The notes under the pieces: model-generated | Database searches by the model: none | Told to the model about the DNA's origin: nothing | Seen by the model: only the letters and a program-made list of their open reading frames with translations | Source of the DNA: an uncultured Opitutales bacterium | GTDB taxonomy: Bacteria; Verrucomicrobiota; Verrucomicrobiia; Opitutales; Intestinicryptomonadaceae | Direction of reading: 5' to 3' | DNA length: 32,000 bases | Assembly (NCBI GenBank): GCA_934613415.1 | Contig: CAKTSY010000003.1 | Span: 60,001-92,000 of the forward strand | Shown here: positions 1 through 32,000 of the stretch, piece by piece | Position numbering within the stretch: the first letter of the stretch is position 1 | Layout of the letters: each line of letters begins with the position of its first letter | Made by a program: the position numbers and the translations under genes

Positions 1-866
1 ATACCCAAGACGACGAAAGATTTTTGATATCCGAAGCAGTTAGGGGCGAAGGCGCAATTTTGCGCAATATTAAGGGCGAAGCTTTTATGGCAAAGTACGA
101 CCCGCGCAAAGACTTAGCCCCGCGCGACATAGTAGCGCGCGCCATAGACTCGGAAATGAAAAGGCTTGGCTCTGCCCACGTTTGGCTAGACATTACGCAC
201 GTTCCGCGCGAAACGCTTAAAAACCGCTTCCCGAAAATTTTCGAGCACTGCCTGTCGAAAGGCATAGACATTTCTAAAGACTATATGCCCGTTGTTCCCG
301 CGGCACACTACCAGTGCGGCGGCATACAGACAAAAATAGACGGCTCGACCAACATCGGCGGCCTGTACGCCTGCGGCGAAGTTGCCTGCACGGGGCTTCA
401 CGGCGCAAACAGGCTTGCAAGCAACTCTTTGCTTGAAGCCGTTGTAATAGCCCACAAGGCCTCGGCTGCGGCTTTAAAGTATCTCGAAAACGCAACCTTT
501 ATAGAAAGGGAGCTTCCCGCCTGGGTAGACGGCCACCTGAGGGATTCCGACGAAAGGTTCATTCTTTCGCACAATATGGACGAACTTAAGCGCACAATGT
601 GGGACTATGTAGGCATTGTAAGAACCTCGAAAAGGCTCGACCGCGCCGAACGCCGCATAAAAAACTTGGGAGCCGAAATAGACGAATATTACTGGAACTT
701 CAAGGTAGAGGAAAAGCTGCTAGAACTTAGAAATATGATTCAAGTTGCCCTGCTTATAATTCAATGCGCCAAAAAGCGCAAGGAAAGCCGCGGGCTGCAC
801 TACACCTTAGACTACCCGCACAAGGCCAAGAAAATAGTAAACAGCGTTGTCTGCAAAAAACTATGA
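1..866 (+). CDS. nadB: L-aspartate oxidase, C-terminal part (5' end lies outside the window)
   Basis: Frame 3 is open from the window edge (TQDDERFLISEAVRGEGAILRN...). Flavoprotein motifs RGEGA, HYQCGGI, GLYACGEVACTGLHGANRLASNSLLE and the C-terminal ESRGLHY are present. The TTG at 24 used by the ORF track is internal, not the start. Confidence 0.9.
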   Translation, partial: TQDDERFLISEAVRGEGAILRNIKGEAFMAKYDPRKDLAPRDIVARAIDSEMKRLGSAHVWLDITHVPRETLKNRFPKIFEHCLSKGIDISKDYMPVVPAAHYQCGGIQTKIDGSTNIGGLYACGEVACTGLHGANRLASNSLLEAVVIAHKASAAALKYLENATFIERELPAWVDGHLRDSDERFILSHNMDELKRTMWDYVGIVRTSKRLDRAERRIKNLGAEIDEYYWNFKVEEKLLELRNMIQVALLIIQCAKKRKESRGLHYTLDYPHKAKKIVNSVVCKKL

Positions 867-1411
867 ACCGCATAGATTTAAACAAGCACATAGCAAAGGT
901 TGCCGACTTTCCCAAAAAGGGAATTCTGTTCTTCGATATTACGCCCCTTTTTACCGATTCCGACGCCTTTTTTAAGGTTGTAGAAGACTGGGCAGACCTG
1001 CTTAAAAACGTAAAGGCCACAAAAATTTTGGCTATGGAAGCCCGCGGCTTTTTGTTTGCCGCCCCCCTTGCCATTGCGCTTAATTTGCCCCTTGTTTTGG
1101 TTCGCAAGAAGGGGAAATTGCCCCGCCAAACCCTAGACGAAACCTACGACCTGGAATACGGCTCGGCTACAATTTCCGTCCACAAAGACGACATATCCGA
1201 AAACGACTCGGTTATTATTGTAGACGACCTTCTCGCCACGGGCGGCACGGCAAAAGCCGCATGCAACCTGGTTAAAAAACTGGGGGCAAAAACGGCGTTG
1301 TGCACGTTCCTTTGCCAGCTGGATTTCCTTGACGGCAAAAAAACGCTTGCCGGCGAAAATATTTTAACGATGTACACTTGCAAAGACTCTGATTTTTGTT
1401 GCAATTTTTAA
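863..1411 (+). CDS. apt: Adenine phosphoribosyltransferase (182 aa)
   Basis: The ATG at 863 overlaps the nadB stop (ATGA, 863-866). Motifs: ADFPKKGILFFDITPL, EARGFLF, YDLEYG, and the PRPP-binding VIIVDDLLATGGT. The 764-862 extension in the ORF track lies inside nadB and was discarded. Confidence 0.9.
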   Translation: MNRIDLNKHIAKVADFPKKGILFFDITPLFTDSDAFFKVVEDWADLLKNVKATKILAMEARGFLFAAPLAIALNLPLVLVRKKGKLPRQTLDETYDLEYGSATISVHKDDISENDSVIIVDDLLATGGTAKAACNLVKKLGAKTALCTFLCQLDFLDGKKTLAGENILTMYTCKDSDFCCNF

Positions 1412-1428
1412 ACACTTAAAAGTATATA
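1399..1428 (+). promoter_or_regulatory. Candidate sigma70-like promoter, TTGCAA-18-TATATA, ending 7 nt before the nuoA ATG (leaderless geometry)
   Basis: TTGCAA 1399-1404, 18-nt spacer, TATATA 1423-1428, then 7 nt to ATG 1436. No purine-rich SD lies in between. The -35 sits in the 3' end of apt. Sequence match only. Confidence 0.35.
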
Positions 1429-1435
1429 TAACAAA

Positions 1436-1825
1436 ATGCAATTCGAAGCTTATTTACCAGTATTTTTACAAATAGTCCTGTCGGTGGCGATGGGGCTTGG
1501 AATTATCGCGGCAAGCTGCATATTCGGACAAAGAGCGAAAAAGAACGCCATAAACAACTCGCCCTACGAATGCGGTATGCCAACTTTCGGCAAAGCCCAT
1601 ATGAATATGGGGGTTAAATTCTATGTTGTTGCCCTGCTTTTTGTGGTGTTCGACATAGAAGTGCTTTTTATGATTCCCTTTGCCCTTATTTATTCCGACT
1701 TTGTAGCCGCAAATATTTCCATTATAGCGGTTGTTATGTTCTTCTTGGCTCTTATGATAGCCGGCATAATATACGAAGTAAAAAAGAACGCCCTAGACTG
1801 GAATATCCCCAAAACAAATCTCTGA
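1436..1825 (+). CDS. nuoA: NADH-quinone oxidoreductase subunit A (NuoA/ND3/NdhC family), 129 aa, 3 TM. Not followed by nuoB.
   Basis: Family core SPYECGMPTFGKA...KFYVVALLFVVFDIEVLFMIPFA, plus three hydrophobic helices. Confidence 0.8.
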   Translation: MQFEAYLPVFLQIVLSVAMGLGIIAASCIFGQRAKKNAINNSPYECGMPTFGKAHMNMGVKFYVVALLFVVFDIEVLFMIPFALIYSDFVAANISIIAVVMFFLALMIAGIIYEVKKNALDWNIPKTNL

Positions 1826-1838
1826 TAGCTAAATTGAT

Positions 1839-3206
1839 ATGGATTTAAGCAAGTATATCGCAAAATCGAGAATAATAGAAATTAAAAGCGCCGACTTTGA
1901 GGGCGCAATAAAGGAAATGCTCGATGCCGTGCCAAGCGAGTTTTTAAAACCGCAAAGCACAAAAGAAGGTATACTTAAAGACGTTGTAGCCCGCGAAAAA
2001 AATATGCCCACCTACTTGGGCGGCGGCGTGCTTATGCCACATGCAAAGGCGCAAATTAAATCCAGCTATGTTTTTGTTGTGGGTATGTGCCCAAACGGCA
2101 TTAGTTTCGACACAAACCGCAACGAATATTCGGAAACAAGGCTTATATTTTTGCTTTTGGCAAACGGCGTGCTTAAAAACTACCTAAACACGCTTTCTAC
2201 AATAGCAAAGCTTTTTGCCCAGCCCGACGTTCACGCCGAAATCTTCGGCAAAACCGACTTTGAGGGCTTTAAGGAAAGCATTTGGAAAATCTTCGGCAAA
2301 AAGGGCAAGTCCGACAACAAATCGGGTTCGGGCGTAGCCAAAATGAGCAGGGTTGCAAAACGCTTTCTTTCGCAGGCAATGCGCATTGCAAAAACCTCGA
2401 AATCTACCTGCGTTATGCTTTTCGGCGACACGTTCCCTTCGGGGGTAGACACAGGCGAAATTTTTGGCGGTCTAAAAACACTTATTGTTACAGAACGCTC
2501 GGCGGAAGACTTCCCCGGCAAAAAGACGGCAACAATTTCGATTAAGTCGTACTCGGGTCGCAGAATGACGGGCTTTGGCAGCGCCATAATTATGGGGCTT
2601 ACAAAGGGACTTATAGAGCGCAACGAAAAAATATGCTGCATAGGCGGCATAAAAGACAGCAAAACTTTCGACACCGTTGTGGTTGTAGACATAGCCCAGG
2701 AATTTTCAAAAATAATGAACCTGCAAAGCAACTTGGTGCCCGCAGGCGTGAAGCCCGAAGTTGTCGAAAGAGTTTTGATTATTGCTTCGGATTTGTCGGT
2801 TGAAGGCAGGGAAGGCAAACCCGTTGGCTGCCTTTTTGTTGTAGGCGACGCAAAAAAAATCCGCCCCTTTACAAAGCAGCTTATATTAAACCCATTTTAC
2901 GGCTACAAGCCCGAAGAGCGCAACATTTTAAGCCCCTTTATGGACGAAACTGTAAAGGAGCTTTCCCTTATAGACGGCGCCGTTATTATAGACGGCTCGG
3001 GCGCAATAGAAAGTGCGGGAACATTAATTCATACGCCCGACTTTAATTTAAAGCTGCCGGGCGGGCTGGGCGCAAGGCACGCCGCGGCCTACTCGGTTTC
3101 CGTTTCGGCCGACTGCCTGGCCTTTGTAGTTTCGTCTAGCACGGGCATAATAAGCGTGTTCCGCAACGGGCAAATGCTGCCCTTGAACGAGAAAAACCAC
3201 TCTTAG
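1839..3206 (+). CDS. Three-domain protein: PTS EIIA type-2 (PtsN-like) domain + PK_C-like alpha/beta module + diadenylate cyclase (DAC/DisA_N) domain
   Basis: aa 1-150 follow the EIIA_2 pattern with the phospho-His loop TYLGGGVLMPHAK (His68, nt 2040-2042). A G/K/S-rich linker spans aa 153-171. aa ~175-295: CVMLFGD...LIVTERS...ICCIGG...VVVVDI. aa ~300-450 form the DAC domain: REGKPVGCLFVVGD, NPFYGY, LIDGAVIIDG (DGA at nt 2973-2981) and GARHAAAYSVS (R413-H414). No TM segment. Confidence 0.75.
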   Translation: MDLSKYIAKSRIIEIKSADFEGAIKEMLDAVPSEFLKPQSTKEGILKDVVAREKNMPTYLGGGVLMPHAKAQIKSSYVFVVGMCPNGISFDTNRNEYSETRLIFLLLANGVLKNYLNTLSTIAKLFAQPDVHAEIFGKTDFEGFKESIWKIFGKKGKSDNKSGSGVAKMSRVAKRFLSQAMRIAKTSKSTCVMLFGDTFPSGVDTGEIFGGLKTLIVTERSAEDFPGKKTATISIKSYSGRRMTGFGSAIIMGLTKGLIERNEKICCIGGIKDSKTFDTVVVVDIAQEFSKIMNLQSNLVPAGVKPEVVERVLIIASDLSVEGREGKPVGCLFVVGDAKKIRPFTKQLILNPFYGYKPEERNILSPFMDETVKELSLIDGAVIIDGSGAIESAGTLIHTPDFNLKLPGGLGARHAAAYSVSVSADCLAFVVSSSTGIISVFRNGQMLPLNEKNHS

Positions 3207-3219
3207 TTTTCGCTATTTT

Positions 3220-4617
3220 ATGAAAATTTACTTTATGGGCATTTGCGGCACTGCAATGGGCAACGCCGCTTGTATGATGAAAGAAGCAGGCCACCAGGTT
3301 TTCGGCTCCGACAAGGGCGTTTACGACCCGATGAAAAGCGTTCTCGAAAATGCCGGCATTGAGATTCACGACGGCTTTAGTGTAGACTACCTAAAAAGCG
3401 TTTCGCCCGACTTGGTTGTTGTAGGCAACGCCGTAAGCCGAATGAACGAGGAAGTAGAGTTTTTGCTTAACACGCGCGCTTACGAATTTACAAGTTTAGC
3501 CGACCTTATCTCAAAATACGCAATTTCGTCTAGAAAATGTTTGGTAGTAAGCGGCACGCACGGCAAAACCACAACAACCTCTATGGCGGCGGTTTTGCTT
3601 AAAAGCCAAGATGCAAATACAGGCTACCTAATTGGCGGAGTTCCGCAAGACCTCGAAAGCGGCTCGAAACTTGGCGGCAAAAATTCCCCCTTCGTAATAG
3701 AAGGCGACGAATACGACACTGCGTTTTTCGACAAGCGCAGCAAGTTTATTCACTATAGGCCCCGCGTTTTGATAATAAACAACATCGAGTTCGACCACGC
3801 CGATATTTTTAGGGATTTAACCGACGTAAAACGCACCTTTACCCATGTAAGACGCATTGTAGCCGGCATTGGCGCAATTGTAGAAAATGCCGACGACGCC
3901 AACATTGCCTCTTTGGAAGACACCCCTTGGACAAAGCGCATAAAAGTGGGTTTTGCCCCGACTGCAGACCTTAAAATTTTAAACTTTACGCAGAACGAAA
4001 ACGGCTCGTCTTTCGACCTGCAAAACGAGTTTAAAACTGTGCACATTCACTGGAATCTTTCGGCGGAATATAACGCGCGAAATGCAGCAATGGCAATTGC
4101 GGGCACGGCGTTGCTTTTGGGCAAAAAGCACACTTTAGATTTAGACATAAGCCCTTTGTTCGGCTTTAAGGGCGTAAAACGCAGGCAAGAAGTTCTGTAT
4201 TCAAGCAAAAAGGTGGCTATTGTAGAAGACTTCGGGCACCATCCCACCGCCGTTAGAAATACAATTTTGGCGATGCGCAAAAAATATCCTTTAAGGAAAA
4301 TTTTTGCATGCTTTGAGCCGCGCAGCAACACTTCGCGCACAAACGTTTTTCAAGACGAATTTGCCGATGCCCTAAGCTGTGCCGACCGAATTTTTGTAGG
4401 GCAAGTTAAGAATCTAGAAAAAGTGCCACAGCAAAAGCGCATAGACTTTTTAAAAATGGCGCAAAAATCGACAAAGCCATTTGCCCATTACGACGACAAC
4501 CAAAAGCTTTTGGCAGATTTAAAAGACGCGGTAAAAAACGAATCGTCTTCGTGCGTAATATTCTTTAGCAACGGCTCTTTCGACTCAATCCAGCATTCAA
4601 AAGAAATTAGAATGTAA
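3220..4617 (+). CDS. mpl: UDP-N-acetylmuramate:L-alanyl-gamma-D-glutamyl-meso-diaminopimelate ligase (murein peptide ligase)
   Basis: The N-terminus MKIYFMGICGTAMGNAA...GSDKGVYDPM is Mpl-type rather than MurC-type. It has the Mur-ligase P-loop SGTHGKTTTTSM and EGDEYDTAFFDKRSKF. At 465 aa it is colinear with Mpl. Confidence 0.85.
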   Translation: MKIYFMGICGTAMGNAACMMKEAGHQVFGSDKGVYDPMKSVLENAGIEIHDGFSVDYLKSVSPDLVVVGNAVSRMNEEVEFLLNTRAYEFTSLADLISKYAISSRKCLVVSGTHGKTTTTSMAAVLLKSQDANTGYLIGGVPQDLESGSKLGGKNSPFVIEGDEYDTAFFDKRSKFIHYRPRVLIINNIEFDHADIFRDLTDVKRTFTHVRRIVAGIGAIVENADDANIASLEDTPWTKRIKVGFAPTADLKILNFTQNENGSSFDLQNEFKTVHIHWNLSAEYNARNAAMAIAGTALLLGKKHTLDLDISPLFGFKGVKRRQEVLYSSKKVAIVEDFGHHPTAVRNTILAMRKKYPLRKIFACFEPRSNTSRTNVFQDEFADALSCADRIFVGQVKNLEKVPQQKRIDFLKMAQKSTKPFAHYDDNQKLLADLKDAVKNESSSCVIFFSNGSFDSIQHSKEIRM

Positions 4618-4668
4618 GGGGCAAACGCACCGAATTGCGCATGCCAAAATTTGCCCCATATAATTTTT
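4618..4668 (+). terminator. Possible terminator hairpin after mpl (weak)
   Basis: GGGGCAAA (4618-4625) pairs with TTTGCCCC (4650-4657). The 24-nt loop contains an inner CGCA/TGCG stem. A TTTTT run at 4664-4668 starts 6 nt after the stem. The large loop and displaced U-tract make this uncertain. Confidence 0.3.
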
Positions 4669-4683
4669 GGCAATAATGTTTTC

Positions 4684-4764
4684 ATGCTTACAAAAAAAGC
4701 TGCAGCAAAACGCGGCAAAAGCCTAAATAAGTACGTCTCGGAAGTCCTGGAAAGCGCGGTATAG
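4684..4764 (+). other. 26-codon ORF resembling the C-terminal helix of a ribbon-helix-helix (HicB/CopG-type) antitoxin; probable remnant
   Basis: MLTKKAAAKRGKSLNKYVSEVLESAV fits the RHH helix-2 pattern A..A...G.SLN.y+...L. It has no recognisable beta-strand or helix 1 and no toxin partner. It is not in the supplied ORF track because it is too short. Confidence 0.25.
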
Positions 4765-4781
4765 CTTTCACGCGCTATAAA

Positions 4782-5939
4782 TTACAAAAAGCTTAGCACC
4801 CATTCGGCGGCGCAGGTATTGTTTTCGGCAAACAGCAGGCGGCGCAACTGCCTGGCGTTTTCAAACGCTTCGTTTTTGCAGTTGGGGTCTTTAAGGCACT
4901 TTGCCATATAGGCCGCAAGCTTTTTTGGCGAAGCTTGCCCCTGCAAAAATTCGGGCCAAGCGGGCTTGTCTAACACAATGTTTGCAAGGCTTAGATATTT
5001 TACGTTAACAAGCATTCTGCCAATTATGTAGGTAAGCGGGTTTGCAACATACACTATTGCCCCGGGTATTCCCGCCAAACATACCAAAAGCGACATTGTG
5101 CCCGAACTCATCAAAACTGCGCTTGCTTTAAGCGGTGCATTGTCTGCCTTTTTAAGGGTTATATTTACATCGCCAAACTTCTGCAAAATTTTGTCGAGCT
5201 GCGCCTTAATTTTTTCGTCGGGGTAAAGCGTTGTAAACTTGGCGTCTTTGCCCATAAGGCGCGCCGCCTTTAGCATTACAGGATATATCTTTGCTATTGC
5301 CGATTTGCGGCTGCCAGGTAAAAGCAAAATGTCGGCATTGGCATTGTACGAAATATTAAAGCGGCTTTCGCCCGAAACAAATGGGTGCCCCACATACTGC
5401 ACGTTTAAAGAAGTATCCGCATAGCACTTGGGCTCGAATGGGAATATAACGCCCAAAGAGTCCAAACAGTCTGCCATAGCAAACCTGCGCTTTGCTTTCC
5501 ACGCCCAAATTTGCGGGCTTATATAATATAAAAGCCTAACTTGGCCGCCGCCTTTAACCGAAATTTTGCGTTTTTTAAGCTCTTTTGCCAACGCCAAATT
5601 AAAGCCTGGGTAGTCTACAAAACAAACGGCTTTTGGCTTATAGTCGGCTATCCACGAAAGCACTTTTTCGAACAAGGCCTTAAAGAAAGAATAGTTTTTT
5701 AATACCTCTACAAGGCCTACAACCGAATGCTCGGTTAAGTCGAATAAAAATTGCGAGGGGCACTCGTTGCGCAAAGCTGCCCCGCCTATTGCGCAAACTT
5801 TTTTGGTTGGGTCTATGGCGCAAAGCTGCGCAACAAGCTTTGCCGCATGCTCGTCGCCGGAATGCTCGCCCGCAATAACAAGCAAATCGCACGCGCCCCA
5901 TTTGGGGACGGGCAGCGAAATATCCAAAGCCTTTGCCAT
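4782..5939 (-). CDS. lpxB: Lipid-A-disaccharide synthase
   Basis: LLVIAGEHSGDEHAAKL, VDYPGFNLALAKELKKR, YYISPQIWAWKAKR and VQYVGHPF are colinear with LpxB (GT19). Confidence 0.9.
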   Translation of the reverse strand: MAKALDISLPVPKWGACDLLVIAGEHSGDEHAAKLVAQLCAIDPTKKVCAIGGAALRNECPSQFLFDLTEHSVVGLVEVLKNYSFFKALFEKVLSWIADYKPKAVCFVDYPGFNLALAKELKKRKISVKGGGQVRLLYYISPQIWAWKAKRRFAMADCLDSLGVIFPFEPKCYADTSLNVQYVGHPFVSGESRFNISYNANADILLLPGSRKSAIAKIYPVMLKAARLMGKDAKFTTLYPDEKIKAQLDKILQKFGDVNITLKKADNAPLKASAVLMSSGTMSLLVCLAGIPGAIVYVANPLTYIIGRMLVNVKYLSLANIVLDKPAWPEFLQGQASPKKLAAYMAKCLKDPNCKNEAFENARQLRRLLFAENNTCAAEWVLSFL

Positions 5940-5954
5940 ACGCGCAAAATTCGG

Positions 5955-6899
5955 CTAAAATTGCGACTCTATTTGGCGCGAAATTTCAAGCGCAACTTCC
6001 AACGCTCTGCGCCCCAATGCGGCGTCTACCTTCGGGTTTTTGTGCTCGATTACGCAATTTGCAAAGCTTTGCAGTTCGCGTTTTAAGGGTTCTTGTTTGT
6101 CGATTGGAACTTCAATGCGGGTTATGTTCGAAAGGTTTTCAACCTTCATTAAGTGCCCCGTTTGGTTCATAAAATCTAGCGACATATAAGAACCCGGCTG
6201 GAATATCCTGATTTCCCTAAGCTTTTTTGCGCTTGCGCGGCTGGTGTTTAGGTTTGCAATGCAGCCGTTTGCAAATTTAATGCGCGCGTTTGCAATGTCT
6301 TCGGTTTTGCTTAGCACGCGAACGCCGACAGCCTCTATGCTTTCTATGGGCGATTTTGCCAGCTGCAAAATAATGCCTATGTCGTGAATCATCAAATCAA
6401 GAACAACGCCAACTTCGGTGCCGCGCACATTAAAGGGGGCAAGCCTGTCGGCGGTAATAAACTTTGGCGACTTTACATGAGTCTCCATAAAAGTCATTAC
6501 GGGGTTAAAGTGTTCAACGTGCCCAACCTGAATAAGCAAATCTTTTTCCTTTGCCTTGGCAATCATTCTGCCGGCATCTTCGCTAGAAGTGCAAAAGGGT
6601 TTTTCCACCAACAAGTGGCAGCTCAAATCCAAAAGCGGCAGCGCAATTTGCGTATGCAAATCGGTGGGAACAACAACGCTTACGGCCTCGGCAAGCTGGG
6701 CAACCTCTTCAAGCGAGTTTGCAATTTTGCACGAATATTTGTCGGCAATCGCCTTTGCGCGTTCGGGGTTTGCGTCCATAATCGCCACAAGCTCGGTATT
6801 TTCAAGCTCGGAATAAATCCTTGCGTGGTTTTGCCCCATAGAGCCGCCGCCGATTACGGCGCATTTCAATTTTCTATTGCTTTCCATTGTAGACCCCAT
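5955..6899 (-). CDS. Gfo/Idh/MocA-family NAD-dependent oxidoreductase, GnnA/WbpB-like UDP-sugar 3-dehydrogenase candidate
   Basis: N-terminal Rossmann motif KCAVIGGGSMGQNHARIY, then LLVEKPF, VGHVEHFNPV and VVLDLMIHDIGI. At 314 aa it sits directly upstream of lpxB (15-nt gap). The family call is firm; the substrate is inferred. Confidence 0.8.
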   Translation of the reverse strand: MGSTMESNRKLKCAVIGGGSMGQNHARIYSELENTELVAIMDANPERAKAIADKYSCKIANSLEEVAQLAEAVSVVVPTDLHTQIALPLLDLSCHLLVEKPFCTSSEDAGRMIAKAKEKDLLIQVGHVEHFNPVMTFMETHVKSPKFITADRLAPFNVRGTEVGVVLDLMIHDIGIILQLAKSPIESIEAVGVRVLSKTEDIANARIKFANGCIANLNTSRASAKKLREIRIFQPGSYMSLDFMNQTGHLMKVENLSNITRIEVPIDKQEPLKRELQSFANCVIEHKNPKVDAALGRRALEVALEISRQIESQF

Positions 6900-6933
6900 A
6901 ATGCAGTTTTCGGCAAAATCTGCAAGATAGATT

Positions 6934-9741
6934 TTACAGCTTGTCGGCGTCTATTTGCTCTAGAATTGTTCCGTCGCTATTGAATATGTTTTGGGGCTTT
7001 ATGCTTACCGAATATTTCGGGTCGGAAAATGTGTTGGAAACCTTTATTTGAATTGCGCCTATTAGCGGGTTAAAGGCGGTAGACGCTATTTTTGAAATAA
7101 GCGGCAGCGTTTCGCCGCCAAGCCACTTAAAATATAACTTTGCCGAAATTTCGTCGCTAAGGCAGTTGTATTTTGCCTTGCCGCTTATGGTCGACGAAGT
7201 CCCGTTTATTTCCAGCTTTTGGAACGACAATTCGCCGTTTTCAAGAGTAACCTGCGAAAGCAGTTTGTCGTACTTAAATGTTGCTATTGGGAAGTGTAAT
7301 TTTTCGAGAGCAACCGAAATGCCGCCCAAAATATTTAGCTTTGCCAAATTTTCGTTTTTCAATTCGGCGGTTACACTGCCGTTTATGCTTTTAAAATCGT
7401 CCAAATAGCCCTGGGCAGTTCCCTTTATATCTACCAAACCTTTTTCGGGGGCTTCGTCGGCTTTCTTTTTTGCGCCTGCCAAAGCCGCAATAAAATCTTC
7501 GGCACGCTGCTGGTCTATGCCGTCTACATCGAAAGCCGCCTTAAAAAATCGGCGTTTGTTTTCCTTTTTAACCGAAAACGCCCCCAAGTTTATTTTGCCG
7601 CCGCAAAAAACGCCGCTTACGTCTTTTATATCAAAATCTTCGTCTAAGCCCGTGCCAATTCCGCGTATGCTGTCGAAGGGAAAGCCGCCTATGTCTATAA
7701 ATTCGGGAATATCGAATTTAAATTTTATGTTTTGCTTTGCGTCTTTTTCGCGCGCCAAGTTCGCACAGCGCAAATCCAAATCTATGTTGGCATAGCCCGA
7801 AAAGCGCAAGACGTCTTTTAACTCGTCAACATCTTCGCCGCCAAGGGCAAACAAGGCGTCGCTTTTCATATTCGCATTTGCAATAACCCTGCGCTCGTAA
7901 TACTTGTCCAAGCCTTTGTCTGGATCGTATGTCCAGCACAAAGCCGCTTTTGCAAAGCCCTTGTCGGTATCTAAAATGTCTACGTCGTAAATCGAAATAA
8001 CCGAAGGATCTACATTTATCTTAAGCGACACGCCGCCAAAAAGGTGATTGTTATACAGCGCATCTTCGCCCTTTATTGAAACAAAACACCAGATAAAATC
8101 GGGATCGCCCCAGCGACTTTTTATGTAGGCATTTGCATACGGAAAACCTTTTTTAAATTCGAACTCGCCCATAATGCGGCTCCACCAGTCTTCCATAAAG
8201 TGGTTTATTGCGGCGGGCCTTAAAGTGCCGTCTATATAAAATTCGTAGTCTAGATTCTTTATATTTTGGTAAATGTCGCCTTTAATTTGCCAGCCTTCGG
8301 GCGAAGCTACAAAAGCGTTGCCCGCAAACAGCTCTCCGCTTTGCGAATCGAAAGTTATGTCGGCATACGACTCTACCGACGGTATTTTATAGAACACGCA
8401 ATTTTTGCCGGCAAACTTTGCCGAAACAAAAAACTGCATATTTTCCATATTAAAATCTGCACTGCCCGCCAAATATACTCCCTCGCTAAAGTCGAAATCG
8501 CGCAGCTCATCTACTTTCGGCATAAAACTAAAGCTGGTCGCAAACAGCGGGTTTTCGAAGGTGTTAAACTGCGCGCTGACATTTGCGCCGCTTCTGGTTG
8601 CGATAAGCTTTGTATAAAAATCGCCCTTTCTTTTTATGTATATTTCCGCCATTGTCGGGATATGGTCGGCAAGCGAAAGTTTGTCGGCATAAATATCGGC
8701 ATAGGCAAATCTTTGCCCGTCAAACAAAACGTCTACAGCCGAAATTTCGGCGTTAAACAACGCCTTGTTTTCGAAATCTACAAGCGCAAATGCGTCTAGA
8801 TTTTTCAGCGTGCTTTTGCCGAATATGTCGGCATAGCCTGCTTCGAGCATAACTTTTGCGGTTTTTTTGCTTATGTTTTGCTTCGACATTTGCGCCATAA
8901 CCGCAATGTTCTCAAACGAAACATCGCCCATATTTTCTACCGGAACAACCACCGAATTTGCACCGTATACAAGCTTTAAAGAGTCAAGTCCTTCGCTTGT
9001 AGCGTCGAAATTTACAACCAGTGCCGAGTTGCCGAACCTGTCGGCATATTCGCGGCCGCTCTCCAAAAATTTGCAGAAATTGTCCCACATTTTAGCAGGC
9101 GTTTTGTGCTGGGCTTTTTCTTTTTGTTCGGGCTTGTCTTTGCCGCGCTGCGCAAAAATTTTTTCGCTAAATGTGCCTGCTGCCCTAATTGCAACTCTGC
9201 CAAAGTGCGCCCTTAGTTTTTCCAGCCTCCACCAAATGCCGCTACCAGAAAGCGCAAAGCTTGTTTTTTCAAGCAGCCAGCCCTTTTCGGAGCCTTCGCT
9301 TGAATTTATTTTTGCGTTTTCAACATAAATTTTGTTTACAAGAAATTCGCCCCTAAGCAGGGCTAAAACGGAGATGTCTACAACAACTTTGTCGGCGTTT
9401 AAAAATTCCGCCGAAGTTCCCGCAAACCTTAGCGACAGGCCTCTTATTTGAACCTGTCCTTTTGCGTTAATCCTTATGTCGTTTTCGTTGGCAACAACGC
9501 CCTGTTTGGATAAATGCGAATGCAGCAATTCAACAAAAGAATCGTTTACTGCAAACGAAACGGAATAGGCAAGCGCAAGCAACAGCGCACTTTGCGCCAA
9601 CAACGCCGCGAACAAAAAGACGTTGAATATGTAAAGAGCCGTCTGCAATGCCCTTTTAACGGCTTTGCCGAAAGCGTTGTCTTTCGATATTTTCACCTTA
9701 TTTTGCGTTTTGCGCCTGCGTTTGAGACGAGTTTGCCCCAA
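6934..9741 (-). CDS. AsmA-like (AsmA/TamB/YhdP superfamily) envelope protein, N-terminal membrane anchor
   Basis: A basic N-terminus is followed by the TM helix ALQTALYIFNVFLFAALLAQSALLLALAYSV. The AsmA-type N-terminal pattern follows (IRINAKGQVQIRGLSLRF...ADKVVVDISVLALLRGEFLVNKIYVENAKI). The C-terminal AsmA_2-like segment is FDKLLSQVTLENGELSFQKLEINGTSSTISGKAKY. The start is uncertain: TTG 9741 overlaps the upstream gene by 44 nt, while GTG 9696 lies 1 nt after its stop. Confidence 0.7.
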   Translation of the reverse strand: MGQTRLKRRRKTQNKVKISKDNAFGKAVKRALQTALYIFNVFLFAALLAQSALLLALAYSVSFAVNDSFVELLHSHLSKQGVVANENDIRINAKGQVQIRGLSLRFAGTSAEFLNADKVVVDISVLALLRGEFLVNKIYVENAKINSSEGSEKGWLLEKTSFALSGSGIWWRLEKLRAHFGRVAIRAAGTFSEKIFAQRGKDKPEQKEKAQHKTPAKMWDNFCKFLESGREYADRFGNSALVVNFDATSEGLDSLKLVYGANSVVVPVENMGDVSFENIAVMAQMSKQNISKKTAKVMLEAGYADIFGKSTLKNLDAFALVDFENKALFNAEISAVDVLFDGQRFAYADIYADKLSLADHIPTMAEIYIKRKGDFYTKLIATRSGANVSAQFNTFENPLFATSFSFMPKVDELRDFDFSEGVYLAGSADFNMENMQFFVSAKFAGKNCVFYKIPSVESYADITFDSQSGELFAGNAFVASPEGWQIKGDIYQNIKNLDYEFYIDGTLRPAAINHFMEDWWSRIMGEFEFKKGFPYANAYIKSRWGDPDFIWCFVSIKGEDALYNNHLFGGVSLKINVDPSVISIYDVDILDTDKGFAKAALCWTYDPDKGLDKYYERRVIANANMKSDALFALGGEDVDELKDVLRFSGYANIDLDLRCANLAREKDAKQNIKFKFDIPEFIDIGGFPFDSIRGIGTGLDEDFDIKDVSGVFCGGKINLGAFSVKKENKRRFFKAAFDVDGIDQQRAEDFIAALAGAKKKADEAPEKGLVDIKGTAQGYLDDFKSINGSVTAELKNENLAKLNILGGISVALEKLHFPIATFKYDKLLSQVTLENGELSFQKLEINGTSSTISGKAKYNCLSDEISAKLYFKWLGGETLPLISKIASTAFNPLIGAIQIKVSNTFSDPKYSVSIKPQNIFNSDGTILEQIDADKL

Positions 9742-11548
9742 GCTCGTACAGTGCCGCCGACAACTTTGGGTCTAGCAGCACAAGCTCGCCGTTTACAAGC
9801 GCAAATTGTTCGTTTGCCGAAATCCTTTCGCCGAAGGGAATCTGCAAAGTCGAAATTTCGTCGGTGCCCGTTCCGGGGGTGGAAATTTCAACGCAAAGTT
9901 TGTAAAGCCAGTCGCTCTTTTTAGAGTTTATCGTATAAGACGCGGCGTCTGCAACGCCCTTTGCATAGGCTTTAATGTAGAATTTTTTAGCAAAGTCTGC
10001 CAATGTTTTTAGGGCGTTTTTCTTTTGCAAAGAAAGGTTTTGCGCACCACCCAAATTTTCGCCGTTTTGGGCCGCTGCATAAAACAGTGGCTTTTCGCTT
10101 TTTAAGTCTAAAATAGATATCGAAACAATTTTCGATTTTTCGGGCATCGAAAACGACAACTTGCTTTTATAGTCTAAAAAGTCTGGCTTAAAGTTGCGTA
10201 TAAGCTCGCCGCTTATTCCGTAAATGCTGGGGTTTGAATCTACTTTAGCGTAGTACAAAGTAGCCGCCCCCTCTTTGTAAGGCTTGCCAATGCTTATGGT
10301 TTTTCGCGCGTTGTCGGCAAACGCCAAAGTTATCTTAAGCGAGGGATTGTCCAAGCCAAATTGCGCCAAATTTTCGTCGGGCAAATCGCTTACATACGAA
10401 TACGCTATTGTGTTTCTCAACGCCGACAATATGCGCGAAACCGTTGCGGCATCGGCGCTTGTGGGGGCTATTACGGTTTCGCCGCGCTTGCCCGAAACGT
10501 CCCATGCGTCGCCTACCTTTTTAAGGTTTACCATATCCGAACCCGAAGCGATTTCTATTTGCTGGCACGAGTGTTCGGGGAATCTGAAAATATTTTTTTC
10601 CCTCAAAGAATTTTGAAGGGCTGCCAAGTTTTCGAAGGGGGCCAAATCGAGAGTGAAAATTGTGGGGTTGCCAGCAATCTTTGCATAGATTTTGCCTTTT
10701 GCGGAATCGGCTTTGCCGAAATAGATTGTCTGCGAGCGGTTTGTGCCGTCTAGTGTCATACTTATCGGCCACGACATTGCGTCTAGCCCGGCCTCCACTT
10801 CGCTTACATTTTCAAAACTTTTTATTAAAGCCGACGAAACCGCATTTATAAACGCGTCTACCGCATGGCTCGAAGCCGCCGCCGAAATGGGAGTTTCGAA
10901 ACGCCATTTACCCTCGGCATTGCGGGTTAGCCCTATTCTTTTCCACGAAGTTTTTGCCCTTGTTTTTGCGTCTTCTAAGGGCAGCCTTAAGGTTATGGAA
11001 GCTATTTCGAATTTGGGAATGTCTATAACGCTTTGGCTGCGCAAACGCTCTATGTCTACCATAAGCGCATCGGCAAGCTCTCTGTCGGCAACAACAACCC
11101 TGTTTTGCATAGAGTCTAGCATATAAACCTTGTCGCCAACCGATGCGTTTTTGCCTATTTTTAGCGAATACATTGTTTTGCCGTCGCCGTACTTAAACAC
11201 GCAAACGGGTTCTTTTAGGCCGTAGTCGTCTAAACTTTGCCCGTGCGAGGCAATTTCGGAAACCGAAAAACCGTTTTCGCTGTCTAAAAATTCCAAATTT
11301 CTTAAAATTCTGTTTACCGCAAAATAGTTTGCCTGCCACTGAATTGGCGAAATTATGCGCCACTTGTTGTTTTCGAACACCAAAATGCGGGGCTTGTCTA
11401 CGTTCTTGCCGTCTACCTGAAGCCTTGTAATTTCAACCAAAGCCCTCTGGCTTTGCGCTGGGGCCGCCTGCGAAAATTCAAGTTTAAATATGGCAAGCAG
11501 CGCGGCCACATTGGCAATCAAAAGAAAAATCGTAAAACGTATCCGCAT
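9698..11548 (-). CDS. DUF4340-like single-pass membrane/periplasmic protein (616 aa), partner of GldG-type ABC systems
   Basis: The start was moved to ATG 11548 (MRIRFTIFLLIANVAALLAIF, signal-anchor), preceded by AGGAGG. The body is long and beta-rich. It sits immediately after a GldG-like gene, as is typical for DUF4340. The family call rests on pattern and context, not on a search. Confidence 0.6.
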   Translation of the reverse strand: MRIRFTIFLLIANVAALLAIFKLEFSQAAPAQSQRALVEITRLQVDGKNVDKPRILVFENNKWRIISPIQWQANYFAVNRILRNLEFLDSENGFSVSEIASHGQSLDDYGLKEPVCVFKYGDGKTMYSLKIGKNASVGDKVYMLDSMQNRVVVADRELADALMVDIERLRSQSVIDIPKFEIASITLRLPLEDAKTRAKTSWKRIGLTRNAEGKWRFETPISAAASSHAVDAFINAVSSALIKSFENVSEVEAGLDAMSWPISMTLDGTNRSQTIYFGKADSAKGKIYAKIAGNPTIFTLDLAPFENLAALQNSLREKNIFRFPEHSCQQIEIASGSDMVNLKKVGDAWDVSGKRGETVIAPTSADAATVSRILSALRNTIAYSYVSDLPDENLAQFGLDNPSLKITLAFADNARKTISIGKPYKEGAATLYYAKVDSNPSIYGISGELIRNFKPDFLDYKSKLSFSMPEKSKIVSISILDLKSEKPLFYAAAQNGENLGGAQNLSLQKKNALKTLADFAKKFYIKAYAKGVADAASYTINSKKSDWLYKLCVEISTPGTGTDEISTLQIPFGERISANEQFALVNGELVLLDPKLSAALYELGANSSQTQAQNAK

Positions 11549-11555
11549 AATAAAA

Positions 11556-13037
11556 CTACCTCCTAAAGAAAGAAACCAAAAGCCCAATTATTGCAATAAA
11601 CGCAGGCAAAAGCGCAAACCTAAACGCAAGAGAAAACACATCGCCTTCGCTGAGCGTAATAGAATACTTGCTCATCGAGCGCGGCACAATGTTAAGCATA
11701 CTGTCTCTTTCAAGCATCCAGTTTACGGTATTGTATAAAAGCTTAGAGTTGCCCAAGCGGTTGAAAAGTCTGTTCGAGGCAAAGTCTTCGTCGCCAAAAA
11801 CTGCAAGTTTGCCGCCGGGTATTTTTAGCCCCAAATCGTTGTTGCCCGTGCGCGATGCTACCATTGCAACGGGAACGGGGCCTTTAAAATCAACCGCTTC
11901 GTCGTACTTAAAGCCCGAATTTTTGTAGTTTTTCTCCGCCCAGCTTGCAGGGGTGCTATACATTAAAACGTCTCTTTTAATGCTTTCGTCTATGGCGGCT
12001 CCCATATCCTCCCTTACCATTCTTGTAGAGCCGAACTGAAGGGGCAAATCGGCATCTACCAAATAGCGAACAATCTTGTGCGGATTTTGCGAAAAGCTTT
12101 TTACAACCAAGTCACCCCCCGTGCTTTCGCCCGAATTTGCGGCTTCTATAACCATTGCATCGTCGGTGCGAATGCCCCAGTCGAACAGAATTTCGTCTAG
12201 ACCGTTCGTGTCGCCCATACCGAAAAACATAATTATGTTGCCGTTCGATTTTAACAGGTAGTTTTTAAGCAAATCTATTTCGCGCGGCAAAAAGGTTGCC
12301 TGCGGAGCTGCAATAACAATAAGGGCGGCGTTTTGCGGAATTTGTTTTGCCTCGGTTAAATTTAAGTCGGCAATTTTGAAATTGCGGCTTGTTAAATACG
12401 ATGCAAATTCCGACATACCCTTTATAGGATCGGCACTGCGGTAGCTCATTTCGCCGTGGCCGGAAAGGAAATATATTTTGCCGTCGTCGTTTTGCGTTAC
12501 CGAAAGCATTGCCGAACTTATCGCCTGCTCGCCCTTCCACGAAACTTTGTTCGGGGCGTTAAGGTCGTATAAATCCGAAAGGCTTAAAATCTTGAATTTT
12601 TTTGCGGCGTTGTTCGAAACAATCACGCTGTTTTCTATGTCTTTGCCGAACTTTGATACAATTTCCTCTACCTTTTTACTTTCTATATGGGGATTTATAA
12701 AATGCGCCCTTATCTTTGCCGAGTTTTTCATCGACAAATATTCGTATTGGGAAAGGGTTTTGTGAAGGTCTTTTAAAACCGAATCGCCGTCTAAGTCGCC
12801 TATGCCGCGCCTTACGGTAACGTAAATGTCTATGGGCTCTTTTAGGCCGTTTATATATGCCGTGCTTTCAAGCGAAAGCGAGTTTTTGCGGTTTTCGGAA
12901 ATATCGAATTTAAAGTAGTGCCTTGCCGCCAAAAAGTTTAGCGACAAAAACAGCAAAACACCCAAGAAAATCTGAATTGTTAGGTTCAGGGTATTTGCCT
13001 TGCGCGCAAATCTAAAATCTTTAAAAGCCGCTCTCAT
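11556..13037 (-). CDS. GldG-like ABC-transporter auxiliary protein (ABC_transp_aux family), 493 aa
   Basis: The start was moved to ATG 13037, which overlaps the permease stop (ATGA, 13034-13037). It has the N-terminal TM LTIQIFLGVLLFLSLNFLAA followed by FDISENRKNSLS, the motif KIYFLSGHGE, and the C-terminal TM FALLPAFIAIIGLLVSFF. Confidence 0.8.
   Translation of the reverse strand: MRAAFKDFRFARKANTLNLTIQIFLGVLLFLSLNFLAARHYFKFDISENRKNSLSLESTAYINGLKEPIDIYVTVRRGIGDLDGDSVLKDLHKTLSQYEYLSMKNSAKIRAHFINPHIESKKVEEIVSKFGKDIENSVIVSNNAAKKFKILSLSDLYDLNAPNKVSWKGEQAISSAMLSVTQNDDGKIYFLSGHGEMSYRSADPIKGMSEFASYLTSRNFKIADLNLTEAKQIPQNAALIVIAAPQATFLPREIDLLKNYLLKSNGNIIMFFGMGDTNGLDEILFDWGIRTDDAMVIEAANSGESTGGDLVVKSFSQNPHKIVRYLVDADLPLQFGSTRMVREDMGAAIDESIKRDVLMYSTPASWAEKNYKNSGFKYDEAVDFKGPVPVAMVASRTGNNDLGLKIPGGKLAVFGDEDFASNRLFNRLGNSKLLYNTVNWMLERDSMLNIVPRSMSKYSITLSEGDVFSLAFRFALLPAFIAIIGLLVSFFRR
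11559..11564 (-). promoter_or_regulatory. Shine-Dalgarno AGGAGG for the DUF4340 gene (the only strong SD noticed in the window)
   Basis: The minus strand reads AGGAGGTAGTTTTATTATG. The SD is embedded in the last codons and stop of the GldG-like gene, 10 nt before ATG 11548. Confidence 0.5.
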
Positions 13038-13798
13038 CTGCGTATGTCCATAACTATTGTTGTTATCGCCAAAAACAGGGCGCAAATGCTAGAATAGTAA
13101 AAGAAGGGCCTAGTATCCAACATTGCCGAACCGAAATCTTCCAAATGCTTAAAGGTTTGCATATAATCGGCCAAGGCTCCAAACCAGGCAAAGCTTCCGC
13201 TTTCGGGAATGTAGAATTTGTTTAAAAGCCCCCCGCCTATAAGCACGCAAAACAGCATGCAAAAGCTAAGCATTGCGGCAACTAGCGTAGTGCGCGTCAA
13301 AGACGAGGCAAAAACGCCTATTGCAACGTAGCTTAGCCCGCTTATAAAGATAAATAAATAGCCAGAAACCGTCTCGCCCAGCGAAAACACACCGCCATTT
13401 ACCGCCGAATGCGGTATAAACAAAAGAGTTATAAGCGGGAAAATCAAAGTAATGGCCCAAAGCAAAACATAATATAGGTAGCACGCCGCAAACTTTGCCG
13501 CCACTATTTGGAAAATGCTAACGGGCGTTGTCATTAAAGCATCTAACACGCCCGACTTTTTTTCGTCGGCAAAGCTGCGCATTGTAAGAATGGGCACCAA
13601 AAACAAAACGGGAATCCAAAACACCGCCAAAAACTTTTCGGTTGCCGACACGGTAGACGCCCTTTCGCTTAAATCCACCAAGCTTAGCAGGTATATAAAG
13701 CCCATAAACGCCGTAAACAGCACGCCTGCAACGTATGTAGACGGGCTTAGCATCATCATATACACCTGATTCGAAAACATTGTATAAAATTTTTTCAT
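13034..13798 (-). CDS. ABC-2 type transporter permease (GldF-like), 254 aa
   Basis: About six hydrophobic helices. It lies between an ABC ATPase and a GldG-like gene, with a 6-nt gap to the ATPase gene. Confidence 0.8.
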   Translation of the reverse strand: MKKFYTMFSNQVYMMMLSPSTYVAGVLFTAFMGFIYLLSLVDLSERASTVSATEKFLAVFWIPVLFLVPILTMRSFADEKKSGVLDALMTTPVSIFQIVAAKFAACYLYYVLLWAITLIFPLITLLFIPHSAVNGGVFSLGETVSGYLFIFISGLSYVAIGVFASSLTRTTLVAAMLSFCMLFCVLIGGGLLNKFYIPESGSFAWFGALADYMQTFKHLEDFGSAMLDTRPFFYYSSICALFLAITTIVMDIRR

Positions 13799-13804
13799 TC
13801 GCTT

Positions 13805-14809
13805 TTACGAGTCTTTGTTTTTTATATCGACAACGCTTTCCCAGCTGCGTTTTGTAGCCGCCATAAATATGTCTTCAAGCGTGGGCTTTTTGCGGTAAAC
13901 CTCTCTAAGACGCAATGCCGTGTCTTTCGAAAGCTCGCAAACAATCTTTTCGCCCATATCTTCTGGTATCGGCGTTTTTACGGTAAATTCCGAAAAGCCT
14001 TCGTCGTCTTGCTTGGTTGCAGAATCCAAAACAAGAGAAGAGTCTATTATACCAAGCAAATTTTGCATTTGCTCGGACGAAGCTTTTGCGGATATTTTGT
14101 ATACGCTTTCGGTTATAAATTCGCGGCGCAATTCGTCGGGACTGCCGTTGGCTACAATTTCGCCCTGATTTATTATTATAACCCTGTCGCACATAAGCTC
14201 TATTTCGGGCAGTATGTGGCTGCTTATAATAACGCTCATTTCGCCCCTAAGCGAATTTATCAGGCGGCGTATCGCCAAAATCTGGTGCGGGTCTAGCCCT
14301 ATGGTGGGCTCGTCCATAATGATAACTTCGGGCTTTGCCAAAATTGCGTCGGCAATGCCAACCCTTTGCCTAAAACCTTTCGAAAGATTGCCTATTATGC
14401 GCTTTGCTGCCTTTCTTTTAAGCTGGCAAATTTCCATAACCTCGTCTACTCTGGCCTTGTATTCGCGGCGAGACAATCCCTTAATTTTTGCCCTGTAGCG
14501 CAAATATTCAATAACGCGCATATCTTCGGGCAGGGGGTTGTTTTCAAGCATAAAGCCTATGTGTTTTTGCGCCAAATCGGGGTAGTTTGCAACGCTTTCG
14601 CCGCAAATGTAGGCGCAGCCGCTGGTGGCTGGCATCAACCCGCTTATTATGCGCATAGTCGTGCTTTTCCCCGCCCCGTTTGGACCCAGAAAACCGAGTA
14701 TCTCGCCCTTTTTAATCGAGAACGAGACATCGTCTAAAGCTTTCAGTTCGCCGTATTTCTTTGTTAAGTGGCTTACGACGACCGAATAATTTTCGCCCGC
14801 TTCGGCCAT
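13805..14809 (-). CDS. ABC transporter ATP-binding protein (GldA-like) with C-terminal accessory domain
   Basis: Walker A GPNGAGKSTT, signature LSKGFRQRVGIA, Walker B IIMDEPTIGLDP, H-loop SSHIL, and a ~90-aa C-terminal extension. Confidence 0.9.
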   Translation of the reverse strand: MAEAGENYSVVVSHLTKKYGELKALDDVSFSIKKGEILGFLGPNGAGKSTTMRIISGLMPATSGCAYICGESVANYPDLAQKHIGFMLENNPLPEDMRVIEYLRYRAKIKGLSRREYKARVDEVMEICQLKRKAAKRIIGNLSKGFRQRVGIADAILAKPEVIIMDEPTIGLDPHQILAIRRLINSLRGEMSVIISSHILPEIELMCDRVIIINQGEIVANGSPDELRREFITESVYKISAKASSEQMQNLLGIIDSSLVLDSATKQDDEGFSEFTVKTPIPEDMGEKIVCELSKDTALRLREVYRKKPTLEDIFMAATKRSWESVVDIKNKDS

Positions 14810-14821
14810 AGCGACTTTCGG

Positions 14822-15181
14822 CTATGCCACTTTCTTTGCTATGTACGACTTAATGTCGCCCAAAGTGCGCAATGTGGCAATATCGTCGTTGTCTATAGAA
14901 GTTCCAATGGCTTCTTCAACGGCAAGAACAATTTCCACCATTGTAAGCGAGTCGAAACCCAATTCGTCGGTAATTACCATATCGTCGGAGGGGTTTTTAA
15001 GAAGGGGTTTTTTGTCGTCTTCGGCAAATCTTTCGAGAATGCCCAAAACTATGGGGGTAATCAATGCAATGTTGCCGGTTTTTCTGAAAGATACGGCCGC
15101 GTCTATAGTCTCTTGCGAGCATTTTTTTAGGTTCTCTCTAAGAACCGCTTCGTCTTCTGCTGATAAGTTCATATTGTTCAT
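14822..15181 (-). CDS. Acyl carrier protein-like protein with a ~40-aa N-terminal extension (119 aa)
   Basis: Canonical phosphopantetheine site ELGFDSLTMVEIVLAVEEAIG (Ser78, nt 14948-14950) and a helix IV-like LGDIKSYIAKK. An extra N-terminal segment, MNNMNLSAEDEAVLRENLKKCSQETIDAAVSFRKTGNIAL, precedes the ACP fold. Confidence 0.75.
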   Translation of the reverse strand: MNNMNLSAEDEAVLRENLKKCSQETIDAAVSFRKTGNIALITPIVLGILERFAEDDKKPLLKNPSDDMVITDELGFDSLTMVEIVLAVEEAIGTSIDNDDIATLRTLGDIKSYIAKKVA

Positions 15182-15188
15182 AAAAGTA

Positions 15189-15216
15189 AGTATTAAAATT
15201 TTGCCGAGCTTTTCAA
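15189..15216 (-). promoter_or_regulatory. Candidate sigma70-like promoter, TTGAAA-16-AATACT, ending 7 nt before the ACP ATG (leaderless geometry)
   Basis: The minus strand reads TAG-AA-TTGAAA(15216-15211)-16 nt-AATACT(15194-15189)-TACTTTT-ATG(15181). It lies in the 37-nt gap after the beta-helix gene stop. Confidence 0.35.
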
Positions 15217-15218
15217 TT

Positions 15219-17573
15219 CTATTTTTTATCGGGAAATTCGTCTACAATTTCGTTTTTTTGCACAACAAGGTTTTTAACCGTGTTTTTTTCGCAATATACG
15301 CCAAGTTTCGGCATATAGGGGCTTTTTGCGAATTGGTTGTTTACAACTGCCACATTCTCGCAATGCGCAAAGTAGAACGAGCCGCGATAGTCGTGCGCAA
15401 CAACCCTTGGGTTTTCGTTAATAATCTTGTTATTTTTAAATATAAGATTTTTTGTGTTGTTTGCATATGCAATTAAACCGCAACTATTTATGAATGTATT
15501 ATTTTCGAACAACACGTTGTTTAATATGGGGTAGCACTTCCTTACGGTAGAAGGGTCTACCTCTAAATATACGCTAAGGGAAATGTCGCGGGCAAAGCCG
15601 TCGTTTTTGCCGCCGGCGGTTGCATTGGCGTTTTCGAATGTGCAGTTTTTAACCACAATGTTCGAAGCCCCATACCCTTCGCTCCAAACATTGAATGTAT
15701 AGCCGCTTTCTATTTTCAACGCTCCGCTTTCGTGGTGCTTAAAGCGGCAGTTGTCTACGGTAATGTCGCTTGCCAAAAGCAAAATTCCCCTTGCCCTGTT
15801 GTCGTGAAAATACGAATTGCGCAATATTATGTTTTTAGAGCCGAAGCGGCGGTTGAACATAACAAAGCCGTCTTTGGTCTGCTTGGGCAGCTTTTCCCTA
15901 AAGGTAATGTAGTGCTCGCCTTTAATCTTGTTCGGCATAACCTTTATTGCGGCTATCGTTCCCGTAAAGCCCGTCGGCGAATAGTCGGAATGGCGAAGCT
16001 CTATTTTGTCGCCTATGCCATATTGGCTTATGGTTCTAAAATTTTTTGTTCTTAGAGTGTTTTCGTTAAGGGTAAGGGCGTATCCCGTGTTGTCGTGAAC
16101 GTTAAGGCAGTCGTCTGCCCCATACGAAAATTCGCAGTTTTCTATCTTTAAAAAGCCGCACGAGCTTGCAATATGGAAGTGGTCGGCAGCCGACGTTATA
16201 TAGCGTTTGTTTACACCCCTGCCGAACGGCGGCACAATTTTAACGTTGCGGATAATCCAGTGATTTTGCGTGCCGCCGGCCCCCATTGCGTGGCCCGCGG
16301 TAGAATATATATTTACGTTTTCCAGCAGCATGTGCGAATTGCTTTGCATGGCAATGCCAGTCATATGGTAGTAGTAGTGCTGCAGCCTAAAGAAATATCC
16401 CTTTTGCAAAACGCCGTAGGCTGCCTTGCTCGTATGCACCCTTAGCACGTTGTCCGAAAGCCACTCGGTTTTTATGCTTTTGTCTTTGTAGTTGTTTATG
16501 CCAAAGCCCGAAGCGCCGTCTAGCCCCACCGTTTGGTTTTTAACATCGTAGCGCGAAAGCATTGTAAGTTTAACGTCTTTGCGCGGGAATTTTTCGTATT
16601 CTACAAACTTTATGTCGAAATATTTTGAGGGCTCAACGCCCACAACTTCGACCAAACTTGCAATGGGGTCTATGCTCCAATCCCAGTCTATGTTGAAATT
16701 TTTAAATTCCACCCTTTCGCAATTTTTTATGTCTATGTCGTTGTGGTATTGCTTTTGGAATATAAAGGTGCTGTTGTTTGCGTCGAAAACAAAATCCTTT
16801 AGACCGTCGAATATAACGGCCGCGTTTTCCCTAAAGTAATAGGTGCCCTTTTCCATAACAAGTTTTGCCGCCGAATTGCTTTTGCAAAAGTCTATAAGCT
16901 CGTTTAGCTTGGCGGTAATGCTTTCGGGGGCGTTCGGCACAATGCCGTAGTCTTTTGCGTTTATAACCAAGCCGCCTTTGTTTGCGGGCTTTTTAATGTC
17001 GAACTCTTTTGCGCCCCTTGGCAGCACAAAGTTTGCCGATTTTGCGTCGCCAAAATTCTTTGTTATGTCTAAAAACTCTATATTGTCGCCCTCGTATACG
17101 GCAAGGTTTGCGATTTTCCCCGAAAGGTTGCCGTGCGCCATAATGGTAAGCTGGTAGTCGTCGTTTTGGTTGGTTTGAACCGAGCAACTAAACTGCCTAA
17201 AAGTCGGCGCATAGTGCCTGTTTTGCGAAGTTAAATTCCAATAGGGCATACCCGCGGCCTTGTCGGAGCGCACAAAAATATGCAAAAACTGGTCGGGACT
17301 TAGGCTGTGCGAGTTGTCTATTAAAAAGTCGAATTTTATGGTATATTTGGTGTTCGGCTTTAAAACGCCCTTTTTGGTTATGAATATTGTTCTGTATTTG
17401 CCGTCGTTTTTGGCAACCGAAAAGTCCAGGCCGTCGTCGTCGTTTTCGGAAACATACGAACCGCCCTTTGTGCCTACTTGCCTGTCGAAACCCTCTATAA
17501 CGGGGGTATCTGCAGCATATGCTGCAATGCTAAACAAAAGCAAAAATGCCAGCGAAAGAATTTTTCTACGCAT
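15219..17573 (-). CDS. Secreted right-handed parallel beta-helix protein (glycoside hydrolase/lyase-like) with an N-terminal beta-sandwich (CBM-like) module
   Basis: Signal peptide MRRKILSLAFLLLFSIAAYAADTP. A Pectate_lyase_3-like entry segment follows (VINAKDYGIVPN...GTYYF). Repeated beta-helix turns include NVNIYSTAGHAMGAGG, DHFHIASSCGFLKIENCEFSYGADDCLNVHDN, FHDNRARGILLLASDITVDNCRF and VVKNCTFENA. The CAZy family could not be assigned by eye. Confidence 0.65.
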   Translation of the reverse strand: MRRKILSLAFLLLFSIAAYAADTPVIEGFDRQVGTKGGSYVSENDDDGLDFSVAKNDGKYRTIFITKKGVLKPNTKYTIKFDFLIDNSHSLSPDQFLHIFVRSDKAAGMPYWNLTSQNRHYAPTFRQFSCSVQTNQNDDYQLTIMAHGNLSGKIANLAVYEGDNIEFLDITKNFGDAKSANFVLPRGAKEFDIKKPANKGGLVINAKDYGIVPNAPESITAKLNELIDFCKSNSAAKLVMEKGTYYFRENAAVIFDGLKDFVFDANNSTFIFQKQYHNDIDIKNCERVEFKNFNIDWDWSIDPIASLVEVVGVEPSKYFDIKFVEYEKFPRKDVKLTMLSRYDVKNQTVGLDGASGFGINNYKDKSIKTEWLSDNVLRVHTSKAAYGVLQKGYFFRLQHYYYHMTGIAMQSNSHMLLENVNIYSTAGHAMGAGGTQNHWIIRNVKIVPPFGRGVNKRYITSAADHFHIASSCGFLKIENCEFSYGADDCLNVHDNTGYALTLNENTLRTKNFRTISQYGIGDKIELRHSDYSPTGFTGTIAAIKVMPNKIKGEHYITFREKLPKQTKDGFVMFNRRFGSKNIILRNSYFHDNRARGILLLASDITVDNCRFKHHESGALKIESGYTFNVWSEGYGASNIVVKNCTFENANATAGGKNDGFARDISLSVYLEVDPSTVRKCYPILNNVLFENNTFINSCGLIAYANNTKNLIFKNNKIINENPRVVAHDYRGSFYFAHCENVAVVNNQFAKSPYMPKLGVYCEKNTVKNLVVQKNEIVDEFPDKK

Positions 17574-17588
17574 ATTTTTTAATCCAAT

Positions 17589-19652
17589 TTATTTTTTTGA
17601 TTTTTCGGGGGCAGTTTTTGCCTTTGCCAAAACCGACTTTAAAAGCTTTGCATTTTCGGGTGTTGCGGTTTTTATAGCGTTTTCAAGCTCTTCGCTTTGG
17701 CTTTTGCAAAGCCCCAAAGACGCCGTTTTTACCAGCTGTTTTAACGCCGCATTTTTAAGCTGTTTTTCGGAATTTAGCAACACGCCCAGCAAAAACTTAA
17801 AAGACTTTTCGCTATGCTGCGAGCCAATGGCGGCAATAATTGCAACCTTTGCATTTTCCGACTTTGCAGAATCGAAATTCTCTACAAGGACGTTTTCGTT
17901 GGCGGAAAAGTCGGCATACAAAAGCACTTCTGCCGCCAATTCGCGCTGCGGCTTTTCTGCCGCCAATAGCCCGAAAACTTTTTGGGATACACTTGCAAAG
18001 TTTGGCATGCTGGCAATGTTGGTTGCCGCCACGCGCCTTTTTGCAGCCCCAAGCATTTTTGCATTTTCAAAAACCTTTTCAAAAGCCTTTTCGTTGCCCG
18101 ATTTTGCGGCGTAATACGACATTGCCACCACAGCCCCTTCGTTTGCAACAGGCATTTTCAAAATAGAGCTTTCGGCTTCGTTGCGCTGCATTAAGGCATA
18201 TGCCAAAACGGAAGCGTTTTCTGCCGATATGTTTTTAAAGTTTGCATATTTTGGCAAAGCGACATCTTTATTTGCGCTTAAAAACCTTACAACACAAAGC
18301 AATTCCTTTTCGGAATCGGGCTTAGTTTGGGGGACTTTAAATTTTGGATAATTGCCGCTAAACGAAAGCTCGTTTTTATAGTGCGCCAATGCGTTTTCCA
18401 AAATATCTACAACAATACGGTTTGTTTTCGGGCTTTGCGCCAATTTTTTAAACGCATTAAAATTCTTTTTAGACGATATTTTTACATTGCCTACAATTCT
18501 CGCCAAAAGACATTGATATACCTCGCTTGAAGGATTGCCGCTTTCAAGTTCGGCCAACACAAAATTTTCCATCTTTTTGCAAAATTCGGCATTTTGGTTG
18601 TTCGAGCAAACGGCGTAAATAAGCTCGTTTAATTCGTTGTCTTTTTCTCCGTATTTTACGTTGTTAAAGCTTTTTATATAGCCTATTTCGGGTTCGGCGT
18701 AAAGCGGGCAGGTTAAATCTTTGCCCTTTTTTATGGAACTTGTGTCGGCTTGCAAATCGCCGCAGGCAAACTGCAAAAGCCTTAAGGTTAGCTCTTGAAA
18801 ACGCCTGTCTTTATAGGTGTGGCAGGCGTGGCCAAAGGCCGAATACGCCACTTTGCCCTTGCCGTAGTTTTTTATCCAAACCAAAGCCAAATCCTTGTCG
18901 GCCCTTACTTTGTGCCTGCGCCCCCACTCGGTTGTTACGGGGCTTGCCTCTACGTTAAGGCGCATTAGCGCCCTGCACTTTTCGCGGCTAAAGTATTCGC
19001 CAAATTGGTAGATTTCGTCTACCACTCTAAAGGCGGGCTTTGCCCAAATGCCCCTTGTTATGGGAGACTGCATATCGTCTATATTCACGGTAACCGCCGA
19101 ACAGTTGTAGCCCCAGGGGTGGCCAATAAAATCGCCGCCCATCATTTCCGACATTTCGGTTTTCATGTAGCAGTCGGTGCCGCCCGCATGGAAGCCCGCA
19201 ACAGAACCTCCGTTTTTAACGTAGTCGCACAAGCCTTTTAGGTAGTCGTCGGAACGTTTTTTAAAGCGAAGCTTGTCTTCCTTAGACATTTCGGGGGTTT
19301 CCTTTTCGCCGAACGCGTTGCCCGTTACGCAGTTTAGCACAACAACGTCGTATTGCTTAAGGTTTTCCGGCGCCATATCCAACGGGTTTTCGGTAAACAC
19401 CGCGGTAAAGGCTCCCTTGTTTTGCATATTTTCTATTGCGCGATTCAATCCCGCAATGCCGTCGCTGTGTCTGTAGCCCAATGTTCTCGAAAACACCAAA
19501 ATCTTTCTAGGCTTTAGCGGTTTTGCGATTTTTTCGGGGGTAGCCTTGTCTATGTCGGCTATAATTTTGTCGCTTAATTTAAAGGGAACTTCGGCGGCAA
19601 ACAATGTCGCTGCCGAAAATGCCAAGGTTGCAAAAAGCGTGTATTTTTTCAT
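17589..19652 (-). CDS. Exported ThuA-domain protein with a C-terminal HEAT/armadillo-like helical repeat region
   Basis: Signal peptide MKKYTLFATLAFSAATLFAAEVP. ThuA pattern: KILVFSRTLGYRHSDGI, YDVVVLNCVTG, GGSVAGFHAGG, GHPWGY, DEIYQF, NYGKGKVAYSAFGH. The C-terminal ~330 aa are Ala/Lys/Glu-rich helical repeats. No CxxCH motif. Confidence 0.7.
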   Translation of the reverse strand: MKKYTLFATLAFSAATLFAAEVPFKLSDKIIADIDKATPEKIAKPLKPRKILVFSRTLGYRHSDGIAGLNRAIENMQNKGAFTAVFTENPLDMAPENLKQYDVVVLNCVTGNAFGEKETPEMSKEDKLRFKKRSDDYLKGLCDYVKNGGSVAGFHAGGTDCYMKTEMSEMMGGDFIGHPWGYNCSAVTVNIDDMQSPITRGIWAKPAFRVVDEIYQFGEYFSREKCRALMRLNVEASPVTTEWGRRHKVRADKDLALVWIKNYGKGKVAYSAFGHACHTYKDRRFQELTLRLLQFACGDLQADTSSIKKGKDLTCPLYAEPEIGYIKSFNNVKYGEKDNELNELIYAVCSNNQNAEFCKKMENFVLAELESGNPSSEVYQCLLARIVGNVKISSKKNFNAFKKLAQSPKTNRIVVDILENALAHYKNELSFSGNYPKFKVPQTKPDSEKELLCVVRFLSANKDVALPKYANFKNISAENASVLAYALMQRNEAESSILKMPVANEGAVVAMSYYAAKSGNEKAFEKVFENAKMLGAAKRRVAATNIASMPNFASVSQKVFGLLAAEKPQRELAAEVLLYADFSANENVLVENFDSAKSENAKVAIIAAIGSQHSEKSFKFLLGVLLNSEKQLKNAALKQLVKTASLGLCKSQSEELENAIKTATPENAKLLKSVLAKAKTAPEKSKK

Positions 19653-19679
19653 TTTCAGTAAAAAATTTTGTAGTTTAAC

Positions 19680-21021
<1,342 letters not shown>

Positions 21022-21029
<8 letters not shown>

Positions 21030-22695
21030 TGTGTTTAATTTTAAACCCTTCTATTTGCGATTTTACACTGTCGATTTCCGTTTCCAACAAAGACTCTTTT
21101 TGCGGTTTTAAAACCTTGCGCGAAATTTCCAAAAGCCCCAAGCATTCGTCGAACTTCTGCTTTTTTAGCAGCGCATTAAAAATTGGGATAGAAAGGTTAG
21201 AAAACGCTATAAGCCCGTCGTTTTTAAACACGCCCAAAAGCCTTTTATACGAAGAATTCAGCTTGTCGGCACTGTCTTCGGCTATGGCGGATTCCAACTC
21301 CATTCTTGCAAACGACATAGCAATGTCGGGGCGCGCCTGCCTTGTTTTTATTATTATCGAAGTAGAAAGCCTGCGAGCGTCGTCGAAGCGTTCAAGGTCT
21401 ATCAAATACTGCATAAGCTCGCGCCTAAAAGCGGCGTCTATGTCGGGATATTTTGCGGTAAAGCCCTTCATTGCCTGAGCATAAAGCTTAATTATATCGT
21501 TGTCGGAAGCCTTTCTGGCCTTGTACGACTTTATAAGAATGTTCCACGTTTCGGCATTTCGGTCGTCGAACTTTGCGGCGGCAAAGGCGCATTTTTCGGC
21601 TTTCGCATAGTCTTCGGCGTCGAGATACTCTTTTGCAAACGCCGTGCATACCATATTGTTGCGGTATTTTTCAAGATTGTAAAAGCCCTCGCACATTGCG
21701 CCCAAATCGTGGTCGGAAGCCTTTTCCCAAGTTTGCGGGTCGTAGGTTGTTCCCGTAACGAATCTGGAATCTTCGTAGCGGCCAACATTAAAATTCCAGT
21801 TGCCGGGGGCTTTCATATAGGCAACCCAGGCGTGCCCGCCGTCGGTACCAGCTCCCGATAATATGAAGGCCGGAACACCCTTTCGCTTTGCGACTTCGCT
21901 TGTGTAGTAGGCTTGATCGGTACAAATGCCGCCAAATTCCTTTATTGTGGAGAGCTTGTAGTTGCCGTAAGTCCAATCAAACTGCTTATTGTCCAAACGC
22001 TTTTTGTCGTATGTAATCGAAGGATACAGTTTGGGTATGTTTGCCAGCGTAGTCGATATTTTTTGCTGAACCCATTTTATGTCGTTTTCGTCGGAAAGGG
22101 CTGCAACTACAAACTTAAGCTCGCGCACCGAAAGCTTTTCGGTTGCAAACAAAAACCTGCCCTTTTCGCGCAAACCTACAATTGTTTCGAACGCCTTTTC
22201 AGGTTCCGGAAATTTTCTCGGCAAAATTTTGTCGGAAACTTGCGCGTGCGGCCATTCGTTTGGCGGAGGGGTGTCGAACACAACCGCTATTGCAACGGCA
22301 AGCCTTGGGTATTTTGCAAACTTTTCGGGAAAAGCATTGTAGATTTTCGCCAAAATCGCAAAAACCTGCTCGGTATTGTCGTCGTCGCACAATGTAGAAA
22401 CAAACTCGTTCCTTAGCTCGGTATTGTCGGCAAAAAACATTTTTAAATCAAGCGGCCAGTCTTTGCCGAATTTGTCTACAAGAGAATAATACTTTGAGTT
22501 TATAAGCGCGTTATACGCCTCTTTAAGCTTGCCCGCAGAATAGTCGGCAAAAGCGGCTTTGTTGTAGGTACTAGAAAGGGCGGGCAAATCGCCCTCGAAA
22601 ACTTTGGGACTTACCAACTCCGCCTTTTTTGGCGCGCCAAAACACGACACCACGCAAGCGCAAACAGTTGCAACTGCAAAATAACTAGGTTTCAT
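21022..22695 (-). CDS. Transglutaminase-like (Cys-His fold) lipoprotein with a C-terminal TPR-like helical region
   Basis: The start was set at ATG 22695 (MKPSYFAVATVCACVVSCFG, lipobox VVSC). Core motifs are GGICTDQAYYTSEVAKRKGVPA and GGHAWVAYM. The C-terminal ~200 aa are helical repeats. The longer ORF-track start (22887) would run into the divergent gene. Confidence 0.65.
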
Positions 22696-22757
22696 ATACA
22701 CACGAAAATTATTTACAGGCAAAGGCAACTTGTAAAGCACTAAAAGACAAAGCGTGC

Positions 22758-22786
22758 TTGAATATGCAACGGAATTTGCCAATATA
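22758..22786 (+). promoter_or_regulatory. Candidate sigma70-like promoter, TTGAAT-17-AATATA, ending 6 nt before the lipoprotein ATG (leaderless geometry)
   Basis: TTGAAT 22758-22763, 17-nt spacer, AATATA 22781-22786, AGAATT, ATG 22793. Confidence 0.35.
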
Positions 22787-22792
22787 AGAATT

Positions 22793-23227
22793 ATGAAAAC
22801 GATTTTTAAGCTTTTGCCCATTCTTTGTTTTGCGTTTGTGCTTTGTGGCTGCGCTTCGCTAAACGTTATGTATACGCCAACAAACAATGTAAATACGGCT
22901 TTACTTACAAAAACGCCGCCCCAAGATATACAAATTTTCGTTACGAGCCGCCCCGACTACCCCTATGTTGAATTGGGCACGCTTACAATAAGATCGGGGG
23001 TAATGTATGCCGATATGGCTACAATATACGAACAGTTCAGGCAAAAGGCTTCGCAAATAGGGGCAAATGCCATAATAATTATGGGAACTGCAACCGACAT
23101 CTACACAATGCCCGCCGTAACCTACGACTATTTCGGCAACGCCATATTCTACGACAGGGTAAACCAAGCCTATATATACAGAGCCGTTGCCATTGCCAAA
23201 AACAACGCAAAAATAAACATAAAATAG
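22793..23227 (+). CDS. Small lipoprotein of unknown function (144 aa)
   Basis: MKTIFKLLPILCFAFVLCGCASLN has a lipobox (LCGC). There is coding-like periodicity and no recognisable catalytic motif. The start was moved from 22754 to 22793 on signal-peptide grounds. Confidence 0.6.
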   Translation: MKTIFKLLPILCFAFVLCGCASLNVMYTPTNNVNTALLTKTPPQDIQIFVTSRPDYPYVELGTLTIRSGVMYADMATIYEQFRQKASQIGANAIIIMGTATDIYTMPAVTYDYFGNAIFYDRVNQAYIYRAVAIAKNNAKINIK

Positions 23228-23274
23228 CGCAATAAAACGCCTTGTTTTTGCGAGCAAAATCAGGCAATATTTTG

Positions 23275-23303
23275 TTGACTTTAAAAAGAAACTAAACTCT
23301 AAT
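23275..23303 (+). promoter_or_regulatory. Candidate sigma70-like promoter, TTGACT-17-TCTAAT, upstream of thi4 (leader of about 60 nt)
   Basis: TTGACT 23275-23280, 17-nt spacer, TCTAAT 23298-23303. ATG at 23367. Confidence 0.3.
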
Positions 23304-23366
23304 TTGAGGCCTTAATCACTACCAAATTGGTATAGCATTAAAACATCAATTTTTCACTAAAATATT

Positions 23367-24149
23367 ATGGCTATAGAAAATACAATATCGGCGGCAATTT
23401 TAAACAGATTCTCGAGCAAATTGCTCGAAAGTCTCGCACTAGACGTTGCAATAGTAGGAGGCGGCCCCAGCGCATTGGTTGCCGCCCGCTACTTGGCAAA
23501 TGCAGGGCTTAAAGCTGGCATTTTCGAAAGAAAACTAGCCCCCGGCGGCGGCACTTGGGGCGGCGGTATGCTCTTTAACGAAGTTGTTGTTCAAGACAGC
23601 GCACTTCCCATTTTAGACGACTTTTCGATTTCGCACAAAGAAATAGAAAACGCCAAGGGCTACCACACTTTAGATTCGGTTGAAATGGCAAGCGGCCTTA
23701 TATTCGGCGCGGTAAAGGCGGGGGCAAAAATCTTCAACGCAATCAGCGTAGAAGACCTTGTTTTTAAAGACGGCAAAGTTGGCGGCTTGGTTATTAACTG
23801 GACTCCCGTAGAACGCCTAGGCATGCATGTAGACCCGTTGACAATAACCTCGGAATGCGTTTTAGACGGAACGGGGCACCCCAGCGAAATTATGCACTTG
23901 GCTACAAACAAAGCCAAGATAAAGCTCGACACTCCCACAGGCGAAATTCTCGGCGAAAAGCCAATGTGGGTAGACAGCGGCGAAGCTTCGACAGTTGAAA
24001 ACACAAAAGAATATTTCCCCGGCCTATTCGCCTGCGGTATGAGCGCAAACAACGTTATGGGCGGCTACAGAATGGGCCCGATTTTCGGCGGTATGTTGCT
24101 TTCGGGCAAAAAGGCTGCCGAACTTATAATTGCAAAACTTAAGAAATAA
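23367..24149 (+). CDS. thi4: Thi4-family thiazole synthase (archaeal/eukaryotic type)
   Basis: Dinucleotide-binding [18 protein letters not shown], then [34 protein letters not shown] and [31 protein letters not shown]. These are colinear with Thi4/THI1. Confidence 0.85.
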
Positions 24150-24805
24150 TGGCGTTTGCCTCTCTAAAAGAGCGCGTTAAGGCGTTTGAAAACTCCGACA
24201 TATACGCAGTGGTAACCTCGCAGTTTTGCGGGGGGCGCACCGCCGAATATGTTGTAGAGCAAATAGGGCTTGGCGGCGGCAAAATTGTGCAGATTCGCGA
24301 AAAAGATTTAGATTTTAATTCGTATTTGAATCTGGCAAAAAAGTGCCGCGCAATTTGCGACAAATACAATATGCTGCTTATTGTAGACGACAATGTGCAA
24401 GTTGCCATACACTCGAACGCCGACGGCGTGCACTTGGGGCAAAGCGATATGCCCATAACTAAGGCGCGCGCTTTGGATAAAAATTTGCTTATAGGCTCTT
24501 CCACCCACAATGCGGGGGAAATTGCAGTTGCTATGCGAGACGGAGCCTCGTATTTAAACATAGGCCCGATTTTTGCAACGCAAACAAAAAGCCTGCCAAT
24601 GAATGCGTTGGGGCTGCAAACCTTTGCCGAGCTAAAACAGCTTGTTAAAATACCCTTTTCGGTTATGGGCGGCATAAAGGAACGCCACATAAAAGAGCTA
24701 TGCAGCTTGGGCGCAAAACACATTGCAATGGTCACCGAAATTACCCAAGCCGAAAATATTGCCGAAAAGGTAAAATCTTTAAGGCGACAAATGGGTGCTT
24801 TATAA
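24149..24805 (+). CDS. thiE: Thiamine-phosphate synthase
   Basis: IVQIREKDL, LIVDDNVQVAIHSNADGVHLGQSDMP, IGSSTHN, YLNIGPIFATQTK, VMGGI. The start overlaps the thi4 stop (TAATG). Confidence 0.9.
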   Translation: MAFASLKERVKAFENSDIYAVVTSQFCGGRTAEYVVEQIGLGGGKIVQIREKDLDFNSYLNLAKKCRAICDKYNMLLIVDDNVQVAIHSNADGVHLGQSDMPITKARALDKNLLIGSSTHNAGEIAVAMRDGASYLNIGPIFATQTKSLPMNALGLQTFAELKQLVKIPFSVMGGIKERHIKELCSLGAKHIAMVTEITQAENIAEKVKSLRRQMGAL

Positions 24806-24810
24806 AACGC

Positions 24811-24850
24811 AAAAAGCTTTCTTTGAAATTTCCAAAGAAAGCTTTTTTTA
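24811..24850. terminator. Bidirectional intrinsic terminator shared by thiE (+) and the convergent hydrolase gene (-)
   Basis: Perfect inverted repeat AAAGCTTTCTTTG (24813-24825) / CAAAGAAAGCTTT (24833-24845) with a 7-nt loop. It is flanked by A5 on the left and T7 on the right, giving a U-tract on both strands. Confidence 0.75.
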
Positions 24851-24868
24851 TGCGCAAAATTCGGCCTC

Positions 24869-27025
24869 TTATTTAAGCCTTGTTTGGTACATTGTTTCGG
24901 AAATATCCCTAAACTGCTTTACCAAATTCCACATTGGAGTATCGGTTGTATCTACCAAGCCAAAGCCGTAGTTTTCGCCGCCGGCGTTCCTGCCCGTAAT
25001 TGTTTGGCTTGCCCATTCAAACCAGTGGCAACCTACAACATACGGGCTTTGCAAACATTCGGTAATGTAGGTTTTAGTTCTTTTTAAACGGTCGCCATCG
25101 TTCCTTGTAGCGCACGAGCCGTATTTCGCAAAATTGCCCCTTTCGCTTGTCGGGAACGAGTATTCTCCTATAAGTATGGGTTTTTCGACATAGTCTTTTG
25201 GCAGTTTAAAATGCTTTGTGGGGTTCTTTTCGTAGATATTAAAAACTATAACGTCGGCGTATTTCGAGGCAACCGCCACGTCTATTTCGTTTCTAAACAC
25301 GGCAAAGCGACAGCCCATATAAAGCGCGTCGGGCACGCATTCCTTTACGGCGTCTCGGCAATTTTTAAAGTAATATTCGCAAAGCTCGCGTTCAAATTCG
25401 GCGGCGTCTACCGCAAAATTGCCCTTAAATTCCACATAGTCGCGGCACTTTAAAAAGTCGTCCCACGACGTATATTTTGTCTGCCAGCTTTTGTTCAGGT
25501 TTTCTATTGCGCCGTACTTTTTTTCGAGCATTTTGCCGAAGCGCGCCTTGCTCGGGCGGTCGCGACTAGACATAACCAAAGCCTGCATCATTTCGCCGGG
25601 CTTATAGCCGAAATTAGGCTCGTTGTTTACCATAACACCAATGCAGTAGGGAGAATTTATTATGTCTATATTCTGCATAATCTCCTTTTTTACGCATTCT
25701 TTTAGGTCGTCTTTATAGCAGTCCCAAAAGCCTGAACCCGGAATATGTTTTTTGTCGCCATCTTTCTTTAGGGGGTTATACGAATAGCAGTGCCCCGTGT
25801 TTACTATGAATGTATACGGCATTTTTTGCGCTTTATACATATCTTTAGAAGCCCACGCCCCCACAGTGTTAAAGCCCCACTTTTGCAGACGCGGAATGTT
25901 GTGCACATTAGCCTCTTCTTTGCCGTATTTTTTGTCGCGAATAAGCCTGCCAAAGTCGTATACAATGCAAGGCGCATATGCCTTGCCATAGCTTGATGGC
26001 GAAAAGCATGTCTTTCTTTTATATTCGTCTAAAAGACCTTCAAACATATATTCCCTGTCGGTAATAATGGTGTGCGGGGCGGTATCGTTTACGGCGTTTA
26101 CGCCCATGCTCCAAAACAAATTGCCTTTTGGGGTAATCAAAAACCATTTGCCGTTTACCTTTTCTGTTCTAAATTTGCCCGTTGCCTTAAACTTGTAATT
26201 GTCCGACAAATAACCGCCAAATTCGTCCCTTGCAGGCAAAGGCTTTAAAGAATCGTTAAACTTCTTTTCAACGGCTTTCATTTTTTCGAAATCGGCGTCG
26301 CTCTTAATTTTTTCGGGCCAATCTTTATGCTTAAACTGGCCGTATTTATCCAAAAGCGGCAAAAACTTTTCCTGCGGGGTATCAAACACATTGTCGCTGT
26401 AAACCCAAACCCTGCCGTTTGTAATTGGGCTAGAAAAGCCCTTTTTATATTTTTTGTCGAACACCCAATCTATGTCGGTGTAGTCGTAAAACTTAAGGCT
26501 TTTTATGGCAAGCTTGCCCTTGCCCCACGCCCCCAAATGCAGGTAGGTTTTTGCCCCCTCTTCGGGTATTTTTGCGCACAATTCTATAAAGCTTTTTTCG
26601 CCCTGTTTGTGTCCAAAAGAATAGTAGTCGAAACGGTTTTCGCCCGTGCGTTTGCCGTTTTGGTCAAAAGTATCCTGCACAAATATAGCCACAAACTGCT
26701 TTCGGGCTGCGGCTTGTTCAACATAATATTCAAAACGCGCCATAATTCTTTTACCACGCGGGAATCCCCCCTTGGGGAACCTTAACATACGCGGGTACTC
26801 GGCATTCGAGCGCATAGAAGTAAATGCAAATGGGTATTGCGCCTTTATGTCTTCGTCTACATCGTCGGTAAGGGTTGCCAATTCCGACATTTTGGCGAGC
26901 TTTTCCATACCTTCTTCGCCCTCAAACGAATACAACAATTTGCCGTGCTCGGCGTAAATTGTAATCCCCATCAAAAACGCGCAAAACAATGCCATGCGCA
27001 AAAATAGCCTGTTCATATATCTCAT
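24869..27025 (-). CDS. Secreted glycoside hydrolase, clan GH-A (beta/alpha)8 type (GH50/GH42-like; family not assignable by eye), with an N-terminal beta-sandwich module
   Basis: Signal peptide MNRLFLRMALFCAFLMGITIYA. The segment KDWPEKI...GKFRTEKVNGKWFLITPKGNLFWSMGVNAV precedes the barrel. GFNTVGAWAS is present. VMVNNEPNFG is the NEP acid/base motif, and PILIGEYSF is the candidate nucleophile. Confidence 0.6.
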   Translation of the reverse strand: MRYMNRLFLRMALFCAFLMGITIYAEHGKLLYSFEGEEGMEKLAKMSELATLTDDVDEDIKAQYPFAFTSMRSNAEYPRMLRFPKGGFPRGKRIMARFEYYVEQAAARKQFVAIFVQDTFDQNGKRTGENRFDYYSFGHKQGEKSFIELCAKIPEEGAKTYLHLGAWGKGKLAIKSLKFYDYTDIDWVFDKKYKKGFSSPITNGRVWVYSDNVFDTPQEKFLPLLDKYGQFKHKDWPEKIKSDADFEKMKAVEKKFNDSLKPLPARDEFGGYLSDNYKFKATGKFRTEKVNGKWFLITPKGNLFWSMGVNAVNDTAPHTIITDREYMFEGLLDEYKRKTCFSPSSYGKAYAPCIVYDFGRLIRDKKYGKEEANVHNIPRLQKWGFNTVGAWASKDMYKAQKMPYTFIVNTGHCYSYNPLKKDGDKKHIPGSGFWDCYKDDLKECVKKEIMQNIDIINSPYCIGVMVNNEPNFGYKPGEMMQALVMSSRDRPSKARFGKMLEKKYGAIENLNKSWQTKYTSWDDFLKCRDYVEFKGNFAVDAAEFERELCEYYFKNCRDAVKECVPDALYMGCRFAVFRNEIDVAVASKYADVIVFNIYEKNPTKHFKLPKDYVEKPILIGEYSFPTSERGNFAKYGSCATRNDGDRLKRTKTYITECLQSPYVVGCHWFEWASQTITGRNAGGENYGFGLVDTTDTPMWNLVKQFRDISETMYQTRLK

Positions 27026-27032
27026 GCAAAAC

Positions 27033-27061
27033 AGGTTATTGAATCTTTTTTAGTAAATCAA
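27033..27061 (-). promoter_or_regulatory. Candidate sigma70-like promoter, TTGATT-17-TAACCT, ending 7 nt before the hydrolase ATG (leaderless geometry)
   Basis: The minus strand reads TAA(GNAT stop)-TTGATT(27061-27056)-17 nt-TAACCT(27038-27033)-GTTTTGC-ATG(27025). Confidence 0.3.
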
Positions 27062-27466
27062 TTAAAATTTATAGGGTATATGCCCTTTCATTTCGAAGCC
27101 GAACTTTTTATATACAAATTCGCCTTCGGGGGTTGAAATGCAGGTTATCCACTCTATGTTTTTTGCCTTTAAATATTGCAGAATGTTGCGGCACAAATTT
27201 GTTGCAACTCCGCAATTTCGGTGCGAATTTTCCACATATAAATCAAGCAAATACGCATCGGAAACACCGTCGCTTAACGCCCTAAATATCCCCACAATTT
27301 CGCCGTTTTGCTCGGCGCAAAAAACGCAAAAGCTGTTTTGCAGGCTATTTCTTAAATTTGCTATTTCTATTTGGCTATATTCTTTTGTCCAGCCAGCCTG
27401 TATGTATAGCGGCAAAATTTTAGCCGCCATACTTTCGTCTATTTGCTCCAGCCTAAAAATTTTCAT
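27062..27466 (-). CDS. GNAT-family N-acetyltransferase (134 aa)
   Basis: Acetyl-CoA motif A region LDLYVENSHRNCGVATNLCRNILQYL, with the GNAT beta-strand pattern before and after it. The start overlaps the upstream gene's stop (ATGA, 27463-27466). Confidence 0.8.
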   Translation of the reverse strand: MKIFRLEQIDESMAAKILPLYIQAGWTKEYSQIEIANLRNSLQNSFCVFCAEQNGEIVGIFRALSDGVSDAYLLDLYVENSHRNCGVATNLCRNILQYLKAKNIEWITCISTPEGEFVYKKFGFEMKGHIPYKF

Positions 27467-28347
27467 ACTTCAACCAAATTAAGCCTTTTAAACATTTCCG
27501 ACGGTGCCCACGACTCTTTTGCCTGCCGCAAGTGCTCTAGCCCCAAATCCTGCTCGCGGTTCATTTCCGATATTCCGTTTTTCAACAAAAATTCGGCTTC
27601 GTGCAAAACAATACATTGGGCGGCTCCGTGAATTTCCTTTTCAAATTTTTCGTAGTGAACAGAATATATAGAGTCGTTTATTTCGCCCATAATGGCCCCC
27701 GCAACAATCTGACCGTGTTCGTCTTTTAACACAAGCGGCATCAAATGCAGTTTGTCGAAAAATTCGAACGCATTTTGCATTGGCAAAAGCTCTTCGCTAA
27801 CCGCCCTTTGCAACATATATTCCCTAAATTCTGCAAAATTTGCGCCCTGGGGAACTTCGACAACATAATCGGGATTGTTCCTTTGAAACTGGCGTATAAG
27901 ATTGTGCTTTTTTCTTAGTTTTATGCCCTTTAGCGAAACTATGTTTTGGTTTTGGTAAATGTAGTCGTAGTCGTCTTCGGTTTGCTGGGCGTTAAAATAT
28001 TCTACCGCATTTGGATACAGCTGAAAATATTTCGGATTTGCGTCGAACACATATTTTACGGGGTAGCCCGAATCGCGCAGCTGCTTTATATGCCGCATTA
28101 ATTCTTCGGGGGCAATATCGGCGCCTATGGGGTATTGCAAATATTTGTCCGAAATATGGTAGGCAAATATTCGGTTTTGCTCGGTGTAAAAGCGCATATT
28201 GTCGCGCTTCCACATAAATATGTTAGAAAAACACCTTTCGCAGCTTTTTGTCGGATATGCTTTGGCTATAGCGTCGAAAAGCGGTTTATCCTCTATGGAT
28301 ATTTCCTTTAAAAGGGGCATAAAATATGTTTGTGATAAAGCATTCAT
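27463..28347 (-). CDS. DUF2156 (MprF C-terminal / lysyl-PG synthase-like tandem GNAT fold) protein, 294 aa
   Basis: ISIEDKPLFDAI...CERCFSNIFMWKRDNMRFY and SLKGIKLRKKHNLIRQFQRNNPDY match the conserved DUF2156 pattern (sfaNlf.W ... l.G.k...KRN.i..F). Confidence 0.7.
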   Translation of the reverse strand: MNALSQTYFMPLLKEISIEDKPLFDAIAKAYPTKSCERCFSNIFMWKRDNMRFYTEQNRIFAYHISDKYLQYPIGADIAPEELMRHIKQLRDSGYPVKYVFDANPKYFQLYPNAVEYFNAQQTEDDYDYIYQNQNIVSLKGIKLRKKHNLIRQFQRNNPDYVVEVPQGANFAEFREYMLQRAVSEELLPMQNAFEFFDKLHLMPLVLKDEHGQIVAGAIMGEINDSIYSVHYEKFEKEIHGAAQCIVLHEAEFLLKNGISEMNREQDLGLEHLRQAKESWAPSEMFKRLNLVEV

Positions 28348-28406
28348 TATACGACATAACTATCGTAAAAATCCACAAAAAAGCTAAGGCGCGCAAATAA
28401 ATAGCC

Positions 28407-28436
28407 TTGAATTTAACGCAGCGCAAATTGAATATA
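28407..28436 (+). promoter_or_regulatory. Candidate sigma70-like promoter, TTGAAT-18-AATATA, ending 6 nt before the ygiQ ATG (leaderless geometry)
   Basis: TTGAAT 28407-28412 (this TTG is the ORF-track start), 18-nt spacer, AATATA 28431-28436, TACCCA, ATG 28443. Confidence 0.35.
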
Positions 28437-28442
28437 TACCCA

Positions 28443-30224
28443 ATGAAGCCCGAAGACCTGACAAAATTTGTCCCCATGACTGTCGAAGAAATGAAAGCCC
28501 GCAAGTGGGATTATATCGACATTCTTATAATTACGGGCGACGCCTATGTAGACCACCCAAGCTTTGGCCCCGTTGTTATAGCGCGCGTTTTGCTTAATGC
28601 GGGCTACAAAGTTGCAATAATAGCCCAGCCCGACTGGAAAGACCCCGAAAGCCTTAAACGCTTCGGCCGCCCGCGCATCGGCTGCGGCGTTTCGAGCGGC
28701 AATATGGATTCTATGATAAAGCTTTATACGGCAGGGCGCAGACTAAGACACACCGATATGTATTCCGAAAACGGGCAAACGGGCAAGTGTCCGCCAAGAG
28801 CAACAATTGTATATGCGCAGCTTGCAAAAAGGGCGTTTCCAAAACTGCCCGTAGTTATCGGCGGCGTAGACGCAAGCCTTAGAAGGGTTGCCCACTACGA
28901 CTATTGGCAGGATATGTTTAAACCCTCGGTTTTGGTGGAATCTAAAGCCGACATTCTGTGTTTCGGCATGGGCGAAATTACAATGCTGGAAATTTTCGAC
29001 AAAATAAAGAAAAACGAAAGTCTTTCGGGTATAAGGGGAACGGTTCGCTATTTGGGCGGCAACGAAAGCGCAGGCTTTAAGATAGACGAAAACTGCGAAG
29101 TTTTGCCCAGCTTTGAGGAAATTTGCAGCGACAAAACCGCCATTATGCGCCAGACAAAAATTGTGGAACGCAACACAAACCCGTGGAACGGCAAAAGGCT
29201 TTTGCAGAGCACAAACGGCAGGCTTTTGATTATAGAACCTGCAAGGCCGCCGCTTACGCAAGAGCAGTTCGACGCGGTTAGCGAACTGCCCTATGCGGGG
29301 CTGCCACACTTTACATACAAGGGCAAAATTCCCGCGTGGGAAATGATAAAAGATTCTATTACCGTTGTGCGCGGCTGCCCAGGGGGTTGCGCCTTTTGCG
29401 GCCTGGTTTGCCATCAGGGCAGGCACTTGGTTTCGCGCAGCGAGCAAAGCATTTGCAAAAGCGCAAAAAAGCTTGCAAGCCAGCCGTTTTTTCGCGGCAC
29501 AATAAGCGATATAGGCGGCCCTGCCGGCAACATTTACGGACACCGCCCCAAAGACCCTAACATATGCAAAATGTGCAAACGGTATTCCTGCATATTCCCC
29601 ACCTTTTGCAAAAACTACAATGCCGACGAAAAACCCCTAATGCACCTGCTCGACACTCTTAAAAAAATAGACAAAATAAAGCACGTTTTCATAAACTCGG
29701 GCATAAGGCTAGACTTGGCTTTGGTACAACCCGAACAGACAAAAAAGATAATAAGCGACCATATTTCGGGGCAGCTTAGCATTGCCCCCGAGCATTTAGA
29801 CGGCAACGTTTTGCGCCTTATGCGCAAGGGCAAAGAGGGCGAATTTGAACAATTCCGCAAAATTTTCGACGAAGTAAACGCAAAAACGGGCAAAAAGCAG
29901 TACCTTATACCCTACTTTATTTCGAACTTTCCGGGCTGCACGCAAGCCGAAATGAAAAAGGTAGACGACTATCTGGAAAAGTCGCACTGGAATTTGCAGC
30001 AAGTGCAAGACTTTATACCCCTTGCAATGACAATGGGCAGCGCAATGTATTGCTCGGAAATTGACGAAAACGGCAATCCCATTTTGGTAAACAAAGGTCT
30101 TGCCCAACGGCGCGAACAGCGCAATATGCTAAAAAGGGAACATACAAACACGCCCGTGCACAAAAGCAAAATTTTTGCAAAACCCAATAAAAACAAATTC
30201 GGCAAAAAGCATTTTAAAAAATAG
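28443..30224 (+). CDS. ygiQ: YgiQ-family (UPF0313) radical SAM protein with a Lys-rich C-terminal tail
   Basis: FVPMTVEEMKARKWDYIDILIITGDAYVDHPSFG is colinear with the YgiQ N-terminus. It has the Cys-rich radical-SAM region VVRGCPGGCAFCGL and a C-terminal domain, plus the tail KSKIFAKPNKNKFGKKHFKK. ATG 28443 was preferred over TTG 28407. Confidence 0.85.
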   Translation: MKPEDLTKFVPMTVEEMKARKWDYIDILIITGDAYVDHPSFGPVVIARVLLNAGYKVAIIAQPDWKDPESLKRFGRPRIGCGVSSGNMDSMIKLYTAGRRLRHTDMYSENGQTGKCPPRATIVYAQLAKRAFPKLPVVIGGVDASLRRVAHYDYWQDMFKPSVLVESKADILCFGMGEITMLEIFDKIKKNESLSGIRGTVRYLGGNESAGFKIDENCEVLPSFEEICSDKTAIMRQTKIVERNTNPWNGKRLLQSTNGRLLIIEPARPPLTQEQFDAVSELPYAGLPHFTYKGKIPAWEMIKDSITVVRGCPGGCAFCGLVCHQGRHLVSRSEQSICKSAKKLASQPFFRGTISDIGGPAGNIYGHRPKDPNICKMCKRYSCIFPTFCKNYNADEKPLMHLLDTLKKIDKIKHVFINSGIRLDLALVQPEQTKKIISDHISGQLSIAPEHLDGNVLRLMRKGKEGEFEQFRKIFDEVNAKTGKKQYLIPYFISNFPGCTQAEMKKVDDYLEKSHWNLQQVQDFIPLAMTMGSAMYCSEIDENGNPILVNKGLAQRREQRNMLKREHTNTPVHKSKIFAKPNKNKFGKKHFKK

Positions 30225-30245
30225 TTTTAGCCAAAACAAAGATAC

Positions 30246-30285
30246 AAAAAAGCCGCCAAAACTATGCGAATTGGCGGCTTTTTTA
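30246..30285. terminator. Bidirectional intrinsic terminator shared by ygiQ (+) and the convergent porin gene (-)
   Basis: AAAGCCGCCAA (30249-30259) pairs with TTGGCGGCTTT (30271-30281), with a 6-bp GC core and an 11-nt loop. It is flanked by an A-run on the left and TTTT(A)TT on the right. Confidence 0.8.
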
Positions 30286-30309
30286 TTGTCCTAAAATTTC
30301 CGTATTTTT

Positions 30310-31566
30310 TTAGAACATTGTCTGTATTTGCATTCTAAAAGTGTTCGCGTAGGCGTCTTGCCCCGAATTAGAACCCATAAATTGCGAATATTCGTAGCCC
30401 GCCGAAACCTTAAGCGAATTGTCGCCCGAAACATACCAGTTTGCGCCAAAATAAAAGCCACGCGCCCTGTCGAATGCAATGCCAAGCCCCGCCTTTCTTA
30501 AGCCGTCAGAGGGCGAAACGCCGCGGCCGTTTGTGTCTAAATATGTAAACCTAAACACGGGGGCAATTTTCCCGAATTGGCCGGCCTCGAACTTCTTTTC
30601 TACGCAAAAGTTCATACCCATAGGAGTTTCAACTCCGTAAGAAGAATCCATTCTTTTGCCGCAATCGCTATGCGACATTAAAAATTCGGTCAATACACGA
30701 ACGCCCTTGTAGTCGAATCTTAAATAGGGGTTTACGCCGAAAATAGCGGCGGTGTTGTCTATTGCGGTTTTGTCGGCGTCGTTGCCGTACATTACGTTTG
30801 TTCCCAGTGTGATTTTTGCGTTTTCGAAGGGAGCAAAGTCGTACGAAACGCCGCCGAATACATCGGGCGAATTGTGGTCTTTTAAAAGACTTGCCTCGCC
30901 GCCAAGCTTGTAGTTTTCCGAATTTGTAACCGCGCAAAAATAGTGCAAGCCCTTAACTTGGCGAACATCGCCATACCAAAAAAGCCCAGTCATAAAAGAG
31001 CCCTGCCCCAACTTGCGGGCATTTCTGGCACCGCACCAGTAGTTGGTTGCAATCGAACGCTCTATCGCATACAAGTTGAACGAAGACGTTACTTCTTCCA
31101 TGCCAAAGTCGGGCTTTAGGTAGCCGAACCTTAGCTGCCCTTTTATATAGTCGGTATCTATGTTTTTATACAGGTAGCTAATCGAAACTTTGTTGTCGAA
31201 AATAAAGTCGAACGAAAGTTTTGCGCCATACGACTTGCTTGGGTCGGTCGCCAAACCGAAAATAACCCTGCGCATCATAAATGTGTTTTTAGAGGTTGCA
31301 AAGCTGTCGCTGTCGCCGTTTGTGGTTAAATATGCATACTGCATCTGAAAACGCGCATATATGCTTATTGTGTTGTCGTTGTAGGGCGTACTTACGGGAG
31401 CGTCTATTGCCGCCGAAAGTTTTTTTACCTCCAATGCCTCGTCGGCACTCAGCATTCCCTTGTTTACAAGAGTCTCCAGCATTTTTGTGTTGCACTCGCC
31501 GGCAAACGCAAAAAAGCCCGCAAATAAAAACGCGACAACAGCCGCAAAAAATTTATGTAGTTTCAT
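30310..31566 (-). CDS. Outer-membrane beta-barrel porin (OprO/P-like / putative porin family)
   Basis: The start was set at ATG 31566 (MKLHKFFAAVVAFLFAGFFAFAGE, signal peptide). An N-terminal helical motif LETLVNKGMLSADEALEVKK follows. Alternating amphipathic beta-strands rich in Y/G/N run throughout, ending in a C-terminal aromatic residue (...FRMQIQTMF). Confidence 0.65.
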   Translation of the reverse strand: MKLHKFFAAVVAFLFAGFFAFAGECNTKMLETLVNKGMLSADEALEVKKLSAAIDAPVSTPYNDNTISIYARFQMQYAYLTTNGDSDSFATSKNTFMMRRVIFGLATDPSKSYGAKLSFDFIFDNKVSISYLYKNIDTDYIKGQLRFGYLKPDFGMEEVTSSFNLYAIERSIATNYWCGARNARKLGQGSFMTGLFWYGDVRQVKGLHYFCAVTNSENYKLGGEASLLKDHNSPDVFGGVSYDFAPFENAKITLGTNVMYGNDADKTAIDNTAAIFGVNPYLRFDYKGVRVLTEFLMSHSDCGKRMDSSYGVETPMGMNFCVEKKFEAGQFGKIAPVFRFTYLDTNGRGVSPSDGLRKAGLGIAFDRARGFYFGANWYVSGDNSLKVSAGYEYSQFMGSNSGQDAYANTFRMQIQTMF

Positions 31567-31632
31567 ATGTCTATACGTGTGGCAAACCAAATACTTTGTC
31601 TTTTAAGGGGCAAATAATTTCGCATATACTAA

Positions 31633-32000
31633 CCAAAGGCAAGCTTATTTAACGCCCAGATAAAACGATTGACACAAAATACAGACTACGAATTTTACGA
31701 CAAAAACTGGGGCGATATGCTTTTTATTGCAATGGAATTTTCGCCCAGAGACGAAGTTTTAGAATGGGCAAACAAACTGTGCGCTTCAAAAAAATTTAAG
31801 AATCACAAAATTTTTGTGATAACGCACTCTATTTTGGAAAACGACGGCTCTTTTAGGAAAGACAACTACCCCTTTGCCCCCAACGACGGCAAGGCGGTAT
31901 TCGAAAAACTGCTAAAAAAGCACAGCAACATAAAGCTGGCAATTTGCGGACACACCTGCACAGAAAGCGTAATGGCGGCCTTCAGGAAAGAGAAGAAAGA
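31633..32000 (+). pseudogene. Metallophosphoesterase C-terminal half lacking the N-terminal metal-binding motifs; probable truncated remnant (3' end outside the window)
   Basis: The frame is open from 31633 to the window end: ...DYEFYDKNWGDMLFIAMEFSPRDEVLEWANKLCASKKFKNHKIFVITHSILENDG...IKLAICGHTC. This matches the distal calcineurin-like motifs (xxTH, GH), but only 66 nt separate it from the divergent porin start. The DxH/GDxxD/GNHE part cannot be encoded here. The nearest possible starts are TTG 31669 and ATG 31718. Confidence 0.4.

Follow-up and report, generated by a model that had tools for sequence, protein, structure and literature searches.

The signals that control diadenylate cyclases (DACs) are a central question in the biology of c-di-AMP, a controller of potassium and osmolyte balance, and we know of few DAC classes for which the input is other than unknown or indirect. 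The 32-kb window analysed here (the whole stretch of DNA under study) contains a gene in which a DAC domain follows a domain resembling the EIIA proteins of the phosphotransferase system (PTS). The locus raises the question whether this enzyme represents a new architecture and what the EIIA domain might tell the cyclase.

Domain architecture and family membership

The gene starts with ATG and encodes a protein of 455 aa. The features of the locus to which we refer below are the following:

1436..1825, forward strand: lone nuoA, encoding a homologue of complex I subunit A/ND3 (129 aa, 3 TM segments; Pfam Oxidored_q4, PF00507, E 2.7e-27)
1839..3206, forward strand: soluble EIIA_2–DacZ_P (PK_C-like)–DAC diadenylate cyclase (open reading frame, Pfam, AlphaFold2, homologues)
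1839..2288, forward strand: PTS EIIA type-2 domain, aa 1–150 (PF00359, alignment to PtsN 1a6j, Foldseek match to 2a0j, conservation)
2289..2348, forward strand: flexible linker rich in Gly, Lys and Ser, aa ~151–170 (low pLDDT, variable length in the alignment)
2349..2723, forward strand: DacZ_P, an alpha/beta domain like the pyruvate kinase C-terminal (PK_C) domain, aa ~171–295 (PF21755, Foldseek)
2736..3206, forward strand: predicted DAC catalytic domain, aa ~300–455 (PF02457, Foldseek, invariant residues)
3220–4617: mpl, downstream of the cyclase gene (TIGR01081, 352 bits, slightly under the cut-off of 388.7)

An earlier note, based on inspection of the sequence, had read the protein as EIIA_2, a PK_C-like module and DAC, and this call proved correct. 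In the profile-HMM scan that the note had proposed, PTS_EIIA_2 (PF00359) matched aa 19–139 (E 1.1e-15, 58.3 bits versus a cut-off of 27) and DAC (PF02457) matched aa 320–445 (E 3.5e-20, 72.2 bits versus a cut-off of 27); DacZ_P (PF21755) matched aa 178–289 slightly below its threshold (E 3.2e-5, 24.0 bits versus 27.4). The AlphaFold modelling proposed alongside it yielded a confident AlphaFold2 model of the whole protein (pLDDT 93.1, pTM 0.90), and such a pTM in a chain of three domains would imply that their mutual packing is defined. The sole part modelled with low confidence belongs to the Gly/Lys/Ser linker described in the note, where pLDDT is 66 over residues 151–170 and below 50 over residues 158–162. 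The protein was also said to lack a transmembrane segment, in agreement with a maximal Kyte-Doolittle value of 1.57 (19-residue window), which falls on a beta-strand of the DAC domain.

The middle module, which the note had placed at aa ~175–295, was modelled in isolation with a pLDDT of 89.5, and the top 50 matches of this model in the PDB (Foldseek) were all pyruvate kinases (E ~2e-6, TM ~0.6 over the query). The DAC fold matched DisA, CdaA and CdaM (E ~1e-7). By NCBIfam score the DAC is DacZ-type, with a best match to DacZ of 103 bits and matches to CdaM, CdaA, CdaS and DisA of 28–37 bits. Both catalytic motifs are found where the note had located them, DGA at D379-G380-A381 (nt 2973–2981) and GARHAAA at aa 411–417; they are joined by the G-x-G-x-R-H signature (aa 409–414) and by S432-x-S434.

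Two of these positions depart from the CdaA pattern, RHR having become RHA and SEE reading SSS, with Ser434 at the position of CdaA Glu224. A catalytically dead DAC, in a protein serving as a nucleotide sensor or scaffold, could be read from these changes but appears very improbable. Both in 90 divergent representatives (≤50% identity) and in alignment A3 of 147 sequences D379, G380, R413, H414 and S432 are invariant, as are D379-G380 and R413-H414 in the two-domain relatives, and conservation is higher in the DAC than in either of the other two domains (0.61 versus 0.42 and 0.35). The third position of RHR, Ala415 in our protein, is occupied in the same representatives by A (50), T (16), Q (8), R (7) or other residues (9), and the combination of RH[A/T] with S-x-S is common to the whole DacZ-type clade, two-domain relatives included. 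GARHAAA and SxS (versus SEE of CdaA) are features of the class and not peculiar to the protein from the window. The active enzyme DisA likewise does without the Glu of CdaA. Finally, a survey of gut bacteria (PMC12901056) tabulated 19 Verrucomicrobiota species in which a DacZ-type enzyme is the only DAC. This speaks for enzymes of this type being active, and it suggests that they matter as a source of c-di-AMP active on host STING in gut Opitutales.

The earlier note had implied that the architecture is novel, which did not hold. Homology searches at a threshold of E<1e-5 returned more than 2,200 homologues, and among the best 120 of these PTS_EIIA_2 and DAC co-occur in all 120, with DacZ_P also present in 119, so that the domain combination is more than a chance fusion. 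The EIIA_2-DacZ_P-DAC architecture is abundant in Opitutia and extends to Planctomycetota; it has been named by NCBI, and a dedicated Pfam model (DacZ_P, PF21755) exists. Among the Opitutia with the gene are Rubellicoccus peritrichatus and Nibricoccus sp., both with complete genomes (CP136920.1 and CP119759.1). The cyclase itself is at most 58% identical to anything in the databases, and the sequences compared here share 27–58% identity. Corrigan and Grundling reportedly included a 'DacD' class in their DAC classification of 2013, and the work of Galperin from 2023 is said to be associated with PF21755, implying the PTS_EIIA_2-DacZ_P-DAC family. We take this architecture to be most likely the DacD class, an assumption founded on taxonomy rather than on the original definition. 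DacD is presented in PMC6741144 as a class found only in Opitutae and represented by Lacunisphaera, Puniceicoccaceae, Coraliomargarita, 'Verrucomicrobia bacterium' and Opitutae bacterium, and these representative taxa coincide with those that carry the EIIA_2-DacZ_P-DAC family. The cyclase is a member of an already catalogued, experimentally uncharacterised family; no experimental work on any EIIA-DAC protein was found in the full-text literature searched.

The EIIA domain as a candidate phospho-acceptor

The EIIA type-2 pattern seen by the note in aa 1–150 is borne out by the PF00359 score above the curated cut-off and by the predicted structure of the domain (pLDDT 91–98), which matched IIA-Ntr (Foldseek, 2a0j, E 3e-7, TM 0.80 over the target). 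The phospho-His loop, TYLGGGVLMPHAK, conforms to the pattern G-x-x-[A/L]-x-P-H and spans aa 58–70, with His68 encoded at nt 2040–2042. Alignment to the structure of Escherichia coli PtsN (1a6j) equates His68 with His73, Arg52 with Arg57 and Tyr115 with His120. The assignment of His68 as the phospho-His position, also made in the note, is upheld by this alignment and by conservation: Pro67 is retained in 89, Glu53 in 88, His68 in 85 and Arg52 in 83 of the 90 representatives. These are the most conserved columns of the EIIA domain proper, in which the mean frequency of the top residue is just 0.42. Given that His68 is strongly conserved and equivalent to PtsN His73, phosphorylation gating of c-di-AMP synthesis is a reasonable hypothesis, and on the sequence evidence a plausible one.

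The second active-site His of EIIA domains (His120 of PtsN, His111 of IIA-Mtl) is replaced by Tyr115 in the cyclase, and Tyr occupies this position in all 43 Opitutia sequences examined, a substitution that could alter or abolish the phosphotransfer chemistry. It is possible, if rather unlikely, that in this clade the EIIA domain has lost its role as phospho-acceptor and has become a regulatory module that works independently of phosphorylation, by binding either another protein or a small ligand, and is attached to an active cyclase. By analogy this would resemble the action of PtsN, which has a regulatory rather than a transport role, is linked to K+ homeostasis and, when unphosphorylated, binds TrkA and KdpD. 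In five of the 90 representatives His68 has been lost with the DAC motifs DGA and RH intact, which indicates that His68 is not obligatory for the family. The neighbourhoods sampled also fit such a module, as they offer no PTS partner. Genes for EI, HPr/NPr, HprK and EIIB/C are absent from the 32-kb window, and a search of 92 related loci (1.23 Mb of gene neighbourhoods rather than whole genomes) with the family EIIA profile and a three-sequence HPr profile revealed no HPr and no second EIIA. A separate EIIA gene beside the two-domain relatives, as sought in a Rosetta-stone test, was not seen either on the contigs available, all shorter than 3 kb.

On the other hand, the retention of His68, Pro67, Glu53 and Arg52 as the top-conserved residues among sequences only 27–58% identical is hard to explain without phospho-chemistry, and most members of the wider family have the second His (59/90 representatives). 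A permuted fusion with the order DacZ_P-DAC-EIIA (P0190) retains the PH and FHL motifs, that is, both His residues; the conservation of the two motifs in a rearranged protein lends support to phospho-gating and points to selection for the coupling of EIIA and DAC itself.

We consider it reasonably probable (about 0.6) that the protein is a cytoplasmic, DacZ-lineage diadenylate cyclase with an additional N-terminal EIIA type-2 phospho-acceptor domain, and that its c-di-AMP output tracks the PEP/pyruvate state of the cell. Judging from what is known of the family, two DAC domains would pair head-to-head and convert two ATP into c-di-AMP by means of DGA and R-H, and the DacZ_P and EIIA domains may set how readily this productive pairing forms. 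His68, as its conservation suggests, would be phosphorylated by a carrier of the HPr/NPr type, itself charged from PEP via Enzyme I, and c-di-AMP synthesis would in turn reflect the cell's PEP/pyruvate (carbon/nitrogen) status. The EIIA-DAC class has an unusually legible input, a canonical phospho-His site for which the type of upstream kinase chain is known. If the preferred reading is true, the regulatory PTS and c-di-AMP, so far studied separately, are wired in series in PVC bacteria.

Gene neighbourhood and pairing with nuoA

Both neighbours named in the earlier note, nuoA upstream and mpl downstream, were identified by profile matches. The note had drawn a loose parallel between mpl, a gene of peptidoglycan recycling, and the cdaA-cdaR-glmM arrangement. 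A functional tie of the cyclase gene to mpl and peptidoglycan recycling is hardly credible: the gene is followed directly by mpl in the window and also in locus L001, but of 80 related loci just one has the two genes side by side and no more than three have mpl at any position within 8 kb, and the genes downstream are highly variable. The 1/80 adjacency refutes a conserved association. A role in anti-phage defence of the CBASS type was likewise considered and rejected, as PADLOC returned only a weak generic DAC match (17 bits, E 8e-4) and the neighbours are housekeeping genes. No c-di-AMP riboswitch or other Rfam family was detected in the window.

The 'orphan nuoA' of the note turned out to be both real and a conserved partner. 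In 77 of the 79 Opitutia loci that could be evaluated it lies immediately upstream of the cyclase gene and in the same orientation, with gaps of 1–174 nt (median 47 nt). In the window the gap is 13 nt and contains no terminator-like site. The Opitutia cyclase gene is probably co-transcribed with the lone nuoA. The conserved nuoA encodes a separate protein with three TM segments; CdaA has a three-helix membrane anchor of its own.

Whether the pairing carries functional meaning is evenly balanced in our judgement. The two genes may simply have stayed adjacent by inheritance, their connection going no further than shared transcription; NuoA would then be an ordinary complex I subunit A functionally unconnected to the cyclase. 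Consistent with this, NuoA has kept YECG, FDIE and all the other invariant complex I residues inspected, a second nuoA is absent from every locus examined, and the linkage is limited to a single class, Opitutia, and missing in more distant three-domain homologues. Inheritance of gene order fits less well with the persistence of the closely spaced pair across several families, in which NuoA is 39–57% identical to that of the window, while both flanks have been reshuffled around it. Upstream are found apt, an ABC permease, ribulose-phosphate epimerase or an unknown gene of 395 aa (an open reading frame that often precedes nuoA and has no Pfam match); downstream are mpl, trpA, PhoD or unannotated open reading frames. 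Moreover, canonical nuoA belongs to a nuoA-B-C-D-G-H-I operon, and no other nuo gene was found within 10 kb of the lone nuoA.

That nuoA and dac are paired almost throughout Opitutia may indicate that respiration or the membrane is linked to c-di-AMP, and co-transcription could, speculatively, couple the cyclase to the membrane or to complex I of the respiratory chain. In its most far-reaching form, which we regard as unlikely, phosphorylated His68 would switch c-di-AMP synthesis in PVC bacteria and the Opitutia cyclase would in addition dock on NuoA, integrating the PEP/pyruvate state, a metabolite recognised through the PK_C-like domain and the state of complex I or the membrane. Were this reading true, it would represent a physical link from PTS to c-di-AMP to respiration, such as, to our knowledge, has been described for no DAC.

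Comparison with known systems

From the DacD/PF21755 family the cyclase differs in no apparent way. The closest characterised system is DacZ/CdaZ (DacY) of Euryarchaeota, such as Haloferax volcanii and Methanocaldococcus jannaschii, in which a PK_C-like domain likewise precedes the DAC. The two are alike in being soluble proteins without TM segments, and the DAC of our protein scores best against the DacZ model. However, it is not a DacZ orthologue, since it reaches 103.1 bits versus a cut-off of 430 for the DacZ equivalog (NF041371), in a match that spans only aa 250–447; haloarchaeal-looking DacZ sequences are absent from the top-150 representatives. It further differs from the archaeal enzyme in being bacterial (PVC group), in being extended at the N-terminus by an EIIA_2 domain of 150 aa and a flexible linker, and in having no mscS partner gene, the partner in Opitutia being nuoA. 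For H. volcanii DacZ, PMC6741144 reports DAC activity in vitro, and it cites work in which CdaZ was active in a heterologous host.

With CdaA (DacA) the cyclase shares the DAC fold and the catalytic residues of DGA and R-H. Unlike CdaA, it has neither TM helices, and hence no three-helix membrane anchor, nor cdaR or glmM as neighbours; RHA and SxS stand in place of RHR and SEE, and the score against the CdaA class model (TIGR00159) is 32.9 bits versus a cut-off of 188.8.

The N-terminal domain resembles PtsN of Proteobacteria in its EIIA fold, in the phospho-His context REK-x11-PH and in the equivalents of Arg57 and His73. It remains below the cut-offs of the PtsN (EIIA-Ntr) equivalogs (32.3 versus 138.7 bits for TIGR01419, 22.1 versus 221 for NF008145), and the equivalent of His120 is Tyr. 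In contrast to PtsN, a stand-alone protein of about 150–160 aa, the EIIA domain of the cyclase is fused, and its output would be the attached cyclase rather than binding to TrkA or KdpD.

Domain composition and predicted fold

The cyclase gene (dac) encodes a soluble EIIA-PK_C-like-DAC protein whose catalytic and phospho-acceptor residues are intact and under purifying selection. Its features are as follows.

1839-3206, + strand: cyclase ORF, 455 aa, ATG start
aa 58-70, + strand: TYLGGGVLMPHAK motif, with His68 at nt 2040-2042
aa 379-381 (nt 2973-2981), + strand: DGA motif
aa 411-417: GARHAAA motif
aa 19-139: PTS_EIIA_2 domain (Pfam, E 1.1e-15, 58 bits)
aa 178-289: DacZ_P domain (Pfam, E 3.2e-5, 24.0 bits, slightly below the 27.4 cut-off)
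aa 320-445: DAC domain (Pfam, E 3.5e-20, 72 bits)

All three motifs lie exactly where an earlier note, made from the sequence alone, had placed them, and its EIIA_2 and DAC domain calls are borne out by the Pfam profiles. Among the NCBIfam models, that of haloarchaeal DacZ matched the cyclase part best (103 bits) and those of CdaM, CdaA, CdaS and DisA scored just 28–37 bits; none of the five reached its equivalog cut-off. The absence of a transmembrane (TM) segment, also claimed previously, agrees with the hydropathy profile, in which the highest 19-residue window reaches 1.57 and falls on a β-strand of the DAC domain.

An AlphaFold2 model built from a 147-sequence family alignment was very confident (mean pLDDT 93.1, pTM 0.90), with pLDDT below 50 solely in the G/K/S linker (residues 158–162). 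The high pTM implies that the three domains are packed in a fixed arrangement in the predicted structure. Foldseek searches against the PDB matched the C-terminal domain to DisA, CdaA and CdaM (E about 1e-7) and the N-terminal domain to IIA-Ntr of Neisseria meningitidis (2a0j; TM 0.80 over the target). When the middle domain (aa 166–300) was modelled separately (pLDDT 89.5), all of its top 50 PDB matches were pyruvate kinases (E about 2e-6, TM about 0.6 over the query), so that the PK_C-like assignment is confirmed by fold as well as by the DacZ_P profile.

Distribution and previous classification

A search of 5.8 billion proteins yielded 2,217 matches to the cyclase at E<1e-5. The top 120 of these are all 423–471 aa long and all contain PF00359 (PTS_EIIA_2) and PF02457 (DAC); they are named 'diadenylate cyclase' or 'PTS sugar transporter subunit IIA' at NCBI, and the organisms named among them are Opitutales, Cerasicoccus, Rubellicoccus or Verrucomicrobiota. 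At least 589 stretches of species-level reference genomes encode relatives of the cyclase. Of the best 80, all but two carry an Opitutia or Verrucomicrobiota label, the exceptions being 'uncultured bacterium' and 'Polaribacter sp.'; represented among the 80 are Opitutaceae, Puniceicoccaceae, Coraliomargaritaceae, Lacunisphaera, Cephaloticoccus and Nibricoccus. The nearest relatives of the proteins in the window come from gut Opitutales, its NuoA sharing 64% identity with the NuoA of Intestinicryptomonas porci; the cyclase is at most 58% identical to any database protein.

When 50%-identity representatives were searched exhaustively with HMMER, 214 clusters matched at E<1e-30. Among the best 150, about 96 have the order EIIA-(mid)-DAC, 41 consist of DacZ_P-DAC only, and one, P0190, is permuted. 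One distant three-domain member is annotated as originating from a Planctomycetaceae bacterium. The DacZ_P-DAC-EIIA order of P0190, confirmed by precomputed Pfam calls, is encoded at two related loci, neither of which has a nuoA neighbour:

L082 10001-11443 and L083 2706-4148: P0190, 480 aa, with a C-terminal EIIA_2 domain

In P0190 the PH phospho-site is retained, as is the second active-site His (FHL), and this independent permuted fusion argues that the coupling of EIIA to DAC is itself under selection.

The scheme of Corrigan & Grundling 2013, as reproduced in PMC6741144 (Braun 2019), classifies DACs by their attached domains. The same paper shows a bacterial class 'DacD' with five representatives, from Lacunisphaera, Puniceicoccaceae, Coraliomargarita, a 'Verrucomicrobia bacterium' and an Opitutae bacterium. 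Galperin 2023 distinguishes 22 DAC families, as noted by PMC12901056, where DacZ-type DACs are described as occurring, among gut phyla, mainly in Verrucomicrobiota and 19 gut Verrucomicrobiota species are tabulated with a DacZ-type DAC alone. The novelty implied in the earlier note therefore falls away: the EIIA-DacZ_P-DAC architecture is already catalogued, even with its own Pfam model, and PF21755 (DacZ_P) is present in 119 of the top 120 matches. No experiments on an EIIA-DAC protein were reported in the literature searched; the cyclase belongs to a known, experimentally untouched DAC class.

Active sites and the proposed input signal

Residues D379, G380, R413, H414 and S432 of the cyclase are invariant (90 representatives; 147-sequence alignment). 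The difference pointed out earlier between GARHAAA and the GTRHRAA of CdaA/DisA is correct but not peculiar to this protein, being a class-wide feature: position 415 is mainly Ala or Thr across the class. Similarly, the 'SEE' of CdaA is replaced by S-[E/Q/S/A]-S in three-domain and two-domain (DacZ_P-DAC) relatives alike. The CdaA Glu at this position is also missing from active DisA, and, judged from sequence, neither change is taken as inactivating.

Alignment to E. coli PtsN (1a6j) equates Arg52, His68 and Tyr115 of the cyclase with Arg57, His73 and His120, respectively. His68, read as the phospho-His from the outset, thus falls on the phosphorylated His73 of PtsN. Conservation was assessed in 90 three-domain representatives (library clustered at 50% identity; 27–58% identical to the query), of which 85 retain His68, 89 Pro67, 88 Glu53 and 83 Arg52. 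These are the most conserved real EIIA columns, the mean top-residue frequency of the domain being 0.42, and the pattern is that expected under selection on phospho-acceptor chemistry. The five representatives that have lost His68 likewise lack His at position 115, and all five retain DGA and RH.

We propose that c-di-AMP would be made by paired DAC domains of two chains, and that the DacZ_P and EIIA domains would set what proportion of dimers is productive. An HPr/NPr-type carrier would phosphorylate His68, and c-di-AMP output would consequently track PEP/pyruvate status. The main rival explanation is that the EIIA domain of Opitutia operates without phosphorylation. The second active-site position (residue 115, nt 2181-2183), which is His in 59 of the 90 representatives of the wider family, is Tyr in all 43 aligned Opitutia sequences; this counts for the rival, as does the lack of any PTS gene in the window. 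Under the phosphorylation proposal, the signal that feeds into c-di-AMP synthesis in the EIIA-DAC class would be open to direct testing.

Genomic neighbourhood and the nuoA pair

One strand of the window carries, in succession and with short gaps, nadB', apt, nuoA, the cyclase and mpl.

24-1411, + strand: nadB (C-terminal part of L-aspartate oxidase; the window opens inside it) to apt
1436-1825, + strand: lone nuoA gene for complex I subunit A, immediately 5' of the cyclase gene

The apt gene probably begins near nt 863 (MNRIDLN...), a few bases before nadB ends, and this overlap suggests that nadB-apt-nuoA-dac-mpl form a translationally coupled string. The parallel to a cdaA-glmM-style link with the cell wall, drawn in the earlier note, is unsupported, since mpl adjoins the cyclase in one of the 80 related loci and lies within 8 kb in three. 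The outer flanks of these loci are variable by sequence (dnaG-, rpoD-, mrp- and tolB-like genes, trpA, PhoD, an ABC permease and unannotated ORFs). The 32-kb window contains no PTS gene, phosphodiesterase, K+ transporter or c-di-AMP riboswitch, and no defence-system signature. A candidate c-di-AMP phosphodiesterase, encoded by an HD-domain gene of 273 aa (L090 7057-7878, - strand), lies next to and divergent from the three-domain cyclase on a contig from Planctomycetaceae.

Further genes of the window were also recorded:

6934-9741 and 21022-22887, - strand: large ORFs of 935 and 621 aa, each starting at TTG and lacking a Pfam match at E<1e-4
9698-14809, - strand: four genes (ABC_tran ATPase, ABC-2 permease, ABC_transp_aux and DUF4340 protein), resembling a GldA/F/G-like ABC arrangement
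27062-28347, - strand: GNAT acetyltransferase gene and LPG_synthase_C (aminoacyl-phosphatidylglycerol synthase C-terminal-like) gene, with a 4-nt overlap at the start of the latter; the two may act as a pair that modifies lipids or amino acids

Of the 80 loci, 79 have upstream sequence, and 77 of these have nuoA as the immediate upstream gene in the same orientation, with a median gap of 47 nt (range 1–174); the gap in the window is 13 nt and holds no terminator-like site. Neither the complete Rubellicoccus genome nor I. porci has another nuo gene within 10 kb of the lone nuoA, whereas nuoB-C-D-G-H-I come after a canonical nuoA used as control. The lone NuoA retains the YECG loop and the FDIE motif, which are invariant in complex I subunit A. 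In the gut-Opitutales subclade, NuoA has F or L for the usual Trp of 'YPWA' and a C-terminal 'WNIPKTN' extension. A conserved ORF of ~395 aa that lacks a Pfam match was detected in 45 loci (L003-L080, e.g. L032 2093-3280), in about 37 of which it sits ahead of nuoA in the same orientation, at position -2 relative to the cyclase; the window lacks this ORF and has apt in that place. The linkage to nuoA ends at the edge of Opitutia, distant three-domain homologues, including that from Planctomycetaceae, having other neighbours.

No description of a conserved nuoA-dac pair was found in the literature searched, and its strong conservation is an unexplained lead. The pairing may reflect co-transcription only, or it may tether an otherwise soluble cyclase to the membrane or to complex I. 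Speculatively, it might be compared with CdaA, which carries its own 3-TM anchor, whereas the cyclase is soluble and its neighbour, NuoA, is a 3-TM protein.

What the first reader, a model, noticed from the sequence alone, without database searches (positions are those of the whole stretch)
4782..15216. ACP / GldAFG-type ABC-2 transporter / DUF4340 / AsmA-like / GnnA-like / LpxB in one tightly packed string: candidate ATP-driven envelope-lipid export machine
Seen in sequence:
- Eight minus-strand genes run from 15181 to 4782.
- The junctions are 12 nt, 6 nt, a 4-nt ATGA overlap, 7 nt (with AGGAGG), a 44-nt overlap or +1 nt (TTG 9741 versus GTG 9696), 34 nt and 15 nt.
- No hairpin with a U-tract occurs in any gap.
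- A TTGAAA-16-AATACT element ends 7 nt before the ACP ATG, so the unit appears to begin at the ACP gene.
- Gene order: extended ACP; ABC ATPase; ABC-2 permease; GldG-like protein with TM anchors at both ends; DUF4340-like single-pass protein; a 935-aa AsmA-like protein (N-terminal TM, AsmA_2-like C-terminus); a GnnA/WbpB-like dehydrogenase; LpxB.

Established:
- ABC/ABC-2/GldG/DUF4340 cassettes are widespread but have no known substrate. GldAFG are required for Flavobacterium gliding.
- AsmA-like proteins (TamB, YhdP, YdbH) are implicated as bridge-like phospholipid conduits to the outer membrane.
- No inner-membrane loader or energy source is established for those conduits.

Inference:
- Linkage and probable translational coupling of the ABC cassette with an AsmA-like protein, bracketed by an ACP and lipid A genes, suggests one machine.
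- In this model the ABC transporter extracts a lipid or glycolipid and passes it to the periplasm-spanning GldG/DUF4340/AsmA-like components.

I am not aware of this combination being described, but I cannot search.
Basis: partly seen in the sequence, partly recalled or inferred. Interest (0 to 1): 0.7.

Follow-up and report, generated by a model that had tools for sequence, protein, structure and literature searches.

The report
ABC exporter operon with AsmA-like bridge
A gut Verrucomicrobium (order Opitutales) keeps an ATP-driven ABC-2 exporter, two membrane-anchored periplasmic helper proteins and a distant YhdP/AsmA-type "lipid bridge" protein in one tightly packed operon, conserved in every related genome examined, which gives a testable candidate for an energy source feeding such bridges.

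Summary
The window comes from an uncultured gut Opitutales bacterium (Verrucomicrobiota).

The 920-aa protein matches no Pfam model itself. It belongs to a large unannotated family (1299 clusters). Some members nearly reach Pfam's YhdP model (44.7 bits against a cut-off of 46). The family's C-terminal 250 residues align to E. coli YhdP and AsmA. The AlphaFold model is one N-terminal membrane helix followed by about 60 β-strands. It is therefore a divergent AsmA-like protein.

The core is five genes: ATPase, ABC-2 permease, GldG-like, DUF4340, AsmA-like.
- About 30 gut Opitutales genomes with enough upstream DNA keep the order.
- In metagenome loci, 63 of 64 have DUF4340 directly upstream and 36 of 36 have all four upstream genes.
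- Flanking genes differ between lineages.

The ACP and gnnA-lpxB bracket is specific to the gut lineage. Environmental relatives have birA upstream instead. The promoter match is no better than chance.

A physical ABC-to-bridge coupling, the cargo and the direction are inferred only. I found no published description. Verdict: real and conserved, a new variant of known envelope lipid transport parts, mechanism unproven.

The parts
14822..15181 (-). Extended acyl-carrier-protein-like gene (119 aa). It has a conserved N-terminal extension of about 45 aa, then an ACP core with the DSL phosphopantetheine serine at residue 78. It is a gut-Opitutales-specific addition to the unit.
   Evidence: - Pfam PP-binding 35.8 bits, above the cut-off. 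All AcpP equivalog models score 42 bits or less, far below their cut-offs.
- The 5.8-billion-protein search gave only 22 homologues, all at least 55% identical. DSLTMVEIVL is invariant and the extension is conserved.
- It lies upstream of the ATPase in all gut Opitutales loci with enough DNA and is absent from the 80 environmental loci.
13805..14809 (-). ABC ATPase (334 aa) of the DrrA/GldA type, with a C-terminal DrrA1-3_C domain. It is the energy module of the core.
   Evidence: - ABC_tran E 3.6e-28 and DrrA1-3_C 28.5 bits.
- The closest NCBIfam model is GldA at 284 bits, below its 402.6 cut-off.
- About 55% identical in distant lineages.
13034..13798 (-). ABC-2 family permease (254 aa, about 6 membrane helices).
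   Evidence: - ABC2_membrane_3/2/4 models pass their Pfam cut-offs.
- GldF scores 87.8 bits against a 288.5 cut-off.
- Hydropathy shows about 6 membrane helices.
- The stop codon overlaps the next gene's ATG (ATGA).
11556..13037 (-). GldG-like ABC auxiliary protein (493 aa), anchored by membrane helices at both ends, with a large periplasmic GIFT-type domain.
   Evidence: - ABC_transp_aux 65.6 bits against a 34.7 cut-off.
- The GldG equivalog scores only 51.7 bits against 389.85.
- Membrane helices at residues 15-39 and 465-493.
9698..11548 (-). DUF4340 protein (616 aa): an N-terminal membrane anchor followed by repeated alpha/beta domains in the periplasm.
   Evidence: - DUF4340 E 1.7e-47 in three stretches.
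- Membrane helix at residues 1-26.
- AlphaFold model with pLDDT 85.6.
- It resembles solved structures only weakly: sliding-clamp-type repeats at E about 5e-4 and TM 0.11-0.18.
- AGGAGG lies 10 nt before its ATG.
6934..9696 (-). Divergent AsmA/YhdP-like protein (920 aa from GTG 9696, or 935 aa from TTG 9741). It has an N-terminal membrane anchor, about 60 beta-strands and a YhdP/AsmA-type C-terminal region.
   Evidence: - No Pfam match for the window protein itself.
- The family has 1299 representative clusters.
- 14 of 50 members hit Pfam YhdP, the best at 44.7 bits against a 46-bit cut-off.
- hhalign to E. coli YhdP residues 983-1258: probability 75%, E 2.5e-5. To AsmA residues 316-578: 46%.
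- AlphaFold model with pLDDT 86.8.
- NCBI names homologues 'AsmA-like C-terminal region-containing protein'.
5955..6899 (-). GnnA-like UDP-GlcNAc 3-dehydrogenase candidate (314 aa, Gfo/Idh/MocA family). A lineage-specific neighbour.
   Evidence: - GFO_IDH_MocA E 8.9e-28.
- The best solved relative is 7bvj, over the full length at E 3.7e-52. 7bvj is GnnA according to 10.1101/2024.11.05.622173.
- The NCBIfam UDP-GlcNAc 3-dehydrogenase model scores 232 bits against a 450 cut-off.
- It follows the large gene in most gut loci but not in the environmental loci.
4782..5939 (-). lpxB, lipid-A-disaccharide synthase (385 aa). A lineage-specific neighbour and the last gene of the string.
   Evidence: - Pfam LpxB E 8.1e-70.
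- TIGR00215 equivalog 196.7 bits, above the 190.25 cut-off.
- Downstream lies a convergent mpl-type ligase gene on the plus strand.
15189..15216 (-). It is not evidence of a start of transcription.
   Evidence: - It is a 9/12 match. 18 such sites were found in the region against 16.2 +/- 4.2 in shuffles.
- The upstream 784-aa gene ends only 37 nt away on the same strand.

Best explanation
**What it is.** The unit is a five-gene envelope module conserved across the order Opitutales, and I propose it works as one inner-membrane-anchored, ATP-powered lipid or glycolipid export apparatus. Its parts are:
- a DrrA/GldA-type ATPase and an ABC-2 permease, which form the inner-membrane engine;
- the GldG-like protein, anchored at both ends, and the N-anchored DUF4340 protein, which build a periplasmic platform on that engine;
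- the N-anchored 920-aa AsmA/YhdP-like beta-rich protein, which supplies the long conduit towards the outer membrane.

**Proposed action.** The transporter extracts an amphipathic lipid from the inner membrane and feeds it into the AsmA-like protein. This would make the flow directional, in the way LptB2FGC feeds the Lpt bridge.

**The local addition.** In the gut lineage that holds this window, the module has been joined in one string to a specialised ACP and to gnnA-lpxB. Outer-membrane lipid delivery and lipid A synthesis would then be expressed together.

**Shown:** gene content, order, tight spacing, membrane topology, remote homology, and conservation of the five-gene core.

**Inferred:** co-transcription, physical assembly, cargo, direction and use of ATP for that cargo.
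For: 1. **Strict linkage.**
   - Every gut Opitutales locus with enough upstream DNA keeps the order ACP-ATPase-permease-GldG-DUF4340-large protein.
   - In 80 metagenome loci, DUF4340 is directly upstream in 63 of 64, and all four upstream genes are present in 36 of 36.
   - Five look-ups starting from distant family members gave the same order. One look-up starting from a DUF4340 homologue did too.
2. **Only the core is shared between lineages.** The flanks are rsmE/ACP and gnnA-lpxB in one lineage, and birA and a histidine kinase, epimerase, TPR gene or accBC in the others. Identity to the window proteins is about 55% for the ATPase, 40% for the permease, 32% for GldG, 26% for DUF4340 and 21% for the large protein.
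3. **Asymmetry.** The large-protein family is almost never found without the cassette. The cassette does occur without it (L136; the SAR11 four-component prediction). This fits a dependent add-on.
4. **Tight junctions.** The window has an ATGA overlap and gaps of +1, 6, 7 and 12 nt. In relatives the first ATG of the large gene lies mostly 5-116 nt after the DUF4340 stop, and gene calls overlap in L017 (my ORF calls) and L048 (deposited gene calls).
5. **Topology.** All three accessory proteins are inner-membrane anchored with large periplasmic parts.
6. **AsmA-like nature of the large protein**.
7. **Flanking genes touch lipid synthesis in both lineages.** They are ACP, gnnA and lpxB in one, and birA and, in one locus (L051), accB-accC in the other.
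8. **From established knowledge of ABC families, not tested here.** ABC-2 exporters commonly handle lipid-linked or lipid cargo (Wzm/Wzt, TarGH, ABCA/ABCG).
9. **Possible essentiality elsewhere.** A DUF4340 gene in Verrucomicrobium spinosum has a region scored essential in Tn-seq (PMC12283558).
Against: - Nothing here shows contact between the transporter and the AsmA-like protein. No multimer prediction was possible.
- E. coli YhdP, TamB and YdbH work without any known ABC partner. Bulk phospholipid exchange was reported to depend on proton motive force, not ATP (review PMC10345924).
- The cassette exists without an AsmA-like neighbour elsewhere.
- No outer-membrane partner gene is conserved next to the module.
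- The window protein fails every AsmA-clan Pfam model.
- The GIFT-type domain of GldG has been linked to carbohydrate biology (my recollection of Beatson and Ponting 2004). The cargo may therefore not be a plain phospholipid.
- The census loci are phylogenetically related and, where named, all from one order. Within each lineage synteny extends beyond the core (rsmE, birA), so part of the conservation is inheritance.
Confidence: 0.45

Rival explanations
1. There are two independent envelope systems sharing an operon. The ABC-2/GldG/DUF4340 exporter moves its own, still unknown cargo. The AsmA-like protein is a passive phospholipid bridge like YhdP. They are co-expressed because both serve envelope growth, but they do not touch.
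For: - AsmA-like proteins in E. coli need no ABC partner, and bulk phospholipid flow was described as ATP-independent.
- ABC/GldG/DUF4340 cassettes occur without an AsmA-like gene.
- Envelope genes are commonly strung together, as with lpxB here.
- Within each lineage synteny also includes unrelated neighbours such as birA and rsmE.
Against: - The large-protein family is found next to DUF4340 in 63 of 64 metagenome loci and in all gut loci. This holds across lineages that share no other neighbour.
- Junctions are very short or overlapping.
- Simple co-regulation rarely preserves strict adjacency and order at about 21% identity.
Confidence: 0.25
2. The module exports a glycoconjugate or another surface component (a lipid A-based glycolipid, lipooligosaccharide or polysaccharide), or supports a surface machine as GldAFG does in Flavobacterium. 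The large beta-rich protein would then be a periplasmic scaffold or glycolipid chute rather than a phospholipid bridge.
For: - The closest named families are GldA, GldF and GldG.
- ABC-2 exporters include the O-antigen and teichoic acid exporters (established knowledge).
- GldG carries a GIFT-type domain (weak IFT52_GIFT hit).
- gnnA-lpxB adjoin the module in the gut lineage.
Against: - The GldA, GldF and GldG equivalog cut-offs are missed by wide margins.
- No gld, T9SS or glycosyltransferase genes are conserved beside the core.
- The gnnA-lpxB linkage is absent outside the gut lineage.
- The C-terminal homology points to YhdP and AsmA.
Confidence: 0.15
3. The module works in the retrograde or maintenance direction, as Mla, Pqi and Let do. 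It would remove mislocalised lipid from the outer membrane and return it to the inner membrane with ATP.
For: ABC-powered retrograde lipid traffic is well established for Mla. Nothing in the sequence fixes the direction.
Against: - No MCE-domain, MlaA-like or MlaC-like genes are present.
- ABC-2 systems are typically exporters (established knowledge).
- The module is linked to biosynthetic genes (ACP, lpxB, birA), not to stress genes.
Confidence: 0.1

Closest known systems
E. coli YhdP and AsmA (AsmA-like clan of bridge-like lipid transport proteins)
   Same: - A single N-terminal inner-membrane anchor and a long, mostly beta periplasmic body.
- The C-terminal 250 or so residues align to YhdP 983-1258 and AsmA 316-578.
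- Family members nearly reach Pfam's YhdP model.
   Different: - No Pfam match for the window protein.
- No detectable similarity to YdbH or TamB.
- 920 aa against 1266 aa for YhdP and 617 aa for AsmA.
- It is always encoded directly after an ABC-2/GldG/DUF4340 cassette. The four E. coli genes I looked at have no ABC genes beside them.
Lpt system (LptB2FGC-LptA-LptDE)
   Same: The concept is the same: an inner-membrane ABC transporter combined with membrane-anchored periplasmic proteins that could carry lipid across the periplasm, with ATP imposing direction (review PMC10345924).
   Different: - Different protein families throughout.
- The ATPase scores 143 bits against LptB's 240-bit cut-off.
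- The permease is ABC-2, not LptF/G.
- No OstA/LptC-type domain was detected, and the DUF4340 model resembles no Lpt protein.
Flavobacterium GldA/GldF/GldG gliding-associated ABC transporter
   Same: The same three domain families and the same two-ended anchoring of GldG. These are the best-scoring named models.
   Different: - All three scores are far below the equivalog cut-offs: 284 against 402.6, 88 against 288.5 and 52 against 389.85.
- The module here has a DUF4340 gene and an AsmA-like gene in addition.
- No gld or T9SS genes lie nearby.
Widespread ABC / ABC-2 / GldG / DUF4340 cassettes of unknown cargo (for example the SAR11 set predicted as a four-part transporter)
   Same: The same four components in the same order.
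   Different: Those cassettes end at DUF4340 (L136). The Opitutales version has a longer DUF4340 protein (614-685 aa against 450 aa in L136) and an obligatory fifth, AsmA-like gene.

Membership tests
AsmA-like clan (AsmA, YhdP, TamB, YdbH), for the 920-aa protein | Single N-terminal inner-membrane anchor | tested here: met
   Hydropathy peak at residues 16-50. AlphaFold helix at residues 8-43.
AsmA-like clan (AsmA, YhdP, TamB, YdbH), for the 920-aa protein | Match to a Pfam or NCBIfam model of the clan at the curated score | tested here: not met
   - Window protein: no Pfam family even at E <= 10.
- NCBIfam gives only GspN_Lepto at 19 bits (cut-off 50) and AsmA at E 0.055.
- Best family member: YhdP 44.7 bits against a 46-bit cut-off.
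AsmA-like clan (AsmA, YhdP, TamB, YdbH), for the 920-aa protein | Detectable remote homology to a characterised member | tested here: met
   - Family profile against E. coli YhdP: probability 75%, E 2.5e-5, 240 columns.
- Against AsmA: probability 46%, E 2.1e-4.
- 14 of 50 members hit Pfam YhdP at E <= 0.01.
- TamB (2%) and YdbH (0.4%) give nothing.
- The support is moderate and covers the C-terminal region only.
AsmA-like clan (AsmA, YhdP, TamB, YdbH), for the 920-aa protein | Continuous repeating beta-groove with a hydrophobic interior | tested here: inconclusive
   - The model (pLDDT 86.8) has about 60 strands with few helices, which is compatible.
- Model coordinates could not be inspected.
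- Foldseek against the PDB gave only low-TM hits: the ApoB100 beta-belt at E 4e-6 and TM 0.17, and TamB at rank 30.
AsmA-like clan (AsmA, YhdP, TamB, YdbH), for the 920-aa protein | Binds or transfers lipid and reaches the outer membrane | not testable with these tools
   Needs biochemistry or structure determination.
GldAFG gliding-motility ABC transporter (NCBIfam equivalogs TIGR03522, TIGR03518, TIGR03521) | Scores at or above the equivalog cut-offs | tested here: not met
   GldA 284.3 against 402.6, GldF 87.8 against 288.5, GldG 51.7 against 389.85.
GldAFG gliding-motility ABC transporter (NCBIfam equivalogs TIGR03522, TIGR03518, TIGR03521) | Domain families ABC_tran, ABC2_membrane and ABC_transp_aux, with GldG anchored at both ends | tested here: met
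   All pass their Pfam cut-offs. Membrane helices at residues 15-39 and 465-493 of the GldG-like protein.
DUF4340 (PF14238) | Pfam model at the gathering score | tested here: met
   162.5 bits against a 25-bit cut-off, in three stretches.
LpxB, lipid-A-disaccharide synthase | TIGR00215 equivalog cut-off | tested here: met
   196.7 bits against 190.25. Pfam LpxB E 8.1e-70.
GnnA, UDP-GlcNAc 3-dehydrogenase of the GlcN3N lipid A pathway | Full-length similarity to a characterised GnnA | tested here: met
   PDB 7bvj, E 3.7e-52, residues 11-311 of 314. 7bvj is cited as GnnA in 10.1101/2024.11.05.622173.
GnnA, UDP-GlcNAc 3-dehydrogenase of the GlcN3N lipid A pathway | Partner aminotransferase GnnB, and a curated model score | tested here: inconclusive
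   - The eight genes of the string include no aminotransferase. I saw none among the ORFs of the rest of the window by eye, but those were not scanned against Pfam, and the rest of the genome is unseen.
- The NCBIfam UDP-GlcNAc 3-dehydrogenase (archaeal) model scores 232 bits against a 450 cut-off.
Housekeeping acyl carrier protein AcpP | AcpP equivalog score and a length of about 78 aa | tested here: not met
   - The best AcpP models score 30-42 bits against cut-offs of 66-106.
- The protein is 119 aa with a conserved N-terminal extension.
- The carrier core itself is intact: PP-binding at 35.8 bits and an invariant DSL serine.
Lpt-type ABC-plus-bridge system (functional analogue only) | LptB/LptF/LptG and OstA/LptC-type beta-jellyroll components | tested here: not met
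   - LptB model 143 bits against a 240 cut-off.
- The permease is ABC-2.
- No Lpt match for the DUF4340 model.

The most novel reading that the evidence does not exclude
The Opitutales module would be the first example of an AsmA/YhdP-type bridge-like lipid conduit that is loaded and made directional by a dedicated ABC-2 transporter, through GldG and DUF4340 adaptor proteins. That would be a third architecture of ATP-driven trans-envelope lipid transport beside Lpt and the MCE systems. It would also assign a function to the widespread GldG/DUF4340 cassettes.
Probability: 0.35. Interest if true: 0.85.

Novelty: new variant of a known kind. Interest (0 to 1): 0.65.

Why it matters
**The open question.** How AsmA-like bridges (YhdP, TamB, YdbH) are loaded with lipid, and what gives the flow direction or energy, is unresolved in outer-membrane biogenesis. 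The reviews and 2026 papers I could read name no ATP source.

**What this finding adds.** An operon that keeps an ABC-2 exporter and an AsmA-like protein adjacent across a whole bacterial order offers a concrete, testable candidate for such coupling.

**A second gain.** It gives the first functional handle on two large orphan families: the GldG-type ABC auxiliary proteins and DUF4340. I found DUF4340 mentioned in only four papers.

**Practical route.** Cultured relatives exist, for example Intestinicryptomonas porci, so the idea can be tested experimentally.

**If the parts prove independent.** The finding still defines a new, unannotated subfamily of AsmA-like proteins with more than a thousand sequence clusters.

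Tried and rejected
**Fold comparison**
- Foldseek against the PDB gave only low-TM global matches for both models.
- The groove architecture therefore could not be confirmed by fold.

**Sequence searches against solved structures**
- Profiles of the large-protein family found nothing meaningful.

**Promoter and terminator scans**
- Counts equal the shuffled expectation.
- I rejected them as evidence for the unit's boundaries.

**Ideas tested and dropped**
- DUF4340 as an LptC/LptA-like jellyroll: rejected, because the model shows alpha/beta repeats with only weak sliding-clamp resemblance.
- GldAFG orthology: rejected on the equivalog cut-offs.
- The ACP as the housekeeping AcpP: rejected.
- A single in-frame stop between DUF4340 and the large gene as a sign of read-through fusion: the same frame occurs in 30 of 67 loci, close to one third once relatedness is allowed for. 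Dropped.

- Essentiality of the neighbours of the V. spinosum DUF4340 gene: the supplement is truncated and the neighbouring locus tags were not found.
- Alignments A2, A4 and A6 were too diverse for the pattern-based locus scans. Narrower ones (A3, A7) worked.
It ran with database hits instead.

**Literature and RNA scans**
- Searches for DUF4340, GldG with AsmA, and AsmA-like with ABC transporter found no description of this combination.
- Rfam and tRNA scans of the window found nothing.

Full report
**1. What is in the window**

Eight consecutive minus-strand genes occupy 4782-15181.

| Junction | Spacing |
|---|---|
| ACP to ATPase | 12 nt |
| ATPase to permease | 6 nt |
| Permease to GldG-like | ATGA overlap |
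| GldG-like to DUF4340 | 7 nt, with AGGAGG 10 nt before the ATG |
| DUF4340 to large gene | +1 nt (GTG 9696) or 44-nt overlap (TTG 9741) |
| Large gene to Gfo | 34 nt |
| Gfo to LpxB | 15 nt |

Family scans gave the following:
- ACP-like protein: PP-binding.
- ATPase: ABC_tran plus DrrA1-3_C.
- Permease: ABC-2 models.
- GldG-like protein: ABC_transp_aux.
- DUF4340 protein: three DUF4340 stretches, E 1.7e-47.
- Gfo protein: GFO_IDH_MocA.
- LpxB: TIGR00215 at 196.7 bits, above its 190.25 cut-off.

GldA, GldF and GldG are the nearest named models. They score 284, 88 and 52 bits against cut-offs of 402.6, 288.5 and 389.85. These proteins are therefore relatives of the gliding proteins, not orthologues.

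Hydropathy and the models confirm the topology:
- The GldG-like protein has membrane helices at both ends.
- DUF4340 and the large protein each have a single N-terminal anchor.
- The permease has about six helices.

The TTGAAA-16-AATACT element exists, but such 9/12 matches are as frequent as in shuffled sequence (18 found, 16.2 expected). The gaps are too short to hold terminators in any case.

**2. Source organism**

The large protein's near-identical relatives, and 37 loci from representative genomes, are all Opitutales. They include gut metagenome-assembled genomes, 'Merdousia', Coraliomargarita sp. CAG:312, a Puniceicoccaceae isolate and Intestinicryptomonas porci. The window is from an uncultured gut member of that order (95% identity to MAG SUG3736).

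**3. The large protein**

The window protein hits no Pfam family even at E <= 10. The family-level evidence is as follows.
- **Family size.** The word-indexed search found only three relatives. A profile search of 1.84 billion representatives found 1299 clusters at E <= 1e-3 and 343 at E <= 1e-30. Nearly all of the 150 best hits listed are about 900-980 aa.
- **Pfam hits among members.** Of 50 aligned members, 14 hit Pfam YhdP, 2 hit TamB and 2 hit AsmA. The best is YhdP at E 6.2e-12 and 44.7 bits against a cut-off of 46, with residues 622-840 matching profile positions 955-1177.
- **Profile comparison to E. coli proteins**:

| E. coli protein | Region aligned | Probability | E-value |
|---|---|---|---|
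| YhdP | 983-1258 | 75% | 2.5e-5 |
| AsmA | 316-578 | 46% | 2.1e-4 |
| TamB | none meaningful | 2% | 0.021 |
| YdbH | none meaningful | 0.4% | 0.15 |

- **NCBIfam.** Members give sub-threshold matches to the Leptospira-type GspN model at both the N- and C-terminal ends.
- **NCBI naming.** Three homologues are named 'AsmA-like C-terminal region-containing protein'.
- **Structure model.** The AlphaFold model (pLDDT 86.8) has a membrane helix at residues 8-43, then about 60 beta-strands with a few helices.
- **Fold search.** Foldseek against the PDB was uninformative, with low-TM hits to ApoB100, LptD and TamB. The more suitable libraries were not available.

I conclude that the protein is a divergent member of the AsmA-like superfamily. 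The support comes from its C-terminal region and its overall build. It is not a member of any curated family.

**4. Conservation of the linkage**

*Gut Opitutales genomes.* tblastn of the eight window proteins against the 37 genome loci gave these results:
- The order ACP-ATPase-permease-GldG-DUF4340-large protein holds in every locus with enough upstream DNA (about 30). The large protein is only 25-28% identical in these loci, against about 65% for the ATPase.
- gnnA-lpxB follow directly in most loci.
- They are absent downstream in L013, L022, L023, L025 and L041. L030 has lpxB without gnnA.
- Upstream of the ACP most genomes have a divergent rsmE-like gene. The ACP therefore opens the co-directional block there.
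- In the window itself, a same-strand beta-helix protein gene ends 37 nt upstream.

*Distant family members.* Those whose contigs reach far enough upstream show ATPase-permease-GldG-DUF4340-large protein. None of them shows an ACP or gnnA-lpxB.

| Locus | Gene order |
|---|---|
| L001 | permease-GldG-DUF4340-large-TPR-ligase |
| L042 | GldG-DUF4340-large |
| L045 (Opitutaceae) | birA-ATPase-permease-GldG-DUF4340-large-histidine kinase |
| L047 | DUF4340-large |
| L048 | ATPase to large, then an epimerase on the other strand |
| L051 | birA-ATPase-permease-GldG-DUF4340-large-accB-accC |

*Metagenome scan.* A scan with the distant subfamily returned 80 loci. HMM searches of their six-frame ORFs gave:
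- DUF4340 directly upstream in 63 of 64 loci with more than 700 nt of upstream DNA. The exception, L135, is a remote partial homologue.
- All four upstream genes in 36 of 36 loci with more than 5.9 kb upstream.
- birA in 32 of 32 loci with more than 7.6 kb upstream.
- Downstream, a hybrid histidine kinase in 37 of 70 loci, and no conserved outer-membrane partner.

*Divergence between lineages.* Identity to the window proteins falls from the cytoplasm outwards: ATPase about 55%, permease 40%, GldG 32%, DUF4340 26%, large protein 21%.

*The cassette without the large gene.* A remote DUF4340 cassette (L136) ends with DUF4340 and has no large gene. A SAR11 preprint likewise predicts a four-part transporter. 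The large-protein family thus looks dependent on the cassette, and not the reverse.

*Caveat.* The loci are related to one another, and where named they all come from one order. Within each lineage synteny reaches one or two genes beyond the core. The strongest argument is therefore the comparison between lineages, where only the five genes are shared.

**5. The other parts**

- **ACP.** It keeps the invariant DSL serine (residue 78) and a conserved 45-residue N-terminal extension. It fails every AcpP equivalog. Its only 22 database relatives are all at least 55% identical. It is a lineage-specific carrier protein of unknown acyl cargo.
- **Gfo protein.** Its best solved relative is GnnA (7bvj, E 3.7e-52, full length). 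No GnnB-type aminotransferase is among the eight genes, and I saw none among the ORFs of the rest of the window by eye.
- **DUF4340 model.** The model (pLDDT 85.6) shows a membrane anchor and repeated strand-helix units. It resembles sliding-clamp domains only weakly (E about 5e-4, TM 0.11-0.18) and resembles no Lpt protein.

**6. How it most likely works**

I favour a single inner-membrane-based apparatus, at confidence 0.45. In this view:
- The ABC-2 transporter extracts an amphipathic lipid.
- GldG and DUF4340 form the periplasmic adaptor.
- The AsmA-like protein is the conduit towards the outer membrane.

The gut lineage would then have tied this module to lipid A synthesis and a special ACP. 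Other lineages keep it beside birA, and in one locus (L051) accBC. This is a weak but recurring lipid-synthesis theme.

Shown are the content, order, spacing, topology, homology and conservation. Inferred are co-transcription, contact, cargo, direction and ATP coupling.

The rival explanations are:

| Rival | Confidence |
|---|---|
| Co-expressed but physically independent systems | 0.25 |
| Export of a glycoconjugate or surface component, with the large protein as scaffold | 0.15 |
| A retrograde maintenance role | 0.10 |

Evidence against coupling:
- E. coli AsmA-like proteins have no known ABC partner.
- Bulk phospholipid flow was reported to be independent of ATP.
- The cassette exists alone elsewhere.

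**7. Comparison with what is known, and novelty**

- In concept the nearest system is Lpt: an ABC transporter plus anchored periplasmic bridge proteins.
- By homology the parts belong to the AsmA-like superfamily and to the GldG/DUF4340 cassettes of unknown cargo.
- Full-text searches found only four papers that mention DUF4340. None links it, or GldG, to an AsmA-like protein.
- A Tn-seq study scored a region of a V. spinosum DUF4340 gene as essential.

I rate the finding a new variant of a known kind, with interest 0.65. The most novel reading not excluded is an ATP-loaded AsmA-type bridge. I give it probability 0.35 and interest 0.85 if true.

Noticed in passing
L056-L133 and L045, L051, L137 (environmental Opitutales loci): A birA-type biotin ligase/repressor gene lies directly upstream of the ATPase in 32 of 32 loci with enough DNA. 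In L051 and L137 nadC precedes birA, and in L051 accB-accC follow the large gene. This may be inherited synteny or a link to fatty acid synthesis.
   Followed up: partly
L056-L133, 30-290 nt downstream of the large gene: A hybrid sensor histidine kinase of about 1300 aa (CHASE/PAS/HisKA/receiver) follows the large gene on the same strand in 37 of 70 environmental loci. It is absent in the gut lineage.
   Followed up: partly
window 6934-9696 compared with L003/L006 and L005: Within the operon the AsmA-like protein evolves fastest. In the closest relative it is 85% identical, against 94-100% for the other seven proteins. Across lineages, identity falls steadily from the ATPase (55%) to the large protein (21%).
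   Followed up: partly
L003 14981-15578 compared with window 4618-4781: The 85%-identity relative carries a HicA/HicB-type toxin-antitoxin pair between lpxB and the mpl-like ligase gene. The window has only a 165-nt gap there.
   Followed up: no
window 1839-3206 (+): This 455-aa protein is 97% identical, over its full length, to a protein of the close relative L003, which combines a PTS EIIA_2 domain with a diadenylate cyclase (DAC) domain. That is an unusual pairing for c-di-AMP synthesis.
   Followed up: no
window 9698-11548 (-), model m21e8bd21db29: The DUF4340 model's repeated strand-helix units give weak but very consistent Foldseek matches to bacterial DNA sliding clamps (E about 5e-4, TM 0.11-0.18). 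No explanation.
   Followed up: partly
L057-L133, junction between DUF4340 and the large gene: In 30 of 67 environmental loci the two genes are in the same reading frame. In most of these the downstream frame is open right after the single stop codon. This is not clearly more than the one third expected, given how related the loci are.
   Followed up: yes
L135 1465-3123: This is the only locus in which a (remote, 26% identical, partial) relative of the large protein is not preceded by DUF4340. An MBL-fold hydrolase gene and an opposite-strand gene lie upstream.
   Followed up: partly
window 14841-15476 (+) and other long antisense ORFs: Several ORFs of 100-260 aa lie antisense to the real genes, for example 211 aa opposite the ACP and the end of the beta-helix gene. 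They misled a simple longest-ORF gene caller and are almost certainly not genes.
   Followed up: yes
window 15219-21029 (-): Upstream on the same strand are a 784-aa beta-helix protein, a 687-aa ThuA-domain protein and a 449-aa Gfo/Idh/MocA oxidoreductase. They are shared only with the closest relatives (L003/L006). In other gut Opitutales a divergent rsmE-like gene sits there instead, which indicates a local rearrangement.
   Followed up: partly
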